This document shows, piece by piece, positions 1 through 64,000 of a stretch of DNA of 64,000 bases; positions within the stretch are counted from its first letter, which is position 1, and every line of letters starts with the position of its first letter. The stretch covers positions 11,255-75,254 of the IMG/VR virus record IMGVR_UViG_3300038345_000103, one strand, 5' to 3'. The position numbers and the translations under genes were made by a program. The notes under the pieces were generated by a model. That model was not told the DNA's origin. It did no database searches and was given only the letters and a program-made list of their open reading frames with translations. Source of the stretch: a virus (taxonomy: Duplodnaviria > Caudoviricetes).

Positions 1-2
1 CG

Positions 3-392
3 TTTGAAATCAAAGCGAACTTAAGGGAATACTGTTTTAATCTTCGTATGTTTAACAGCGAATATGAGACAGGAGCAAAAAAGGATTATACGCCAGAAGA
101 AATTGGCGAGCATTATTATAATCTGTATTTGAAATATGGACATATAGATTGGTACACATGGTCTTGTGAGAATTGGGGAACCAAATGGAATGCTTGCGAT
201 ACATATATTGACGATAAAAAAATGATGATTTCTTTTGATACTGCGTGGTCGCGTCCTTGTGGAATTTATAAAAAGATAGCCGAGGATAACCCCGATTGGG
301 ATATACAAATTCGTTTGGCGTATGAAAATGGTGGTAAATACAATGAAAAGATTAGGAAGGGGGAATATATAAATATGTATGAAAGAATATAG
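3..392 (+). CDS. DUF1281/YubB ferredoxin-like domain protein, probably 5'-partial
   Basis: WYTWSCENWGTKWNA and FDTAWSRP motifs; frame is open from base 3. Confidence 0.65.
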   Translation, partial: FEIKANLREYCFNLRMFNSEYETGAKKDYTPEEIGEHYYNLYLKYGHIDWYTWSCENWGTKWNACDTYIDDKKMMISFDTAWSRPCGIYKKIAEDNPDWDIQIRLAYENGGKYNEKIRKGEYINMYERI

Positions 393-570
393 TAGAAAGG
401 AGTTTGAACGGATATTAGTAAACAATGGCTACATCATAGCAAGGCAAAACGGGAAACACTGTATGTGGAAAAAGGACGGAATGCATAATATTGCCGTCCC
501 GAAACACAAGTTGAACTTTATGATATGTAAAAGGCTTATCAAAGAAAATAATTTAATTATGGAGGATTAA
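379..570 (+). CDS. hicA: HicA-family toxin-like protein
   Basis: 63 aa; REFERIL-NGY-RQNGKH-W-IAVPKH fits the HicA fold, with GKH in place of GSH. Confidence 0.7.
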   Translation: MKEYSRKEFERILVNNGYIIARQNGKHCMWKKDGMHNIAVPKHKLNFMICKRLIKENNLIMED

Positions 571-573
571 AAC

Positions 574-1506
574 ATGAGTGCATTTGTAGAATCAATGTTT
601 TCAGTAAGAGAAGTGCCGTGGCATTCGTTAGGCAGGATAGTTAAAGACGCCCCCACAAGCGAAGACGCTATTAGATTAGCGGGGCTTGATTGGAACGTAG
701 AACAGAAACCTATATTCTTAGAGGACGGAACTAAGATTACAGGTAATTATGCAAACGTTCGTAATAAGGACAACAGAGTTTTAGGTATTGTCGGTGACCG
801 TTATAAGATAGTCCAGAATCTTGATGCGTTTGCATTTACGGATGCATTGCTTGGCGAGGGAGTTAAATATGAAACAGCCGGCTCATTAAAGGACGGCAAA
901 ACAGTTTGGTTATTAGCGAGAATGCCTGAAACAGTTAAGATATTAGGAGATGAAATTGCTCCCTATCTTGTATTCACTAACACACATGACGGAAGTGGTG
1001 CTGTAAGGGTAACAGCTACTAATGTTAGGGTATGCTGTTTTAATACCCTTAACATGGCACTCAAGAAAGCGAAACGAGTATGGTCAGCAAGACATACCGG
1101 TTCGATACAGAACAAACTTGACGATGCAATGAAAACCTTACAGTTTGCTCATGAATATATCGAAGCCACAAAGCAGACGATGGAAGATTTGCATAAGGTA
1201 AAATTACCGGATGATGACCTGTACAAGACAATTCAGCGTATCATTCCTATCGATGAAGATTTAACGGAAAGGCAAAAGGCAAACCTTCAGAGAATATCGG
1301 ATGACATCTTATACAGATATACATTCGCACCTGACCTTGTTAATCTTGATAAGACAGGAGCAAGATTAGTACAGGCTGTAGCAGATACAACAAGCCACAT
1401 CGAGCCGGTCAGAATGACAGCGAATTATAAGGAAAATCATTTCAAGGCAATGCTTGATGGAAATGATTTACTTGATAAAACAGTTAATATTTTACTTAGT
1501 GCATAA
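574..1506 (+). CDS. DUF932 / TIGR03299 phage-plasmid protein
   Basis: MFSVREVPWH-LG, AGLDWNVE, YETAGSL-GK-VW, NTHDGSGA, RVCCFNTL. Confidence 0.85.
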   Translation: MSAFVESMFSVREVPWHSLGRIVKDAPTSEDAIRLAGLDWNVEQKPIFLEDGTKITGNYANVRNKDNRVLGIVGDRYKIVQNLDAFAFTDALLGEGVKYETAGSLKDGKTVWLLARMPETVKILGDEIAPYLVFTNTHDGSGAVRVTATNVRVCCFNTLNMALKKAKRVWSARHTGSIQNKLDDAMKTLQFAHEYIEATKQTMEDLHKVKLPDDDLYKTIQRIIPIDEDLTERQKANLQRISDDILYRYTFAPDLVNLDKTGARLVQAVADTTSHIEPVRMTANYKENHFKAMLDGNDLLDKTVNILLSA

Positions 1507-1518
1507 GGAGGTAGAACA

Positions 1519-1935
1519 ATGGGAACACGCAGTATTATTAAGTTTGTTGAAAAGTATGATGAGGAATATGAGTTGGTAACCATATATCAGCAGTATGATG
1601 GTTATCTTGAGGGCGTCGGACGTGAACTTGCACAGTGGCTGAGCGACAAAGAGATTATCAATGGCATTGGCTTAGGAGATAATACAAATCGTGCTAATGG
1701 AGCGGGGTGTTTGGCTGCACAGTTTATTAAGGAGTTCAAAAAAGAAATCGGCGGATTGTATATACGTCCGTCTGATGCCGAACCTCAGGATTTCAATTAC
1801 AGAGTTGTTATAGATGGAACTGGTAAAGCAGATGACGTAATAAAGATAACGGTTACTCGGTATCGTGACAAAGAACCGATATTCGTCGGTACACCGAGCG
1901 AACTGTTAGCATTAAGCAAACGAGAGGAGAATTAA
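1519..1935 (+). CDS. conserved phage hypothetical protein
   Basis: MGTRS..IYQQYDGYLEGVG motif; RBS AAGGAGG. Confidence 0.7.
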   Translation: MGTRSIIKFVEKYDEEYELVTIYQQYDGYLEGVGRELAQWLSDKEIINGIGLGDNTNRANGAGCLAAQFIKEFKKEIGGLYIRPSDAEPQDFNYRVVIDGTGKADDVIKITVTRYRDKEPIFVGTPSELLALSKREEN

Positions 1936-1938
1936 GAA

Positions 1939-2772
1939 ATGGGAAAGACAACACCTGTTGTTAAATGGGCTGGCGGAAAACGTCAGCTCATTCCCACTAT
2001 CAAAGAAATGATGCCTGAACATTTTAATAGGTATTATGAGCCGTTCTTTGGTGGTGGAGCGTTGTTCTGTGAACTTGAACCAAAGCAGGCAACAATCAAT
2101 GATTTTAATGAGAAACTGATAAACGTTTATAGAGTTATCAAGAAAAACGCTGATGGCGTCAGCAAGGAACTTACGGAAATTGAAGATGAGTATAACGCAC
2201 TTCCCAGTATGCCGATGAAGGATATGTTTTATTACGAATATCGTAGTAAATATAATCGTTTCAGTCTGTTCCATGAGTGCATTGAAGATGAAAAACTTGC
2301 GGCTCTATTTATTTTTCTTAATAAGGCAGCCTTCAACGGCTTATATAGGGAAAACCGCTTAGGGCAATTTAACGTGTCTCCGGCTCATCGTAAGACGATT
2401 AAGTTATGCGACACTGATAATATTGTTAGGATGTCAGAACTGCTCAAGAAAGCGAAAATAATGAGCGGTGACTTTGAGCGGGCTTGTAAGGATGCAAAGG
2501 CAGGTGACTTTGTATTCTTTGATTCGCCCTATTATGATACATTTGATGATTATCAGGCAGGCGGTTTCTCTACGGATGACCACATGAGATTATTTAATCT
2601 GTTTAAATCATTAACGGAAAAGGGTGTGTACTGTATGCTGACCAATAACGATTGTGATTTCATAAAGGACTTATATAAGGACTATAAAATAACTACAGTC
2701 GGTGTCAAACGAATGATAAATTGTGATAGCAAAAAGAGAACTGGAACGGAATTAATCGTTATAAATTATTAA
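1939..2772 (+). CDS. dam: Dam/D12-class N6-adenine DNA methyltransferase
   Basis: KWAGGKRQL, YYEPFFGGGA, FNGLYREN, and DSPY (variant of DPPY). Confidence 0.9.
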   Translation: MGKTTPVVKWAGGKRQLIPTIKEMMPEHFNRYYEPFFGGGALFCELEPKQATINDFNEKLINVYRVIKKNADGVSKELTEIEDEYNALPSMPMKDMFYYEYRSKYNRFSLFHECIEDEKLAALFIFLNKAAFNGLYRENRLGQFNVSPAHRKTIKLCDTDNIVRMSELLKKAKIMSGDFERACKDAKAGDFVFFDSPYYDTFDDYQAGGFSTDDHMRLFNLFKSLTEKGVYCMLTNNDCDFIKDLYKDYKITTVGVKRMINCDSKKRTGTELIVINY

Positions 2773-2780
2773 GGGAGGCT

Positions 2781-3314
2781 ATGTTTATGAATGAGTATAT
2801 CTCACAGGGAGCGGTGGCTAATAGGAATGGTTCAATGTTTGAAGCGGTTTTGCTTCCTGTATTCCAGAGATTTGGTTTCCCAGTTTATAGCGAAAGGGAA
2901 ATACAGATGAATCCAACATTGGTTGAGAACTGTAATAAGTTTGTTATGACCAATGCAAGTTATACAAGTATATACGGCAGTTCTAAAAGTCGTACGGAAT
3001 ATCTTATCATTCACGTTGATAGACAAATCAGGGTGGAAATTAAGTTTCAGGTAGCAAACGGCTCAGTTGATGAGAAGTATCCATACATGTTACTCAATGC
3101 CATATATGCTTTCCCCGAAAGGGAAGTCATTCTTATCGTTGATGGTGGCGGATATAAAGAGGGAGCAAGGCAATGGTTACAGGATATGATTAATCTCAAC
3201 TGGCTCGATTATCGCGGAATGGGTAAGGATATAAAGTTAATGACCATAAGTGAATTTATCACATGGTTTACTAAAGAATTTGGGAGGACAAACAATGCCG
3301 AGATATATCAGTGA
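2781..3314 (+). CDS. PD-(D/E)XK nuclease; putative restriction-type partner of the MTase
   Basis: TEYL..VEIKFQ..GSVDEK..ILIVDGGG; starts 8 nt after the MTase gene. Confidence 0.7.
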   Translation: MFMNEYISQGAVANRNGSMFEAVLLPVFQRFGFPVYSEREIQMNPTLVENCNKFVMTNASYTSIYGSSKSRTEYLIIHVDRQIRVEIKFQVANGSVDEKYPYMLLNAIYAFPEREVILIVDGGGYKEGARQWLQDMINLNWLDYRGMGKDIKLMTISEFITWFTKEFGRTNNAEIYQ

Positions 3315-3993
3315 GAAGGTGCTTAAAGATAGAGCACAGAATTTATTAGAAAAGCGAAACAAGATGCTGAAAGATGCAGATGAGTTGCATGTAAAGATAC
3401 AGCAGGGAAACAAAAAGACCGGTGTGAATTGCTGGACGGTCTCATTACTGCCTGTTGTTGATTGCGTTAACTGTAAGGAGTGCTCAAAAGACTGCTATGA
3501 TTTAAAGTCGGATATGATTTACAAATCAGTCGTTGAAGATAGATGTAGAAATTCTGTTATCCATAAACAGGACAGAGAACGATACTGGTCAGAGATTGAC
3601 TTACAGATTAAAGCGAACTTTATCAGAGAATTACGTTTAAATGTTGGCGGTGATTTAGATGATGAAGATTTTCACTATGTTGCTGAACTTGGACGTAACA
3701 ATCCAAAAATTAAGATATTGTTCTTTACGAAGAATTATAAGGGAATCAATAAGTATTTAAGTCACGATACTTTTCCTGACAACGTAAGAGCGATACTAAG
3801 TGCATGGATAAATACGCCGATGGATAATCCATATAATCTGCCGTGTGCTCACGTTTTATATGAAAGCGGGGCAACCACTGCTCCTGATTATGGTGCCATA
3901 TATTGCAAGGGAAATTGCAGTGAATGTGCTTTTAATGAAGATGGCTGTTGGACATTAGGCAAAGGCGGTCATGTAATCTTTAAGGTACATTAA
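3295..3993 (+). CDS. Gp88-like Cys-rich phage protein
   Basis: GNKKTG, SLLPVVDCVNCKECSKDCY, LRLNVGGD, CKGNCSEC; RBS GGGAGG. Confidence 0.7.
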   Translation: MPRYISEKVLKDRAQNLLEKRNKMLKDADELHVKIQQGNKKTGVNCWTVSLLPVVDCVNCKECSKDCYDLKSDMIYKSVVEDRCRNSVIHKQDRERYWSEIDLQIKANFIRELRLNVGGDLDDEDFHYVAELGRNNPKIKILFFTKNYKGINKYLSHDTFPDNVRAILSAWINTPMDNPYNLPCAHVLYESGATTAPDYGAIYCKGNCSECAFNEDGCWTLGKGGHVIFKVH

Positions 3994-4006
3994 GGAGGTG
4001 ATATAG

Positions 4007-4240
4007 ATGTACGTAGTGGGACAGGAAATCAACATAGGTTATTATGGTGGATTTCACAATCAAACAAAAATAATCAGTAAGGCAAAGATATTCACAATCG
4101 ACAATCAATTCATCACAATACATGTTGCCCTGTCTCACGGCGGGCATAGAGAAATGTTTGGTTATGATTATCAGTTAAAAGAATTAGAAGAAAATTATGT
4201 AAAATGGAAGGGAGATAAGACATGTATAAAGTATTGTTAA
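4007..4240 (+). CDS. hypothetical protein
   Basis: ORF with RBS AAGGAGGTG. Confidence 0.6.
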   Translation: MYVVGQEINIGYYGGFHNQTKIISKAKIFTIDNQFITIHVALSHGGHREMFGYDYQLKELEENYVKWKGDKTCIKYC

Positions 4241-4506
4241 GTGCTTGTGGCAATATAGACCACAACGAAAACCCGAATGATTCAATCGTTAACAAGAGAA
4301 ATGTTCCTTCAAAGGAAGTGCAGGCGGCAACACTTGATGGATGTAAAACGGCGGTGTTGGAATATATCGATTATTATGATTTAGGTGCCGGAAACTGGAC
4401 TGGTGGACAGACCTATAAGAATGATGAATATATAGGACGCTTTTCATATAACGGAAGATTCTGGGGAGCAGATACAGATTATGGAAAGGGGCAGCAACAT
4501 GGATAA
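4222..4506 (+). CDS. hypothetical protein
   Basis: overlapping operon ORF. Confidence 0.6.
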   Translation: MYKVLLSACGNIDHNENPNDSIVNKRNVPSKEVQAATLDGCKTAVLEYIDYYDLGAGNWTGGQTYKNDEYIGRFSYNGRFWGADTDYGKGQQHG

Positions 4507-4690
4507 GGCAAAGTTATGTGGGTTTATCTTTTGTCATGGGCATAAAGATTTTTCCATATGGGAAACAGATGCTATTAACAAAGAAGATAGCGAAGCAATT
4601 CAGAAGATTCTCAGCAAGTATGATACAGAGGGAACAAGCGTAAGAAACTGTTGGGATTCAATATCAGACATTATGAACGAAGAATATTAA
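4499..4690 (+). CDS. hypothetical protein
   Basis: ORF coupled to the previous gene. Confidence 0.55.
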   Translation: MDKAKLCGFIFCHGHKDFSIWETDAINKEDSEAIQKILSKYDTEGTSVRNCWDSISDIMNEEY

Positions 4691-4707
4691 TAAAAAGGAG
4701 ATAAGAC

Positions 4708-5607
4708 ATGAACGCATTAATCACAAAAGTTATTTTTAATAATCCCGCAACTATCGTATTTTGGAATGACAATACTAAGACAGTAGTCAAGGCAAATAAG
4801 GATGATGTATTTGATGCTGAAACAGGATTGGCAATGGCAATCACTAAAAAGATGTGTAATAACATCCATTGGAAGAATGTATTTCAGATTATTACCACCG
4901 ACGACAAGATTAAGGGAAAGATTAACAGACGAAAACTTGGCGATGATAGAACCATAGCATTGTGTTATGCAAGAGCATATTATCACAATGATACAAATTG
5001 GTATAAGAAGTTTTCTGCATGGCTTCCTAAAGAGAAACATGTCGATAATCAGAAACAGGTCGATAATCATAGTTATGGTGATTGGAAGGAGACGAATCCT
5101 GAATCAGAAGCATATATCGCGGCTCCTCCTGTTTTATCAGCAGAGCCGACACTTAATGACAAGATTATTGCAATGTTCAATGCCGGACGGAGCATTAATT
5201 CTATCAGCAAGGAAACTGGAATATCAGTTTACTATATAAAGAAATACATTGATACAGCAACCACTCCCAAAGCAAACAAGGGAAAGGCAAATAGGATTAT
5301 CAAGGCTGCATTAAAACCTAATAGAACAAGAGCATCTTATACTGTTCGTACTCAGATAGATTTTCCTAAATATCTTGATAAGAATACTTGTGAAGAAATC
5401 TTAGCCCAGACCAAAGAGAAATATAAGGATAAGCCGAAGTCACATTGTATGTCTGAACTTCAGAGATTGTTTATAGCAGAATGTAAAAAGCATTATATAG
5501 CCACTCATTATGGTCATGGTTATGATATGTATGCTATTGCAAAGACACTTGGTACTAATGCTTCAGCAGTTCAAAAGATATGGAACGCGATAAAGAGAGG
5601 TGAATAA
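4708..5607 (+). CDS. phage protein with PATIVFW-D-TKTVVK N-terminal domain and probable HTH
   Basis: common phage N-terminal motif; GRSINSISKETGIS is HTH-like. Confidence 0.65.
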   Translation: MNALITKVIFNNPATIVFWNDNTKTVVKANKDDVFDAETGLAMAITKKMCNNIHWKNVFQIITTDDKIKGKINRRKLGDDRTIALCYARAYYHNDTNWYKKFSAWLPKEKHVDNQKQVDNHSYGDWKETNPESEAYIAAPPVLSAEPTLNDKIIAMFNAGRSINSISKETGISVYYIKKYIDTATTPKANKGKANRIIKAALKPNRTRASYTVRTQIDFPKYLDKNTCEEILAQTKEKYKDKPKSHCMSELQRLFIAECKKHYIATHYGHGYDMYAIAKTLGTNASAVQKIWNAIKRGE

Positions 5608-5830
5608 TATGACAGTAGCAGATTTATTAGCAAGGATTGAATCATATCCTAAGGGATTTGAGTTTACACTTCCGTATAATCAGATGACAGAAAAAGTACA
5701 GAAAGATACGCATAAGATAATGAGGTTGGCAACGGACAAGGGTTTGGTTGAAAGTATTGCAATCGGTGCCGGTTGGGATGCTGATGGAACTTTTAATGGA
5801 TTCCAGAATGAAACGTTTAAGAGATTATGA
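5600..5830 (+). CDS. hypothetical protein
   Basis: coupled ORF. Confidence 0.6.
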   Translation: MNNMTVADLLARIESYPKGFEFTLPYNQMTEKVQKDTHKIMRLATDKGLVESIAIGAGWDADGTFNGFQNETFKRL

Positions 5831-5857
5831 AAGGAGATAACAGATGGAGGTGATAAG

Positions 5858-6019
5858 ATGACAGAACGGGAAAGGATATATGATATGTTAAGCTTTACTC
5901 TTACTGAGTATGAAAACAGTCCTGACAGAAAGGAAAGTGGTTGGGCAGAAACATTATACGATGTATTAGTAGAAGTGCAAAGAAATTGGGAAACAGTTAT
6001 TACGGCAGATAAAAGCTAA
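5858..6019 (+). CDS. small hypothetical protein (53 aa, not in the ORF track)
   Basis: RBS GGAGGTG; MTERERIYDML...DKS*. Confidence 0.6.
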   Translation: MTERERIYDMLSFTLTEYENSPDRKESGWAETLYDVLVEVQRNWETVITADKS

Positions 6020-6038
6020 GTTTGAAAGGAGAAATATT

Positions 6039-6347
6039 ATGAAACGGTTGATAAAATCAATTACACCTTATGCAAACTTATACAGAGACGACCAAACAGG
6101 TATAGCTTGGATTGCAGACGGAAGTTCGGGTTGTGGTTTTTCAGTTCATAGCAATATAATGGCAAATGGTTCTGTAAGAGGCATGAAAAATCTTGGTTAT
6201 TGGGGAAAGAAAGATAGAACGGTAAGAAGCCATGGTTTTATATACAACATTGATTCGTTTGTTTGTGATAAAGATTGTGAATTTGAAATGATAGTCGCAA
6301 GTGAATGTAGATGTCAAGGTTGTTTAGAGAGACGCGATAACAGTTGA
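6039..6347 (+). CDS. hypothetical protein
   Basis: RBS AAAGGAG. Confidence 0.6.
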   Translation: MKRLIKSITPYANLYRDDQTGIAWIADGSSGCGFSVHSNIMANGSVRGMKNLGYWGKKDRTVRSHGFIYNIDSFVCDKDCEFEMIVASECRCQGCLERRDNS

Positions 6348-6368
6348 GTTCGAAAGGAGAGGATAATT

Positions 6369-6674
6369 ATGGGCTATAAGATTACAAGAGATGGCGGAAA
6401 CGTTTTTGTTGTCGCGGATGAGCAGTATTTTATTGAAAAAGACTGTGAAAATTTATGGGAAAAAGAGCGTATCTATTATAAGAGAGGTGCGTTCGCCATA
6501 ATGGTAACGGAAAGGAAGAATACACATCCTCTTTGTACGCTAGGTGTTGAAGACGATGGGACTATTTGTTTTACTCCGATAAGTACATGTTTTGATGCCA
6601 GTTGGTTAAATGATTTAATCAAAGTGGCATATAATACAGCTTATAAATTACAAACAGAAAAGAAAGGAGAATAA
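6369..6674 (+). CDS. hypothetical protein
   Basis: RBS AGGAGAGG. Confidence 0.6.
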   Translation: MGYKITRDGGNVFVVADEQYFIEKDCENLWEKERIYYKRGAFAIMVTERKNTHPLCTLGVEDDGTICFTPISTCFDASWLNDLIKVAYNTAYKLQTEKKGE

Positions 6675-6676
6675 AT

Positions 6677-7186
6677 ATGAACGTATTTGATAATGTATTT
6701 TATTATGAAACTGACAAGGGAAACGTTGGTATAGTTCGGGCTGACAATGAAGCCGATGCAAGAGAGCGGGTAGAAAATTATTATTATGAAGATATAACAA
6801 CCATTACATGCTGTAGTGATATAGAAAAACATGATTATGGTGTTGCTCCTTTATTTGGTGATGCTCCTGTTCTTCGGACTAAAAATGGATATGAATATGA
6901 AATTAACATTAACCCTGAAGATATGAATACAAAAGATAAAGATATATGGGGAGCCGCAATGCTCTGGCTTGATGATGAACGCGGCGTTGATTTTAACTTA
7001 TCGTATGATGATGGACTTAATCAGTCGGCTATCTATAAGGCAAGTTGCGATAAATATATGGAAGACCTTACAGAAACCTTTTCTCATTATGAGATAGACT
7101 TTTCCGATATATTTTGGAAACAGAAACTTATTGATGAGATGGAACGCGTAGCAGAAGAGTTTTGGGGAAAGGAGACAAACACATGA
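6677..7186 (+). CDS. acidic hypothetical protein
   Basis: RBS AAAGGAG; very D/E-rich. Confidence 0.6.
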   Translation: MNVFDNVFYYETDKGNVGIVRADNEADARERVENYYYEDITTITCCSDIEKHDYGVAPLFGDAPVLRTKNGYEYEININPEDMNTKDKDIWGAAMLWLDDERGVDFNLSYDDGLNQSAIYKASCDKYMEDLTETFSHYEIDFSDIFWKQKLIDEMERVAEEFWGKETNT

Positions 7187-7392
7187 AAACATGGAGAGTA
7201 ACATTAGTAAGCAAATCTTATTATGCGGTTGATATTCAGGCTGAATCAGCAAAGGAAGCGGAGAAAATAGCACAACGGAATTTAGACAGCAATGATGAGT
7301 ATTTATCATCATTAGAGATATATGCTTGTCAGAATGATGTAGTCAAAAGAGCAACTATGGAAATGGAGGATTTGGTAAATGTGGATGGCTAG
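7183..7392 (+). CDS. hypothetical protein
   Basis: ATGA overlap with the previous gene; RBS AAGGAG. Confidence 0.55.
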   Translation: MKTWRVTLVSKSYYAVDIQAESAKEAEKIAQRNLDSNDEYLSSLEIYACQNDVVKRATMEMEDLVNVDG

Positions 7393-7600
7393 AATTGGTG
7401 GATGGACCGATGTAATTGCGTTTAGCGAAAACAAAGATAAAGCACGGGATTTAGCAGTACAGGCAAAGAAAGCACGGTGTCGGGATGACTTGGACAAATG
7501 GAACTGGCAGACAGTTTCAGATTATTATGGAGCAACATTACATTATGTTTGTGATGGCTTGCTTATTATTGAAGGAGATGATACGAATGAAAACCGGTGA
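7379..7600 (+). CDS. hypothetical protein
   Basis: RBS GGAGG. Confidence 0.55.
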   Translation: MWMARIGGWTDVIAFSENKDKARDLAVQAKKARCRDDLDKWNWQTVSDYYGATLHYVCDGLLIIEGDDTNENR

Positions 7601-7763
7601 TAGAGTGAAGATAATATCAGTTCCTGATTATTGTCGGGAAGATTTAGGTAAATACGGAACTGTAATGGAAACCAAAACATTTTATGGTGGTGTTGATGTC
7701 CTGCTTGATGGAGATGATGGACTGACTGCTATTTATGAGCAGCAATTGCAAGTTCAAAATTAA
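7587..7763 (+). CDS. small SH3/KOW-like hypothetical protein
   Basis: MKTGDRVKI...GTV motif. Confidence 0.5.
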   Translation: MKTGDRVKIISVPDYCREDLGKYGTVMETKTFYGGVDVLLDGDDGLTAIYEQQLQVQN

Positions 7764-7767
7764 GCAC

Positions 7768-7796
7768 TTGACAAATTGCCTACTGTACGATATAAT
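7768..7796 (+). promoter_or_regulatory. sigma-A promoter
   Basis: TTGACA-17 nt-TATAAT, perfect consensus. Confidence 0.85.
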
Positions 7797-7829
7797 AGCG
7801 TCACAACGCAACTAATAAGGGAGGTAAAA

Positions 7830-8090
7830 ATGACCTTAGCAGATTTAAATTTGGTGTTAAAAAAATATAATATTCCTGAGAATGCTACGATAATAGTATT
7901 TACTGATGAAGATTTTTGGGAGTTAAGTATAGTTCGCATTTTTTATAATAAGATAAGCAATCAATTGTGTATTTGTGGTAATGATGAAAACAATATAAAT
8001 CTTTTTGACCATGCTGAAGAGCGTTTTAAGAAAAGAGATGGTTGGAAACAACTTTATTATCGTGACGAATGGAAAACTTTATTTGATTAA
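7830..8090 (+). CDS. hypothetical protein
   Basis: RBS AAGGGAGG downstream of the promoter. Confidence 0.6.
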   Translation: MTLADLNLVLKKYNIPENATIIVFTDEDFWELSIVRIFYNKISNQLCICGNDENNINLFDHAEERFKKRDGWKQLYYRDEWKTLFD

Positions 8091-8104
8091 GGGAGGATAA
8101 AACA

Positions 8105-8335
8105 ATGAACAAAGACAGACGGAAACGGATTTTAAATATAATTGAAAAGATAAGAGATAACTTATCAGATTTAGATATTATTCAGGATGAAGAGCAAAAT
8201 GCATTTGATAATCTTCCTGAAGGACTTCAGTATTCATCACGAGGAGAGGATATGGAAAATGCTATTGATGCAATAGCAACTGCAATAAGTGATATTGGCG
8301 GAGCACTTGACGATTTAGAGGGCGAGGTGACTTAA
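8105..8335 (+). CDS. conserved phage coiled-coil protein
   Basis: MNKDRRKRI...DEEQNAFDNLPEGLQ motif. Confidence 0.7.
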   Translation: MNKDRRKRILNIIEKIRDNLSDLDIIQDEEQNAFDNLPEGLQYSSRGEDMENAIDAIATAISDIGGALDDLEGEVT

Positions 8336-9022
8336 ATGTTTGGTGTTGTAATGATAGTGATATGGTTTGTTTGTTGGATAATAAAGTCAGGACAGCAGAC
8401 CAGCCGAAACTCATATCTGAGAACCTATTCAGGAGACCAGTATATATATAGAGACCTTGCAGGCGTAACAATGCTTAAGAGTAACAATCAGATTGTAATA
8501 GAACGAAAAAACAAATCAACGGGGCATCGGGTGTTTTATGATAAGCATGGTAGGGTAGTTCTTGACGCAACGGAAGATGAGATGCGTAAAAAGATAAGTG
8601 ATAATCCTGAACAGCCGGTGGCATATGATAAGGTAAGGTTTGCAGGATATTATATAAAGCGAATCGCAAAAATGGTTGACGGCAAGATGAAGTTCTATAC
8701 TACGATACATTATAAAGATGCCGATTTTATCGTTGACCTTGACACATTAAAGATAATTGCCCCTACAAGCAACCAGCTTAGATACGAATTGGTCTGCAAG
8801 TCAAGGGGTTATTTAAACTACACCGATGAGGGGTTTCGGGAAGTTATAAACGAATTTAATTCATTAGATGAGATAGACAGACATGGTATGGTCGCTGAAT
8901 TTAACGGTTCTCATTTGGCTAATATGGATGGCGGTTACTGGTCAAGCTATCTATATAACGAAAGGCAACCTAGAAAGCAGTGGAGTTATTTCTACAGGAA
9001 CGACAGACCATGGATTAAATAA
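8336..9022 (+). CDS. membrane-anchored hypothetical protein
   Basis: hydrophobic N-terminus FGVVMIVIWFVCWII. Confidence 0.6.
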   Translation: MFGVVMIVIWFVCWIIKSGQQTSRNSYLRTYSGDQYIYRDLAGVTMLKSNNQIVIERKNKSTGHRVFYDKHGRVVLDATEDEMRKKISDNPEQPVAYDKVRFAGYYIKRIAKMVDGKMKFYTTIHYKDADFIVDLDTLKIIAPTSNQLRYELVCKSRGYLNYTDEGFREVINEFNSLDEIDRHGMVAEFNGSHLANMDGGYWSSYLYNERQPRKQWSYFYRNDRPWIK

Positions 9023-9034
9023 GGAGGTGTGATT

Positions 9035-10006
9035 ATGTCAGCAAATGTATATGATGAGAAATGGCAGAAGAACCTAATGGAACTGATTGTTAAGCATCCG
9101 AACTATTACTTAAGGGAGTTTGTAAATTTCAATACGAAGCTTGCATATAAGTCATTGCACGGTTATGTATATGCTATTATAAGGTTTATGGATGATATAC
9201 GGAAACCTGTAAGGAACATCGGATTTGACGACTATACAAATTATATGGCAAGCATAAGAGAAATGTCTCCTTCGGGGCAGATAGTAATCTATTCAGCATT
9301 AAAGAAATATAGCAAATATTTGTATGTTTCAGGTAAGACTGATAAGGATTATATGGAATCGATTGAGCGTCCTAATGCAACAGAGCGTCAGTCAACTATC
9401 AGCAAGAGAGAAAAGGGATTTCTTTCAGATGAAGAGATACCCAAGTATCTTCAGAACGTAAGGAACGCTGTCGGTTATCGTGAAGCAAAGTACTGGAAAG
9501 AAAGAGACATGCTCTTAGTTCAGCTTTTTCTTAACACCGGGTTAAGATGCTCAGGCGTTTGGAAGTTGGATGTATCTGATATTGATTTTGAAAATCATAT
9601 GCTGACAACAACAGAAAAGCGTGGTAAGGTAAAGTCTTATGTTTTAACAGACGAATTAATTGACCTGATAAATGAATGGCTTGAAGCAAGAGACTCGCGG
9701 GCAATTAAGGGAGAGGAAGCGTTATTTGTATCGGAACGTGGTACACGGCTTTCTATAGAAAGAATAGCGGAGATAATTCATGCTTATGCGTCAAATATTG
9801 ACGGCAAGAATATTACACCTCATAAATTAAGAGCAACTTTTGGAACTCAGGTGTACAGTGCGACAAAGGATATTTATCTTACTCAGACAGCGATGGGGCA
9901 TAAGAGTCCTCAGACAACAGAACTCTATATCAGAGGTCAGGCAAATAAAAGCATGATGGTTGCGGCTGATATAATGCGTAACATCACTCTAAAAAATTTT
10001 GCTTGA
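9035..10006 (+). CDS. tyrosine recombinase (XerC/YopP-like)
   Basis: TGLR, KRGK, HKLR, MGH and ELY catalytic residues intact. Confidence 0.9.
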   Translation: MSANVYDEKWQKNLMELIVKHPNYYLREFVNFNTKLAYKSLHGYVYAIIRFMDDIRKPVRNIGFDDYTNYMASIREMSPSGQIVIYSALKKYSKYLYVSGKTDKDYMESIERPNATERQSTISKREKGFLSDEEIPKYLQNVRNAVGYREAKYWKERDMLLVQLFLNTGLRCSGVWKLDVSDIDFENHMLTTTEKRGKVKSYVLTDELIDLINEWLEARDSRAIKGEEALFVSERGTRLSIERIAEIIHAYASNIDGKNITPHKLRATFGTQVYSATKDIYLTQTAMGHKSPQTTELYIRGQANKSMMVAADIMRNITLKNFA

Positions 10007-10030
10007 CAGGTGGATAAATAAAAATATAAT
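10003..10030 (+). promoter_or_regulatory. sigma-A promoter for the DndB-like/MrpR-like genes
   Basis: TTGACA-16 nt-TATAAT overlapping the recombinase stop codon. Confidence 0.7.
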
Positions 10031-10050
10031 GGGAGAAGGGAGGTGTTGAT

Positions 10051-11256
10051 ATGTTACGAAAACACGAACTATTGGGAGATTTACGGAAATTATTAGCTTT
10101 AAATGTGGCTCAGAAAAATTGGCAGAAGGATACTGCTACAAGCATTCATGAAAAGCGAAATATCCCTATTGAAATACTGATAGATATTCTTACGCAAAGA
10201 ACAGATATTGAAGATTATAATGAGTTTACCTTATTCTGTATTGCTGAAGCCTGCAATCTGAAACACGGGTTAGATTACTACTTCACTCAGTCAGAAATCA
10301 ATGATTTTAATCATTATGTCCTGAAGACAACAGAAGTAAAGTTCCCTTATAAATTTGAGGTCATAGAGGTTGTTGAAAATTCACAATATATAGGCAAAAC
10401 ATCAGTTAAAGAACTGATAAGATTGCGTGATGCTCAGCTTATTAATTATAATGAGAATGCTCAACGAACCCTTAAACGGATGAAAACCGAGGGTGGTGTT
10501 GAAATATCCTCAATCGACTTAAACCGCAAGGCTGTAAACGAAATCATGCATGACCTTACAACCGGTGAATTTATTCCTAACACTCTGACTTTCGGCATAT
10601 CGCCCGATACCGACTTCGAATATAATAAAGAAAGCAGAACGTTGATAATCAAAGATAAAATCAGATTTGATATTCTCGACGGCTATCATCGTTATATCGC
10701 CCTGTCTAATAAGTACAACTTAGACAATCGTTTTGATTACCCTATGGAGTTACGCCTTGTAGTATTCCCTGAAACAAAGGCAAGACATTTCATCTTTCAA
10801 GAGGATAAGAAGACTAAGATGCGGAAGATTGATTCCGATGCTTTATCTGCTACTGACCCTGCTAACGAGGTCTGTGCTAAGATAAAGAACAAACTTGCCG
10901 GTAATATCCTCGTAGCACGTAACAACGGAATTATCGATGAGTCGGTATTATCTGAAATGATTCGCTGTTTATGTATCAAAAACGGTGCTAAGTATGACAA
11001 CAAGATAAAGAATAGGATAAGCGACGACTTTGTTAATGCAGTTCTTATTGGGGAAGATACATTTAACACTATCGACCTAAAGGTAAAGTGGTCAGTATCA
11101 CTTACTGTTGCGTTTACATTATTGGTATATACATTCAGATTGAATGAAAAGCTTCTTATCTCTATAGATAAAACCATAAGAGAAAAGAAACTTATTACAG
11201 GCAAGACAGTTAACAGGACAGTCATTAACCGAATACGAAAGGAGGTATTGGTATGA
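10051..11256 (+). CDS. DGQHR/DndB-like (ParB-fold) protein, SPbeta YopQ-like
   Basis: INYNENAQR, ILDGYHRY, FIFQED motifs. Confidence 0.75.
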   Translation: MLRKHELLGDLRKLLALNVAQKNWQKDTATSIHEKRNIPIEILIDILTQRTDIEDYNEFTLFCIAEACNLKHGLDYYFTQSEINDFNHYVLKTTEVKFPYKFEVIEVVENSQYIGKTSVKELIRLRDAQLINYNENAQRTLKRMKTEGGVEISSIDLNRKAVNEIMHDLTTGEFIPNTLTFGISPDTDFEYNKESRTLIIKDKIRFDILDGYHRYIALSNKYNLDNRFDYPMELRLVVFPETKARHFIFQEDKKTKMRKIDSDALSATDPANEVCAKIKNKLAGNILVARNNGIIDESVLSEMIRCLCIKNGAKYDNKIKNRISDDFVNAVLIGEDTFNTIDLKVKWSVSLTVAFTLLVYTFRLNEKLLISIDKTIREKKLITGKTVNRTVINRIRKEVLV

Positions 11257-12155
11257 ATAAAGAGCGGAAACAAATGTATATGCTTGAAACCGCCAACAAA
11301 TCAGCCGAACCATTCTTTCTAAAGGTAGAGCCTTATGAAGAACAGTTTGGCAAAGACCTTGCGGAATTTAGCATAAGGGAAATCTTAAATTTCTATAAGT
11401 TGATATGCAGTCCTTCAGTTGATTTCCTTAATAATATCAATTGTCAGTTCCGTATGTATACAGCATGGTGCCAGTCTCAAAATCTGTTAGCGGATAATCA
11501 GAACCATTATAATGAAATCGACTATAAAATCCTGATGTCATGTGTTAATATCGGATTGATGAAAGACAAAATTATTACAAGAACTAAGCTGTTAAAGCTG
11601 TTGACTGCCCTTGCAGAAAATCCAGTTGACCAGTTTATACCATTAGCGATATTTGAAGGTATATGTGGTGACCAATGTAAAGATTTATTATCCTTAACGA
11701 TAAAGGACGCTGAAAACGGATATTGTTATATTAAATCAGATGTTAAGGTTACAATGTCATATGAACTTCAACGTTATGCAAGGCTGGCTGCGTATGAGTA
11801 TATGTATTATAACAGTGCTTCTATAGGGAAACGTAAAGAGTTTCCTTTAGACAAAGGCGATAATCATATCATTAAAAAAGTAATCACTCATGGCGGTCAA
11901 AATGAAGAAGTCCATTATCATACAATACAAAAGAAACTCCGTAAGATGCAAGATGTCTTAGGTGTTGCCGGTTTTACTGTTAAAGCACTTAAAGAGTCTG
12001 GACGTATCCATTTAATAACGGAAACTATGAAGCAGTATAATTGCAATATAGAAGAAGCCATACAAAAGAATGCAGATATTGAGCGAATCTATGGTGTGCT
12101 TCAGTCTTATAAGGCATACGCCTATAAATATAGTGTAGCAATAGGCGGCGAATAA
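11253..12155 (+). CDS. MrpR/YopR-like repressor with a catalytically degenerate tyrosine-recombinase fold
   Basis: EEQFGKDLAEFSIREI N-terminus; IFEGICG and LKESGRIH replace the catalytic R and HxxR motifs; synteny. Confidence 0.7.
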   Translation: MNKERKQMYMLETANKSAEPFFLKVEPYEEQFGKDLAEFSIREILNFYKLICSPSVDFLNNINCQFRMYTAWCQSQNLLADNQNHYNEIDYKILMSCVNIGLMKDKIITRTKLLKLLTALAENPVDQFIPLAIFEGICGDQCKDLLSLTIKDAENGYCYIKSDVKVTMSYELQRYARLAAYEYMYYNSASIGKRKEFPLDKGDNHIIKKVITHGGQNEEVHYHTIQKKLRKMQDVLGVAGFTVKALKESGRIHLITETMKQYNCNIEEAIQKNADIERIYGVLQSYKAYAYKYSVAIGGE

Positions 12156-12171
12156 CCGCCTATAATTTCAT

Positions 12172-12423
12172 ATGAAGGAGAAAATCGTTATGACATTTAT
12201 TGAGAAAGCAAGCGAATTGGATGTGTGTTATATAACAACAGGCTTATGCCATAGCATCATGTTTAATATCTGTAATGTTGAAGTAACGGAAAGCGAATTG
12301 GTGCTTAGTGACCTTGACTTCGGTGAGGTGCGGATTCCTCTGGATGATTTACCTGTGCCTAATAAAGAACTCGATAATATAATGGAGGTTTGGGAGAGCA
12401 AATCAATCCGTTTTGAATTTTAA
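12172..12423 (+). CDS. hypothetical protein
   Basis: ORF after a short hairpin. Confidence 0.5.
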   Translation: MKEKIVMTFIEKASELDVCYITTGLCHSIMFNICNVEVTESELVLSDLDFGEVRIPLDDLPVPNKELDNIMEVWESKSIRFEF

Positions 12424-12444
12424 TAACAAGTTGAAAATTATGTA

Positions 12445-12473
12445 TTGACAAATTGTCTAAAATGGTGTATAGT
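12445..12473 (+). promoter_or_regulatory. sigma-A promoter of the replication operon
   Basis: TTGACA-17 nt-TATAGT. Confidence 0.75.
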
Positions 12474-12516
12474 ACGGACATACCCCATTAATAACTAAAT
12501 ATTTTATAAAGGAGAA

Positions 12517-13638
12517 ATGCACATGAACAAATTCAGATTTGTGGGCAAGGTAGAGTTGAACGCTCTCGATGCCAAAGTCCCGTTCAAGCGTGAAGGCAAA
12601 ACAAAAGACGGAGAAAACTATGCTTCGTTTAATTGTATTGTTGTGCCGGCTAAGAACAATCGGGCGTACTGCGAAGCTTATGGTGCCGTTACAGACAAAA
12701 TCAAGTCGTTCGACTCCGATGGAAATGAGATTTCAATTCCTTGGAATGAGAGAACTGATGAAAAATGGACTAAGAGCGTAGCATTCTTCCGACAGTACTC
12801 TATTAAACTTGGTGAAGATAAGCATAGCTTCATTTCAAGTTACGACTTCGTTAAGTTTCTTATCAGTAACGCATCGTTAATTAAGGATAAGAAGTTTATC
12901 GTTATTGGTTCTTTAAATCCTAACGAGTACAACGGAAAAATTACACAGAGGTTCCAGCTTCAGAACATGATTGAAATCGCTGATGATGATAATGAAACGC
13001 CTCAGCTTGAAACTACGCTTGATTATACTTGGACGGCTGATTCTATTGATGATGGCGACTGGACGGAAAAGAAAATTATCAATATCAACGGCTATATCAA
13101 TCAGAGCATCAACAAGGATAACAAGAATAAGTACATCTTACATCCTGTTGTCTTTGATGCAAGCAAGATTGACTTTGGTAATGAAAAGCACATGGCTGCC
13201 CTTAACATGAAGCTTAAGCAGATAGGTCTTGAATTTGCCAATGGTTCAATCAAGAACAAAATTAAGAAAGACGCTGTATGCAAACTTCCTTTTAAATGCC
13301 GTCTTATCAACGGAGCAGAGGAAAAGGAGTTTGATGAGAGCCAGTTAACGGAAAATCAGCAGGCTATGATTGCTTGTGGTCTTATGTCTCTTGATGATTT
13401 CAAGCCTAAGGGAGCTATCTATGGCGAAAGAAAGACTACATACAAGCTTTTCAGCTATGACCTTCGTGATGATTATTCGGATGGTTATGTAACAGTTAAG
13501 GACTTTACTCCGAGTGATTTGGCTAGTATGGTTTATACTCCTTCAGTATCCGGTTCAGCTCCTAAGGGAAAGGCAGAAAGTCCTACTCAGACAGTTGAGA
13601 ACACAGAGGACGGCGTTGACCTTGATTCATTGTTTTAA
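12517..13638 (+). CDS. SSB-like phage replication protein (YorF-like)
   Basis: acidic C-terminal tail ending DLDSLF; position before the ATPase. Confidence 0.55.
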   Translation: MHMNKFRFVGKVELNALDAKVPFKREGKTKDGENYASFNCIVVPAKNNRAYCEAYGAVTDKIKSFDSDGNEISIPWNERTDEKWTKSVAFFRQYSIKLGEDKHSFISSYDFVKFLISNASLIKDKKFIVIGSLNPNEYNGKITQRFQLQNMIEIADDDNETPQLETTLDYTWTADSIDDGDWTEKKIININGYINQSINKDNKNKYILHPVVFDASKIDFGNEKHMAALNMKLKQIGLEFANGSIKNKIKKDAVCKLPFKCRLINGAEEKEFDESQLTENQQAMIACGLMSLDDFKPKGAIYGERKTTYKLFSYDLRDDYSDGYVTVKDFTPSDLASMVYTPSVSGSAPKGKAESPTQTVENTEDGVDLDSLF

Positions 13639-13653
13639 TTAAGGAGGATTAAC

Positions 13654-14787
13654 ATGGGTAAGTTTGGTAAAAAGGTTGAAATAAACCTTAATCCTTTAGC
13701 TTATAATTTTGGACTTTTAGGTGAGTCCGGTATCGGTAAGTCAACTATTGTAAAGCAGATGTGTGAAAAACTTGTAGGCGATGAAGGTTATATTGCACTT
13801 GACATCGGTAAGGAAGATGGTCATAAGGCAATCTCGGGTATCGTATCAGAACAAGTCCCTACATGGAGTAAGTTTGCCGAGGTTATCGATGATATTGTTG
13901 AGAATAAAGCAGAAGATTATCCGAATTTAAAGGTAGTTGTTATTGATACATATGACCAGCTTTGTGTAATTGCTGAAAAGGAAGTTGTAAGGCTTTGGAA
14001 TAAAAAGTGTATTGAATCCCAAAAACCTCAGATTGACACCATTAATCAGGCATTTGGTGGTTACGGTAAGGGTATCGACAAAGTAAAAGAAATCATACTT
14101 GATAAACTTTGGGCATTAAAGAGCGTCGGAGTATCATTCTGTATCATCGGGCATACAAAGAGAACGGATATTACCGATGTAATGTCAGAAGAGCAGTATT
14201 CAATGCTTACCGCTAACACAACACAGAATTATTTTAACGCTATTAAAACAAAGCTTGACTTTCTTGGCATGGCTTACATTGACCGTGAAATGGTTAAAGT
14301 TAAGACTAAGAACAAGGATAAAGACGGAAACGTTATCGTAAAGAATAAGGTGTCAGGTGAGAGCCGTGTGATTAATTTCCGTGATGATACCTATTCGGTT
14401 GATAGCAAGTGCAGGTTTGCTAATATTATCGACCAAATTCCCTTTGATGTGGATGCTCTTATTAAAGCAATGCAGGACGCTATATTAGCAGAACAAAGTA
14501 AGGACGGTATAACACTTGACGATGCCAAAAAGAAACAGGCTGAGGAAGCCGTAATCGCTGAAGAGAAAGCAAAACAAAACTCCGAAGCAGCAAAAGCAAA
14601 GAAAATAGCAGAACAGGAGGAGGTTAAGAGAAGCGATGTACTTAATTCGATACAGTCCAAGTTCCCTAATTTATCCGTTGACAAGATAAATCAAATTAAA
14701 GAACGCTTGACCGCCGCTGGCTATTCTAAATTTACAGATTCTAATATCCCTGTTAGTCTGTTGATAGAGATTGACAAGGACATCTGA
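13654..14787 (+). CDS. AAA_24 / Sak4-like ATPase (YorG-like)
   Basis: Walker A GESGIGKS; Walker B VVVIDT; IIGH. Confidence 0.85.
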   Translation: MGKFGKKVEINLNPLAYNFGLLGESGIGKSTIVKQMCEKLVGDEGYIALDIGKEDGHKAISGIVSEQVPTWSKFAEVIDDIVENKAEDYPNLKVVVIDTYDQLCVIAEKEVVRLWNKKCIESQKPQIDTINQAFGGYGKGIDKVKEIILDKLWALKSVGVSFCIIGHTKRTDITDVMSEEQYSMLTANTTQNYFNAIKTKLDFLGMAYIDREMVKVKTKNKDKDGNVIVKNKVSGESRVINFRDDTYSVDSKCRFANIIDQIPFDVDALIKAMQDAILAEQSKDGITLDDAKKKQAEEAVIAEEKAKQNSEAAKAKKIAEQEEVKRSDVLNSIQSKFPNLSVDKINQIKERLTAAGYSKFTDSNIPVSLLIEIDKDI

Positions 14788-14798
14788 TAATTCTTATA

Positions 14799-14833
14799 TA
14801 GTCCGGTGCTTAACAGTGCCGGACTATTTCTTT
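14799..14833 (+). terminator. probable intrinsic terminator
   Basis: TAGTCCGG/CCGGACTA stem followed by TTTCTTT. Confidence 0.55.
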
Positions 14834-14844
14834 AGGAGGATGAT

Positions 14845-15342
14845 ATGTTAGTTAAACTACATGATTACAATAACGACAGTAAGATAGACCGCAAAGACGC
14901 TTATAAGGCTCCTAACGGTTTTTATTATTCTTCAGAAGAAGCATATCAAACCACCATACAGCGTGAACAACAACGAAAACAGTGTATCGATAAGATGTAT
15001 GATTATATGGGCTATCAAAGCTTTATGAAGATACCGACTATCTTTTACAAGAAGTTAAAAGACTGGGAAGGATATGGCTATAATGTTATCTATCGGGCTA
15101 TGTTACTTGCAGAAAGTGGTATTCAGAGAGCACTGACATCAAAAGAGTTCGATAGTGAATTTAATAAGGTAACTTACTTATCAGCAATCATACAAAATCA
15201 GCTTAACGATGCCTTAAAATTAGAAAAACGTGAGAAGTCAGTCAAGGCTGATACTCCTAAGATAGAAGTCGATAATATCAGCAATATTGGACGCAAGACA
15301 AATCCTGCTGCCGGCGTCGCTGATTTACTTGGAGGTATTTAA
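14845..15342 (+). CDS. replication-associated protein (YorH-like, possible helicase loader)
   Basis: synteny immediately before the helicase. Confidence 0.5.
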   Translation: MLVKLHDYNNDSKIDRKDAYKAPNGFYYSSEEAYQTTIQREQQRKQCIDKMYDYMGYQSFMKIPTIFYKKLKDWEGYGYNVIYRAMLLAESGIQRALTSKEFDSEFNKVTYLSAIIQNQLNDALKLEKREKSVKADTPKIEVDNISNIGRKTNPAAGVADLLGGI

Positions 15343-15346
15343 TGCT

Positions 15347-16804
15347 ATGGATTTAGCAAGTATTAAAGAAAAAATCAATAAAGACAGAGAACGGATTGAG
15401 TGTTCATTTGTCTTTTGCTTTTGGAAAGACCCGACATTATATGATGACTATAAAGAAGTCAACATGGGGACAGATGAGACTATTATAACCAAGGATGCGA
15501 TATTTTATTTTCAACTCGGCAGAGCGTTACGGAGACAGGGATTAAACACCTTCGATAATATATCGGTAGCAAACTATCTCGTATCTCACCCTACAGTTAA
15601 TACCCAGTTTGAAGAGTATGGTGGTTGGCATGAAGTTGAAAAGCTGAAAAGCCTTGTCAATACCAATAATATCAATTCTTATTATGATGATTTGGTAAAG
15701 CGAAATGCTTTAATCACTATAGCAACAAAGTATGATGAATTGTTTGATGATATTGGACGTTTTGAAAATGCATCGTCAGATGAAGTATATAAGACGTTTG
15801 ACCTGTTGAACAGTTCAGCTATCATATCAAGTAAGAACGAGTCCAAAATTGAGGATATGCATATCACTCCTGAGGATATTGAGTACTTTGAACAGGGTGA
15901 AGCACAGGGTATATCTTACTATAATGCAGCCCCACTCCTTAATTATACTACGTTGGGACTTCCCATTGCTGATATATATCTTATATCGGGGCACTCCGGT
16001 TCAGGCAAGACATCGTTTGCCTTCAACATGGCAGTCAGTATTGCTGCGGACGGCAACCCTGTTACTATCTTAGCTAATGAAATGAAGTTGCGTAAATATA
16101 AGATATTATTACTCGCATATGTATTAACTCACGAATTAAAGTATTATAAGATAACCCGTAAAAAGATACAGATAGGCAGGTGGACTGAGGAAGAGAAACT
16201 CAAGATACTTGAAGCGGCTAAAATCATTAACGAAAAGTATCTGAACATCAAATTCATTGAGATATTTGGTAATGATTCGGCTACAATCATGCGTCAGATG
16301 AAACAGGCGAACCGCCTGTATGGTTGTTCAGTTTTCTTTTGGGATACATATAAGAGTGATGATACGTCATCCGATAAGATGTGGCAGGAACTGCTTATGA
16401 GCAGTCGTCGAGTATTTAATCTTGTAGCCAAGGAAGACTGGAGTCTTGTATGTACCTTTCAGCTTGCTGGCTTTACTACAAATCAGCGTTATCTTGATGC
16501 CGGCTGTCTCAGTAACTCAAAGCAGATAAAAGAAGTAGTCAGCGAACATATCATGCTACGTAAGCTTTGGCATGATGAATACAGTGGAGAGAAGTTTGAC
16601 TGTAAACCATACAAGTTTAAACCTGATTCAAAAGATAAGGAATATTTAATATTAGACCCTGAAAAAACATATATCGTTGCGTTTATCGATAAGACACGTA
16701 ACGATGAAAATGCAAAGTGTATCTTATTCGAGTGGACAAGTGCATGGAACAAATGGACAGAGTTAGGTTACTGTCACATCTTAAACGACCATAGGGGCAT
16801 CTAA
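15347..16804 (+). CDS. dnaB: replicative DNA helicase, DnaB-like
   Basis: Walker A SGHSGSGKT; FFWDTYK; TFQL; IDKTRND; RBS GGAGG. Confidence 0.85.
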   Translation: MDLASIKEKINKDRERIECSFVFCFWKDPTLYDDYKEVNMGTDETIITKDAIFYFQLGRALRRQGLNTFDNISVANYLVSHPTVNTQFEEYGGWHEVEKLKSLVNTNNINSYYDDLVKRNALITIATKYDELFDDIGRFENASSDEVYKTFDLLNSSAIISSKNESKIEDMHITPEDIEYFEQGEAQGISYYNAAPLLNYTTLGLPIADIYLISGHSGSGKTSFAFNMAVSIAADGNPVTILANEMKLRKYKILLLAYVLTHELKYYKITRKKIQIGRWTEEEKLKILEAAKIINEKYLNIKFIEIFGNDSATIMRQMKQANRLYGCSVFFWDTYKSDDTSSDKMWQELLMSSRRVFNLVAKEDWSLVCTFQLAGFTTNQRYLDAGCLSNSKQIKEVVSEHIMLRKLWHDEYSGEKFDCKPYKFKPDSKDKEYLILDPEKTYIVAFIDKTRNDENAKCILFEWTSAWNKWTELGYCHILNDHRGI

Positions 16805-16805
16805 T

Positions 16806-17798
16806 ATGAATATTTCTGGGATTATCAATACAATAGAAAACAATCCCGAATTGATTGAAGTAATCCTAGAAGCCCTTGGACATGTCGATGTGAGAGATAG
16901 AGGAAGATATTATCAGTGCAGCAACCTTGATGGTGATAACCACACTGCTATATCAATCCTTAAAGAACGACTGTTATATAACAACTATACAAGAGGGCGT
17001 AAAGGAAATATCTTTACCCTTGTCATGGATGAAAAGGATGTTGGGTTTGGCTCTGCTCTACGTTTTATCGCTCAAACAATCGGATATGATGATTCGAAGA
17101 GTAGAGTACACTATCCTTTTTCGGGATTTTATCGTGGACTTGTTGGCGGCTCAGATGATATTGAACACAACATCCCCGTTTATGATGAAAGCGAACTACC
17201 TGAAGCCGGAGCTTTAAGTGAGATGTGGTTTAAAGATGGAGTTGACTATCTCACTCAAGAGCGGTTCGGTATTACGATAGACTTTAAAAGCAACAGGATA
17301 ATTATTCCTGAGCATAATACAGATGGAGAATTAATCGGAGCAAAGGGGCGTTATAACGGAGAATGCGACCCGTCAGAACGCTGGTCTATGTATCTGCCTT
17401 ATCCTAAATCATTAGTCTTATATGGATGGCATCAAAACTATACCTCTATAATGAAAAAACAAATAGTCTTTCTTGTAGAAGCTGAGAAGTCAGTTTGTCA
17501 GGCTGCATCTTGGGGATTCAATCTCCTTCTTGCTACTGGCGGACATGACATTAGTTCAACACAGGCTAAAAATATTCAGTCATTAGGGGTTGATGTTGTT
17601 ATTGCTTATGATGAAGGTATAAGTACAGAAGAAATTAAAGAGCAAGCACGAAAAGTTATCCTTGATAGTAAGTATTGGAGTAATCGTGTTGGCTATATAG
17701 ACATGACCGGTTTAAAGAGCAAAGTGTCTCCAACTGATTCAGGGTATAGAGCATTTAAAAATATTGTAAAAACAAGGACTAAATGGATATATGGATGA
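16806..17798 (+). CDS. dnaG: DNA primase (Toprim)
   Basis: FLVEAEKS, ATGG, IAYDEG; RIIIP..GELIGAKGR. Confidence 0.8.
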   Translation: MNISGIINTIENNPELIEVILEALGHVDVRDRGRYYQCSNLDGDNHTAISILKERLLYNNYTRGRKGNIFTLVMDEKDVGFGSALRFIAQTIGYDDSKSRVHYPFSGFYRGLVGGSDDIEHNIPVYDESELPEAGALSEMWFKDGVDYLTQERFGITIDFKSNRIIIPEHNTDGELIGAKGRYNGECDPSERWSMYLPYPKSLVLYGWHQNYTSIMKKQIVFLVEAEKSVCQAASWGFNLLLATGGHDISSTQAKNIQSLGVDVVIAYDEGISTEEIKEQARKVILDSKYWSNRVGYIDMTGLKSKVSPTDSGYRAFKNIVKTRTKWIYG

Positions 17799-18141
17799 AT
17801 TAAGATTACTTATACTAAGTCGATATGGTACTGTTCGCTCCTTTGCGATGGATTATGGAGCGTCAGAGAGTATGCTGAGTCATATTCTTGCTGGCAGAAA
17901 AGAAATCCCTGACAAAGAGAAATTTGCTAAGTTGTTATCGATTGATGTTGAAACATTAGAAACTTATATAAATCGACAGCCATTAACCAACAAGCAGAAA
18001 TTTGAAGAGATTTTTGGGTGTCAGCCAAACGCTAAGTGTCCATTGGCTTCAACGCCTTTATGTAACGATGACTGTAGTAAATGTCAACATAATCAGTTTT
18101 GGGAACAAACATTTCATACAAAGGAGAAATTATATGGATGA
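17791..18141 (+). CDS. XRE-type HTH protein with Cys-rich C-terminus
   Basis: TVRSFAMDYGASESMLSHILAGRK. Confidence 0.6.
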   Translation: MDELRLLILSRYGTVRSFAMDYGASESMLSHILAGRKEIPDKEKFAKLLSIDVETLETYINRQPLTNKQKFEEIFGCQPNAKCPLASTPLCNDDCSKCQHNQFWEQTFHTKEKLYG

Positions 18142-18421
18142 TAATATTTATACAGAAGATTGTAATATATCAGGTTTAACTGAATTACTCAATTTTCAAG
18201 TATATAAATCTAAAAAGACAGGCAAATATTATGCGTCATTTATACACCATACTGGCGGTGGATTTTCAGAATTAATAAAGGCATATGAAAATAATACTTC
18301 ATTTGAAACAGGAGATTTTAATTTAAGTGGTCATGTATGGCATGATTGCAATCTAACTAAAGATGATTATAATGCTTTAGTTACAATAATTAACAAATTA
18401 AAACCAGTACAATATAGATAA
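18134..18421 (+). CDS. hypothetical protein
   Basis: RBS AAGGAG. Confidence 0.55.
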   Translation: MDDNIYTEDCNISGLTELLNFQVYKSKKTGKYYASFIHHTGGGFSELIKAYENNTSFETGDFNLSGHVWHDCNLTKDDYNALVTIINKLKPVQYR

Positions 18422-18434
18422 GGAGAAAATTAAC

Positions 18435-18752
18435 ATGTTAAATATTCAAACAGAGGGCGATGAAATCAAAGTAATAGCAGAGGGTACTACACCGGAGGTG
18501 TTTAATGAGTTGGGTCTTGTAATTCATAATATTTATAAGACATCTGTTAGTAATTTAATTGAAGCTAAACCATCTGCTCCAACAATGATACAAGACTTTG
18601 TACGTAACCAATTGCTACGTACTATAGCATCAGCAATTGCGACTGCAGATATGGAATTAACTGAGTCCGGCATTACCACCAATTCAGATTTTGAAGCCAT
18701 ATTTAAGGCTATGTTTGACGATAAGGAGAGAAAAGATGATAGTAAAACGTAA
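18435..18752 (+). CDS. hypothetical protein
   Basis: RBS AAGGAG. Confidence 0.55.
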   Translation: MLNIQTEGDEIKVIAEGTTPEVFNELGLVIHNIYKTSVSNLIEAKPSAPTMIQDFVRNQLLRTIASAIATADMELTESGITTNSDFEAIFKAMFDDKERKDDSKT

Positions 18753-18933
18753 ATATATTACTAATATTGATTTACAACAATACTGCGATAAGAGACATGA
18801 AGAATTAGGGTGTGAAGCTTGTTATTCATGCGATTTGAAATTAAGGATAAGCAATAGTCAGTGGTGTATTAAAGATGTGCCGGAGCTTAAACAAATGATA
18901 ACGGAATTTTGGAATGGAGATGTAGAGATATAA
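18736..18933 (+). CDS. small Cys-containing protein
   Basis: RBS AAGGAG. Confidence 0.5.
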   Translation: MIVKRKYITNIDLQQYCDKRHEELGCEACYSCDLKLRISNSQWCIKDVPELKQMITEFWNGDVEI

Positions 18934-18950
18934 AAGGAGAGTTAAAAGGA

Positions 18951-19295
18951 ATGAATACAAAATATAGCGACGAATATATACAAGGTGTAAATGATGTGGT
19001 TGAGTGTATTTATAAAATCAGAGCTGCTGAAAATGATGGTGGCATACCTCATCATGCTTTAATAAGTATGTTTGGATTATCTAGTCCATCTAACATTTTC
19101 ATGTCATTCCCTGCTTTAGATATTATAGAAAAGATAAGGCAATGGGAATGGGAACAGGTTCCTACATTTGACAATGCTATCAAGATTCTTGAACAGGCAA
19201 AAGTATATAATAATATAACAGGTTATCGTGACTCTATATCATATATCAATCAAGCTATTGATATGTTAAAGCAAATGCAAAAATCAGACCAGTAA
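18951..19295 (+). CDS. hypothetical protein
   Basis: operon ORF. Confidence 0.5.
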   Translation: MNTKYSDEYIQGVNDVVECIYKIRAAENDGGIPHHALISMFGLSSPSNIFMSFPALDIIEKIRQWEWEQVPTFDNAIKILEQAKVYNNITGYRDSISYINQAIDMLKQMQKSDQ

Positions 19296-19452
19296 GGAGA
19301 CACCAATCAAGAGCCTTAAAGCGTGGAGCAATCTGGAATCCGAAATCTTGGCAATCGGTAGTTGGCAGAATGAAAGCGAAATATCTGATTATGGCATTAA
19401 GGATTGCTTGGCTATTATTAATAGGCATATAGCAGAAATAAGGGGTGATTGA

Positions 19453-19908
19453 ATGACAAGAGAAGAAAGAAACATAAAATTAAAGCATTTAATCGCTTGT
19501 ATGAAGTGCGAAGTAAGTGGCAGAGTATGTGATGCAAATTGCCCTACTCAATATGAAGCCGGAAATATGGGAGAAATTATAGAAAATCTTAAAGCAATAT
19601 CCGAAATATTAGAGCAACAGCCTTGTGAGGATTGCATAAGTAGACAGGTGGTGCTTTCTTATATAGTGAATGATTTGAAATTTGGTGATGAAGAAAATGG
19701 ATATGATTTAGAACGTAAAATTGCTCAAGAAGAAATATATAATTTTATAAAAAAGATGCCACCCGTCACACCAAAGGAAAAGACAGGAAAATGGATTTAT
19801 AAACAGAGTATATTCGGAGCGGTTTATTGCAGTGAGTGCGATTTTGAATTAAAGACTAACAATACAAAATTTTGTCCTAACTGCGGAGCAAGGATGGTGA
19901 GCGAATGA
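19453..19908 (+). CDS. Cys-rich modular phage protein with C-terminal Zn ribbon
   Basis: CSEC..CPNCGARM; paralog of 20414..20896. Confidence 0.7.
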   Translation: MTREERNIKLKHLIACMKCEVSGRVCDANCPTQYEAGNMGEIIENLKAISEILEQQPCEDCISRQVVLSYIVNDLKFGDEENGYDLERKIAQEEIYNFIKKMPPVTPKEKTGKWIYKQSIFGAVYCSECDFELKTNNTKFCPNCGARMVSE

Positions 19909-20183
19909 CAGACGAATCTATGAGTTATCTTGACGCATTAACAGAGATTAAAAGGTTGAAAGAAGCATTGAATAAGATAAGGGCGGAAATTGAAAAAGAA
20001 AGCAATCTTGAATCTAATAGGTTACATTGGGGCGAAGCAATGGGACTTAATAAGGCAATAGATATTATCGACAAGCATATTCCAGAATTGACAGAAGAAT
20101 CTGATGCCGAGTTTATGTGCAAAGCTATGAGTAAAACAATAAATAAATCTACTGACGACCGTAATTTTATCGGCGGATTTTGA
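19905..20183 (+). CDS. hypothetical protein
   Basis: ATGA overlap. Confidence 0.55.
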   Translation: MTDESMSYLDALTEIKRLKEALNKIRAEIEKESNLESNRLHWGEAMGLNKAIDIIDKHIPELTEESDAEFMCKAMSKTINKSTDDRNFIGGF

Positions 20184-20186
20184 GAG

Positions 20187-20417
20187 GTGATGCAGATGAG
20201 TGAGTGGATTCCAGTTACAGAAGATGCTCCACCAAAAGGAACTATATGCTTGTGGTGTAATAAGCAAGGAAGCGTATTTATTAGCGCAATAACTTATCGT
20301 TCGGAAAATGATAGTTATGTTGGAAAACATGGATATTTTTCCAATGGATTAGAAAATCATGGAGATATTGTAGCATGGATGCCGTTACCCGAACCATATA
20401 AAGAGGTGAGTGAATGA
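20187..20417 (+). CDS. DUF551 family protein
   Basis: SEWIPVTEDAP...VAWMPLPEPY. Confidence 0.75.
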   Translation: MMQMSEWIPVTEDAPPKGTICLWCNKQGSVFISAITYRSENDSYVGKHGYFSNGLENHGDIVAWMPLPEPYKEVSE

Positions 20418-20896
20418 CAAGAGAAGAAAGAAACATAAAATTAAAACATTATATTACTTGTTTGGAATGTGAATGCAGTGGAAAAGCTTGCGAACCGGAT
20501 TGTGATATACAATTTAAAGCTGGTAATTTTGGAGAAATTATAGAAAATCTTAAAGCCATATCCGAAATAATAGAACAACAGCCTTGTGAGGATGTGGTAA
20601 GCAGACAGACGGTAAAAGAAGCTATTTGTGATTACGTTTGTGGAAAAGATATTAGATGTGTGGCTAATCACGAATGTAACATGAAAAAATTGATTAGCGA
20701 GTTACCATCCGTCACACCAAAGGAGAAAATAATACATTGTAAAGATTGTAAATATCGAGATTATTGGGGTGATTGTACAAAATGGTCTAAAGAATTAGAT
20801 GCACATAAAAGTTATATATTGGATGAAAATATGTTTTGTGGATTCGCTGAATTTAAGGCAGGTGATACAGATGGAAATCTTAACAATGATGCTTGA
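20414..20896 (+). CDS. Cys-rich modular phage protein, paralog of 19453..19908
   Basis: identical MTREERNIKLKH start; CKDCKY C-terminal module. Confidence 0.7.
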   Translation: MTREERNIKLKHYITCLECECSGKACEPDCDIQFKAGNFGEIIENLKAISEIIEQQPCEDVVSRQTVKEAICDYVCGKDIRCVANHECNMKKLISELPSVTPKEKIIHCKDCKYRDYWGDCTKWSKELDAHKSYILDENMFCGFAEFKAGDTDGNLNNDA

Positions 20897-20981
20897 ACTG
20901 TACTTGGGTTTGATTTTACTTTATGTGTTGTTATGGCTTGGACTTTATAAGTTGGTGAAATGGCTATGGATTGAAAGGTGA
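20871..20981 (+). CDS. 36-aa single-TM peptide
   Basis: MEILTMMLELYLGLILLYVLLWLGLYKLVKWLWIER; RBS GGTG. Confidence 0.45.
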   Translation: MEILTMMLELYLGLILLYVLLWLGLYKLVKWLWIER

Positions 20982-21010
20982 TACAGATGGAAACAGTTGT
21001 GAGGTAGACA

Positions 21011-21190
21011 ATGAGCGTAGAAAACGAAAAAGTCTGTTGTAATTGCAAACATAAAAGGAATAGAGATGATAATAACGAGATATACTGTTGGTGTAACTTT
21101 ACAGGAAGATATTTAAGTTACGCTGAGGTTATGACAGGTTGGTGCAGACATTGGGCGAAAAATAAGGAGGTATCAGATGGAAACAGTTGA
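21011..21190 (+). CDS. small Cys-rich protein (59 aa, not in the ORF track)
   Basis: RBS GAGG; VCCNCKH...WCRHW. Confidence 0.55.
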   Translation: MSVENEKVCCNCKHKRNRDDNNEIYCWCNFTGRYLSYAEVMTGWCRHWAKNKEVSDGNS

Positions 21191-21455
21191 AATTATAATC
21201 AAGATTCCTCGTTCTGAATTAGAATATGCCAAGAAAGGTTACACTAAAGCCAAAGCTGACGTGGTTTACAGAGCAATCGAAAATGGCACTATACTTCCTG
21301 AAAATCATGGAAGATTGATTGATGCAGATGAACTCTTGTCAAAGGAAAGACCAAATGGAATATCCGATGATGTATGGGAAGAAAGCCACATTTATAAAAT
21401 GCTGACAAATGCACCTACAATCATAGAAGCAGACAAGGATGGTGATACAGAATGA
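21177..21455 (+). CDS. conserved phage hypothetical protein
   Basis: HGRLIDADEL...NAPTIIEAD motif. Confidence 0.65.
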   Translation: METVEIIIKIPRSELEYAKKGYTKAKADVVYRAIENGTILPENHGRLIDADELLSKERPNGISDDVWEESHIYKMLTNAPTIIEADKDGDTE

Positions 21456-21712
21456 ATATATGTAAAATATGTCAGTTAAGTAGCCCAAGTGGCTGTACCA
21501 AGCTAAGCAATGAAGTTTGTCTTAAGGACGCACCCAAATTGATTAGAGCATCGACTACAAATGGTGATGTGATAAAGGCTATATTTCCCCACCATGATAT
21601 AGAAGTGAATGAACAAAAGAATTATGTTCAGGTATTCTATGACAGTTTTTATACCACTTATCCTTTAAGATGGTGGCTTGAACCTTATAAAGCAAAGAAT
21701 GAAGACAGATGA
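21452..21712 (+). CDS. hypothetical protein
   Basis: TNGDVIKAIFP..WWLEPYK motif. Confidence 0.6.
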   Translation: MNICKICQLSSPSGCTKLSNEVCLKDAPKLIRASTTNGDVIKAIFPHHDIEVNEQKNYVQVFYDSFYTTYPLRWWLEPYKAKNEDR

Positions 21713-21851
21713 ATTTACATATTACAGATAAAGAAATACAAAAACGTATTCGCCGGCTTAGATATAAAGGGTGTGCAAATTGCGAAAAACGAAAAATGTG
21801 CGAATGGGATGAACAAGGCGGGGATGGACATTTACATTTCATCTGTCCGCG

Positions 21852-22193
21852 TTGGAAGAAAATAGGAGGATAACAATAATGCTTGATATTAAAATGAATC
21901 GTGGCAACGTAGAAAAAATGATGGTCTCTGGTGATTTAGCAGACATATCAGCGGACTTTGTATTATTATATAAGACGATATATGAAAGCCTGTTAAAAGA
22001 TAATAAAGAACATGCTTTAGCATTTAAAAATAATATTTTTAAGGCGTTTCCTTATGCAGAAAAACTTGCTGAAAAGGATGTTGCAGAGAACAATGTTAAG
22101 GCTATTAATCTGGCTACGTCTGAGGGACGAAGGGCATTTCTTGACATGTTAAAAAAGAAAGCGTATGCTGAAGCCGAAGGGCTTAATGAATAA
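21852..22193 (+). CDS. hypothetical protein
   Basis: ORF; start uncertain. Confidence 0.5.
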   Translation: MEENRRITIMLDIKMNRGNVEKMMVSGDLADISADFVLLYKTIYESLLKDNKEHALAFKNNIFKAFPYAEKLAEKDVAENNVKAINLATSEGRRAFLDMLKKKAYAEAEGLNE

Positions 22194-22207
22194 AGGAGGA
22201 AAAGACC

Positions 22208-22687
22208 ATGAATGATTTTAAAACAACCGATGATATTATTATTTGCGAGATGCCAAAAGGAACACATATTGTCGCCCAATATATGAAGGCTACAGACACT
22301 CTTAGTGTTTCTCCTAGTGATTTTGCAATGAAGCATCGCGAATTTACAAAGGAAATACTGGCAGACAATACTATTTTTGGTACATGGGATGAAGAGACCG
22401 ACAAATGGTATGTACATGATATTGCCAATATTGATAAAAAGACATACTTTACACAAAAGGAATTGTATGATTTCTGTATTGAACATAACTTTTTATGTGT
22501 TGATGTAAAATATCGTGGCAAATTCCATTCTGTTGAACACTGCTTATCATTCCTTCGTCATGCTGATAAGGATAAGGTTCAGGGCATTTGGGTTAAGCAG
22601 GACGTAGCTGATGCAGAAAAGAGAAGAACATGTTTCTATACTCTTAGCGACAAAGTAATTAATATGGATGAGATTAAAAGGACATAA
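22208..22687 (+). CDS. hypothetical protein
   Basis: RBS AAGGAGG. Confidence 0.55.
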   Translation: MNDFKTTDDIIICEMPKGTHIVAQYMKATDTLSVSPSDFAMKHREFTKEILADNTIFGTWDEETDKWYVHDIANIDKKTYFTQKELYDFCIEHNFLCVDVKYRGKFHSVEHCLSFLRHADKDKVQGIWVKQDVADAEKRRTCFYTLSDKVINMDEIKRT

Positions 22688-22689
22688 AG

Positions 22690-23610
22690 ATGATTAGTAT
22701 TATTATTCCCTGTTATAATGTAGGGTGGACTATTGGGCGTTGCCTTGAGTCCATCCTTCTTCAAACGTATGAAGATTATGAAATTATCATTGTAGATTAT
22801 GGTTCGACAGATGATACTAAACAAGTCATTGATAAAGTAATGTCAGGAACTTTACAACGATACCATTATCACTATACGCAGAATTACGGCAAGCCCGCTG
22901 CTCTCCGCTATGGTATCGCTCAAGCATCCGGCGATTATCTGTTTTTTATCAACGGGCATGATTTCTTAAATCAGAATATCCTTCAGTTTTTACATCATGG
23001 ACTGGTCGCAAGTAAGGTTGATTTTATCGTTTGTGATTATAGAAATGCCGGTTATCATTCACGTCAGATGAATGTATATAGAACACCTACAGATGTTTAT
23101 GTTAATAAGCATACGCCGGATATATACATCACAAAAACATGTCAGTCTAATGTCCATTCTGATTTACGTTTTAACAGAATATGGGGCAAGCTCTTTAAAA
23201 AGGAGTTGTTCTCAGGACTTAAATTTACCGATGATGCAGGGGCTGAAATTACGCTGATGCATAATCTGACGTTAAAAAGCACATTAATCGGTGTAATAAG
23301 TAATGTTTTATATTTTCGTACCACACCTCCGAATGTCGTTGTGGATATGTCAATCGCTCAGGCGTATAAAGAGCGTACTCAATATATAGAACAGCACGTC
23401 AAGAAATATGGAGCCGCAACTCTTAACCATATGTGTTTTCAATACATCATGGCTTTACTGGAAGTGTTTCGCTGTAATACAGATAAGGCAATTAAAACCG
23501 ACTGCGTACGGATAATCAACGACGTCCTTCAGAAACATCCAAATTGCCTAATAGATGATAAGGTATCCATATATGTAAAAAAAATAACAAAAGCCTACTT
23601 GACAAACTGA
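22690..23610 (+). CDS. glycosyltransferase family 2
   Basis: ISIIIPCYN, IIIVDYGSTD, RIWGKLFK; the usual DxD position reads NGHD. Confidence 0.85.
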   Translation: MISIIIPCYNVGWTIGRCLESILLQTYEDYEIIIVDYGSTDDTKQVIDKVMSGTLQRYHYHYTQNYGKPAALRYGIAQASGDYLFFINGHDFLNQNILQFLHHGLVASKVDFIVCDYRNAGYHSRQMNVYRTPTDVYVNKHTPDIYITKTCQSNVHSDLRFNRIWGKLFKKELFSGLKFTDDAGAEITLMHNLTLKSTLIGVISNVLYFRTTPPNVVVDMSIAQAYKERTQYIEQHVKKYGAATLNHMCFQYIMALLEVFRCNTDKAIKTDCVRIINDVLQKHPNCLIDDKVSIYVKKITKAYLTN

Positions 23611-23627
23611 TTAAAATTTGCTACCAT
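23599..23627 (+). promoter_or_regulatory. sigma-A promoter
   Basis: TTGACA-17 nt-TACCAT with extended TG. Confidence 0.6.
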
Positions 23628-23694
23628 ACGATTAAACAAGTTATAAATTAAGTCTATAAAAACTCACAATATAATTTAATACTAGGAGGTTCAC

Positions 23695-24255
23695 ATGGCT
23701 TTTGATGATGTCATTATGACTATCGAAAACGATGATATGCGGAAGTTTGCCCAAAAAGCAATTGCAATTATTCCGCCTTATTTCTATGAGGTTGCAGCCT
23801 CTTCTACCGGCAAGTATCATCCGTCCTATGCTTTAGGGCAGGGTGGTCTTTATAGACATACGCTTGCCGTCGTCAAGTTTGTAAACTATATGCTTGAAAT
23901 CGACTGCTTTAAGAATCGTTGGGATTCAAAAGGACGTGATATGATACGTATTGCGGCTATAATGCATGATTCATTTAAGAGCGGTACTCAGGAAGAATAC
24001 AAACAAAACAAGTATACCAAACATGAACATCCGATAATCGCCGCTATCAAAGTACGTGAACTTGTAGGCTGTGGCATAATTGATGACAAAGAAATCCTAC
24101 AGATTTCGGAAATCATGGCATCGCATATGGGGCAATTTAATACCAGTCCTCGTAGTGATGTCGTTCTACCGTTACCCACCAATAAGTCTCAGCACTTACT
24201 TCACTTAGCGGACTACTTAGCTTCAAGAAAGGATATTGAAGTTTTGTTTACATAA
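23695..24255 (+). CDS. HD-domain phosphohydrolase
   Basis: KYHP..GGLYRHT, IMHD, SHMG, HLADY. Confidence 0.85.
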   Translation: MAFDDVIMTIENDDMRKFAQKAIAIIPPYFYEVAASSTGKYHPSYALGQGGLYRHTLAVVKFVNYMLEIDCFKNRWDSKGRDMIRIAAIMHDSFKSGTQEEYKQNKYTKHEHPIIAAIKVRELVGCGIIDDKEILQISEIMASHMGQFNTSPRSDVVLPLPTNKSQHLLHLADYLASRKDIEVLFT

Positions 24256-24273
24256 CAAGACGATAATTAAGAA

Positions 24274-24609
24274 ATGATGACACTAATTTCATGGAATCCT
24301 GATATTGCATTTTTACAAATGCATAAACTTACCTATGAACAGGTAATCAACCTACAAGTAGGCGAAAGCATTTATTACGTCAATCTTGACGATGATATTT
24401 CAGGTATAGTGTATGATGCTAAGGTTGTTGCTAAGACGCCTTATCAACTTATCTTAGAGTGTAGGGCTATTAAGGAGACTATTGAAATGCAGATGCTTTC
24501 AACAAGCGATTATGCTCATCTTGAGGGCTTTGCATTTAATGAAGCACGTACACTTTCTAAACAGATACTATATGAAAACTTAATATTTAAAGATGAATTA
24601 AGGAGATAA
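24274..24609 (+). CDS. hypothetical protein
   Basis: operon ORF. Confidence 0.5.
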   Translation: MMTLISWNPDIAFLQMHKLTYEQVINLQVGESIYYVNLDDDISGIVYDAKVVAKTPYQLILECRAIKETIEMQMLSTSDYAHLEGFAFNEARTLSKQILYENLIFKDELRR

Positions 24610-24611
24610 CA

Positions 24612-24779
24612 ATGAATCAAACGGAGTTAATACTAATCAAGTTGGAAGTTCGCGACAGCATATTAAGCCATGGCATTCCTGCCGATGTAAAGCGTGGCAC
24701 TAATACCGAAATTGCCAAATATGTAAGTGAGTTAGTGGCTGATGTTATTAAAGAAAAGGTTATGAAGGGCAGGTGCTGA
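24612..24779 (+). CDS. small hypothetical protein (55 aa)
   Basis: RBS AAGGAG. Confidence 0.5.
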   Translation: MNQTELILIKLEVRDSILSHGIPADVKRGTNTEIAKYVSELVADVIKEKVMKGRC

Positions 24780-24780
24780 T

Positions 24781-25287
24781 ATGGATATAAAGATTATACT
24801 TCAAACCATGACCATAAATATAGCCACCGGACTTCTGATAATCATTATGGCAGGCGGACAGCCTAAGTTAGATGGTTATGCTAAAATGATGGGCATTGAT
24901 ACAAAGTCCAAAGAGTTTAAGACGGAACTCAATCATATGGCAGGAGCAGTGCAAATAGAGAATGGCAACAACGGCGATGAAATAATATTACTTACGGCTT
25001 CTGTAATAGAAAACAGGAAACAAAGTAGCAAATGGAAGGGTTCAACGACTGAAGAAGTTGTACTTGCTAAAGAGGGACATTGCTGGCAGTACGCTCCTGT
25101 TACACGAGAAGGGTTTAAAACCAAAAAAGCCAGTAAACGTGTAAGATATTTATGTAAGTTTGTATTGATATTTGGTCCGGTATGTCCGTCTAACGTAGTA
25201 TACCAAGCTCAAGGCACGAACGGAAGCGGCGTATATAAACGTTGCCCTGTTAAAGGACAAAAGGACGAAATTTTTTGTTATGAATGA
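24781..25287 (+). CDS. SleB-like (Hydrolase_2) cell wall hydrolase with N-terminal anchor
   Basis: QIENG..SVIENR..S..TEEVV..QY pattern; hydrophobic N-terminus. Confidence 0.65.
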   Translation: MDIKIILQTMTINIATGLLIIIMAGGQPKLDGYAKMMGIDTKSKEFKTELNHMAGAVQIENGNNGDEIILLTASVIENRKQSSKWKGSTTEEVVLAKEGHCWQYAPVTREGFKTKKASKRVRYLCKFVLIFGPVCPSNVVYQAQGTNGSGVYKRCPVKGQKDEIFCYE

Positions 25288-25299
25288 AAGGACAGTATT

Positions 25300-25539
25300 A
25301 TGTTAAAGAGCGTCGTTGTACTTTTAGCGTTTACTATTATATTCATTATAGTTGTCATTATTGAATTACGTTTGGAAGCGGCAGAATACTATTATAATTG
25401 CTATAAACGTATGCAATTCTCTTATAATGTAACGGACTTTAAGTGTGCCGGTCTTGGTCATAACATATGTACAAAATGTCCTTATCATAAACGTCATTTA
25501 AAAAGCATAAACAAGTTGAAAAATAAGGAGCGAACATGA
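25300..25539 (+). CDS. small membrane protein
   Basis: N-terminal TM helix. Confidence 0.5.
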   Translation: MLKSVVVLLAFTIIFIIVVIIELRLEAAEYYYNCYKRMQFSYNVTDFKCAGLGHNICTKCPYHKRHLKSINKLKNKERT

Positions 25540-26090
25540 AAGTTGATATTTTTACCACGGATAAAAAATATGGAATCATATATGCAGACCCGCCTTGGAA
25601 ACAAAGTAAGGGTGGCAAGAAATCAGTAAGAGCCAATAGTAGTGGCACCGCATTAGATTATCCTGTTTTAGGTACAGATGATATTAAGAAATACCTTCAG
25701 GCGGCTGATGCGTTAACCGTAGGAGACAGCGTTTTATTCTTATGGACTATTGATAAATACTTATTTGATGCTGAACTTATTGCCAAATCATTAGGTTACA
25801 AACTTCATGCTCGTATGATATGGGATAAAGTTACCGGTATACCGGCAGCCTTTACTGTCAGATATGCACATGAATATCTGCTCTTTATGTATAAGGGCAA
25901 ACTGTTACCTATTGCCAAAGAAGAACGTGGCAAAATCAGTACTGTCTTTAGAGAGCAGGTCAAAAGGCATAGTCAGAAACCTGAGATTGCTTATCAGATA
26001 ATAGAAAGATTGTATCCTTATCACGATAAACTTGAACTGTTTGCAAGGAATCAGCGTGAAGGTTGGGATTGTTGGGGTGACGAAGTATGA
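25536..26090 (+). CDS. MT-A70 family adenine methyltransferase
   Basis: IIYADPPW, LFLWT, HSQKP, LELFAR, GWDCWG. Confidence 0.9.
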   Translation: MKVDIFTTDKKYGIIYADPPWKQSKGGKKSVRANSSGTALDYPVLGTDDIKKYLQAADALTVGDSVLFLWTIDKYLFDAELIAKSLGYKLHARMIWDKVTGIPAAFTVRYAHEYLLFMYKGKLLPIAKEERGKISTVFREQVKRHSQKPEIAYQIIERLYPYHDKLELFARNQREGWDCWGDEV

Positions 26091-26437
26091 CAAATTGTCC
26101 GAACTGTAGTGGCTTATTAAAGCCCGACTCATGCAAATGTGAATTTTGCGGTTCTTATTTCTTTGATTTTTGTGGAATTAATTTTGAAGAACATAAGCCA
26201 TTTTATATGCACATAAAGACACAACAGGGTGTTGCAACAATGAAAGTGTTACCGGGTATAAGTACATTTGAAGAAACATCGGAGCCTACTTATATCACAG
26301 ATGCAAAGCATAATACTATAGTGGCAATGCATTATAAGTGTTCAGCCAGTTTGCACATTGATTTTGATTGTTTGCCAATGGATGCTGAGGGTACGTTAGT
26401 TAAACTTGATGAGGAGGCTGCAGATGGGAAGATGTAA
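26087..26437 (+). CDS. Zn-ribbon protein
   Basis: CPNC..CEFC. Confidence 0.55.
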   Translation: MTNCPNCSGLLKPDSCKCEFCGSYFFDFCGINFEEHKPFYMHIKTQQGVATMKVLPGISTFEETSEPTYITDAKHNTIVAMHYKCSASLHIDFDCLPMDAEGTLVKLDEEAADGKM

Positions 26438-26735
26438 TTGCGATACTTGTGGGTATCATATCAATGGTAAATGTGCTCAAGAAGCCAACATGACAAATGA
26501 GGAGTATGAAGATTATTTTATTTTTAAAATCAACTGTCCTCATTACAGTACTGGAGTTAAGGATATTAATACAGTCATCTGTGAATTTATGTCAGATACA
26601 TTCGGCAAGCCTTGCAAATTGGCAGTCTCCGTTCCGACTAGATGTAATAACGATTGTGCCGATTCAGCACAGGCTTGTTGGATAAGAACATTCTTAGCTA
26701 TAAAGGAGAAAAACGATGGACAAAATAATACCTGA
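26424..26735 (+). CDS. Cys-rich hypothetical protein
   Basis: RBS GAGGAGG. Confidence 0.55.
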   Translation: MGRCNCDTCGYHINGKCAQEANMTNEEYEDYFIFKINCPHYSTGVKDINTVICEFMSDTFGKPCKLAVSVPTRCNNDCADSAQACWIRTFLAIKEKNDGQNNT

Positions 26736-27084
26736 TGATATAATCGATGACTCCTTATGTATTCATACGTCAATCGATTTTAAACAGGGTATCTTAACTT
26801 ATTGGATAGATGCCGTGTTTTCCTCAGTTGATAATGTTACATATGACATAAACATCGAACACCGTCGAGACAGTTCAATAATGATATGTCGTAAGAACGA
26901 TAAGCGGTTTAAGTTTTATTTTTCTCCATATGTATCTCAACGGTACTTAAGGTTTGTTTTGCCTGAGTACGCTAAAAGTAAGCCGGCTATCAATCATAAG
27001 CTTGAAATTATATCATTTATTAACAAGATTATTCAACACAATCTTGGATGTGAAGAGGTGACAGATGAAAACTTATTTCATTAA
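26716..27084 (+). CDS. hypothetical protein
   Basis: RBS AAGGAG. Confidence 0.55.
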   Translation: MDKIIPDDIIDDSLCIHTSIDFKQGILTYWIDAVFSSVDNVTYDINIEHRRDSSIMICRKNDKRFKFYFSPYVSQRYLRFVLPEYAKSKPAINHKLEIISFINKIIQHNLGCEEVTDENLFH

Positions 27085-27256
27085 AAAGTGGCGTGCTATT
27101 GCGATGCTGAAATATATTAAGGCTAATATACATCGTTCTAATATTCTTGAAATAATTGATAAGTATATTGATTTTACAAAAACAGTTGAAGAAGAATTGG
27201 AGACGGAACAGAATGAACCGAGACAACAACGAACAAATACAGCAATTACAGAATAG
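27065..27256 (+). CDS. hypothetical protein
   Basis: overlapping operon ORF. Confidence 0.45.
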   Translation: MKTYFIKKWRAIAMLKYIKANIHRSNILEIIDKYIDFTKTVEEELETEQNEPRQQRTNTAITE

Positions 27257-28277
27257 TGGCGTAGAGCTTTATTCTATATCTAAATTAGATAATATTAATA
27301 ACTGCTTATATGCGTCATATCTTACTTATCGCAAGGGGATTAAGGGTAGTAATAATATCTATGCTATCACGGGAACCAAGATGCATGAGGTGCTTGAGTC
27401 TATTGCTAAAGGTGAAGCTACCGAAAAAGACCTTATGCCGGCGATGGAAACAGAGTTGCTTAACGTAGAACTGTTTGGATTTAAATTCCCTACCGAACAA
27501 ATTCGTGACGGCTGGATACAGGATATGACGCACTTTTGTAATCATTACAAGATGCCTGAGGGCATCTATGACACAGAGCAGTTATTTTTATATAAAACCG
27601 ATGATGGTCATTATCTTAGGGGCTATATAGACCTTATCGACCATCACTTTGATGGTACGATTGATATTTATGACCATAAGTCCTCAAGTATGTATTCAAG
27701 TAAAGCTATTGAAGAACATGCACGGCAACTACTTGTTTACATGCTTGCTAAACAACAGGAGGGCTTTAAGGTCAATAAGGTTGCGTGGCACTTCATGAAG
27801 TACGTAAATGCCACTTATAAGAACAAGAAAGGACAATTGACCACCAAGATAATAGAACGGCGTAAAATAGGCTCAGAATTGCTTAAATACGTATCTGAGA
27901 AAATCGACATGAATAACCTTGGTAGTGACCTTATATTGAATGAGTTTGTCAAAACGAATGATATTAATGTCCTGCCGAAAGAAGTCCGTAAGGAGTTTAC
28001 TATTGAGCCGTGCCTTGTTGAGTTTGAGGTAACACAGGAAGCAATTGATGAATGTAAGAAATATATAGCGGACACAATTGCTAAATGGGAATCGCTGAAA
28101 GATAAGGATGAAGCAGCGTATCCTCCGCGTTCATTCACTACAACACAAAAGAATGGCAAGGTTGTAGACGATAGTTTCTTTTGTAGTCAACTTTGTGGTC
28201 ACTTTCAGCGTTGCCAATACATACATGATTACCTGTTAACAGTAAATAATCAAAAAGAAGCAGATGACTTATTTTAG
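27213..28277 (+). CDS. PD-(D/E)XK (RecB/Cas4-like) exonuclease
   Basis: YSISKL, GTKMHE, LRGYIDLI, IYDHKSS, QLLVY, terminal Cys cluster. Confidence 0.85.
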   Translation: MNRDNNEQIQQLQNSGVELYSISKLDNINNCLYASYLTYRKGIKGSNNIYAITGTKMHEVLESIAKGEATEKDLMPAMETELLNVELFGFKFPTEQIRDGWIQDMTHFCNHYKMPEGIYDTEQLFLYKTDDGHYLRGYIDLIDHHFDGTIDIYDHKSSSMYSSKAIEEHARQLLVYMLAKQQEGFKVNKVAWHFMKYVNATYKNKKGQLTTKIIERRKIGSELLKYVSEKIDMNNLGSDLILNEFVKTNDINVLPKEVRKEFTIEPCLVEFEVTQEAIDECKKYIADTIAKWESLKDKDEAAYPPRSFTTTQKNGKVVDDSFFCSQLCGHFQRCQYIHDYLLTVNNQKEADDLF

Positions 28278-28285
28278 GAGGGCTT

Positions 28286-29455
28286 ATGGGAACTAATAAT
28301 TATGTACCATATCATGTCCATACATATTATTCTCTACTAGACTCCTGTACATCTCCTGAAGATTATTGCAAACGGGCAGCCGAAGAGGGTATGAAAGCCA
28401 TTTGCTTTTCCGAACATGGGAATATCTATAATTGGATGAGTAAGTGGAAACTATGCAAACAATATGGGCTTAAATATCTACATGGTATTGAGTGTTATAT
28501 CACGGCGTCGCATGTCCCAAAGGTCAGGGATAATATGCATACCATTCTGATAGCAAAGAACATGGAAGGCTTTAAAGAAATCAACCGGCTGTACTTTTTA
28601 TCAAACCAGCCTGACCACTTTTATTATAAGCCAAGGTTATCTATTGAGGAGTTTCTGAATATCAGTGATAACGTTATTAAAATATCAGCCTGTATTCAGT
28701 CGCCGCTATGGAAGCTCCATAAAGATTTAGATATTATGGACAAACTGCTTAAGCATTATGATTATTATGAGATACAGTATCATGATTTTGAGGATAATAA
28801 GGACTTCACTACATTGCTCTGTTATTATTCAGTTCAATATCATAAGCCGCTTATTGTCGGTACAGATACACACAGCATTGATGATTATAAGGCTGAATGC
28901 AGAACAATGCTACAGTATGGTAAGACCGAGGGTGACTGGGGAGCTTCTGAAAACTCCTGCGACCTGACCTTCAAAACATACGACCAACTTGTTGAAGCGT
29001 TTATGAAACAAGGTTTTCTACCTAAAGAAACGATTCTTGAAGCTATTGAGAATACAAATGTGATGGCTGATAGCTGCGAAGTATTGGAGTTTGATACACA
29101 TGACAAGTACCCGTATTTATATGGTGACAAAGATGAAGAAGTTATGTGGGAGACCATTAATCGCAACTACAAACAAAAGATTGACGCCGGTATTATCCCT
29201 GATGACAAGGCTTATTTAGACCAAATCAATGAGGAGATGGCAGTATTCAAGAAGGTCAATATGGTCGGCTTTATGTTGTTTATGTCTGAAATGATGACGT
29301 GGGCACGAACAAATCATATTGCAACGGGATTCTCAAGAGGTTCAGTATCAGGTTCTGTGGTAGCGTTTGTTACAAACATCACTGATGTTGACCCGATTAA
29401 ATGGCATACGATATTTTCTCGATTCTGTAATGAACACAGGGTCGAAGCTGGAGAT
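28286..29455 (+). CDS. dnaE: DNA polymerase III alpha (DnaE), exon 1: PHP domain and start of the palm
   Basis: YHVHTYYSLLD, SEHG, GTDTH, RGSVSGS, FSRF; ends at ...RVEAGD. Confidence 0.92.
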
Positions 29456-30297
29456 TAACAATGTGTCATAGTCTCCCTACATGGTGACATGTAGTAAAAA
29501 AGTCTGTGAACCTATAAGTATGTAGGGTGTCAAGATGACAATTAAGGAACTGTAGGAAATGACAGCTAGCATCTTGGCTAACAGGGGAAGCCTGAAAAGG
29601 TAATCCTGTGGTAAGTTAGATAAGTTATGAAAGGACAGCACGATGGGATTTGAAGAGATTCGGGAACGATGGCATGTTATTGATGGATTTGAGAACTACG
29701 CCGTAACTGAGAGCGGTAAGGTGTATAGTATCAATCCTTATCATCGTGGCGACAAACTGCGTGAAATCTCAAAGCGTGGGATTTATGATTCCAAACGTTA
29801 TTTATCTGTTTCTTGTTGCAAGGACAATAAAGAATATTATCTGCAGATACATAGACTGGTTGGGAAGTATTTCCTTGACGGTTACTTTGATGGAGCAGAA
29901 ATTGACCATAAAGACAATGATAAACATAACAACCATTATACAAATCTTGAATGGGTAACACATCGTGAGAATATGCGTCGTTCATTTATAAGAATGAGTC
30001 CGGTGAGGAATTTTAAATTGTGGAGTCTTGTATCTCCTGAGGGTCTTGTTTCTCCTGCCTTAAAAGGACATGGCGAAATAGTGCAGTATATACAAGTTAA
30101 TAATTTAGATATTTCAATCTCAATGTTAGAGAAGCACAAAGTTCATCACGGATACAAACTCATTAACTTATCTAAAAACTGCAACGACTAATTGTAGGGT
30201 ACAAGCATGGTGAAAGTCCAAACCCGAAGCGCAGACCTCTCGTTAAGACGAGATGAAGAGATAGTCTACTTCCCTTATGCGAATAAGAGTATAAAGG
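29456..30297 (+). ncRNA. self-splicing group I intron in dnaE
   Basis: P1: exon GGAGAU pairs with GUCUCC (29471-76) with U.G at the splice site; P10: GUGUCA with exon-2 UGACAC; P3: GUCUGUG/CGCAGAC; P7: GACUA/UAGUC; terminal G30297; splicing restores GD|IDTD in frame. Confidence 0.9.
29643..30191 (+). CDS. intron-encoded NUMOD4-HNH homing endonuclease
   Basis: W-VIDGFENYAVTESGKVYS; IDHKDNDKHNNHYTNLEWVTHRENM. Confidence 0.9.
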   Translation: MGFEEIRERWHVIDGFENYAVTESGKVYSINPYHRGDKLREISKRGIYDSKRYLSVSCCKDNKEYYLQIHRLVGKYFLDGYFDGAEIDHKDNDKHNNHYTNLEWVTHRENMRRSFIRMSPVRNFKLWSLVSPEGLVSPALKGHGEIVQYIQVNNLDISISMLEKHKVHHGYKLINLSKNCND

Positions 30298-32139
30298 ATT
30301 GACACAGATTGGTACGATGATGATAGAGGAAAGATTTATAATTACATAACAAACCGATTCGGCACTGAAAAAACGGCTTTTATTCTTTTGTTAGGAACCT
30401 TAGCAGATAAGAATACTATTGATACCATTATACGTGGCATACGTAAGATGAAGCCAAATTGTAAATATACCGATGAGGATGCGGCTTATATTAAAGATTT
30501 ATTTGGAAAAGATGAACAGGCTGCACGCAAAAAATATGCTGATGTATTTTACTATTACGATGGTTTAATCAATACGCCGGTATCGCAATCGCAACATCCT
30601 GCAGGTATTGTTGCAAGTCCCATAAATCTAATTGAAGCCTGTGGAATGTTTTTAGGAACAGACAAACAACAGATACTTCCACTTGATATGGAAGATTGTC
30701 ATAGCATGGGTCTTATCAAGTATGATATTCTTGGACTTAAGACTATTGGAGTTATTGATAAAATCTGTAAAATGATAGGAAAACACTTTCCTTCAGCACA
30801 TGAAATCAATTTTGATGACCAAGCGGTTTATGATGATATGAATGATAATCCTTCAACGATATTTCAGTTTGAATCTTCTTATGCAGGTGGTTGTTTTAAG
30901 AAGATGGGCTGTCATAGCATTGATGATATTACGTTAGTTAATGCGGCTTTACGTCCGGGCGGAGCATCGTATCGTGATAGATTGTTTAATCATGAAATCA
31001 ATGATAATGGGTCTAAAATTATCAATGATATTTTACAGGAGAGTTATGGATTTTTGTGCTATCAGGAGGAAATTACGGCTTTCCTGCAATACGTTTGCGG
31101 GTTCAGCGGTTCCGATGCAGACTCAATAAGACGTGCCATAGGTAAAAAGGACGCAGCGAAGATAGAAAAGGCTCTTCCTCAAATCCTTGAAGGCTATTGT
31201 TCTAAATCAGATAAACCACGAGAAGTTGCAGAACAAGAAGCAAAGAACTTTTTAAAAGTTATTGAAGATGCTAGCGAATATATGTTCAATAAAAATCATG
31301 CTGTTGGTTATAGCTTATTGTCATATCTTTGCGGTTATTATCGACACTATTATCCTGTTGAATATTGTACTGCTTATATCTTATGTGCTAAAAATCAAGA
31401 TGACTTTTTAGCCGGCAGAGCGTTGGCTAATTATATGAACATCAAAATTATGGATATTCAGTTCCGTTATGCTTCATGGGATTATCGTCCTGACGCTAAG
31501 AATCGGACTATCTACAAGGGATTGCTTGGCGTTAAGTACATGAATAAAAAAGCGGCTGAAGCATTATACTCATTAAGGAATGTTCAATTTGAAGATTTTG
31601 TTGACCTATTGTTCCAAGCTCAACAGAAGAAAGTTGATGCAAGACAGTTAAGCATCTTGATTCAATTGAATTTCTTTAAGGAGTTTGGCGGTATCAGTTA
31701 CCTGTTAAAAATACTGGAAGTTTATAAGAAGTATAAGGATAGGAAACAGGCTGCTACAATCATACGTAATGAGATACAAAACTTTAGGTCACGACAAGCT
31801 ACTGATATTGAAGCAATCGAATATGAGTTCGATGCTATAGGAACATTAAGCCGTGTTTGTCCTGAAATGCCTAAGAGTTATTACTTTATCGTTGGTAAAA
31901 AGGGCAGAGCAGGACAGCTATATCAGATGCCGACTGGAAAAATTTACAATATCAAATTCACTAAGAAAGAATTGTTTGATGTGGGTATGCTGATTAAAGT
32001 TACCTCTGTTAAACAGGATAAACGATGGTATAAAGATGAGAATGGCAAGTGGCAACAAAGAAAAGGTGAAAATGAAAATGAATTTGAACCTGTCATTCAT
32101 GAATTTTCCGTACTAAACGGCAAACAAGACGAAAATTAA
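30298..32139 (+). CDS. dnaE: DnaE exon 2
   Basis: IDTD catalytic motif, HPAGIV, KYDILGL, FQFES, LCYQEE, FNKNHA. Confidence 0.92.
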   Translation: MDTDWYDDDRGKIYNYITNRFGTEKTAFILLLGTLADKNTIDTIIRGIRKMKPNCKYTDEDAAYIKDLFGKDEQAARKKYADVFYYYDGLINTPVSQSQHPAGIVASPINLIEACGMFLGTDKQQILPLDMEDCHSMGLIKYDILGLKTIGVIDKICKMIGKHFPSAHEINFDDQAVYDDMNDNPSTIFQFESSYAGGCFKKMGCHSIDDITLVNAALRPGGASYRDRLFNHEINDNGSKIINDILQESYGFLCYQEEITAFLQYVCGFSGSDADSIRRAIGKKDAAKIEKALPQILEGYCSKSDKPREVAEQEAKNFLKVIEDASEYMFNKNHAVGYSLLSYLCGYYRHYYPVEYCTAYILCAKNQDDFLAGRALANYMNIKIMDIQFRYASWDYRPDAKNRTIYKGLLGVKYMNKKAAEALYSLRNVQFEDFVDLLFQAQQKKVDARQLSILIQLNFFKEFGGISYLLKILEVYKKYKDRKQAATIIRNEIQNFRSRQATDIEAIEYEFDAIGTLSRVCPEMPKSYYFIVGKKGRAGQLYQMPTGKIYNIKFTKKELFDVGMLIKVTSVKQDKRWYKDENGKWQQRKGENENEFEPVIHEFSVLNGKQDEN

Positions 32140-32141
32140 GA

Positions 32142-32171
32142 TTGACAAATCGTATTGTCCTATGTTATATT
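32142..32171 (+). promoter_or_regulatory. sigma-A promoter overlapped by an inverted repeat
   Basis: TTGACA-18 nt-TATATT with extended TG; TGTCCTA(32156)/TAGGACA(32181). Confidence 0.6.
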
Positions 32172-32286
32172 TAAAATGCGTAGGACATATGGCAGTGGAA
32201 GTGCCCGTCTTTCTCCTTTATATCGAACAGGCACGAATTAAGACAGAACCCATTTCACGGGCACTTCCAATTTGAATGGAGGTCAT

Positions 32287-32559
32287 ATGCAAATCGGAGA
32301 TACATGTTATTTCTGCAACGTGGTTCCACAATGCGGAATATATGAATGTGAAGAACTAAAGATAAGAACGGTTACCGATAGATATTATGTCGGTGTCAAC
32401 ATTAAAACAAAACAAGCCACTGTATTTACTGAAGATATGATTGATACATATGTATTTGTTCATCGGATAGATGCAGTGCAAGCACTAAGAGATTACGAGG
32501 AGAAAAAGAATGGACGTGGAAGTATCACCCAAGTACAAGGGCAAGAACCCGAAGTCTAA
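32287..32559 (+). CDS. hypothetical protein
   Basis: RBS GGAGG. Confidence 0.6.
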   Translation: MQIGDTCYFCNVVPQCGIYECEELKIRTVTDRYYVGVNIKTKQATVFTEDMIDTYVFVHRIDAVQALRDYEEKKNGRGSITQVQGQEPEV

Positions 32560-32788
32560 AAATGAACTGGCAATGACACCTTCGCAATACAAGGTTACAG
32601 AGTTCATTGAAATGATGACTGCAAAACTAACCGGAGCCGAAGCTATAAATACTGCAAACGCACTACAGTGTTTATGCGATTGGACTCAGAACGGCGGATA
32701 TAAATCATTAGCGAAGAGTAGATGGTATATCAATAGATTGATTAAACATCTACAGACACAAAAGGATGACAAGGAGACAAAAGAATAA
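32510..32788 (+). CDS. DUF3310-like phage protein
   Basis: weak resemblance: PSQY..IE...SLAKSRWYINRLI. Confidence 0.45.
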   Translation: MDVEVSPKYKGKNPKSKNELAMTPSQYKVTEFIEMMTAKLTGAEAINTANALQCLCDWTQNGGYKSLAKSRWYINRLIKHLQTQKDDKETKE

Positions 32789-32890
32789 GACAAAAACGAC
32801 AGAAACAACATAGGGCGGACAACTTAAGGTCAAGAACATCGAAGGATATTATGTTAGTATCTGTCGTTTTTTATACCCTCAGGAGGATAC

Positions 32891-33073
32891 ATGATGTGTC
32901 TTAATAATGGCGATTGTGCAACGTGTTCTAATGCTGTTGCAATTATTAAATATTCATGCGGTGGCGATGATACAAAATGCGATTATCGATGTGGAGCCTG
33001 TAAAGACCATATTGAGATTGTAGTTCAATATATCTGCAAGGATAATTTAAAAACAAAGAGGAAAAAGAAATGA
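32891..33073 (+). CDS. small Cys-rich protein
   Basis: RBS AGGAGG. Confidence 0.55.
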   Translation: MMCLNNGDCATCSNAVAIIKYSCGGDDTKCDYRCGACKDHIEIVVQYICKDNLKTKRKKK

Positions 33074-33255
33074 TAACTTGTGATGAAAATTGCAGTACAT
33101 GTCTTTATGCTGACTCTAAGTATGAATATGTATGCACCGCTATTCCTAAAGGGCAAGCAACCTGTGGAACAACCTGTGAATATTGTACTTATGGAACACG
33201 TAGAATCAAAGAATACTATTGCAAATTAAAACATACTATAATAAGGGTGAGATAA
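33070..33255 (+). CDS. small Cys-rich protein
   Basis: ATGA overlap. Confidence 0.55.
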   Translation: MITCDENCSTCLYADSKYEYVCTAIPKGQATCGTTCEYCTYGTRRIKEYYCKLKHTIIRVR

Positions 33256-33443
33256 TGTACGAAGCGGCTTATAAACATATATACAGTACTTTTGTTCAGC
33301 GATTAATCACTACATCAAAAAGCAATGAATGGAAGCAGGGCGTGAATGAGGTATTGACCGAGATGGAAAAAGTAATACCCGAAATAAAAGTAATCAGAGA
33401 AGACCTTGAAACATGGACGGAGGATTTAAAACATGGAAATTAA
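33255..33443 (+). CDS. hypothetical protein
   Basis: coupled ORF. Confidence 0.5.
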   Translation: MYEAAYKHIYSTFVQRLITTSKSNEWKQGVNEVLTEMEKVIPEIKVIREDLETWTEDLKHGN

Positions 33444-34011
33444 AGATAGTGGAGACAGAAGAGAGTTTGCCGGCGGAGGTGTTCGTGATATGGCAGAGGG
33501 CAAGGGCGCCTGTCATTTACTGCCATTAGATATTGTTGCCGGTGTCTATGAATATGTTGATAAAACAGGAAAAGATAATATTATATTTAACCCTGCTAAG
33601 GTTTTAAATAATATCAATGAGTTTATTAGACGTGGATGCACTAAGGGTATTTATGATAACATCGCAGCTTTTGCTTATTGGCATTATCAAACACTTGAAA
33701 CAGCTATGCTTGAAGTTGCAATTCACTATGAAATGGGAGCAAAAAAGTATGAACCCCGAAACTGGGAGAGGATTATGGAGACCGATACTTTTGTTGATTC
33801 AGCCACAAGACACTTCTTTAAGTTCATGCGTGGGGACGATGACGAACCGCATGACAGAGCATTTTTATGGAATCTATTAGGTTTATTATGGACAGTAAAA
33901 CAACTTGCAAAGAAGGACATCGCCAATGACTTACAAACAGGCTTATTTGACACTATACGGCAAAATGCAGCAATGGTTACAGGACAGTCGAAGTCCCGTC
34001 TCGAAAAATAA
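33433..34011 (+). CDS. dATP/dGTP diphosphohydrolase domain protein (DUF5664)
   Basis: DSGDRREF-GGGVRD-EGKG; GAKKY-RNWE; SATRH; DEPHDRA-LWN. Confidence 0.8.
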   Translation: MEIKDSGDRREFAGGGVRDMAEGKGACHLLPLDIVAGVYEYVDKTGKDNIIFNPAKVLNNINEFIRRGCTKGIYDNIAAFAYWHYQTLETAMLEVAIHYEMGAKKYEPRNWERIMETDTFVDSATRHFFKFMRGDDDEPHDRAFLWNLLGLLWTVKQLAKKDIANDLQTGLFDTIRQNAAMVTGQSKSRLEK

Positions 34012-34091
34012 TTCTTTGAAGCAGGACTACTCATTATCGCGTTGTGTTAATATGGCACGCATGTTGTTAGGACAAATAGAGGAAGAGACTA

Positions 34092-34424
34092 ATGAATGAA
34101 ATATTAAATGATTTTATTATGGGCAAACAGGATTTAAAAACCACAGAAGATATGATTATTCAAACATTAGAGGATATGGCAATACATCTTAAGTCTTGTC
34201 CGTTTTGCGGTGGAGATGCAAAACTAATCAAGAAACATGAGTGTATAGACATGCAATTCGACGATGACCATGATTATGCACATGTTGAATGCTCCAAGTG
34301 CGGCTCAAGAGGTACAAGATTTGAGGCTCGTAATGCAAGGTATCATTCAGATACTTGCAAAGCAGAACTCGAAGAAATTAAACATAAAGCTATCGAAGCA
34401 TGGAATAGGAGAATTACAGCGTGA
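34092..34424 (+). CDS. Lar-family restriction alleviation protein
   Basis: LKSCPFCGG..VECSKCG..AIEAWNRR. Confidence 0.75.
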   Translation: MNEILNDFIMGKQDLKTTEDMIIQTLEDMAIHLKSCPFCGGDAKLIKKHECIDMQFDDDHDYAHVECSKCGSRGTRFEARNARYHSDTCKAELEEIKHKAIEAWNRRITA

Positions 34425-34681
34425 TTACAGCACAAGAAGCAAATCTTAAAACACGTAACAAAACAATTATTAAGGAAATAGAGTCTCTAATAGAAACTCT
34501 TATTGATAATGGTATTGATAATGGATTATATAACTGTACTTTTAATTTTGATTTAGATACTCCCATTGAAATACAAGCCTATATTATTCAAAAGTTACGA
34601 GACCTTGGCTATGAAGTATCTACACCAGTTACGCGTACCATAATTATTGAATGGTTAATCAGGGAGATGGCAAAAAAATGA
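34421..34681 (+). CDS. hypothetical protein
   Basis: MITAQEA..LRDLGYEV. Confidence 0.55.
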   Translation: MITAQEANLKTRNKTIIKEIESLIETLIDNGIDNGLYNCTFNFDLDTPIEIQAYIIQKLRDLGYEVSTPVTRTIIIEWLIREMAKK

Positions 34682-34950
34682 GAATATTATTTAAAAACAA
34701 ACATAATGAGTATACTTTAATTGAAACAGATAGTGTAGGAGTATCAAAAGGTTATTTTTATTTTTCACATGAATATTTAGTTGCCCAAGAAACATCGATT
34801 TATACACGTGCAGATTTTCGTTTCAAACTTTCAAGCGATGAAGTTGGAAAATCTATTTTATATACACTTTTAGATGGGAAATGGCTTAATTTGGAAGATG
34901 AGTCGCTTGAAATTTATGATGTTGATAAGCGTGAATATATAGAATATTAA
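34678..34950 (+). CDS. hypothetical protein
   Basis: operon ORF. Confidence 0.5.
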   Translation: MRILFKNKHNEYTLIETDSVGVSKGYFYFSHEYLVAQETSIYTRADFRFKLSSDEVGKSILYTLLDGKWLNLEDESLEIYDVDKREYIEY

Positions 34951-34975
34951 ATATATATTTGAGGAAGGAAATTAG

Positions 34976-35212
34976 ATGCCTATGCAAAGACCTGAAGAAA
35001 TAGATAAAGCCATAGCAGGATTACAAGACTTTGATACGGTGTCTTGGTATCAAGATTGGTTTAATGCTGTATACGTTTACATTGAAAACCTTGAAACAAA
35101 AGGACAATGCCTTAACGAAATTTTGGAGTATATGAACGACTCTACTGTAACATGGAGAGATATTAGCGATGATATTATCAACAATATATTAAAAAAATAC
35201 AATTTCAAATAA
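34976..35212 (+). CDS. hypothetical protein
   Basis: RBS GAGGAAGG. Confidence 0.5.
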   Translation: MPMQRPEEIDKAIAGLQDFDTVSWYQDWFNAVYVYIENLETKGQCLNEILEYMNDSTVTWRDISDDIINNILKKYNFK

Positions 35213-35236
35213 TATTAAACTTTTATAGGAGAATAT

Positions 35237-35446
35237 ATGTTGTTTAGAGAAGATGGAAAGATAATGTTTAAGGCGCATTGTTTAAAAAGTTATGACCGTC
35301 CTTTAAAACCATACAAAGAATTTATTGAAGCATCGTCTGAAGAGGAAGCGGTCAAAGAGTTATTAAAAAAATATATTGCAGTTCCAATTATTAGACCAGA
35401 AACACATATTTTTATTGATAGGTGGGAACGTAAAAATGGACAATAG
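35237..35446 (+). CDS. hypothetical protein
   Basis: RBS AGGAG. Confidence 0.5.
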   Translation: MLFREDGKIMFKAHCLKSYDRPLKPYKEFIEASSEEEAVKELLKKYIAVPIIRPETHIFIDRWERKNGQ

Positions 35447-35723
35447 AGATATTTTAACAAAATATTTTACAGATGATAATATTAAAAACATCTGGGGAAC
35501 CATGTATGGTGGGAAGGACCCTGAAACTGAATGTATTATCAGTATCGCTAAAAATGCTTTAGAACTTACTCGTGATGCAGATGAATTTATTTATATTTGG
35601 GGATACCCGGGACCCGATGCCAACCTTTATAAGTTCTCAGATTATGGCATAACATGGGCTTTTACAAGAGAAGAATTGTCTCAATACAAAACTTACGAAG
35701 AAAAGCACTATAAGGGAGAATAA
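35436..35723 (+). CDS. hypothetical protein
   Basis: operon ORF. Confidence 0.55.
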   Translation: MDNRDILTKYFTDDNIKNIWGTMYGGKDPETECIISIAKNALELTRDADEFIYIWGYPGPDANLYKFSDYGITWAFTREELSQYKTYEEKHYKGE

Positions 35724-35729
35724 CGACTT

Positions 35730-35801
35730 AGCCCCTTCACCAAATGGCAAGGTACAGGATTTTGATTCCTGCATGTACTGGTTCGAATCCAGTAGGGGCT
35801 G
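35730..35801 (+). tRNA. tRNA-Gln(TTG)
   Basis: acceptor stem AGCCCCT/AGGGGCT; anticodon stem CAGGA/TCCTG with loop TT-TTG-AT; T arm ACTGG-TTCGAAT-CCAGT; CCA not encoded. Confidence 0.9.
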
Positions 35802-35983
35802 TGCAGATAACTAAGATATTGTTATCTACATCATAGTCAGTGAGAAACAGACTATAAACAATTCTCGTCGTTACAACGGCACGAATATATATTGAGAGAG
35901 GGTGCTTGTAGATATATATTTTTGGAGAGGTTTCGAGAACCACCGTTATTCCTCTATAAAAAAAGCGGAACGAGGGGCATCCT

Positions 35984-36161
35984 ATTCAGGTGGTGGAATG
36001 GGTAGACACAAATACAAATTCACGAAGATTTCAGCAGTTAACGGTTGGCGGTCATGCGAGGGTTGAGACTACGTGCCGAAAAAGCGGAACCAGTTGGAGA
36101 ACATATACTCAAATCGTGAAGAAAAAGACCGTATGTAAGGTTCGAATCCTTACCCTGAATA
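35984..36161 (+). ncRNA. tRNA-like RNA with an insert of about 110 nt at the anticodon arm
   Basis: ATTCAGG/CCTGAAT acceptor stem; class-II D arm GTGGAATGGGTAGACAC; T arm GTAAGG-TTCGAAT-CCTTAC. Confidence 0.65.
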
Positions 36162-36181
36162 TATTTTTAGAGGCGAAGCGT

Positions 36182-36376
36182 ATGAATAAAGAAAATAAAA
36201 GCATTGGAAAATGGATACCTCATTGGGTAAATAGTGATTATTTTAATAATGAGAATCTTTTATATTTTTTAGTGTCGCATGGATGTTATTGTTCATTATG
36301 CGGATATTGGCATAAATGTGACCCATATCCAAAGTTCTGTCCTAAATGTAAGGCGGAATTAAAAGAACCATTTTAG
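36182..36376 (+). CDS. Zn-ribbon small protein
   Basis: GKWI..CSLCG..CPKCKAEL; likely true start of track ORF 35990..36376. Confidence 0.55.
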   Translation: MNKENKSIGKWIPHWVNSDYFNNENLLYFLVSHGCYCSLCGYWHKCDPYPKFCPKCKAELKEPF

Positions 36377-36510
36377 GAGACAATATGATAATACAAACTA
36401 TTGATGGAAGAATCTTATATGTTGATATGTATGGACATATTTTGGCTGAATATTCAGATGGACAATGGTATGCATATATATTAACCCAATAAACAATTTT
36501 AGGAGAAAAA

Positions 36511-36720
36511 ATGGGCAAAAATAAACCACGTAAATTCCCAAATAAGAAACAAAACAATTATGTTTATCCGTGTCCATATTATGAAAATATTAATGGCAAT
36601 TATTATTGTGAAGGCGGGGAAACAAATTCAGCTAGGATATGCAAAGGTAATCAACATAATTGTATAAAAACTTTATATCATCGTCTTGCAAGCAGAAGTG
36701 ATAAATGGGGGAATGTTTAA
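36511..36720 (+). CDS. hypothetical protein
   Basis: RBS AGGAG. Confidence 0.55.
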   Translation: MGKNKPRKFPNKKQNNYVYPCPYYENINGNYYCEGGETNSARICKGNQHNCIKTLYHRLASRSDKWGNV

Positions 36721-37031
36721 TGAAATTATTAAAATCAGGTTTGGTGTCCAAGGATGGCATACATTTTAATTGCAACTATTGTCGATGTGAATTTCTTATT
36801 GAAGACAGGAATGATTGGACAATTCAATGGTTAAAAGACTTGGCAAATAACCCACCTAAAAAAGTGGCTGAATATTATGTGCGATGTCCAGAATGCCATA
36901 CAGAACATTGTATCGGCTGCAACCCCAATAAGATTACTCACAATTTGATAACTCCTTTTCAAATTATGTTTGATAGGGAAGATTGGGATGAAAGATACGA
37001 TATGGAGACCGAATTAGGAATTATCGAATAA
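36720..37031 (+). CDS. Zn-finger protein
   Basis: CNYCRCEF..CPECH. Confidence 0.55.
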   Translation: MKLLKSGLVSKDGIHFNCNYCRCEFLIEDRNDWTIQWLKDLANNPPKKVAEYYVRCPECHTEHCIGCNPNKITHNLITPFQIMFDREDWDERYDMETELGIIE

Positions 37032-37054
37032 CCAAACAATATGAGAATTAAGAG

Positions 37055-38239
37055 GTGATGTATATCGACAAATTGTTGCAGTTTGCTCAGGAGCATGGTA
37101 TGATAGACCTTGCTCTCATACAGCAAGAATACGACAAGATGAAACGACAACAAATTCTTGAAGGTCAGAAGATATGGCAAGCCTCAGACGGACGATGGAA
37201 AACTTATATTGAAGTTGCCGGTAAGAGGAAATTGATAGCCAAGAGTGACAGGGCAACTCTTGAAGCCACTATCTTCAAAATGCTGAAAGACCCTATACTT
37301 ACATTCAAAGAATGCTTTGACTGTTGGATTAAGGACAAGCTTGATTACGGAGAAATCCAACGTCAAACCTATGACCGATACACGGCAGATTTTAAACGTT
37401 ATATCCACAACACTGAACTTGAACATCTTAATATCAAAAATATCAACGAACTCTTTCTTGAACAATTTATTAAACAGCAGATTTCCAATAATAAATTGAC
37501 CGCTAAGAACTGGGGTAACATGCGTATTATAATCAACGGCACCATGATATATGCCCATAAACACGGCTACACTGATTTTCGAATCAGTTTATTTATGTCG
37601 GAACTGCAATTATCAAACAAAATGTTTGAGCGAAAAATCGTTAAGGATAAAGAACAAGTGTTTGATAAAAATGAAGAAGATAAGATAAAGCAGTATGTAA
37701 CCGACAATCCGTCCATGCTTGGACTTGGTGTGGTGCTAGCCTTCCATACAGGTCTCAGGATTGGCGAAGTGGCTGCTCTTAAATGGGATGATTGGAAAGA
37801 TGATATTCTGATAGTTCAACGTACTGAAATCAAATATAAGAATGATAAAGGTGAATGGATAGAAGAGGTAAGAAACTTCACGAAGGGCAGAGATGGTATT
37901 AGAGAAGTCGTCCTGACAGAGGAAGCAAAGAGGGTACTGTATCAACTTTATTCTTACACTGGACCGCAACACGATTATATTTTTATGCGTGACAATCAAC
38001 GGATTAAAGCCGCATGGCTGTCAAATAAAATCGAATCGATATGCCGATGTATCAATATTCCGCATCGTAGTTTTCATAAAATACGAAAGACATATGCTAC
38101 TACGTTAATAGACGCCGGCGTAGGTGAGAATGTCATTATAAACCAGATGGGTCATACTGAAATCCTCACCACCAAAAGATTTTACTATTATAATAAGGAA
38201 GAGATTGCCGACATCAAAACCCAACTTGATAAAGTGTAA
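37055..38239 (+). CDS. int: phage integrase (tyrosine recombinase)
   Basis: arm-binding N-terminus; HTGLRIGE, TKG, FHKIRKTY, MGH, RFYY. Confidence 0.92.
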   Translation: MMYIDKLLQFAQEHGMIDLALIQQEYDKMKRQQILEGQKIWQASDGRWKTYIEVAGKRKLIAKSDRATLEATIFKMLKDPILTFKECFDCWIKDKLDYGEIQRQTYDRYTADFKRYIHNTELEHLNIKNINELFLEQFIKQQISNNKLTAKNWGNMRIIINGTMIYAHKHGYTDFRISLFMSELQLSNKMFERKIVKDKEQVFDKNEEDKIKQYVTDNPSMLGLGVVLAFHTGLRIGEVAALKWDDWKDDILIVQRTEIKYKNDKGEWIEEVRNFTKGRDGIREVVLTEEAKRVLYQLYSYTGPQHDYIFMRDNQRIKAAWLSNKIESICRCINIPHRSFHKIRKTYATTLIDAGVGENVIINQMGHTEILTTKRFYYYNKEEIADIKTQLDKV

Positions 38240-38384
38240 TCAAGTGTAAATGCATCAAACCCTTGTATTTTCAAGGATTTATGCGAATCAGATACGATTC
38301 GAATCCCATTAGGTGCGTTAAAAACCCTTGAAATATGGGGCTGTTCGAAATCGCATATTGTTACTGTAATCAAAATGTAACCAA
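38235..38384. mobile_element. putative attP site
   Basis: arm-type repeats TGTAATCAA (38235, 38365) and TGTAACCAA (38376); AAACCCTTG twice; core GATTCGAATCCCATTAGGTGCG (38296-38317) resembles a tRNA 3' end. Confidence 0.7.
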
Positions 38385-38406
38385 GGAGAGACGCTGTATG
38401 AGAGCA

Positions 38407-39462
38407 TCACTTGGTTTTGGCTTTTAACTTAGTCTTATTATCTTTTACCATTAAATTCTTACAACCCTTTTCTGTTACATACAGATAATATTTTTCTATA
38501 TCACTTTTCTTTTCAAAAGTGTTACTGGTTATTATAACAGTATCAACACAACTATTATCAATATAGATTCCCGTACACTTGTTTTCTCCCAAAGAGCCAG
38601 TACAAAGATTATTATAAAAATAAATACCCTCGCATTGTCCGTCTTTTATTTGCGGGAAAGTTTTCTCTCCTAATAAATCATAGGAAAAATCCTTGTTGTA
38701 TATCCTTGCCACACGTCCATATTGATTAAAAATATTATCATGTACTTCAACATCGGTCATACCTATTAACGATAAACATGACTGACTTCCAGTACATGTG
38801 AAGGTGTTGTTCTTTATCTCAATATCACGATGTGTTCTACCTCCGATAATCTGCGAATGTGTACCGATACAAGCCGTAGGATAATCACGACTTGATGATT
38901 TATCGAACTTACATTCTGAAATAACAATACCCTGACACATTGTACCATCATAACATTTTGATTTCTTTGAACTTCCTTCTTTCCAAAACCCACCGGCATA
39001 TGCAGCATCTATCTGTATCATTTCTTTATACGGTACTTCTGTATTACAACCTAAGAAATTACAGCATAAAATAACTACATCTTTTGAACTGTTAATTTCA
39101 ACCGCATGACATCTTGTATCTAAAAATGTACAATTTAAAATAGCAACCTGATGACTATGAAAGAAGGTCAGCAAATTATCCGGCGAATACTTTCCCATAC
39201 CCTCAAAGATACCATCATTGATAGTTATATTACCATCGCCATTATATCCCTTGGTTGATGTTTTACAGTTATTTAAAAAGATACTCTGTATATTAGCACA
39301 TCGTCTTAAACGGGCACCATTCATATTAAGCACAGAATTAGCCTTTAATATCAATTGCTTTGTAATATTATAAGTGCCTTTCTGCCATGCAATTGTACCA
39401 CCTTTATTTAACTTCTGCTGTATGGTGGTCATTGAGTCGCTTGTATATATCATATATATCAC
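38407..39462 (-). CDS. right-handed beta-helix (pectin lyase-like) protein
   Basis: parallel beta-helix repeats (IKNNTF, VHDNIFN); GGTIAWQKGTY; HAVEINSS. Confidence 0.75.
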   Translation of the reverse strand: MIYMIYTSDSMTTIQQKLNKGGTIAWQKGTYNITKQLILKANSVLNMNGARLRRCANIQSIFLNNCKTSTKGYNGDGNITINDGIFEGMGKYSPDNLLTFFHSHQVAILNCTFLDTRCHAVEINSSKDVVILCCNFLGCNTEVPYKEMIQIDAAYAGGFWKEGSSKKSKCYDGTMCQGIVISECKFDKSSSRDYPTACIGTHSQIIGGRTHRDIEIKNNTFTCTGSQSCLSLIGMTDVEVHDNIFNQYGRVARIYNKDFSYDLLGEKTFPQIKDGQCEGIYFYNNLCTGSLGENKCTGIYIDNSCVDTVIITSNTFEKKSDIEKYYLYVTEKGCKNLMVKDNKTKLKAKTK

Positions 39463-39746
39463 CTGTTAATATATTGTTGTTTTCGATTTTCTTTGATTGC
39501 TATAAGCCGTTGCAGTTTTTGCGTATAAATATCATCTGCCGATAATCGCCGTAATGATACAAGCAGATATATCGGCAGATGATAAGGAATACGCCTATGA
39601 ATAACCATATCAATCAGATACTTAGCAGTCTTAAAATTTCTTATGTGGGTATGCCCATCTTTAAACTGCTTATCTTTATTGATTACGATAAATTCAGCAT
39701 CTGCACGAATTATAACAAAGTTCTCTTTACTGTAAATTTGATTCAT
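39459..39746 (-). CDS. conserved phage hypothetical protein
   Basis: FIVINKDKQFKDGHTHI motif. Confidence 0.6.
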   Translation of the reverse strand: MNQIYSKENFVIIRADAEFIVINKDKQFKDGHTHIRNFKTAKYLIDMVIHRRIPYHLPIYLLVSLRRLSADDIYTQKLQRLIAIKENRKQQYINR

Positions 39747-39960
39747 TGTTATTATCGTTATGAGTCTTATTATAATTAAGTGTTGAAATACCTAATAATG
39801 CTCCTAAAAAGCAGTCTATAGCAGTTATAGTACCAACTATCTGTTCACCATAAGGCAAACCCCAAATTGTCGCTAATGCGAAATAAAGAGTACCTAAAGC
39901 GGGTAAAACAACCTGAGCTATAAATTTAAGTAAATCATAAATGTGATTTGAGAATTTCAT
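39727..39960 (-). CDS. holin, Dp-1 family
   Basis: YDLLKFIAQVVLPALGTLYFALATIWGLPYGEQIVGTITA. Confidence 0.9.
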   Translation of the reverse strand: MKFSNHIYDLLKFIAQVVLPALGTLYFALATIWGLPYGEQIVGTITAIDCFLGALLGISTLNYNKTHNDNNNESNLQ

Positions 39961-40049
39961 CTGTCATCCCTACCTTTCCCTTTTAATAAAAGTAAATACC
40001 ATGCTGCTAATAGCAAATAAAGTAAGATTCCTAAAATCCATTTCAACAT
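39957..40049 (-). CDS. 30-aa single-TM peptide coupled to the holin
   Basis: MLKWILGILLYLLLAAWYLLLLKGKGRDDR; its stop overlaps the holin ATG (ATGA). Confidence 0.5.
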   Translation of the reverse strand: MLKWILGILLYLLLAAWYLLLLKGKGRDDR

Positions 40050-41056
40050 CTCATATGCACCACCCCTACTTTCTTAAAGAATCCTACTAACATATCGTCA
40101 GATGTTGCATCATTATAATGATTAACCATCTCCGGCGAATCCCAACCGACAAATTCCTGAACAATATTCTCAGGGACGCCAGCCTTCAAAAACTGCGTTG
40201 TGGCATAATGTCTGATACTATGCCAATAAAAATCCTTGCCTATCATAGTTGTCAATTGGGCAGCCCAATAATCCATTGAATCTACGGTAATATGTTCAGC
40301 CGGATTTGCAGTTTTAGGGAATAACCATATACTGTCAATACCCTTTGCCTTTCTATCATCCAACCACAGCTTCAAATACGGGTCAAATGGCTCCTTTAAT
40401 ATATACAGGTATATTTGTTTACCCTTGGAACCTTTTCCTTTAGTTATGACCTTTTCAGGCGTCTTATAGAAGATGTTTTCCAATACACACTCTGGTGTAA
40501 AGTATGATACCTTAAAACGTGTAATCTCTGCTTTACGTCGAGCAGAGTTCATAGCAAGGCTTAACGCACATGCTATTTCATATTGTTTCTTTTCTACCAA
40601 AGTATCTAATATTGATTGTAGTTCCTCCGGTTCAAAAACGGTTTTATCACGCACTAATACTTTAATAGGATTTTTAATCTTATTAATAATCGGACGAAAA
40701 TCTTTAAATTCTTCTTCTTCATCAAGAATGTCTTCAATAAAACTTGATAATGAAGACAAGGTTGACTTCACACGACGTAATCTGTTTGGACTCCATTCCC
40801 ATTCAGACAACGCTTTACCTTGAAACTTTGTTAAATCTTTCTTTGAAATTTCAGTAAATGGCTTATTATCATTATCCGTTACATTCCAACAAAAGAAGAA
40901 GTTTAAGTCATACTTATACTGTTCAATCGTTGTCTTTGCCTTATCTGTAGATTGTAGATATTCAAGAAATGATGTAATTAAATAAGCATTTTGTCTATGA
41001 AACTTTGCAATTAATTCAGGTTTCGTAATAAAGTTGAGTTTTGTTTGTCTTGACAT
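40043..41056 (-). CDS. tyrosine recombinase in the late operon (SPbeta YomM-like position)
   Basis: SARRKAE, KGKG, HSIRH, GW, NHY; RBS AAGGAG. Confidence 0.88.
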   Translation of the reverse strand: MSRQTKLNFITKPELIAKFHRQNAYLITSFLEYLQSTDKAKTTIEQYKYDLNFFFCWNVTDNDNKPFTEISKKDLTKFQGKALSEWEWSPNRLRRVKSTLSSLSSFIEDILDEEEEFKDFRPIINKIKNPIKVLVRDKTVFEPEELQSILDTLVEKKQYEIACALSLAMNSARRKAEITRFKVSYFTPECVLENIFYKTPEKVITKGKGSKGKQIYLYILKEPFDPYLKLWLDDRKAKGIDSIWLFPKTANPAEHITVDSMDYWAAQLTTMIGKDFYWHSIRHYATTQFLKAGVPENIVQEFVGWDSPEMVNHYNDATSDDMLVGFFKKVGVVHMRC

Positions 41057-41970
41057 CCTTGTTCTCCTTTCCAAATACTTAGCCACCTTTGACGAGTAGC
41101 CGTATAAGTATCTTCACTTTTAAAATCCTTTGGTATCCTTGTTATAATCTCTTGTAAATTTGTTATCCTCGTTATGTCCAATGGTACACGATAACCATTA
41201 ATGCCATTCTTAACTACATCACGGAATATCGGTATATCACATACAATCACCGGCGTACCAATCATCAATGCTTCATGTACTGCCCGACAATATCCTTCAG
41301 ACTCTGATAATTGAATCAAATAATCCGCATCAGAGATACGTTGATATAAATCTTCCTGAGAAATCTGTTGATAACAATGAATCATATTATAATGATACAT
41401 ACTTGTATCACAATAATTATCCCAAACAAAATCCACATTCATCTTACATAATATCTCACATAGCTGCTGCATACGCTGGCTGCCCTTTTTAGGCTGTATA
41501 CGGGTACAGCTTATCAATCGTAACTTCTGATGCGATTGTTTTGGTTTTAACTTTGGTACTGGCACCAACAAGCCCTCGACATAACTACATGGTAATCCAA
41601 ATCTTTTTGTAAAATTCTCTGCCGCATAACGTGATACTGCTATATAGTTTTCATTAATACAAAAAGAAGGTGGAACTTTATAATCAATCCCACCATAATC
41701 ACAATGCAATATTGTATATGCCTGCTTACATTTCACATTCTTTGGTGCAGGTTTCCAATTATATGAGTTAATAAATATGTCAGTTACATAGGTTGCTGTC
41801 TTATCATAAAACTGAAAGTCATCAAACTGGTACATGAACCGCCTTGATTGGTCATCGGTCATGATTGTTATCTCATAATCATCTTTAAATGCATTATAGA
41901 ATGACAACAACCACGTATAAATCCCGTTAATCCATTTAAGATTTTCAACGTACAATAAAATCTCTTTCAT
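41011..41970 (-). CDS. glycosyltransferase, GT-B (family 4-like)
   Basis: SESEGYCRAVHEALMIGTPVIVCD. Confidence 0.85.
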   Translation of the reverse strand: MKEILLYVENLKWINGIYTWLLSFYNAFKDDYEITIMTDDQSRRFMYQFDDFQFYDKTATYVTDIFINSYNWKPAPKNVKCKQAYTILHCDYGGIDYKVPPSFCINENYIAVSRYAAENFTKRFGLPCSYVEGLLVPVPKLKPKQSHQKLRLISCTRIQPKKGSQRMQQLCEILCKMNVDFVWDNYCDTSMYHYNMIHCYQQISQEDLYQRISDADYLIQLSESEGYCRAVHEALMIGTPVIVCDIPIFRDVVKNGINGYRVPLDITRITNLQEIITRIPKDFKSEDTYTATRQRWLSIWKGEQGCQDKQNSTLLRNLN

Positions 41971-42793
41971 TCATCATTCCTTTTATTTCTTCACGTAATT
42001 GTTGTATATCCTCTTTGATTGTTTCGTCTTTGATTTCCATATAAGTCCGATACATAGTATACAACAACAAACCCTTTTCATTTCTTATTAACTCCGCATC
42101 TTGAACTATTTCTTCAAGAAACTGCAATCGTGCCTGATGAGCCAAAATTAAATCCTTTGTTTTATATAGATTACGTCCGGCTATTTGTCCACCAAACCGA
42201 TAATAATATGTAATCATCGGTAGGAGAGCAATACTTTCTGCTTTCCATACTAACTTATGAGTAGTGAACGTATCGTTATGTGTTAGTCCAGTTGGGAATT
42301 TTATATCATTAAATAACTTACGCCGATATAATTTATTCCATACTGTATTAAAAGTCACATTAAAAGCCCTAAATGGGAATCCACATATCTCCATCAACAC
42401 TTGACGCTTGTCAAATATAATAGGCTTATCAGAACCTGAACCTAAGTTAACATCTGCCTTTTGTGTATATCTACCTACAGCAATATCAGCATTGGTATCT
42501 ATCAGTGTTCGCATTAGTAATTCCAACGTCCGGCGATAGATATAATCGTCCGCATCCATAAAATATAGATACTCTCCTCGTGCATATAATAAAGCAATAT
42601 TCTGTGCTTCCGCTTGCCCAACATTATGGTCGAGGGTGATTTGTTCCACACCCTCAAACTCATAATGCCGTTGACTACCATCATCAACAAGGAGAAACTG
42701 TATTTTAGAAAATGTCTGATTTAATACTGAATCCACAGCTTGCTTAAGCTGGTCATATGGAGTATTATAATATGTCATAATTACAGTAATCAT
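41945..42793 (-). CDS. glycosyltransferase family 2
   Basis: LLVDDGS, YFMDADD, VWNKLYRR. Confidence 0.9.
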   Translation of the reverse strand: MITVIMTYYNTPYDQLKQAVDSVLNQTFSKIQFLLVDDGSQRHYEFEGVEQITLDHNVGQAEAQNIALLYARGEYLYFMDADDYIYRRTLELLMRTLIDTNADIAVGRYTQKADVNLGSGSDKPIIFDKRQVLMEICGFPFRAFNVTFNTVWNKLYRRKLFNDIKFPTGLTHNDTFTTHKLVWKAESIALLPMITYYYRFGGQIAGRNLYKTKDLILAHQARLQFLEEIVQDAELIRNEKGLLLYTMYRTYMEIKDETIKEDIQQLREEIKGMMNERDFIVR

Positions 42794-44586
42794 AATATAT
42801 CCTGTCCAATATATAACTTACGCATCTTACATCTGTTTATATACAAACGGCAAAACCATTCAGCATATGTATTGCTATTTAAACAAACAAAAGGGATAGG
42901 TTCAGTTGAGGTGTTAAATTCTTGATGGGTTGCCTCTGAACCATCAATGTAGATTGTGATTTTTGATATTAATCCGTTAGTCAATTCAACCTTAAATCGT
43001 ACGGTATGCCACTCATTATAACTCATCGATAATGCTGTATTGCCTATACTATACGTATGTCTTTCGAGAGCTTCGCTGGCTTCTTCTATTTCAATATATG
43101 GAGGATAGCTTCCCGCCGGATAAAATCCAAACATAAATACTTGACGGTCAACTGTATGTAAACTACCATAGCGGTCTTCGTATGTAAATGGAGTAAAGAA
43201 TCCAAGTTCTATATTATCCAAAGTATAAAAATTTACTTCCATATCAATATAGAATGTACATGTAGTAGGTATGATTCGATTGTTTATGTTAGCATAATCA
43301 TACAACCAACCAAGGTATGCATTGTCATTTTCACCTGTATCTAATACACCATTTGATAATGTCCATGTAGGTTCGTCATACATACAATCAAACATTTGAC
43401 CTTGAAGAGCAGTGCGAGGCTCCATAGCAGAACTATCAATTGTAAATGAACAAGTTCTTGAACTATCATATCGAACACTATCTCTGCCGTCAATTGAGAA
43501 GTCTGCATTGAAGAAATTACCATCCCAAACAGGAGGAGCATCAAGAGGTCTAAGATATGTTATCCTTGCATATCCATTACCGGCTTTAGGCTTTTTTTCG
43601 ATTGCTGCGACTGAATGATTTGATTTAGGTATTGTATAAGCATCTTCAGTAGTTACCTTTGCAACACCATATCCATACATCTTCTTATTAGTCAAGAGAG
43701 TGTTACCTATATATCCACTACCTGCACCTGCAGGACTGACACCCTCTTCAGCACCATAACCGCCATATAAACCGCCACCACCACCGGGAGCGGCTCCTTG
43801 TCCAAAAGCATACCCTGTTGATTGTGTTCCTGATTTACCTGTAATGGTCTGTCCACCATACTGAGGATTACTACCTGCGGCTCCACCACCACTAGCAGCA
43901 TAACTACCTAACGGAACAGTATCAACCAAATTTCTAACATTAGATTCCAGTTGCAATACAACCTTTGTTGCGTCAGTAGTATCTACAGCTTCGCCATCAT
44001 TAATATCTGCAAGAGTACTTAACGATAAAATCCCATTTTTACCGGATATTGCCGGAACACTTGACCACTGATAAGTCACGGGTAAACTACCATTTATATA
44101 CAAATTGAGTTCGGCACTTGTTAAAAAAACTGCGCCATAATCATATAAATCATATTTCTTGTATCGATAGTCTATACTATCTTTATTTGTAATGTAAGTA
44201 AATAAAGATTGTAAATTTGATGTACCCGTTAATGTTAAATTATGGTCATTACCATAATAATAGTTATATACAGGTGTACCGACAAAACCGCTAAATATTT
44301 GCAAATATAAGCCGGTGTTATTTCCGGTTGTTTGTATAAATTCTTCATTTGCAATATATAAATCGGTAATACCCGACGGAATATTAAACGCTGACACTAT
44401 ATAATAGCAAGTTCGATTATTGCCATAATCGGGCGCAATAATACAAGCATTATATCCTAAAGCGTTTACATTTGCTAAAACTTGAGCAAAAGTTCTGTAA
44501 GTGTCCGCACTCGGTGCGGGGTTGCGACCATTTTCAAAAGGATACTCGTTTGTATCGTCTAAAGGTTGTAACCTTGCATATGCCAT
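42790..44586 (-). CDS. tail/receptor-binding protein with the C-terminal third of a glycine-rich domain and a probable lectin-like C-terminus
   Basis: GYAFGQG..GGGGGLYGG..GSGYIGN..GNGYARIT. Confidence 0.7.
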   Translation of the reverse strand: MAYARLQPLDDTNEYPFENGRNPAPSADTYRTFAQVLANVNALGYNACIIAPDYGNNRTCYYIVSAFNIPSGITDLYIANEEFIQTTGNNTGLYLQIFSGFVGTPVYNYYYGNDHNLTLTGTSNLQSLFTYITNKDSIDYRYKKYDLYDYGAVFLTSAELNLYINGSLPVTYQWSSVPAISGKNGILSLSTLADINDGEAVDTTDATKVVLQLESNVRNLVDTVPLGSYAASGGGAAGSNPQYGGQTITGKSGTQSTGYAFGQGAAPGGGGGLYGGYGAEEGVSPAGAGSGYIGNTLLTNKKMYGYGVAKVTTEDAYTIPKSNHSVAAIEKKPKAGNGYARITYLRPLDAPPVWDGNFFNADFSIDGRDSVRYDSSRTCSFTIDSSAMEPRTALQGQMFDCMYDEPTWTLSNGVLDTGENDNAYLGWLYDYANINNRIIPTTCTFYIDMEVNFYTLDNIELGFFTPFTYEDRYGSLHTVDRQVFMFGFYPAGSYPPYIEIEEASEALERHTYSIGNTALSMSYNEWHTVRFKVELTNGLISKITIYIDGSEATHQEFNTSTEPIPFVCLNSNTYAEWFCRLYINRCKMRKLYIGQDIL

Positions 44587-44621
44587 TTAATACACTTCCT
44601 TTCTACGGTAAAACCGTTATT

Positions 44622-45191
44622 TTATACTATGCCTGCTTGTAACCAATTGTAAATCAAGGACATTTGTTCAGCAGTCGGCTCTTCTTGATTATACAAATAA
44701 TGGGTGCTGGGCAAGCCTTGGTTAATCAAAATATTAGTAACTGTACTTGGGAGATAAATTCCTATATATCCACCCATACCAGTATCAGAGGAATTTTGGT
44801 CACCAAACGTATAATAATATGTTATCCCACTTTTAGTTTTTTCCGTATAAGGATTGGAGTAGATACTAGTTATAGACCAACCATCGGCGTATATAAATTT
44901 CTTAGAAGACTGATAATCATTTATACCCCTATCGGCAGCTATGATACTTTGCCAGTTTTCACTAACTTCTAAATAATCTTTATCACACAAATGAATAGTA
45001 TCAGAGGAAACATTAAATCCTATAACTTCAACACCTTGATACCCAGACTCACATCTTGTATAAAATGCATTATAATTATAATTGCCAATAATATCTAAAA
45101 TCTGTGTTACAGTTCTAGATGTTGATTGACTTTGTGTGTATCCTCTTATAGGAATTTGTTCACCAAGATTAGTGAATATTTTAACACTCAT
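44622..45191 (-). CDS. putative tail accessory protein
   Basis: RBS AAGGAGG; Y/S/T-rich. Confidence 0.6.
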   Translation of the reverse strand: MSVKIFTNLGEQIPIRGYTQSQSTSRTVTQILDIIGNYNYNAFYTRCESGYQGVEVIGFNVSSDTIHLCDKDYLEVSENWQSIIAADRGINDYQSSKKFIYADGWSITSIYSNPYTEKTKSGITYYYTFGDQNSSDTGMGGYIGIYLPSTVTNILINQGLPSTHYLYNQEEPTAEQMSLIYNWLQAGIV

Positions 45192-45204
45192 TTAATCGTC
45201 CTCC

Positions 45205-46032
45205 TTAATATTCATCAACATATACAAATGAGGGTTTTGCAACTTGGTTTGTAGCATCAATTAAAAATCCAACGTTGATTTTGTTTATATCCGCAATTGT
45301 AGTACCAACGGGAGAATCAAAAGAATAAATGGCTGTAGAACCCGAATAAAGTGTAAAGGTTATTTTGCTATTAGCCACTTTGACAGTCATTTTGTTATTA
45401 TCTCCTGACCATAATATATCAATCTCGCTACCATCCCACGCACTACTATCTATTGCAAGTCCACTACCACCACCACCAGCTACGATTAAAACATCGCTTA
45501 AGTGTGACGATAATTCTGAAAGAAGTCCCGTTCTTGTAGCTATATGTGTTGCTCCACCACCAAAGGATGAAACAAGATATTCAGTTCCTGTAATTGCTAA
45601 ATAAGCATTATGTAGGTCATTAGTATCTCCCTCAGATATTAAATGCTCCACATAAAACCTAGTTTGGCTTGACGAATGATAACATATAAAAATCTGCCCT
45701 TGTTCCGTTTCATCATCAACAGCAAACGCAAGTCCAGTAAAATAATTTGTTTGCCAAATGGCAGTATTGGCTATTTGGTTCCACTCTACACCTTGATTCA
45801 TACGATATGCTTTAACACGAAGTGAACCGCTATTATTATTCAAATAATCAAGTTTTAAAGCATCTTTATTAAAAAATGTAAACCAATCAGATACCGTTCC
45901 ATAATCATATAGATTTTTACCTTCAGTGTACATTTTCGAGCTACTTTCTGCCTGATAAAATAATGACGTAACATTATTCAAAATGGTATTTGTAAATCCA
46001 TCGCCCTTAATTGTTGCCTGCCTTACCGACAT
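45205..46032 (-). CDS. tail protein with the middle part of a glycine-rich domain
   Basis: FGGGATHIA...VLIVAGGGG; RBS AAGGAG. Confidence 0.65.
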   Translation of the reverse strand: MSVRQATIKGDGFTNTILNNVTSLFYQAESSSKMYTEGKNLYDYGTVSDWFTFFNKDALKLDYLNNNSGSLRVKAYRMNQGVEWNQIANTAIWQTNYFTGLAFAVDDETEQGQIFICYHSSSQTRFYVEHLISEGDTNDLHNAYLAITGTEYLVSSFGGGATHIATRTGLLSELSSHLSDVLIVAGGGGSGLAIDSSAWDGSEIDILWSGDNNKMTVKVANSKITFTLYSGSTAIYSFDSPVGTTIADINKINVGFLIDATNQVAKPSFVYVDEY

Positions 46033-46050
46033 TTTGTTCAACTCCTTTTT

Positions 46051-46083
46051 TAAAAAAAATAGGGCAGCGAATTAACACTGCCC
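46051..46083 (-). terminator. intrinsic terminator after the large tail gene
   Basis: GGGCAG/CTGCCC stem followed by a U-tract on the - strand. Confidence 0.65.
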
Positions 46084-46089
46084 GCAATA

Positions 46090-49000
46090 TTAAATCTCTT
46101 CGCCGTCAACATATATAGTATCATATTTATTTTTAGGGGTATAGTAAACTAAAGGCATAGCTGCCGCACCCGAATATGCCTGTCCGACATAAGATGTTCC
46201 ATCTGTTGTCGTATACATATTGGAAAATGTAGCATAATATTGTTGCTGTACAAGACTCGTTCCGTCATCAGATAATTTAAATCTAAAATACTCTTTAAAT
46301 TTATTCGGAAAGTTCCAACAAGTATAATATGTTCCTGATGCAGGGTCTTGTATTCCATCGTTATCCCAAAGTTTTAATCCGTTTCCAAGTGCAAATTCGT
46401 CAGAGCGGAAAGCTGCCACAAGGTATCCTCGAATATCTTTCGCACCATTAAACAACAAAAATGAATCATATACATTACTACCCGTTGCCGCTACAAGCAT
46501 TTGTGCTATTTGACTTATTGTAACTTCTGCTCCTGCCTGATTGCTGACTTGCTCTATCGGGAATTTGGTATTAGGAGATGGTAATAAATATGGATGTGCC
46601 ACTGGAGGGGCAACTCTATCTCCACCACCATTATAACCATTCTGACCACCAACAGCAATATAAAGAACATCGCCCTCATGAAGTTCAACTTCACCCGTAC
46701 AGTATCCGCCATATCCGCCATCATAAGTGTTAATAGTTCCTCCTTGGGCACCCCAAACTTCAAGCTGATATACACCACTAACAGGAACAGTCCACGATTG
46801 GACAGTGCCTGTATAATTAAATTCATATGAACCTGAGCGTGAAATTACATAGGTATTGCTTTCCTTTGATGTATCATCAACTAGAGCAAATATCTTTACA
46901 TATACATCACCTATCGGAATATCAGATATTTCTGCAATCTGAGAAGTATAAGCTTGTATTGTAAAGTTTCTTTGACGATATGCTAATATACCATCGTCCT
47001 CATCTTCAGGTTCTGACCCTAACTTATAAACAATTTTAAGGTCATTATAGAAGCCGGGGAATAAGCTATAATTTACACTGCCCAAAGTATCTTCCACAAT
47101 AATGCTGTCAATATAAGGAGCATCACCTGTATTAATAGCATCCATATCGCTTGACAGTTTATGTTCTGATGTAACTGCATATACAGTATAATAATATTTA
47201 CCCTTAGACTGATACTTAATGGTATTATCAACATAAGGAGTACTTTTATACTTATCACGATTTGATTCTCCACTATATTCAGTTAAGATTGTACCATCAG
47301 TAATAAAAGTATCTCCTTCATAATATGATTCTGCAGGAGAGCCAGCTTTACGAACCACAATAGTTCTTTCCCAAAGAGCAAATAATTCATCGGCGGGGTC
47401 ATCCCACTGTACTGTTGTTACCTGCTCATCGTCATCATAATTAACTGCCAAATTGTAAGGAGCATCCAATGTATCCTGTTTGGGCTTTGCATTTGTGGCA
47501 TACACAAAAACATCAATTGTTTCTGAAGGTGCAGTACCTAAATACTTAAATTTTAATTTATTCTTTGCCTTTTTAATACACACAATACCAGCATTATAGT
47601 AATCTACTGCACTTGCGTAGGCAGGAGTGATATATAAGCATTGTTTTTCTTTTGTACCCTCATCATTATCTTTCGTAATACCAATAACATCTATTACTTG
47701 ACATTGTTCATTATCCCAATCATTAGGGTCAAGAGCAATCTTAACATACTCCGTACCTAACAAAATGTTATCCATATAGACACGTTTAAAATATCCAAAC
47801 TTCCAAGGAAATTTATGTGAACCAATATTACATTCACCGGTTTGGTCATTTGATGCACCGTGCCCATCATCTTTTGAGTCGCTTGCTAAAAGGTTTCTGC
47901 TTCGAGTTAATGATACATAATAACGTTTACCATTCTGTCCGGCGATAGGGGCACTACGCAATTTCCACGCATTATGTGCATGGTCAAGAGCATAACTGTT
48001 ATCATCAGCCGTAATAACAGGATACCCTCCGACATAACCCGCATCAGCATAAATCGTACCTTTAATACGAAGTTCTCCCGTTGTACCATCAGAATATAAA
48101 GCTGGTGTTCTTATAAGACCATTGATAAGATTAAACAAGCTACCTGAATCCGAAAAGTACTGTCCTGTAGTAAAGCGGTAATTTGCCGACTTGATTTCAC
48201 CAGTCATGATATTATCACCACTGATTACAGTTTCACCATCAGTAAGGTCACCCTCAAATACAACAGTACCACCAAGCGTGATATTACCTGTTGTACTTAT
48301 ATCAATACCATTATACTTAATAGTAATAGTACTTGCCCTGTCACCATTTTGTACCGTAAGAGTAATCCTATCTAACTCTTGAGCAATCAATGAAAGAGCC
48401 TGTTCAGCCGAAATCTTTCCTTCAATCAAACCATCAAGCACATTAAAAGTTGTATTAACAGTACCGCCCATCATACCCTGACCATAAGCATCACTATAAG
48501 CATAGTCATTTGATATATTATCAGACCTTTGTACTAAGTTAGATTGTCCCTGATTATTTGCCTTATAGAAATTATTAACAACATCCAACGTTTTTGCCAT
48601 AGACTTACGCATTCTATTAACAACACCATTATCCAATGATATGTCAGCAAAGTTGACATTGATAGCATCAAGGTTTTCAAAGTCCACTTCATAATCAATC
48701 AGACGGAGTTTATATAAGATTCCATTGCTATCCATAATCCTTATCCAGTTACCAACCTGAAAATTATCCCTTAATGCCGAAAATTCATCAATAACAAGTA
48801 AGTTCTGTAGATTTGTACTGATGTTATAACTATACTTGTTATTTTCCTTAATCTTATATTCAGCCTGAAGAACAAACTCATAAGCACGTTTTATCAACTC
48901 AGAATTACTTAAAGAATCAGAAATAAATGCACTGTCAGTATAATCGAACTTCTTACGGAAGGACGTGGATATATAATTATCATTTGAAAAATCAGCCTCA

Positions 49001-50991
49001 CGCCTGAACGCATTCAGTTCAACCCATTGTTCCGGTGTAAGATTATTTTCAAGTTTCATAATGGCTATAGTATCTGTAATCATTTCCCATAATTTAGCCA
49101 CCATAGATGTTGTTGAATCTTTAAAGTCAACGGCTTTGACTTCGCTTTCTCTTTCACCTAATGCACTTTGAATTATTCCTATTTTACTCTGAATCTGAGC
49201 ATATATTATATATGCATCGCTGCTCCAATTATCAGCCCCAATACTGACAAGCATCTCAAGGGCTTTAGCAAAACAATCACCAATACTTTGAAGCATTTGA
49301 TATGAATAATATCTCAGGGCATTATAAAAATCGCCAGTACTGATAATATATAAATTTTCAATCGATGTGTTACCCTGACTTCTATTCAACAATGTTTGCA
49401 TAACACTGTTTTGAGCATAATTATAAATGTTCTCATTGATTGTAATATATAATGTGTTTGTTACCGCAGTATCTGATTTATCATAATAATTGGTTACAGA
49501 TAATCTACCATACCATGTATATGTATCACTACCTCTTGAAAGACCTTGATAAATAACCTGAATATCATATAAAGGGTTTGATTTAATCTTGGCATAATTA
49601 ACCACCGCAGCCGACGCCTGAGCTAACGTTAATGTATCTATATTGTATACTGCAACAGGCGACAATGCTTCTTCTGTTAATTCGGCAACAATTTGAGCCG
49701 CCGTTGTACTGTCATTTTCAACTGAAGGCATAAGTGAATGATTAAGATATTCACCCATATCTAAAGCACCATAATAAGTCTCAATCAATTCTGAATAACC
49801 AGTAATAGAATCAACAGGCTCGACAGTAACGCTCGGGTCTAAAGCACGATATTTATTAACAATATAATTATAATATCCATAAGGCAATAACGACATGTCG
49901 AACACATGTGTGTTTTGATAATCATTATACAAACTTTCGTACGTATTTAAAGCCGTCTTTAATCCGTCGCTCATTTCATTTTTCATCTCATCAGAAAATG
50001 ACCATACGTATCCCCCATTAGGATTACACTGACGAATTGCAGCAGTCATTAAATCATCCCCGCCGGTCACATGGTAACAGTTACATATCGCTTCACTATT
50101 CCTTGTTATCGTGAGATTATTTCCAAGGCTCTCTCTGCTCACCAGAATGCCCGTATTTGCCCCGAAACCCTCATTAAGGTCAGAACTACCACACTCAGGA
50201 CAAACGCCCGTAAAATGACCACGATAACCGCAATCATTACAGCTTGTTAAAGCATCATATACATTAACCGTTCTATTATGTGTTACACTGCAATCAAAAT
50301 CAACAATAATAGATTCTTCTTCAGCGACAGTCTTTAAACATTCCATGATTGCATTACCATTAAATTCAAAAATACGCTGAATATCCATGATGCTCTCATC
50401 AACATGTCCGATTGTGTAATGTGGAGCATAACTAAATATCTTATGTAGGAGAGAAGAGTCTCTTAATATCTGCATTCTGTATGCGATTGTTTCTTCCTCT
50501 GTTTCTTTTGTGTATTTAGGGTCAGAGTTCCATATATCGTCATACCTATCTAAATCTGTCGGGTCTCTATATAATACAACAGGAAAGTTTGCATCATAAT
50601 CCGGCAATATGATAGCAGCCTCAGTATTTATCTGAAGTCCATACACCTTTATCAAATTCAATTCTGCTTCTGCTAAACGTGTCAAAGTTAAAGATTTATA
50701 TACTCCATTTTCATCTTCAGACGTATCACATTCAATCGCAAAATAACAATCCATTTCTAACACGTATATGAGCTTATACATGTTGATTTCATTCCAAAAT
50801 GGTGTAAGTGTATCCCCGTCATTTTTATAGACCTTAAAAGCCATTTCAGGGGCATTCTCGCAACTATTCTTAAATACTACATCTTTAATATTAGTCAGAA
50901 GCCCAACCCTTTGCCCGCCTTTACTTGTCAAAATACACGTCGGATTCTCCGCCTTATTGGAGGTATCAAAGTTTAATGTTAAATTAATCAT
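46090..50991 (-). CDS. large tail-associated/spike protein (Tal-like N-terminus, FN3-like repeats, N-terminal part of a glycine-rich domain)
   Basis: follows Dit; FQVGNWIRI..RLIDYEVDF; FNYTGTVQSWTVP..LEVWGAQGG. Confidence 0.8.
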   Translation of the reverse strand: MINLTLNFDTSNKAENPTCILTSKGGQRVGLLTNIKDVVFKNSCENAPEMAFKVYKNDGDTLTPFWNEINMYKLIYVLEMDCYFAIECDTSEDENGVYKSLTLTRLAEAELNLIKVYGLQINTEAAIILPDYDANFPVVLYRDPTDLDRYDDIWNSDPKYTKETEEETIAYRMQILRDSSLLHKIFSYAPHYTIGHVDESIMDIQRIFEFNGNAIMECLKTVAEEESIIVDFDCSVTHNRTVNVYDALTSCNDCGYRGHFTGVCPECGSSDLNEGFGANTGILVSRESLGNNLTITRNSEAICNCYHVTGGDDLMTAAIRQCNPNGGYVWSFSDEMKNEMSDGLKTALNTYESLYNDYQNTHVFDMSLLPYGYYNYIVNKYRALDPSVTVEPVDSITGYSELIETYYGALDMGEYLNHSLMPSVENDSTTAAQIVAELTEEALSPVAVYNIDTLTLAQASAAVVNYAKIKSNPLYDIQVIYQGLSRGSDTYTWYGRLSVTNYYDKSDTAVTNTLYITINENIYNYAQNSVMQTLLNRSQGNTSIENLYIISTGDFYNALRYYSYQMLQSIGDCFAKALEMLVSIGADNWSSDAYIIYAQIQSKIGIIQSALGERESEVKAVDFKDSTTSMVAKLWEMITDTIAIMKLENNLTPEQWVELNAFRREADFSNDNYISTSFRKKFDYTDSAFISDSLSNSELIKRAYEFVLQAEYKIKENNKYSYNISTNLQNLLVIDEFSALRDNFQVGNWIRIMDSNGILYKLRLIDYEVDFENLDAINVNFADISLDNGVVNRMRKSMAKTLDVVNNFYKANNQGQSNLVQRSDNISNDYAYSDAYGQGMMGGTVNTTFNVLDGLIEGKISAEQALSLIAQELDRITLTVQNGDRASTITIKYNGIDISTTGNITLGGTVVFEGDLTDGETVISGDNIMTGEIKSANYRFTTGQYFSDSGSLFNLINGLIRTPALYSDGTTGELRIKGTIYADAGYVGGYPVITADDNSYALDHAHNAWKLRSAPIAGQNGKRYYVSLTRSRNLLASDSKDDGHGASNDQTGECNIGSHKFPWKFGYFKRVYMDNILLGTEYVKIALDPNDWDNEQCQVIDVIGITKDNDEGTKEKQCLYITPAYASAVDYYNAGIVCIKKAKNKLKFKYLGTAPSETIDVFVYATNAKPKQDTLDAPYNLAVNYDDDEQVTTVQWDDPADELFALWERTIVVRKAGSPAESYYEGDTFITDGTILTEYSGESNRDKYKSTPYVDNTIKYQSKGKYYYTVYAVTSEHKLSSDMDAINTGDAPYIDSIIVEDTLGSVNYSLFPGFYNDLKIVYKLGSEPEDEDDGILAYRQRNFTIQAYTSQIAEISDIPIGDVYVKIFALVDDTSKESNTYVISRSGSYEFNYTGTVQSWTVPVSGVYQLEVWGAQGGTINTYDGGYGGYCTGEVELHEGDVLYIAVGGQNGYNGGGDRVAPPVAHPYLLPSPNTKFPIEQVSNQAGAEVTISQIAQMLVAATGSNVYDSFLLFNGAKDIRGYLVAAFRSDEFALGNGLKLWDNDGIQDPASGTYYTCWNFPNKFKEYFRFKLSDDGTSLVQQQYYATFSNMYTTTDGTSYVGQAYSGAAAMPLVYYTPKNKYDTIYVDGEEI

Positions 50992-51004
50992 TGCATCACC
51001 TCAT

Positions 51005-51805
51005 TTATACTACAATCTTAATAATAGGTCTGTATTTAATTACCATCGTACATGCCATTGAAGCCGTAATCGCATTAGCCCGTGAAGCCGCACTATTTGC
51101 TACTCTAGGGAAAATATAATTAAAATCATCAAGTAAGGTTGTATGCCCGCTATTTGAACTTGCAATTGAAGGATAAGTAAATGTTATCTTCTCATTCGCA
51201 GAGCAGTTCTTAACAATCGTAGTTCTATTTTCCAATGCATTAGTAATAGATAAATTACCGCTGGCACCACAAGTAACCTCAACACTTGAAGGATAAATAT
51301 ATCCTATTTCGTCTGATGTGTCGTTCAATGTTTTTGTTAATGCATCAGATGTAAATGTGAGAGTAGAAGTAACCTCAGCCTTAACAGCGAACGGACGATT
51401 AGTTTTCATACTCAATTCAATACCATACATATCACCGCCGACTAGTACGGCACTTACATTAAACGATGCTTCAAATGTAATATCTGTCCAACCCGTAGCA
51501 TCAAACACTAATGGTCTGAAAGTCTTTTTATTTAACCACCTTGCCAATGTTGAGAATTGCTCCGGTGTAATTATCATGTCCTTCTGCTCACTGACACAAG
51601 GCGACTTACAAATATAAAATGTTGCTTCTAAGCACTTATCATACTTATAATCAGCCAGTAATTGCTTAGCACCCTTTTGCACAGGTACTGTACTAAATGA
51701 TATTTCGGAACCAGTCGCCCGTTCCCCACCATTATCAAACGAACATACAGTATACCCTAATGTGCTTAATGTAGTACCATCATAAGTAAAATCCTTTACG
51801 TACAT
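51005..51805 (-). CDS. distal tail protein (Dit-like)
   Basis: KDFTYDGTTLS start; position between TMP and Tal. Confidence 0.7.
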   Translation of the reverse strand: MYVKDFTYDGTTLSTLGYTVCSFDNGGERATGSEISFSTVPVQKGAKQLLADYKYDKCLEATFYICKSPCVSEQKDMIITPEQFSTLARWLNKKTFRPLVFDATGWTDITFEASFNVSAVLVGGDMYGIELSMKTNRPFAVKAEVTSTLTFTSDALTKTLNDTSDEIGYIYPSSVEVTCGASGNLSITNALENRTTIVKNCSANEKITFTYPSIASSNSGHTTLLDDFNYIFPRVANSAASRANAITASMACTMVIKYRPIIKIVV

Positions 51806-51817
51806 ATTATACCTCCC

Positions 51818-52117
51818 TTATGGCAGTAATTTATCAACCCTACGTTGCAATCGTGTACTGCCCATCATTTTATTACGAAATTCACGCATCTCCTGTAGAA
51901 GCTGTTCATATTCCTTATTCTTAGCCTCTACCTCTGCAACCGCCTGTTCCCATCGTTGATTTATCTGTTTAAGAGTTTCAATAAGTTCAGACTGCTCAAT
52001 ATCCGGCTCCATACACTTATTGATTAACTCATCATTTTCCAATTTAACTTTCCCCAACTCTTCCTTGAGAGTTTTGTTTAATCTTTGTTCACGTTCATAT
52101 TTGCTTTTATAATCCAT
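51818..52117 (-). CDS. coiled-coil hypothetical protein
   Basis: RBS AAGGAG. Confidence 0.6.
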   Translation of the reverse strand: MDYKSKYEREQRLNKTLKEELGKVKLENDELINKCMEPDIEQSELIETLKQINQRWEQAVAEVEAKNKEYEQLLQEMREFRNKMMGSTRLQRRVDKLLP

Positions 52118-52138
52118 ATCCTTTTATCTCCTTTTAAT

Positions 52139-52170
52139 AAAAATAGAAGAGGAGCTGTTACACCCCTCTT
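52139..52170 (-). terminator. possible terminator after the TMP gene
   Basis: AAGAGG/CCTCTT stem followed by a U-rich tract on the - strand. Confidence 0.4.
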
Positions 52171-52180
52171 CCTGTTAACA

Positions 52181-55100
52181 TCACTTATATTTACGTAATG
52201 AATTTGAATTGCTATTCAGCATATTATAAGTCATGCTCTGAATAAGATATTCGAACGACTTATTCTTCTTACATTCATCAATAAATGATGCATAGTCTGT
52301 TACATTCTCAAGATTAATTGACATATTATAATTTACAGAGTTAGGCATTCCATATACACTACTAGCAGCACGATTGAAGTCTAAGCCTCTCTGACTCATA
52401 GCATTATAAATTGCATACAGCCCCTGATTATAAGCCTGCTGGAATGCAGCACTATTTAATACGTCACTTGATACTGACTGCAGTTTAACACCACTTGTTG
52501 TAGTAACAGTAGACGATGTTGTCTTTGTTAAAGCACTCGGATTCTTTGTTTCCTTAACAACATCAGCATCAAACTTTCTCGCTAAAGCCTCAAGGTTCAA
52601 ATTAAATTGCTTTGCAGACCCTGCAAGACTTTCAATATTAGCATAAAGTTCTGAACGATTAATCTTTTCATCCGAATACTGTTTATAATAATCCTGCAGT
52701 TCCGGTGTAATCTTCAAGACGCTCTCTCTAATACGTGATACATCGCCGTCCATCACAGCAATGCTACCATTAACATCTTGAATACTGCCATTTAAAACAT
52801 TATTCATCGTTTCAGTAAGTTGTACTGTTGCTTGCTTACTATATACTAACGAATCATCAAGCGTCTTTTTAACAGCCGGAATATTATCACGTACAAGATT
52901 CTTTGCTTCATTTAGTATTGCATCGGTATTTTCAAGCTTATCATTGAAGTAATCTTCTAATGACTGATACATACGGTCAAGAATTGCCTGTTGGTCTTGC
53001 AACCTACGGTCGTATTCTGTATCACTACGTCCCTCCTCAGCTTCCTGTAACTGTACAGTTAACTGTTGAAGCTTCATACGAGCTTCCTCCGATGTATCAT
53101 TAGCATACGCAGCCATCTGTTTTCTGAGGTTAGCAATATTCTTGGTCTGTTTCTCTATATTCTTTTGATAATCGTATAGATTCTTCTCAGCATTCAAAGC
53201 TTCCATGTACTTGTTAATCAAAGCATCTAAGCTCTCAAGCTGTTTGTCATAACCCTCTTTTACAAGGTCTACGACTGCCTGTTTTTCATCATTATAATTT
53301 TCGATTATCTGTCTCTGTTCAGACCTTAATGTATCAAGTCGTTCAAGGTTTTCAACGTTTGCAGTGTCCTTAAGATATAATTCCTCAGCCTCTGCAATAC
53401 GCTTATTGTAATCCTTGATTTCTTCATAATATGCCCTACGCTTTACAATATGCATTCCTAATGTAGCAAGCCCTTCATCAGAAAGAACACCATTATAAAG
53501 TTTTGTCTTTTCAGCATCATTACCCAAGAACTCACGAACATATTGATACATATCATTACTACTAAGATTGTTTATCAAGAAGTCGGCTTCATCAGTAACC
53601 TTATAACGTAACTGATTAATCTTATCATCAAGTTCCCATTCGAGTTTCTTGATTTCATTTTGCCATGACGCTATGGCTTCTTGGTTTGCATAAATAGCAT
53701 TTGTTGTCTCATCAATCTGTCCCTTAAGGTCATACCAATGTTTTAATTCGTCCTCGGTAGTAGGGATAAAACTCTTTAATTCAGCGGTTAACTGGTCACG
53801 CTCTGCAATATTACTTGCCAACGCCTTGGTTTGAGAATTAATCTGAGCGATAATCAACTGCTCATTCTGCATAAGCCCCTCTGTTGTACGCATTGTCTGA
53901 TAATGTTCAAGAGACTTCTGTCTCTGTTCATATTCCTTAAGCACCCTATCGTACTTATTAACAATACGTTCAATATCTTCCTTTTTCTGTGCGAGGTCAT
54001 TGTCTTTTATCTGAATACCAATCTCTATCTGCTTTTTAGCAGCATCACGCTTATTATTCCAGTTATCAACCATCGCACTTATCGCACTTGAAAGTTCGGA
54101 CGACATGCTTTCGAGATTGATGCTTTCGCCTGCCATTATCTTATTGACAAGAGCAGTGGCGGCTTTCTTTCCACCGGCGGCTTCAACAAGGTCATTATAC
54201 AATACGCCGGATGTCATTCGACGCATGTATTCTTCCTCGGCTACCTGATATGCCTTACGCTGTTCCTCAAGAACAACGTTTGCCGCTTGCATTGCCGCTT
54301 TACGTTGGTCATAATATGAACCCTCAATGTTCTTGCCACTCATGGTCATCTTCATGAGGTTTTCATATTCTTTATTCTTTTCCTCAACAAGACGATTGCG
54401 CTTTTCAAGATATTGCTCAAGCCAGTCAAGGTTGGCTTTGGATTCCTCGGTTCCCTTATCATTATCATTAGTAGGAAGCCACTCCATACCTTCAAGTTCC
54501 TCAAGAAACTTAATAGCTTCAATAACTTCGCCAGTATTCTCTCCAAACAGATTGTTTAAAGGAGCACGCTTCTCAAGGGCTTCATGATAAATACGCCTTG
54601 CATCATCAACAGACCTCATAAGTCCCTGCTGAGCCCATGACAACCGTATGGTAGCCTTATACATTTCTGCCATATATGAAACATACTCATTCGACATTCC
54701 TGCATAAGACTTTATCAAATCTTTTATGTTCTCTTCCTGAATACTGTAAGAGTCATTTGAGTATTTAACAACAGCATCCTTAAGGTCAGGATACTTGTCG
54801 ATGATTTCGGTCATTTCCTTATAAGTTAATTTTGCTCCAGCGTTTATCTTGTTGATTGAATCGCTGATAGACGAATCGGTCTGACCATTTAATTCCGCAT
54901 ATGAATCACGCAGCTTATAGATACTCTCTGAACCACCAAGAGCTTCAATCTTTATATTATGTAAAGACCTTAATAAAAGATTTTTATCTCTTGCATTCAT
55001 ATCAAGGCTATTTGTAAGACGAGCTTCTGCATCATCAATATAAGCAAAGATAGCCATGTAATCTTCGCCAAACTGGTCGATGTATTTCTCAAAGCCCTCC

Positions 55101-58100
55101 ATGCCAAGAGCCTTAAACAGGTCATCATTAGCAGTAGTACGAACAATATCACCAAAGTCTACCTGTATCTGACCCTCTCTGTCATTACGAATAAAATCTG
55201 TTAATTGTTCGAGACTACCTTTATAAGCATCAATTAATGCGTTGTTAGTATAAGCCGTGTCGCCATTCTTAACATTAGAATCCTTGTTAAGCCATTCGGT
55301 GTAATCAAAGACTTCGGTCTTTTCACGCTTTAATTCTTTCAGTCTCTTCTTATACAAATCAAAGAGGTCATTAACATCATGCATGCCCTCTTCAACTGCC
55401 TCTTTAATAACTTCATCAAAGAGATTGATTTCTTCCCACGTGTCAACTTTTAAATCTTCAAATGCCGACTTGATTTCTTCCTGATTCCACTTAAGAGGAG
55501 CCCCATAATTCGGGTCACCATAATAACCCATATGTGTAAACTGCCTGTTAGGATTCTGAACGCCATTTTCCCAGCCCAAAATCTTTGAGCTAAGAATATG
55601 TTGAGCACGTTCTCTAATATTCTGTGCTTCTGCAAGTTCCTGAGCAACTTGTTTCTCATATGCAGTGTTAATATTATCAAGTTGTGTTTCAATATTATTA
55701 ACAATACTATCATAAGGAATGAGATGTGAAGCTCCCTCAAGATAATTTTTAGTGATTTCATAAAGTCTTTGATATTCACTATAATCACCGGACGCATATG
55801 CTTCATTTAATTGCTTAAGATAATCATTAAGTTTATTATATAAAGCAGTAGAAGCGGGGTCATTAGCAATTAAAACTTTCTCATACTCAGCTATAAGATT
55901 TTCAGCGTCAAGAGCATTGTTAAGGGCACTTTCTGTATTATTAATGATTTCGCCCCAAACCTTACCCAAATCTTCAAGCATTTCTTGATAAACATCGATA
56001 TATTCTTCACTAAGCCCCGCATTCTTAACCAATGCTTCAGCGGATGCTCTATTTCCACTTGCAAAATCTGCTATGGTTGTATCAATAATATCTTTAAAAT
56101 CTTGAACATTAACAGTATCAAAATCAGCATTATGCTGTTTTAATAAATCATCTAAAAAAGTAATAAAGAGTTTTGCTCTATATCCACTATTATATGAAGA
56201 TGAACCTATTAATTCACTTATGTATTTTCTGTCATTAATGGCTTCTTGAGCACTCTGATATGCCCCTGCATTTTCAGCAATATAGGCATTACGCTGTTTG
56301 TTTTCTATGCCATTAAGCAAATCAAGCTGGTCTTGATATTTGCCATTAACAAGGTCGAGACCGGCAGCAGTAATCCCATACTGTTCATTAATATCTTCCT
56401 GCAAATCATACATACTCTGTTTTGCAGTAAAAATATCAGCCTCTGTTGCCCCTGTATCGCTTAAAACATCATGATATTCATTATATTTCGCAATGAAATC
56501 ATTTATAGTTTGTGTCTGTCTCTTGTATTCTTCGGTGGAATCCTTAAGAGCATTCAGCATTTCACGTGTTTCTTTACGAGCGTTTTCTTCGTAATGAATA
56601 ATCGCACTTAACCCACGTAAAGCATAAGATACAGCTATAGAAATACCTATACTAAACGCCGCATTTAACAAGCCCTGAGCAATTGATAATGCCTTGGTAG
56701 CTCTCGCCTGTTCTTCGCAGGCGTCAGTCACAGCTTTAGTTTCCACGTTAGACTCCATTTGGTCTTTAAGGAATACTTGAGTAGTAGGAGACAATGAAGA
56801 CATAGATTCATTAAGACGGGCACATGCTTCATCATATGAAAGTACACCTTTAACACTTTCATTAATAATAGCCATATCTTGTTTAGATATTGCCACTTTA
56901 GGCATTTCTAAACCAAATAATTTCGCACCAAGACCAATTGTACCCCTATTCAATCCATTGGAACCACCAAACACACCCTTAGCAGTTAATATGCCACCAA
57001 CGATACCACCAACAGGAGCTATCTTTAAAACTTTAAATGCAAGACTCAATAAGTCCATAGCGGCAGAAATAACAGGCATTACATCTGCACCGGTAGCCCT
57101 TATATCATTAATTAAACCATCTAAAGAATCAATGATATTCTTAATACTATCTGAATCAAGAACTTCAATTGCAAGTTGTTTTAAATCATTCTTAAGAACA
57201 TTTGCACGTTTTTCAATTGATTCCATTGAAGTTTCTACCGCACGCTCACCTGCACCTGCAGCATTATTCATCGCATCAGCATACGCACTTTCAAGAAGTT
57301 CAGGCGACTCAAGAATAGAAGCCGCTGCGGCACCACGTACCTTACCAGCCATGATTTCCAACAGTTCGGCTTTTTGCATGTCACCGATGTCTTCCCAAAC
57401 TTTAGAAATTTCTAATAGTATTTGATATGTACTCTTATAGCCACCAGTTATTTGGTCTACAATAGTAACACCAGAGGGATTGTTTACAGTTTTAGTTAAA
57501 TCCTTAATCTTATTATTTAACTTAGAAAAGTCTTCTATAAGACCTTCGGTATCTTCACCAATTTCTTCAAGTGCAGAACCAGTAGTACCCCTAAGCCTCA
57601 TACTTAAGACCTTCAAAGCATTACTTACAGCATCGGCATCCTGCATAATAGTATTACCGGCAATTTCAAGAGCTTCAATCTGCTCAAGAGAATTACCCGC
57701 AACCTTCAATGCAGCCATTGATTTGGTTAATGATGTAGCTAAAGCCTCAGATGTAATTGAGTAATTGTTGCCTAAAAATATGTACTGGTCAACAACTTTA
57801 TTAATATCCTCAGCTTTCATTTCAAAAGCCTGCATTGACGATACGAGAGCAGTAGTAGCACTGCTAATATCCATCATACCGCCCGTTGAAAGTCTTGCAG
57901 CCTGTTCAGCCAATATCATTGACTCATCAATAGTCTTACCTAATCTACGCCATTCAGTAATAGAAGATACAACCTCGGTTGTAGACATACCCAAATTATT
58001 GGCAAGTTCATATGCTTCTCTACCAACACGATTAACAGACGCTTCGCTTTCTCCACTGACAATCCTTAACTGATTAAGTGCAGAGTTAAGGTCTGTAACT

Positions 58101-61100
58101 GCTAACGCTGCCGCTCTGATATATCGTATAAAATCCTGAAATGACATATATTGAGCAATCATACGGGCAGATGCCTGAGAAATATCATTCTTAATCATTC
58201 CAAAGAATGAACGTCCCGTCTGACCGGTTTTTATCATTTCATTTTTAAGTTCAAGGAAACGATTGGTGAGTGCTCTAACTTGCTCCTGTGAAGCTCCTGT
58301 GTTTAAAGCCTCTTGTAATGAAGCATTAAGAGAATCAAACTGTCCACGTAAATCCTTAGACATTTTGGTATTATCAGCGAGAGTACTACTAACATCACCT
58401 AATAATTTTGTTATCTTTGTTTCATTACCAATCTTTTCAAACTGAGTATCTATCCCTTTTAATGTATCCAAATACTCTTTTAACTTTTGAGTATTAGTTT
58501 CATCAAAATAATTCTTTTGAGAAAGAGCATCAAGGCTTTGTTGTACTACACCCACAGATTCAGGCGAATATTTACCGGAATCAATTTTACTCTGTAGTTT
58601 ATCTCTTACATTTGTAATATTTGTTCTTAACTCTTTCCCTAACAAAACCTGAGCTTCTTGTTGAGCCAAAAGTCTAGTCTCTTCATAAGTCGTCCTAGCC
58701 TTCTCAAGCTCTTTCGTACGCTCTTTAACAATGCTTAATATCTCATTCTCAGTTTCACGCTGTTCCTGAAGATTGCTAAGCGTCTTTGATTCAGTTTTAG
58801 ATAATTCAATGCCAATTCCGCGTTTAGCCGCTAAGCTTTGGAATTGACGTTCATTTTTAATAAGACGATTATAATACTGAACTGCCTGTTTAACATTGGC
58901 GGCGTTTTCATCTTTAGCCTGTTTAGTCTTTTTGGTTTGCTTTGCTTTGTTGACAGTCTTGACATCATCAACGGCACCCTTTAACTGACCAACAACATTA
59001 ACCTCATCACCAACAACGCCCTTAACAACAGACCCCTCAGCCTTAAAAGCTTCCGTCTTTTCATTCGTTGCTTTAGTAACACTTTCAACGCTCTCTCTTA
59101 AATGGTCAAAGCCCTTAGCTTCTTTTTCGACGCTCTTATCAGATTTGCCTGTCGTCGATTTAAGAGATTTCATTTTATCAAATTGCTCTTGATATTCATT
59201 AGCAACTTGTTTAGCTAATGCAAGACTTGTACTTAAAGCCTCATTCTGTTCTTGAAGAGCCTTAGCCTGCTTTTCAGTCTCTTTAAGAGTCTTCTCTGCT
59301 TCTTCTCTGGCTTCAAACTCTTGGTCGGCTCTTTCTTTAGCCCTAGCTTCTTCACGTGCAGCGATATTACTCATATCTTCATAAAAGCTTGCACGCCCCT
59401 CTGCTTCTTTGCGAGCCCGACGTTCTGCTTCAACAGATGCCTCAAGCGTATCATTAAGTTCCTTTTGTCTACCTAACTCTTCATCAACAAAAGTATAAAA
59501 ACGCTGGTCTTCTTCCATCTCTTCATGCATAGCGTCAATCTGCTTTTGACGTTCTTCGCTTTGTTCTTTAAGTTCGGCATTTTGTTGTTGCAATTCTTCG
59601 GTTATCTGTTTTTGTTTGTTAAGTTCTTCATCAAGATACCCCGCCGAACCCAAACTACGATTCAATTCCGTCTGTAATGAATCAGCCTCACTTCGATAAG
59701 AATCGGATTCTTCTTTGAGCAAAGCATTGCGTTCTTGTAGTTCTTCATTTTGTGCACGAAGTTCTTCAGTAATCTGTCTTTGCTGTTGTAACTCATCAGA
59801 AATTAAGTCTTCTCTGGTATTGGCATCACCAAGTTCATCTAAGGCAGATTTATAATCTCTATTGGCTTGGTCGAGTTCGTCTTTTACTGCACTAAGTTCT
59901 TCTTCGGTATGAGCCGCTTCATCTGCCAATGCATGTAATTGTTGTTGATATGATTCAGCACTTTCTTCGGCTTCTTTAAGTTTGGATTTAGTTTCTGCAA
60001 GTTCAGATTGAAAATTTCTATTAGACATGTTGTCAAAATCATATCCAATATTTTCTAAATATGTATGAGCCTTAGGCAGCGTTGCAAGAAAATCATTCCA
60101 AGCATCTGTTTTAGTAAATTCATTTGCCTGTTCCCAAGATATAAATTTATCCTTAAATTGTTCGATTTCCGGATATCGTTTTAACATCTTTGATATATCA
60201 TAATTATAATCTTTGATATATTCTGGATTTTTTTCGATTTTTAATTCATTGGTAACATCTACAAAATCTTTAAATTTAGATGTAATATTTTCAACATACC
60301 TTCGACTTTCTGATAAGTCTTGTGCAAAATGTTGTCTTAACGACTCGCTTTTACTTTCTATATGTGATATTTCATCACTAATTCCTTCAAATTCAGAGGT
60401 TAAATTAAAAATATTAGCGCGAAGTTGAGAATCATTATTATTCCTACCAATTTTCCATATTTCGTCAATATAATCGCCATAACCTTCGTCATACTTTAAT
60501 CTGCTTCTATATTGTCCATAATCATCATGTACAAAATTGCCACCATCATTACCCCATTGTCCTTGAACAACACTAATACTATCAAAGAAATAAGTAGCAA
60601 GTTTTTGAAGTTCTTGTAATTTCTTTTCAATTTCTTCAGTTTGAGGCAAAAGTTTAAGTCGATTAATTTCCTCTATTGTATTTTTATAATTTTCCAAATA
60701 AACAATATCATGTTGGACAATATTATCAAACTCTTGCGTAGGCGACGATTGAGCAGTCTCTCCAGTTCGACCAGATGCTTCGCCAATTTCTAAAAGAGTT
60801 CTTTTAAATTCAAGAGCCGCAATATTTGCTTGCTGAAATCTTGCTTTACCCTCTGTTCCAATATCGGCAATAACACTTTGAACCATATTATAATCATCCG
60901 GTTGGAGAAGTTCTTTAGTGCCATCTACAAAAGTTACTAAAATACTTTCGTAATTCTTTAATTCTTCTGTTGCTTTCTTAGCAGCATCCTGCCCAAATAA
61001 ATCAGGATTATCTCTTTGATTTACCAAATCAACAACATCTTGTAACTTACGATATTCTTCATCACTTATCTCTGGAAAAAGAGGCGATATTTGCTTTGAC

Positions 61101-63157
61101 TGTTTACTAACCTTGACTATTTCTTCTCCAAGGTCACTCATATCTTCAGTTGTTTCTTTTATACTCAAATCTAATTTAGAAGCAATCTTATCATCCATTG
61201 CTGCAAGATATGCATCTACATCATCTTCATTAATTATTGACTTTGTAACCATCGCAGGCTTTGCAGATTCAATAAGTTGGTCAAGCATTTTTATATCATT
61301 ATTGATAGATGTTTGCATTTTCTTATCAACTGAAGAAAAATCCGCTTCACCCTTTAATCGTTGTAATTCATCACGAAATTCAGTTATCTGACTAATTGCT
61401 TCATCAGAATTATCCATAAGAGTAAATGGAGCCGTAGACAAATCTACATTTGAATTAATCCATTCTCCAACCATCTTTTCATATTCAGACAGTTCTTCAG
61501 AAAACCCTTTAACCATTCCCTGAATTGCGGCTTTACCCGCCTCTTCGCCGGCTTTTTCAATATCGTCTGTACGGTCTGTTAATTCTTCAACTACGCCATT
61601 AATAACATTATCAGCCGCCTGTCTAGCCTTTTCAGAAGGAGAATGTGAATCAGTAGCCTTATTAAAACTTTCTGCAAACTTATCATAAAAACCCTGAGCA
61701 AAAGGAATTTTTTCAAGGTCTTTATTCATTTCTTCACACTCTGCTTCAATTTCTCCAACAACGCCACCTCGGAAATCATCAAGAAAATCTTCAACTCCTT
61801 GATACATAGCAGGTTTTAAATCCAAGTCAATAAATCCAAAACCCTTTTCTTTATCATAAAAAATATTAGACATATTAATATCAACACCTATGCCTAATTC
61901 TTGAAGCTTTTTAATATCCTCAGCAAATCTGTTAATCTGTTCCTCAGTTGCATCTAAGAAATCCCAATTAATAAAGTCAACACCATTACCAAGTGTTTCA
62001 CCACTCATTTTTTCTTGGATTTCCATAAACACTCTTGAACCATCATTAATAACATCAATGATTCTTGAAACATTAACACCTTTTTTATAAGCTTCATCAA
62101 GTTTTGTCATTAACGCCTGACTATTTTGTAAGCTTTCTTCAGTATTATTTCTTAATAAAACAACCGTATCTTCTCCAATAATACCGCCCTCATTTGTATG
62201 CCCTTGATTAACCAGCTTTAAACTCTCAGTCTCCTTATTAATAAGTTTTAATTCCTCTAAAGATTCTCTGAGTTTTGCATTAGTAGTATCAAGTCCCGCA
62301 ACATCGCCAACCTTTTTAATCTCATCAAAAAGATTTTTATAAGCATCTGCAATATGTTGGTCTGCAGCCGCATCGCCTAATGACTCAACAGTTTTGCTCA
62401 TTTCCTTTAAAGACTCTTGTGTTTTTGCTACACTAACACCTGAACTTTCTAGCAAACCGTTGATAACATCACGAATCTGATTCTCCGTTGCATTTTTAGG
62501 CAAATTTTGTCTAATAGTATTAACTACATTCTTAGCTATTTCAGTTGTAGCCCTGTAATCTTTTATCTTATCCTGAATTGCTATATACCATTCCTGATAA
62601 GTCTGAGAAGCCTTAGTAAATTTTGCTTCTAAATCAGAGCCTATTTTATATTCACCGGAATCCTTACCACCAAGACCAACTCTCAACTCATTCATTAAGT
62701 CATCATATGCATCTTCCCATGACTCTTTAAACTGGTCAGGAAATTTAAACTTACGTGTCTTAGCAACAGTCATTGCTTGGAAAAATTCATCTGTAAATTC
62801 CTGAGCGGCTTCTTTGCCATATTCCTTTGATACTTTTATCATATTCTCAAAGGCTGATTTAATTTTAATATTCAATGACTTTTCGTTGAGCTTCATATAA
62901 TTACCTATATCAAACTCACCCAATTCAGCTTTTACTTCTTTCTTAACACCATTTAAAGCTTCAAATAATCCTTTGCTAAGTGCAAGCTGAAATGATTTAG
63001 AATCCCAATCAATATCATCTAATTTTAAATTATATCGAGATAATGCTTTTTTAATAATACCTTCAAAGTCTATTTTACTCAATCTGTCTGTCAAACCAGA
63101 TTCAACACTATCTGCTATTTCATTCCATATAGCACTATAATCATAAGTATTATTCAT
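52181..63157 (-). CDS. tail tape measure protein, 3658 aa
   Basis: TP901-type core (LNSALNQLRIVSGES..ALKVLSMRLRG); long coiled coils; HSPS motif; kinase-like insert near the N-terminus. Confidence 0.92.
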   Translation of the reverse strand: MNNTYDYSAIWNEIADSVESGLTDRLSKIDFEGIIKKALSRYNLKLDDIDWDSKSFQLALSKGLFEALNGVKKEVKAELGEFDIGNYMKLNEKSLNIKIKSAFENMIKVSKEYGKEAAQEFTDEFFQAMTVAKTRKFKFPDQFKESWEDAYDDLMNELRVGLGGKDSGEYKIGSDLEAKFTKASQTYQEWYIAIQDKIKDYRATTEIAKNVVNTIRQNLPKNATENQIRDVINGLLESSGVSVAKTQESLKEMSKTVESLGDAAADQHIADAYKNLFDEIKKVGDVAGLDTTNAKLRESLEELKLINKETESLKLVNQGHTNEGGIIGEDTVVLLRNNTEESLQNSQALMTKLDEAYKKGVNVSRIIDVINDGSRVFMEIQEKMSGETLGNGVDFINWDFLDATEEQINRFAEDIKKLQELGIGVDINMSNIFYDKEKGFGFIDLDLKPAMYQGVEDFLDDFRGGVVGEIEAECEEMNKDLEKIPFAQGFYDKFAESFNKATDSHSPSEKARQAADNVINGVVEELTDRTDDIEKAGEEAGKAAIQGMVKGFSEELSEYEKMVGEWINSNVDLSTAPFTLMDNSDEAISQITEFRDELQRLKGEADFSSVDKKMQTSINNDIKMLDQLIESAKPAMVTKSIINEDDVDAYLAAMDDKIASKLDLSIKETTEDMSDLGEEIVKVSKQSKQISPLFPEISDEEYRKLQDVVDLVNQRDNPDLFGQDAAKKATEELKNYESILVTFVDGTKELLQPDDYNMVQSVIADIGTEGKARFQQANIAALEFKRTLLEIGEASGRTGETAQSSPTQEFDNIVQHDIVYLENYKNTIEEINRLKLLPQTEEIEKKLQELQKLATYFFDSISVVQGQWGNDGGNFVHDDYGQYRSRLKYDEGYGDYIDEIWKIGRNNNDSQLRANIFNLTSEFEGISDEISHIESKSESLRQHFAQDLSESRRYVENITSKFKDFVDVTNELKIEKNPEYIKDYNYDISKMLKRYPEIEQFKDKFISWEQANEFTKTDAWNDFLATLPKAHTYLENIGYDFDNMSNRNFQSELAETKSKLKEAEESAESYQQQLHALADEAAHTEEELSAVKDELDQANRDYKSALDELGDANTREDLISDELQQQRQITEELRAQNEELQERNALLKEESDSYRSEADSLQTELNRSLGSAGYLDEELNKQKQITEELQQQNAELKEQSEERQKQIDAMHEEMEEDQRFYTFVDEELGRQKELNDTLEASVEAERRARKEAEGRASFYEDMSNIAAREEARAKERADQEFEAREEAEKTLKETEKQAKALQEQNEALSTSLALAKQVANEYQEQFDKMKSLKSTTGKSDKSVEKEAKGFDHLRESVESVTKATNEKTEAFKAEGSVVKGVVGDEVNVVGQLKGAVDDVKTVNKAKQTKKTKQAKDENAANVKQAVQYYNRLIKNERQFQSLAAKRGIGIELSKTESKTLSNLQEQRETENEILSIVKERTKELEKARTTYEETRLLAQQEAQVLLGKELRTNITNVRDKLQSKIDSGKYSPESVGVVQQSLDALSQKNYFDETNTQKLKEYLDTLKGIDTQFEKIGNETKITKLLGDVSSTLADNTKMSKDLRGQFDSLNASLQEALNTGASQEQVRALTNRFLELKNEMIKTGQTGRSFFGMIKNDISQASARMIAQYMSFQDFIRYIRAAALAVTDLNSALNQLRIVSGESEASVNRVGREAYELANNLGMSTTEVVSSITEWRRLGKTIDESMILAEQAARLSTGGMMDISSATTALVSSMQAFEMKAEDINKVVDQYIFLGNNYSITSEALATSLTKSMAALKVAGNSLEQIEALEIAGNTIMQDADAVSNALKVLSMRLRGTTGSALEEIGEDTEGLIEDFSKLNNKIKDLTKTVNNPSGVTIVDQITGGYKSTYQILLEISKVWEDIGDMQKAELLEIMAGKVRGAAAASILESPELLESAYADAMNNAAGAGERAVETSMESIEKRANVLKNDLKQLAIEVLDSDSIKNIIDSLDGLINDIRATGADVMPVISAAMDLLSLAFKVLKIAPVGGIVGGILTAKGVFGGSNGLNRGTIGLGAKLFGLEMPKVAISKQDMAIINESVKGVLSYDEACARLNESMSSLSPTTQVFLKDQMESNVETKAVTDACEEQARATKALSIAQGLLNAAFSIGISIAVSYALRGLSAIIHYEENARKETREMLNALKDSTEEYKRQTQTINDFIAKYNEYHDVLSDTGATEADIFTAKQSMYDLQEDINEQYGITAAGLDLVNGKYQDQLDLLNGIENKQRNAYIAENAGAYQSAQEAINDRKYISELIGSSSYNSGYRAKLFITFLDDLLKQHNADFDTVNVQDFKDIIDTTIADFASGNRASAEALVKNAGLSEEYIDVYQEMLEDLGKVWGEIINNTESALNNALDAENLIAEYEKVLIANDPASTALYNKLNDYLKQLNEAYASGDYSEYQRLYEITKNYLEGASHLIPYDSIVNNIETQLDNINTAYEKQVAQELAEAQNIRERAQHILSSKILGWENGVQNPNRQFTHMGYYGDPNYGAPLKWNQEEIKSAFEDLKVDTWEEINLFDEVIKEAVEEGMHDVNDLFDLYKKRLKELKREKTEVFDYTEWLNKDSNVKNGDTAYTNNALIDAYKGSLEQLTDFIRNDREGQIQVDFGDIVRTTANDDLFKALGMEGFEKYIDQFGEDYMAIFAYIDDAEARLTNSLDMNARDKNLLLRSLHNIKIEALGGSESIYKLRDSYAELNGQTDSSISDSINKINAGAKLTYKEMTEIIDKYPDLKDAVVKYSNDSYSIQEENIKDLIKSYAGMSNEYVSYMAEMYKATIRLSWAQQGLMRSVDDARRIYHEALEKRAPLNNLFGENTGEVIEAIKFLEELEGMEWLPTNDNDKGTEESKANLDWLEQYLEKRNRLVEEKNKEYENLMKMTMSGKNIEGSYYDQRKAAMQAANVVLEEQRKAYQVAEEEYMRRMTSGVLYNDLVEAAGGKKAATALVNKIMAGESINLESMSSELSSAISAMVDNWNNKRDAAKKQIEIGIQIKDNDLAQKKEDIERIVNKYDRVLKEYEQRQKSLEHYQTMRTTEGLMQNEQLIIAQINSQTKALASNIAERDQLTAELKSFIPTTEDELKHWYDLKGQIDETTNAIYANQEAIASWQNEIKKLEWELDDKINQLRYKVTDEADFLINNLSSNDMYQYVREFLGNDAEKTKLYNGVLSDEGLATLGMHIVKRRAYYEEIKDYNKRIAEAEELYLKDTANVENLERLDTLRSEQRQIIENYNDEKQAVVDLVKEGYDKQLESLDALINKYMEALNAEKNLYDYQKNIEKQTKNIANLRKQMAAYANDTSEEARMKLQQLTVQLQEAEEGRSDTEYDRRLQDQQAILDRMYQSLEDYFNDKLENTDAILNEAKNLVRDNIPAVKKTLDDSLVYSKQATVQLTETMNNVLNGSIQDVNGSIAVMDGDVSRIRESVLKITPELQDYYKQYSDEKINRSELYANIESLAGSAKQFNLNLEALARKFDADVVKETKNPSALTKTTSSTVTTTSGVKLQSVSSDVLNSAAFQQAYNQGLYAIYNAMSQRGLDFNRAASSVYGMPNSVNYNMSINLENVTDYASFIDECKKNKSFEYLIQSMTYNMLNSNSNSLRKYK

Positions 63158-63174
63158 TGTAACACCTCCATTTA

Positions 63175-63783
63175 TTACTTAATTATATTTTTCCAACGCT
63201 TAGTATAATTGCCCCATAAAGAATAAAATGCTTTACTGGAGATATTATTCCATTCTTTATCAAATTGCATAAAAGCATCATATATAGTTCCACCGTTAAA
63301 ATGTATATACGTTCCTTTATATTCCATAGTATGAGGATTAACCATCATTGGGTCATATCGCTTTCCACCATTAGTAGAAAATCCAAATGGGAACCTTATA
63401 CCATGCATTACACTATCTAATACATGTTCAGGTGTATCATATTCATATCCACCTTGCATACCCTCGGCTGAAAAAGCTATATTAAGTGTCGGACTTTTTT
63501 TACCATTATTACGTATAGTAATTTTACTATCATCTCCACCGGCTAACAGATTAGTACCCTCTTGAGTTCCAGCAAATGGTTCTCCATGTCTTATGTAACT
63601 TGTAGTTTTATATTCATAAAACTGTTGAATTAATGTTTTATACATATTTAAAGCTTCTTTTCGCATCTTTGGATTAATCTTTTTAGCGCAATCAATAAAG
63701 TCATTTCTAGCCTGTTTCATAACTTGTCTTACAGTTCCTTTAATCGTACTATTCGCACGTTTTCTCTCTGTCATAATTTTCAC
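63175..63783 (-). CDS. late-region hypothetical protein
   Basis: directly upstream of the TMP gene. Confidence 0.6.
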   Translation of the reverse strand: MKIMTERKRANSTIKGTVRQVMKQARNDFIDCAKKINPKMRKEALNMYKTLIQQFYEYKTTSYIRHGEPFAGTQEGTNLLAGGDDSKITIRNNGKKSPTLNIAFSAEGMQGGYEYDTPEHVLDSVMHGIRFPFGFSTNGGKRYDPMMVNPHTMEYKGTYIHFNGGTIYDAFMQFDKEWNNISSKAFYSLWGNYTKRWKNIIK

Positions 63784-63788
63784 CTTGC

Positions 63789-63817
63789 TTGACTTTCCTT
63801 AAAAAATATGATATATA
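63789..63817 (+). promoter_or_regulatory. sigma-A promoter oriented against the late operon
   Basis: TTGACT-17 nt-TATATA with extended TG. Confidence 0.55.
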
Positions 63818-63846
63818 AATAATACCAAACAAAGGAGGTATTACTT

Positions 63847-64000
63847 ATGAATCTACATTTTGTAAAACAAACATTTGAAAAAGAATTTGCATACGAAATT
63901 GTTAATTTAGATACTCTTAAAACAGTTTTTTACAACAATCGAAGGAATCTTATTCCAAATGAATTATTAAAAAATAAACTTGTTAATTTATTATATGCGG
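63847..64000 (+). CDS. moron-like gene, 3'-truncated by the window end
   Basis: RBS AAAGGAGG; frame open to the end of the window; very AT-rich. Confidence 0.55.
   Translation, partial: MNLHFVKQTFEKEFAYEIVNLDTLKTVFYNNRRNLIPNELLKNKLVNLLYA

Follow-up and report, generated by a model that had tools for sequence, protein, structure and literature searches.

One glycine-rich domain on three tail genes

A single compact glycine-rich tail-tip domain of an uncultured cattle rumen phage is encoded as three pieces on three genes of the window (the whole 64,000-nucleotide stretch analysed here), and genes A to D described below, with their parts, lie on its minus strand. The first piece, G1 (FNYTG ... 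VGGQNGYNGGG; 46615–46836), is in gene A, the second, G2 (GGGATHIA ... VLIVAGGGGSG; 45439–45588, or 45439–45573 by a purpose-built HMM), is in gene B, and the third, G3 (ASGGGAAG ... GNGYARITY; 43552–43896, or about 43549–43893 by its HMM), is in gene C. In Pfam hmmscan searches with the ALK_LTK_GRD model (PF12810, 243 positions), residues 1405–1454 of gene A matched positions 7–58 (E 9.8e-11, 42.5 bits), residues 152–207 of gene B matched positions 77–127 (E 1.4e-3; 19.1 bits, below the cut-off of 24.5) and residues 231–345 of gene C matched positions 122–243 (E 2.6e-5, 24.8 bits). The segments are collinear with near-zero overlap and together span positions 7–243. PHROG families gave the identical order, HMMs built for the pieces recovered G1, G2 and G3 at iE 1.3e-31, 1.4e-24 and 2.1e-22, and the G1 alignment (17 relatives) contains 28 invariant columns. 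A preliminary description of this DNA had proposed that ordered parts of one domain occur in the three genes; both profile libraries bear this out, the PF12810 segments being complementary and lying at the coordinates it gave.

The pieces belong to the same sequence family as the intact ALK/LTK-type domain (PF12810; LTK 7NX0, ALK 7N00/7LS0, C. elegans SCD-2 7LIR). When the unsplit relatives of the clade were made into a profile, it matched LTK (E 1.8e-6) and ALK (E about 1e-4). However, described members of the family are one continuous polypeptide, whereas here the domain occupies three genes (two to four in relatives), and known members have short loops where this clade has ∼ 170-aa modules and gene boundaries. 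No published description of such a split domain was found in the literature.

Gene A (46090–50991; 1633 aa by its ORF and translation) encodes a large tail-tip protein with a homologue of 52% identity in IMG/VR contig L002. It comes after a 3658-aa tape-measure gene and, 5' of gene A itself, a 266-aa tail-protein gene (DUF6558 N and C). Gene B (45205–46041) has 278 codons if a TTG start is used, but its probable start is the ATG at 46032, giving 275 aa; full-length relatives of 77–94% identity (P0005–P0007) start at the matching ATG. Gene C (42790–44586) encodes 598 aa. These three frames of the preliminary description agree with the ORF list, as does its terminator with a terminator-like hairpin and T-run recovered between genes A and B (46062–46083; consensus scan and sequence), and the genes downstream of A can be seen to carry an RBS and ATG of their own. 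Inside the second break the description had passed over gene D (44622–45191; 189 aa, other frame), a gene without matches in Pfam or PHROG.

That the three genes happen to lie in one frame would suit joining of the pieces at the RNA or protein level, by a self-splicing intron, split intein, ribosomal bypass or readthrough. The layout also resembles that of fractured genes with split inteins, which have a stop, an intervening ORF, a new start and collinear flanks (PMC2677866). However, the ‘inserts’ here are long open frames equipped with an RBS and ATG of their own, and one of them, module V1, folds confidently in the model. Genes A and B are separated by two in-frame stops plus the hairpin, and genes B and C by a whole out-of-frame gene and many stops. 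No Rfam family, group I/II introns included, was found in 42000–47500 at E up to 1, Pfam gave no intein or Hint domain at the same threshold, and across relatives the junctions lack a conserved Cys, Ser or Thr nucleophile or His-Asn motif. The starts of the three genes are congruent modulo 3, as had been pointed out, but in relatives only about one-third of adjacent piece-bearing gene pairs have a common frame (counted from ORF coordinates), the chance level, and on this count the shared frame is chance. Joining by any of these routes is thus highly improbable, and reassembly here, if it occurs, would be non-covalent.

Modules flanking the pieces

Gene A continues directly after G1 with a V2-family module of ∼ 170 aa (46093–46614). 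Gene B reads V1 (∼ 150 aa, 45589–46032; VN HMM 6.5e-55), G2 and then W (WDGSEIDILWSG ... AKPSF; 45214–45438, W HMM iE 2.7e-42). Gene D consists of a V2-like N-module and, after it, the T tail (YNQEEPTAEQMSLIYNWLQAG; 44628–44702, T HMM iE 3.7e-13), and gene C has an N-terminal V2 module (44059–44586), a conserved 55-aa linker, G3 and a C-terminal ConA-like (LamG / lectin / CBM-type) β-sandwich (42793–43416). The flanking modules had been described as unrelated, which holds for only some of them: a V2 profile that combines the N-module of gene C with those of three relatives matches the gene A C-module at E 3.5e-10 and, weakly, the gene D N-module (E 3.4e-3, 18-sequence set). The latter module also resembles that of L002 (3.8e-4).

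W and T are contiguous, and also tandem, at the C-termini of single-chain tail proteins (P0163–P0167). As judged from these sequences, W of gene B and T of gene D are a second split domain, for which gene D supplies the missing end.

The V1 model is a β-sandwich with a C-terminal helix (AF2 pLDDT 78–94 over residues 1–150), for which fold searches returned lectin-like rows at Z ≤ 4.3. Residues ∼ 410–598 of gene C were modelled at pLDDT mostly 50–90, and VIA-align gave this C-module Z scores of 12.5 to 1za4, 10.9 to the CBM66 structure 4b1m and 9.5 to 9n6a, the receptor-binding domain of mycobacteriophage TM4 gp23. From its predicted fold, the module is a plausible candidate for a carbohydrate-binding receptor module.

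The modules are exchanged among near relatives. In another bovine sample, 490 different bases replace 46084–46591 in the V2 module of gene A, and the proteins P0045–P0049 have the linker, G3 and C-module in common with gene C while their N-modules differ.

Relatives, break sites and junction repeats

IMG/VR and JGI metagenome loci of one rumen phage clade were surveyed, amounting to about 24 distinct loci, and in these the glycine-rich domain is present in two to four collinear pieces. G1 always lies in the big tail gene, followed on the same strand by the genes that contain G2 and G3. The order is invariably G1, G2, G3a, G3b without duplicates, and all loci uncut by contig ends carry every piece once each. 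By this survey the clade has conserved the split; the loci share descent, so that their collinearity does not count as so many separate events. No full-length PF12810 copy is present in five whole records from relatives (three are 93–100% complete), where the G1 piece alone scores. With a profile of the clade's gene B proteins, 135 of the 150 best representative clusters were without G1.

Among split loci the mean identity of the pieces is 70–77%, and BLASTP detects likeness between flanking modules in just 8 of 153 pairs; these ∼ 170-aa modules are hypervariable. Conserved pieces may be as short as 17–45 residues, as in the middle piece of locus L029 and a 70-aa mini-gene of L005. At the G3a–G3b boundary of relatives, the stop and start overlap as TAATG and the Shine-Dalgarno sequence is formed by glycine codons (GGAGG), an arrangement that suggests coupled translation.

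The domain is broken at four sites only: between G1 and G2, between G2 and G3, and at G3 positions 38/39 and 55/56. All four are variable-length loops between conserved glycine-rich motifs of unsplit homologues. Moreover, some single-chain relatives carry inserts of 150–185 aa at two of these sites; P0241, P0242, P0254 and P0239 have the architecture G2-G3a-[insert]-G3b, and P0248 carries an insert at each of two sites within one chain. This indicates that the sequences flanking the split sites belong to one fold.

The preliminary description had offered, as one of two explanations, that cassettes for receptor binding leave the DNA as circles and go back in at in-frame microhomologies, possibly through the nearby recombinase. 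A continuous domain would then be rebuilt in part of the population. Known DNA-level switches also alter the receptor-binding end of tail fibres, namely the invertible segments of Mu (Gin) and P1 (Cin), the shufflon of R64 (Rci) and diversity-generating retroelements, and here tyrosine recombinase genes lie nearby (40043–41086 and 37055–38239). However, the 75-kb record contains no serine invertase and no reverse transcriptase, neither repeated recombination sites nor inverted segments are present, and in 38–51.5 kb the repeats, direct or inverted, stop at glycine-codon 11-mers, with none of the longer type that site-specific recombinases use.

The junction repeats themselves are present where they had been reported. 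The 11-mer TGGTGGTGGAG occurs at each of the three junction-like places (46620–30, 45552–62 and 43881–91) and once more at 2049, whereas shuffles are expected to contain 0.02 copies; TGGGATGGTA is found at 45429 and 43518, and GGTAGT occurs seven times in the region. They are glycine codons, since the 11-mer reads GGT GGT GGA G, the commonest glycine codons over a conserved GGG motif. GGT makes up 112 of the 214 glycine codons in these genes, and 6 of 28 pairs of GGG motifs have a common 9-mer against ∼ 1.5 expected from codon use alone. One contig of another bovine sample does join 45561 to 46621, but its shorter side matches just 45 nt at ≥ 88%, which fits the conserved motif of a diverged relative and not a deletion product of this phage. 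The contig from the probable source run is colinear and has no joint, although contigs of this kind cannot exclude rare variants. Together with the constant piece order and breakpoints of relatives, which the description had itself named as counting against this idea, the sequence data leave the circle explanation close to refuted and DNA shuffling most probably not involved.

Assembly of the domain from separate chains

The second explanation that had been offered, assembly from three chains, is favoured here. We consider it probable, at about 0.6, that the glycine-rich domain assembles in trans after translation, by non-covalent association. The basis is the conserved collinear split, the hypervariable flanks, the breaks in loops, the single-chain inserts and a model of the complex, from which physical assembly itself is read.

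In the model of the three chains, with gene B as partner, ipSAE values were 0.79, 0.76 and 0.67 (median 0.76), compared with 0.31 for the best of three controls and 0.00 for unrelated partners. Of 80 solved complexes 58 attain the ipSAE mark used, as do 2 of 110 mismatched pairs; these counts are only a rough guide because purpose-made alignments were fed to the models. Runs share at least 46% of contacts, with partner pLDDT at least 47 and pLDDT in general only about 40–58. The confident interface comprises exactly G1 (chain 1 residues 20–83), G2 (154–193) and G3 (230–342), with the G1 strand ‘LYIAVGG’ and G2 ‘GATHIATRTG’ forming the tightest pairs. The modelling that had been proposed as a check brought the three pieces together. 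Fragments of one domain are apt to succeed in such a test because they resemble solved ALK/LTK structures made of a single chain, so the score speaks for fold compatibility and not for binding. As monomers, G2 was modelled at pLDDT 31–44 and G3 at about 21–28, beside 78–94 for the adjoining V1.

Alternatively, the pieces may never reassemble and may be conserved leftovers of module insertions, each working alone as a glycine-rich linker or a homo-oligomeric polyglycine bundle. The tail-fibre genes of these phages are extremely mosaic and the W-T, V1 and V2 modules move freely. Moreover, G2 fused directly to W recurs with differing N-modules, so each chain is viable as an exchange unit, and hetero-assembly is a result of modelling. 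However, unlike the W-T and V modules, the glycine-rich pieces are constant in order and copy number over about 24 loci; the complete genomes checked hold no spare full domain, conservation extends to pieces of 17–45 residues, and G2 and G3 are predicted to be unfolded alone. The one-chain relatives with inserts at identical sites also point to flanks that form one fold. Independent leftovers are therefore regarded as unlikely, although clearly less so than joining or circles.

Genes A, B and C carry complementary stretches, free of overlap, of a single ALK/LTK-type (TNF-like plus polyglycine) tail-fibre tip domain, and if this domain assembles in trans, the separately translated segments would associate into one unit. 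This would fasten the products of genes B and C, with the variable modules V1, W, V2 and the ConA-like lectin module, onto the C-terminal end of protein A. Equimolar co-expression is not guaranteed, given the terminator-like hairpin between genes A and B.

Phage genes in pieces whose products reassemble include that of T4 topoisomerase (gp39/gp60). In Aeromonas phage Aeh1, NrdA is split by the homing endonuclease gene mobE and its products likewise reassemble (PMC3045599). In both, one unit is made from separate genes by non-covalent association of fragments after translation, but these are enzymes with a single site and a selfish endonuclease gene, whereas here a structural, probably receptor-binding domain is divided at as many as four sites in loops and no endonuclease is present; what has been inserted are structural modules that vary, and a whole clade has kept this arrangement. 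In the T-even gp38 adhesins (T6; S16 gp38, PDB 6F45), conserved glycine-rich motifs have hypervariable segments between them (PMC3157838). The design logic is alike, a conserved glycine core presenting variable host-range elements, and exchanges likewise tend to fall at or near conserved motifs. However, no sequence relationship of this domain to gp38 was detected, and gp38 consists of one small protein whose variable segments are short, whereas here whole variable domains interrupt the chain.

The tail fibre gp24 of cyanophage Pam3 has this domain as its distal, receptor-recognising end, with conserved glycine-rich motifs and hypervariable loop tips (PMC9608196). By homology with Pam3 gp24, the broken loops of the rumen phage may likewise be distal and, as in T-even gp38, would be the hypervariable receptor-facing tips; the exchangeable modules probably have a receptor-binding role. 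The loops would have been expanded into whole modules of ∼ 170 aa, with the gene boundary set beside the module. With modules in the loops and gene boundaries adjoining them, the conserved glycine core would be a multi-chain hub whose modules can be swapped as separate genes.

The glycine-rich domain and its distribution over tail genes

The region lies in the late minus-strand tail module of a linear phage fragment (75 kb, from IMG/VR) that is about 47% complete. In the listed gene order a tape measure protein (3658 aa) comes first, followed by a small gene (99 aa), and a DUF6558 tail protein (266 aa) stands just before the 1633-aa tail gene, here termed gene A (46090-50991). Gene B (listed as 278 aa, though its start is probably the ATG at 46032), gene D (189 aa; 44622-45191) and gene C (598 aa; 42790-44586) follow on the same minus strand, and after gene C the order continues with two glycosyltransferases, a tyrosine recombinase and a holin. 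The GT2 and GT1 glycosyltransferases and the 347-aa recombinase lie directly downstream of the fibre genes (40043-42793), the holin (39727-39960) is of the Dp-1 type, and a second integrase-family gene is found on the opposite strand (37055-38239).

Pfam family PF12810, the ALK/LTK-type glycine-rich domain, matches gene A at 42.5 bits over model positions 7-58 and gene C at 24.8 bits over positions 122-243 (Pfam cut-off 24.5), while gene B scores 19.1 bits over positions 77-127, which taken alone is under the cut-off. Together the three pieces, termed G1, G2 and G3 in genes A, B and C, span positions 7-243 of 243, and PHROG families 5811 and 1589 reproduce their order across the three genes. 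The Pfam and PHROG positions thus confirm the central claim of the preliminary description, that one glycine-rich domain is split collinearly over three tail genes, and the repeats and coordinates that it quoted are all present in the sequence. In a PDB profile search the profile of unsplit relatives matches LTK (7NX0) at E 1.8e-6; a PDB sequence search with a single unsplit relative gave no match, so that a profile was required.

The pieces lie in three ORFs parted by stops, an RBS and a terminator-like hairpin. At the A/B boundary a TAA stop is followed by the hairpin (46062-46083) and an AAGGAG-spaced ATG, and the B/D and D/C boundaries each consist of a TAA, a Shine-Dalgarno sequence and an ATG. 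The account of the breaks given earlier needs one addition, as the break between B and C also holds gene D, which it had missed. In described PF12810 members the domain lies within one polypeptide, whereas here it is divided over three ORFs, and likewise split in about 24 related loci. No published account of a split glycine-rich tail domain came up in a literature search; the closest parallels are phage enzymes made in fragments, Aeh1 NrdA (PMC3045599) among them.

Conservation of the split and the position of the breaks

Relatives were gathered by alignment-based scans of the IMG/VR and JGI metagenomes, which yielded 43 loci, some 24 of which are distinct and split, and HMMs for the three pieces and for the flanking modules W, T, V1 and V2 were run on all six-frame ORFs of these loci. 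A homologue of gene A, 52% identical, is present in a 98.8-kb IMG/VR contig. The annotated phage collection held no close relatives by megablast or tblastn, and single-protein scans of IMG/VR with gene B or gene C gave no matches, relatives surfacing only via gene A and the alignments.

Throughout the loci of the clade the gene A homologue carries G1 at or close to its C-terminus, G2 and G3 are in later genes on the same strand, and the order is always G1, G2, G3. No piece is duplicated, and all are present in every locus that is not truncated by a contig end. Most clade loci carry the domain in two or three pieces. The G3 piece is broken at two places in L029, and a 3.9-kb contig (L028) that stops short of G1 shows three breaks, carrying G2-W-T, then V-G3a, then V-G3b. 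The G2|G3 break of the window recurs in L028, and database proteins with the same type of break join G2 to W (P0005-P0008, P0011 and P0012) or a module to G3 (P0045-P0049). In more distant phages (L010-L014, L041, L044 and L045) and in cellular proteins the domain is contiguous, and often tandem.

Five whole relative records, among them a 135.7-kb genome that is complete and has terminal repeats, gave PF12810 scores for the G1 piece alone, and no full-length copy was seen in a search that does not count G2 or G3 copies. A gene-B-type profile found 258 representative clusters at ≤1e-30, with G1 absent from 135 of the best 150. A search for a longer, fused G1-V1-G2 form of gene B found none, the longer matches having just the G2 motif or the W module in common with it, which is weak evidence. 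The complete 135.7-kb relative (L009) has a gene of 1186 aa (5880-9440) between the genes bearing G1 and G2, which indicates that the pieces need not come from adjacent genes.

A separate observation concerns a more distant phage (L042:7434-8702 and L043; JAEEGL013603757.1, 144.6 kb; Ga0310697_10004035), in which a contiguous glycine-rich domain is interrupted only by in-frame TAG. Reading TAG as sense about doubles the ORF content of this locus; reading TGA as sense leaves it unchanged. Of the two TAG codons, one stands at the position of a tryptophan that is invariant in 47 of 47 homologues and the other falls in a poly-glycine run and is ambiguous, and no tRNA gene was found within the 16.5 kb examined.

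When the pieces were aligned to a profile of unsplit domains, all four break sites mapped to variable-length, insertion-rich loops between conserved glycine-rich motifs. The G1|G2 break lies between YNGGG and GGGATHIA, and the G2|G3 break between VAGGGGG and GGSGGG; within G3, one break (38/39) lies between FGQG and GGGGGxYGG and the other (55/56) between GGGGGxYGG and GAGGGSGYI. The LTK and ALK sequences carry long inserts at the G1|G2 and G2|G3 places in the profile alignment. In the tail fibre gp24 of cyanophage Pam3 the domain is described as made of six loops, each from two glycine-rich motifs, with a conserved stem and hypervariable distal tips that are the proposed receptor binders (PMC9608196), and gp38 of the T-even phages follows the same logic of conserved glycine-rich motifs versus hypervariable parts (PMC3157838). 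By homology to Pam3 gp24, the breaks would be placed at the distal tips of the domain.

Four single-chain relatives (P0241, P0242, P0254 and P0239) contain inserts of 150-185 aa at these loop sites and lack a gene boundary there, and a fifth, P0248, contains two. These forms show that the flanks make one fold around the inserts, and they link the split forms to ordinary loop insertions.

Modules at the breaks, and a possible origin of the gene boundaries

The gene boundaries are flanked, on one side or both, by modules of about 170 aa (V1 and V2) or by the W-T domain. At the G1|G2 break the arrangement is G1-V|G2 in L004 and L019, G1|V-G2 in L003, L006, L009 and L017, and G1-V|V-G2 in the window, L002 and L005; L030 has no module there, and the third piece of L005 is a bare mini-gene of 70 aa. 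Modules that follow G1 at a C-terminus are homologous to modules that precede G2 at an N-terminus (BLASTP 1e-13). A V2 profile, built from the N-module of gene C and three relatives, matches the C-terminal module of gene A at 3.5e-10 and, weakly, the N-module of gene D (3.4e-3 in an 18-sequence set), and the N-module of gene B belongs to a second family, V1. The flanking modules had been described as unrelated; this does not hold for the C-module of gene A and, at the weak score just given, for the N-module of gene D. BLASTP among the window's own tail proteins gave nothing significant, and profiles were needed to bring out the homology of their modules.

The modules are hypervariable, BLASTP detecting just 8 of 153 pairs; the pieces average 70-77% identity. 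In other bovine gut samples there are contigs that match the pieces, and parts of the genes, at 88-99%. In one of them 490 different bases stand in place of 46084-46591, inside the C-module of gene A, and contigs from other runs break off at both edges of the N-module of gene C (joints 44055-74 to 44581-604), a position at which relatives carry different N-modules. No contigs from other runs cover 44110-44532, within this N-module, or 45661-45942, a coverage hole that alone proves nothing. The joints and replaced stretches suggest recent module swapping among near relatives.

Searches with the folds of V1 and W gave no Foldseek match at E ≤ 0.001 and VIA-align Z of at most 5.2, with scattered beta-propeller-blade and lectin-like rows, a result that does not show a new fold; the ESM Atlas had no usable match for V1 or the 189-aa protein. 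The C-terminal ~200 residues of gene C (42793-43416), in which Pfam finds nothing, are modelled as a concanavalin-A-like lectin/CBM sandwich, with VIA-align Z of 12.5 to 1za4, 10.9 to CBM66 and 9.5 to the receptor-binding domain of gp23 from mycobacteriophage TM4. The modelled fold fits a carbohydrate-binding role.

A second domain is divided in the same way. W followed by T ('YNQEEPT..AQM..IY.WL') forms one C-terminal domain in many tail proteins, sometimes in tandem, and T directly follows W in one chain in relatives P0006, P0013 and P0163-P0167. In the window (44622-45438) gene B ends in W, and gene D consists of a V2-like module and then the T tail, so that the same kind of event has split a second domain; gene D probably joins the same complex as A, B and C. 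Another arrangement of the same parts is seen in L024 (1956-3502) and P0250, where two T tails stand directly ahead of G2-G3 at the gene start and the preceding gene ends with W.

The boundaries between the two halves of G3 hint at how such breaks may arise. In L007 (11715-11745), L033 (8275-8305) and L037 (4211-4240) the G3a|G3b boundary reads TAT AAA GGA GGn ACA AGn TrA TG, so that the glycine codons GGAGG double as the next gene's Shine-Dalgarno sequence; L029 (990-1020) is a variant with GGG GGT instead of GGA GG. Stop and start codons overlap at each of the four boundaries (TAATG or TGATG). Judged from these boundaries, glycine-rich coding sequence may predispose to new internal starts and gene fission: glycine codons (GGA GGN) would supply a ready-made Shine-Dalgarno sequence, and a new gene could begin at a start codon that lies a few bases past a glycine-rich motif.

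Proposed assembly in trans and its alternatives

Two explanations had been put forward for the split, the first being that cassettes are excised as circles at short repeats shared by the junctions. The repeats are indeed there; the shared 11-mer, GGT GGT GGA G, encodes the conserved GGG motif, GGT is the dominant glycine codon (112 of 214), and GGTAGT occurs seven times in the region. No repeats bound the segments in 38000-51500, where, apart from the glycine-codon 11-mers, there are scattered pairs of at most 35 nt that are 65-94% identical. From the probable source run there is a single contig, which is colinear and free of joints. The sole joint from 45561 to 46621 is in a contig of another sample; its shorter side spans 45 nt, the content in between is unknown, and the joint fits a diverged relative. 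With glycine-codon repeats, no bounding repeats, a colinear contig and a fixed order in relatives, cassette excision is close to refuted. The three genes share a reading frame; by ORF coordinates such sharing is at chance level among relatives.

Other routes to a divided gene find no support. For a shufflon or invertible segment, tyrosine recombinase genes are present, but there are no bounding sites and the order of pieces is fixed in relatives; a serine invertase is absent from the 75-kb record (~47% complete). The same record contains no PF00078 reverse transcriptase of a diversity-generating retroelement, and the tail region no long imperfect repeat pair of the template/variable kind. A split intein or fractured gene is opposed by the lack of intein families in Pfam at E ≤ 1 and by junction residues that are not conserved, varying over relatives (GGG|DRV, GGGG|NYT and GGG|MLT; ..SS|FGGG and ..TS|NGGG). 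A self-splicing intron has no Rfam match at E ≤ 1 in 42000-47500, and what lies between the pieces codes for protein from starts of its own. Splitting by a homing endonuclease, as in Aeh1 nrdA, would call for such a gene between the pieces, and the sole gene there, the 189-aa gene D, is without a Pfam or PHROG family. Fusion by stop-codon recoding or readthrough is rejected: in the frame through 42790-46089, B and C are separated by numerous stops, of all three kinds, and A and B by two TAA codons.

The second explanation was that the domain assembles in trans from three chains, and a complex was modelled from A residues 1378-1633, B as the scored partner and C residues 1-360, with purpose-built alignments. 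Gene B gave ipSAE values of 0.79, 0.76 and 0.67 (median 0.76), against 0.31 for the best of three controls, in which chain C was replaced, and 0.00 with unrelated partners; pieces of a split domain can pass by likeness to solved ALK/LTK structures, so these values speak for compatibility with one fold and not for binding. In calibration, which holds only roughly here, 58 of 80 solved complexes attained this mark, as did 2 of 110 mismatched pairs. The runs share at least 46% of contacts, with partner pLDDT of at least 47.

The confident interface is exactly G1, G2 and G3, and the tightest contacts pair the last strand of G1 with the first strand of G2, as expected of neighbouring strands in one sheet. 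The fold expected of the family would be a TNF-like beta-sandwich packed against a lattice of polyglycine-II helices; the model brings the three pieces together, but at pLDDT of ~40-58. Modelled alone, G2 (pLDDT 31-44) and G3 (~21-28) do not fold; V1 does (78-94), and the monomer model of gene C is poor overall (mean pLDDT 41.7).

Taken together, the conserved split, the breaks in loops, the single-chain inserts and the complex model make assembly in trans from three chains the best-supported mechanism, with a probability of roughly 0.6. The wider proposal, that the polyglycine core is a heteromeric socket of three chains (four if the W|T split is counted) and that moving loop tips into separate genes is a general evolutionary route in these phages, is tentative, at slightly under even odds. 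Under such a scheme receptor-binding modules would be exchanged as whole genes, the conserved pieces keeping each one plugged into the tail.

If the pieces do assemble, this would be a natural protein-fragment complementation serving as a structural joint in the virion, in which several gene products make up one small domain that bears whole binding modules on its loop tips. Chain breaks and inserts of ~170 aa at defined loops would then be within the tolerance of the polyglycine-II/TNF-like fold, which the human ALK and LTK receptors also have. Engineering would gain a small plug-and-socket, already validated in nature, by which binding domains could be attached to phage tails or other scaffolds. 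Assembly would also account for the fact that automated annotation recognises just fragments of PF12810 in such genomes, and for the way in which these rumen phages may exchange host-recognition modules as separate genes while attachment to the tail is kept.

Follow-up and report, generated by a model that had tools for sequence, protein, structure and literature searches.

A minimal kinase-fold domain in the N-terminal extension of a giant phage tape measure protein, a candidate for delivery with the virion

NleH1 and NleH2 of Escherichia coli and OspG of Shigella (PF22303; 4lrj, 4o96, and 4q5h) are active protein kinases with a minimal kinase fold of about 165 aa, which lacks the activation segment and the GHI subdomain, and they are injected ready-made into the target cell, in their case by type III secretion into eukaryotic cells. 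Some of these effector kinases of enteric pathogens are carried on prophages. RIO1 and Bud32/PRPK (1zp9, 7szc, and 8k20), which function in ribosome and tRNA maturation, are compact two-lobed proteins without an activation loop. In phages and conjugative elements, a clade of polyvalent-protein kinases has been described that lost the C-terminal subdomain but not the active site, and in which the final N-lobe strand contains a conserved Gln. These kinases occur in large multidomain phage proteins as well as stand-alone, and a role similar to that of the T7 kinase, after delivery along with the DNA, has been predicted for them (Iyer, Burroughs, Anand, de Souza, and Aravind, 2017; PMC5512222). 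The T7 kinase gp0.7 belongs to the same superfamily and phosphorylates host proteins at an early stage of infection, disarming host defences (PMC13645617). Moreover, in the tape measure protein (TMP) gp96 of the Thermus phage P23-45, a giant protein of 5,002 aa, the TMP body is preceded on its N-terminal side by an enzyme, i.e., a two-barrel virion RNA polymerase. Virions contain this polymerase as part of full-length gp96, and at 5 min after infection it has been detected on the phage DNA (PMC10770324). No published description of a kinase fold inside a TMP was found.

The window analysed here, a stretch of 64,000 nucleotides of phage DNA, contains an ORF of 3,658 aa that, on the basis of its sequence features, is the TMP of an uncultured large phage. 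The Pfam scan placed the PhageMin_Tail core (PF10145, TP901 type) at aa 1715-1938 with an E-value of 3e-20, several PHROG TMP families match the same ORF, and hydrophobic segments follow the core at aa ~2026-2058 and 2162-2181. The gene has genes of chaperone size on one side and distal tail genes on the other, in a gene order that is the same at related loci. Directly upstream stands a 202-aa gene that had no match in a PHROG search and that, from its size and position, is a putative tail assembly chaperone; two genes of ~190 aa take its place at related loci. The features of this region are as follows.

52181..63157, (-) strand: giant TMP gene (P0001), 3,658 aa, from ORF translation and Pfam/PHROG matches
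57344..58015, (-) strand: PhageMin_Tail (PF10145) core of the TMP, aa 1715-1938, from the Pfam match
58600..63157, (-) strand: variable N-terminal "cargo" region of the TMP, aa 1 to ~1,500, outside the similarity with the closest TMP relatives
59843..60775, (-) strand: second common module of the N-terminal extension, aa ~795-1105, all-helical by AF2
63175..63783, (-) strand: 202-aa gene directly upstream of the TMP gene, putative tail assembly chaperone by size and position

Among named proteins, the TMPs of large Bacillota siphoviruses are nearest to the TMP core, in particular those of Bacillus phage vB_BanS_Sophrita (3,094 aa) and Brevibacillus phage Sundance. This group resembles the present phage in genome size (~160 kb) and in gene order, including an integrase gene beside the tail genes. 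The core starts ~660 aa from the N-terminus in the Sophrita TMP versus ~1,700 aa here, and similarity to the closest TMPs (P0153-P0156) begins only at aa 1463-1573, in agreement with the extension of roughly 1,500 aa upstream of the TP901-type core that had been proposed from the sequence. That proposal also foresaw other globular islands in the extension. One other widely shared module was indeed encountered at aa ~800-1100, but it is modelled as helices only and with modest confidence (pLDDT 70). This module is common to 8 other kinase-bearing TMPs (E 1e-48 to 1e-59); in P0003, a near-identical relative, it has been replaced.

The kinase-like domain is positioned ~1,250 aa upstream of the PhageMin_Tail core. 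All motif strings quoted in the original prediction were retrieved by translation at aa 317-446; the span of 61790-62225 given there does cover aa ~311-456, but is not in frame. The domain and its motifs are listed below, where column conservation refers to an alignment with 131 homologous domains, giving counts out of 132.

61748..62272, (-) strand: minimal protein-kinase-like domain, aa 296-470 (conserved core aa ~313-447), from homologues, AF2 model and fold matches
62183..62209, (-) strand: Gly-rich loop NQGHTNEGG, aa 317-325, between strands beta1 and beta2 in the model
62150..62152, (-) strand: R336 in strand beta3, at the site of the canonical ATP-binding Lys, from column conservation
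62000..62017, (-) strand: end of beta5 and hinge, QEKMSG, aa 381-386, from column conservation
61865..61882, (-) strand: catalytic loop DINMSN, D426 to N431, from column conservation and the NleH1 alignment
61826..61828, (-) strand: D444, the DFG-type metal-binding Asp, in GFGFIDLD (GFIDLD being aa 441-446), invariant in 132/132

In the Gly-rich loop G319 is invariant and G324 is present in 123/132 domains, and in the hinge region, where MEIQEKMSG occupies aa 378-386, Q381 is found in 127/132 and G386 in all 132; the string GVNVSRIIDV corresponds to aa 360-369. The catalytic loop lies within GVDINMSNIFYD (aa 424-435), which contains both D426 (Asp in 97 and Glu in 35 of the 132 domains) and N431 (131/132). 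This loop aligns with the catalytic loop "VDTTETN" of NleH1, and D444 with its "PID". Both the D-x4-N motif, with the spacing of HRDLKPEN, and the DFG-equivalent Asp were thereby placed as originally claimed: the distances of 5 residues between D426 and N431 and of 13 between N431 and D444 equal those of PKA (N171 to D184). The canonical pair of beta3 Lys and alphaC Glu of the kinase-like superfamily is not present in this TMP domain; the column of R336 contains Arg in 99, Thr in 15, and Gln in 7 of the 132 domains, a Lys or Arg is found at 336 or 337 in 118, and the alphaC Glu (E355) is conserved in 65. The missing beta3 Lys makes a canonical active kinase less likely, without affecting the fold assignment. 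Motifs arising by chance could be ruled out, as the motifs are the most conserved columns throughout the family. The catalytic-type residues are kept in essentially every member despite sequence identities of 24-50%, a pattern that is typical of active enzymes.

Structure prediction and Foldseek, the checks named beforehand, yielded a bilobed kinase fold and matches to kinases. The AF2 model of the domain (pLDDT 90.4, pTM 0.84) displays the secondary-structure elements of kinases in canonical order, with a five-strand N-lobe (beta1-3, alphaC, and beta4-5), a hinge, and a helical C-lobe consisting of alphaD/E, the catalytic loop, the strand pair carrying the DFG-type Asp, and one further helix. 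The activation segment and the GHI subdomain are absent from the model, which ends one helix past the DFG-type Asp, ~25 residues after D444. Foldseek against the PDB returned 500 best matches that all had E-values of 0.001 or lower; among the matches listed, 50/50 were kinases, with NleH2 (4o96) first, followed by OspG, RIO1, WbdD, and CK2. The VIA Z-scores were 10.9 for RIO1, 10.2 for OspG (139/169 residues aligned), 10.0 for PRPK, 9.9 for APH(2''), and 9.3 for NleH, so that RIO1, Bud32, and the NleH/OspG minimal kinases are closest to the domain, which supports the ePK/APH/RIO-like fold that had been anticipated. In the viral structure library, nearly all of the matches listed were annotated as kinases and none as a TMP. 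As modelled, the region of aa ~296-470 is therefore a genuine minimal kinase-fold domain of the kinase-like superfamily.

Sequence relationships were more restricted. The domain had no significant match in Pfam or PHROG, phmmer found none among PDB sequences, and the Pfam model OspG_kinase (PF22303; cut-off 27 bits) and the RIO1 model PF01163 had no match at E<=10 in the source phage genome, so that the RIO likeness is structural only; the APH model PF01636 did not match that genome either. Among 17 family members, PF22303 was reached by one (E 0.037) and PF01636 by three (best E 0.032), and hhalign against one APH protein covered only 48 columns at a probability of 13%. An earlier profile that included coiled-coil flanks (A4) was swamped by dyneins and SMC proteins when searched against the PDB, and a domain-only alignment (A5) was used instead. 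The profile of 17 domain-only sequences retrieved NleH1 first (E 0.0039), across the catalytic loop and the DFG-type Asp, and then NleH2 and OspG. Furthermore, an APH-family protein was matched at E 5e-4 in a 1.8-billion-protein library, and the neighbours in a language-model search include a cluster of OspG kinases and one annotated as "putative Ser/Thr kinase". As no Pfam kinase model matches, the sequence family appears undescribed within the kinase-like superfamily.

Comparison with the known systems underlines both the resemblance and the distinct setting of the domain. It has the minimal kinase fold of NleH and OspG, likewise without activation segment and GHI subdomain, and VIA aligned 139-148 of 160-171 residues with these effectors (Z 9.3-10.2). 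NleH1 and the TMP family have the pattern "VD....N(I/V)LYD..K..F..ID" in common, whereas the N-lobes do not align by sequence, and the beta3 Lys of the effectors is an Arg here. Injection of a ready-made protein is proposed for the TMP domain as well, although as part of a phage tail protein and with bacteria as the target. RIO1 and Bud32/PRPK had the highest structural scores (153 residues aligned for RIO1) and, like the TMP domain, an "A...G(V/I)N/xV" segment after alphaC, but the 175-aa model contains neither the N-terminal helix nor the flexible loop that are specific to RIO kinases, and their role in RNA maturation differs from that of putative virion cargo. With the polyvalent-protein kinases, compared by description only, the domain has in common the loss of the C-terminal subdomain with retention of the active site, and a Gln at the end of beta5 (Q381). 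[quoted passage not shown] The TMP family has no conserved His before D426, and an acidic residue precedes beta3 (E329; Asp or Glu in 106/132). T7 gp0.7 can serve as a functional model (PMC13645617), but it is a separate early gene product that is made after DNA entry rather than a virion component, and it belongs to another sequence family, with a DPV variant of DFG and a DNA-binding C-terminal domain. The N-terminal region of the present TMP has no sequence relationship with P23-45 gp96, of which the enzyme is not a kinase and the host is a thermophile of the Gram-negative type.

The family comprises at least 153 clusters at 50% identity, and almost all of these 153 homologous cluster representatives reside inside TMP-like proteins of 1,000-4,500 aa, some of which hold two copies of the domain. 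Among the 69 closest TMP-core relatives, only two contain the domain, as detected by HMMER with filters off (0/69 with default filters), and the family profile at full sensitivity found no kinase-like domain in the Sophrita TMP. This rarity, together with the similarity to relatives that starts only at aa ~1,500, marks the domain as an optional cargo module. A stand-alone homologue of 248 aa is located in a phage replication module, which indicates that the family works inside cells. In cultured phages the family was not encountered, as tblastn of three members against 50,697 GenBank phage records gave no match, and pattern-based locus searches yielded few hits (0 and then 2 viral contigs, 4 metagenome contigs, and 1 genome contig). 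At one related locus (L015) the TMP is split, and this was considered as a sign of a separate N-terminal protein but dropped, because the intervening gene is a homing endonuclease; an Rfam intron search of this split TMP found none.

These observations led us to consider the domain as an optional, TMP-borne minimal kinase that is delivered in the virion and phosphorylates host proteins before phage gene expression, a proposal to which we assign about an even chance of being correct. As part of the TMP, the domain would ride in the virion at the end of the tail that faces the head, and would exit the tail last, just before or along with the DNA. After folding or refolding in the host cytoplasm, it would use host ATP-Mg to phosphorylate host proteins ahead of any phage gene expression, with defence or takeover proteins as the obvious candidate targets. 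Delivery is made more plausible by the optional and swappable nature of the module, its constant position N-terminal to the core, and the precedent of P23-45 gp96; catalytic activity, presence in the virion, delivery, and targets of the domain are all inferred.

The fold may also serve another purpose than canonical protein phosphorylation, for example in a pseudokinase that binds a nucleotide or a partner, or in other chemistry such as AMPylation (SelO), glutamylation (SidJ), or small-molecule phosphorylation (APH and Kdo kinases). Replacement of the beta3 Lys, which canonical kinases require, by Arg, encountered in 75% of the members, is a standard kinase-dead mutation and counts against canonical activity, as do the 14 of 132 domains that have no basic residue at this site, the Glu at the catalytic-base position in 27%, the weakly conserved alphaC Glu, and the small-molecule kinases APH and APH(2''), which are as near in fold as protein kinases are. 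Nevertheless, essentially every member retains the Gly-rich loop as well as the acidic residue at 426, N431, and D444, the three positions that perform the chemistry in all active kinase-like enzymes, and the closest sequence relatives in the PDB are the active protein kinases NleH and OspG, which makes a non-canonical role rather improbable. A purely structural or assembly element of the tail, such as a stop or spacer in tube polymerisation or a dock for chaperones, is far less probable still. The location of the domain among long helical stretches of a length-determining protein would suit such a role, and activity is only inferred, but the absence of the domain from 67 of the 69 closest TMP-core relatives and from cultured phages with giant TMPs such as Sophrita implies that it is dispensable for tail building, the invariant metal- and phosphate-handling residues have no structural rationale, and stand-alone copies exist outside tail modules.

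Alternatively, the domain could be active but undelivered, either acting late in the producing cell, as the TMP is synthesised, or being lost before it can reach the virion because the whole N-terminal extension is cleaved from the TMP when the tail is assembled. TMPs can be processed, as exemplified by lambda gpH and T5 pb2, and three folded 20-kDa domains are estimated to be too large for the lumen of a siphovirus tail tube, so that the domain of a TMP trimer would have to be unfolded, outside the tube, or removed. In addition, the stand-alone homologue in a replication module implies that delivery is unnecessary for the function of the family. In contrast, the module is always fused to or directly upstream of the TMP, and is N-terminal to the core in 62/62 proteins, a constancy that is hard to explain without a packaging role; moreover, the N-terminal enzyme of P23-45 remains on the full-length virion TMP and acts in the host. 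An undelivered enzyme is therefore regarded as unlikely, to much the same degree as a non-canonical role.

Virion delivery of a TMP-borne kinase could also be part of a wider picture, in which giant siphovirus TMPs are vehicles of effector enzymes, an active kinase of a new family is injected, and NleH and OspG stem from the same phage kinase stock; this extended reading is tentative, and we consider it doubtful rather than probable. The sequence link with NleH and OspG provides a testable idea on the origin of these minimal effector kinases. Definition of the family, which has no Pfam model and is absent from cultured phages, would by itself improve the annotation of metagenomic phages. A broad anti-defence action of phage kinases has recently been demonstrated, as in the case of the T7 kinase (PMC13645617). 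Kinases of the T7 type need transcription and translation first, which leaves a window for host immunity that a tail-borne kinase would close. If true, the proposal would add a second enzyme class to the P23-45 virion RNA polymerase, the single TMP-fused enzyme that has been shown experimentally, and the tape measure as cargo carrier would become a general principle.

The original prediction, made from the sequence alone, placed a protein-kinase-like domain within the tape measure protein (TMP), and all of the motif strings that it quoted were found at aa 317-446 of that protein, with their window coordinates checked by translation. The source contig (75 kb, IMG/VR viral, completeness estimate 47%) contains the following features in the window:

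52181-63157, minus strand, single 3,658-aa ORF, TMP
59843-60775, minus strand, second module of the N-terminal extension of the TMP (aa 795-1105)
40043-42793, minus strand, genes for a tyrosine integrase (PHROG 1) and for two glycosyltransferases, one of them GtrB-like, just past the tail genes

The 3,658-aa ORF is, judged by its sequence, a TMP, with PhageMin_Tail at aa 1715-1938 (Pfam, E 3e-20), matches to several PHROG TMP families, and hydrophobic segments after this core at aa ~2026-2058 and 2162-2181. The nearest named relatives of the core are TMPs of large Bacillota siphoviruses, including Brevibacillus phage Sundance, the 160-170-kb Bacillus vB_BanS phages, and Lactococcus LW81. Gene order is retained in related metagenomic loci, the contigs of which reach 166 kb, with two genes of ~190 aa and a Peptidase_S74 fibre upstream of the TMP, and DUF6558 and a tail protein of 1,200-1,600 aa downstream. 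An integrase gene also adjoins the TMP region in Bacillus phage Sophrita and in locus L014.

An AlphaFold2 model of aa 296-470, for which a 52-row alignment (A4) served as input, reached a pLDDT of 90.4 and a pTM of 0.84, and displays the element order beta1-beta2-beta3-alphaC-beta4-beta5, hinge, alphaD, alphaE, catalytic loop, two short strands, and one further helix. This predicted order is the canonical kinase order, truncated one helix beyond the DFG position. In a Foldseek comparison with the PDB the best 500 matches all had E<=0.001, and kinases made up 50 of the 50 matches listed, headed by the minimal effector kinase NleH2 (E 8e-6) and followed by OspG, NleH1, RIO1, WbdD, capreomycin phosphotransferase, and CK2. 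VIA-align Z scores were 10.9 for RIO1, 10.2 for OspG (139/169 residues aligned), 10.0 for PRPK/Bud32, 9.9 for APH(2''), and 9.3 for NleH. Moreover, the matches listed from the viral library BFVD were annotated kinases nearly throughout, with no TMPs among them. The kinase fold originally proposed is supported by the model and by these Foldseek and VIA-align matches.

With aa 296-505 as query, HMMER was run over all 1.84 billion cluster representatives and matched 153 proteins at E<=1e-3 and 84 at E<=1e-10, nearly all of 1,000-4,500 aa, with the domain match located 200-1,800 aa from the N-terminus. Because the default bias filter of HMMER discards true kinase-domain matches in coiled-coil-rich TMPs (0/69 with defaults, 2/69 with --max), counts of the family obtained under default settings are lower bounds. 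Alignment of 131 homologous domains, with columns scored of 132, revealed that the predicted motifs are the best-conserved columns of the domain:

Conservation in the domain alignment (residue of the window's TMP, count)
G319, 132/132
G324, 123/132
G360, 124/132
Q381, 127/132
G386, 132/132
G422, 124/132
D426, D in 97 and E in 35 of 132
N431, 131/132
Y434 and D435, 106 and 121 of 132
G439 and F440, 122 and 129 of 132
D444, 132/132

Residues D426 and N431 are 5 positions apart, and N431 and D444 are 13 apart, a spacing identical to that of their PKA counterparts D166, N171, and D184.

No Pfam kinase model matched the window's domain, and the OspG_kinase, RIO1, and APH models had no match in the whole viral record. 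When the profile of a domain-only alignment of 17 sequences (A5) was searched against all PDB sequences, NleH1 ranked first (E 0.0039), followed by NleH2 (E 0.06) and OspG (E 0.12-0.18). The alignment with NleH1 spans alphaE, the catalytic loop, and DFG, pairing NleH1 'LEQKGIlFVDTTETNVLYDRAKNeFNPIDIS' with the family consensus 'Leengl.gvdlngsNilYDkekG.FsfiDLd'. The matches of the full scan included a bona fide APH-family protein (P0151), with which hhalign aligned the catalytic core of A5 alone (probability 13%). Neighbours in a protein-language-model search, at scores of 0.95-0.96, included an OspG-kinase cluster and one labelled 'putative Ser/Thr kinase', along with stand-alone viral proteins (189-226 aa). 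The absence of a Pfam kinase match, yet with remote sequence links to NleH, OspG, and APH, makes the domain a new sequence family in the kinase-like superfamily, the polyvalent-protein kinase clade being compared by description only; the minimal kinases NleH/OspG, RIO, and Bud32 are closest to it. That clade comprises kinase domains lacking the C-lobe in phage 'polyvalent proteins', predicted to be delivered along with DNA (Iyer et al. 2017; PMC5512222). As described there, it shares with the window's family a conserved Gln in the last N-lobe strand (Q381), whereas TMPs are unmentioned and the host phyla differ (PMC5512222). A full-text literature search combining tape measure protein and kinase terms found no paper describing a TMP-kinase fusion. 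The domain belongs with two known kinds of protein, the minimal phage and effector kinases and the TMP-fused enzymes.

The kinase fold might be atypical or catalytically dead. The beta3 position is Arg (R336) in 99/132 members and 14/132 have no basic residue there, the alphaC Glu is conserved in about half, and the catalytic-base position is Glu in a quarter; these features argue against a canonical mechanism. Activity is favoured by the retention of an acidic residue at 426, of N431 and D444, and of the Gly-rich loop across members sharing only 24-50% identity, and by the existence of stand-alone homologues. One of these (P0122, 248 aa; L009:8001-8747, on a 131-kb phage contig) keeps the catalytic core E/N/D without R336 and Q381, and lies in a replication module with helicase and nuclease genes (DnaB, PD-(D/E)XK nuclease) on one side and a Pol III alpha gene on the other.

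The position of the domain is invariable: it is N-terminal to the PhageMin_Tail core in all 62 proteins with both, at a distance of 425-1,937 aa. Strongly against a purely structural role stands its optional distribution. With HMMER filters off, only 2 of the 69 relatives nearest to the window's TMP core carried it, and it is absent from the 3,094-aa TMP of the cultured phage Sophrita. In the phylum of the single MAG carrying the domain only 2/399 sampled genomes matched, one of them with a 374-aa open frame (G001:C40:25302-25796, locus L019; E 8e-45) from an uncultured Bacilli MAG, on a contig of 30 kb. Five proteins (P0022, P0023, P0037, P0040, and P0048) carry two copies, and in P0022 ~3,470 aa precede the core:

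L016:1310-1858 and 4574-5122, two copies of the kinase-like domain in P0023
L013:6221-6730 and 7529-8026, two copies of the kinase-like domain in P0040

In the four closest relatives (P0153-P0156) likeness to the window's TMP begins at aa ~1,460-1,570, and the near-identical P0003 keeps the kinase module (96% identity over aa 1-686) with a different middle module. Since likeness starts at ~1,500, the domain is optional, and the middle of P0003 is swapped, the N-terminal ~1,500 aa are a variable region of exchangeable modules ahead of a conserved TMP body.

The second module (aa 795-1105) is common to eight other kinase-bearing TMPs (E 1e-48 to 1e-59), is predicted to be all-helical (pLDDT 70), and has no Pfam match; P0003, otherwise 94-96% identical, has unrelated sequence in its place. 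In a related phage (L015:4001-13403) the TMP gene is interrupted, with a 1,800-aa kinase-like-domain gene followed by a 370-aa HNH homing endonuclease (PHROG 374, E 2e-57) and a 1,995-aa PhageMin_Tail gene. No intron was found there among Rfam models, and the endonuclease gene may be free-standing and truly split the TMP, or lie in an unrecognised intron. Furthermore, a kinase-bearing TMP of 4,545 aa (P0130) has a LysM domain near its end (aa 4372-4420), which would suit a Gram-positive host in part of the family. Candidate hosts for phages of this group are Bacillota of the gut or rumen.

In siphovirus tails the TMP has its C-terminus at the tip and its N-terminus towards the head, so that the N-terminal kinase module would leave the tail last, beside the DNA, and a virion-carried phosphotransferase would be released into the host on injection. 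Alternatively, its action could be confined to the producing cell, or the domain could be removed before assembly. [quoted passage not shown] For a phage kinase that acts early, the functional precedent is the gp0.7 kinase of phage T7 (T7K), whose pervasive phosphorylation disarms defences (PMC13645617). Taken together, the kinase fold, the retention of catalytic-type residues, a position that is always N-terminal, and the dispensability for tail building agree more with an enzyme carried as cargo than with a structural element. Because of this fit and the gp96 and T7K precedents, the favoured reading, to which we give about an even chance, is a phosphotransferase that is carried in the virion, is probably active, and enters the host on injection. 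Delivery and takeover are plausible for this domain, whose family is large and unannotated.
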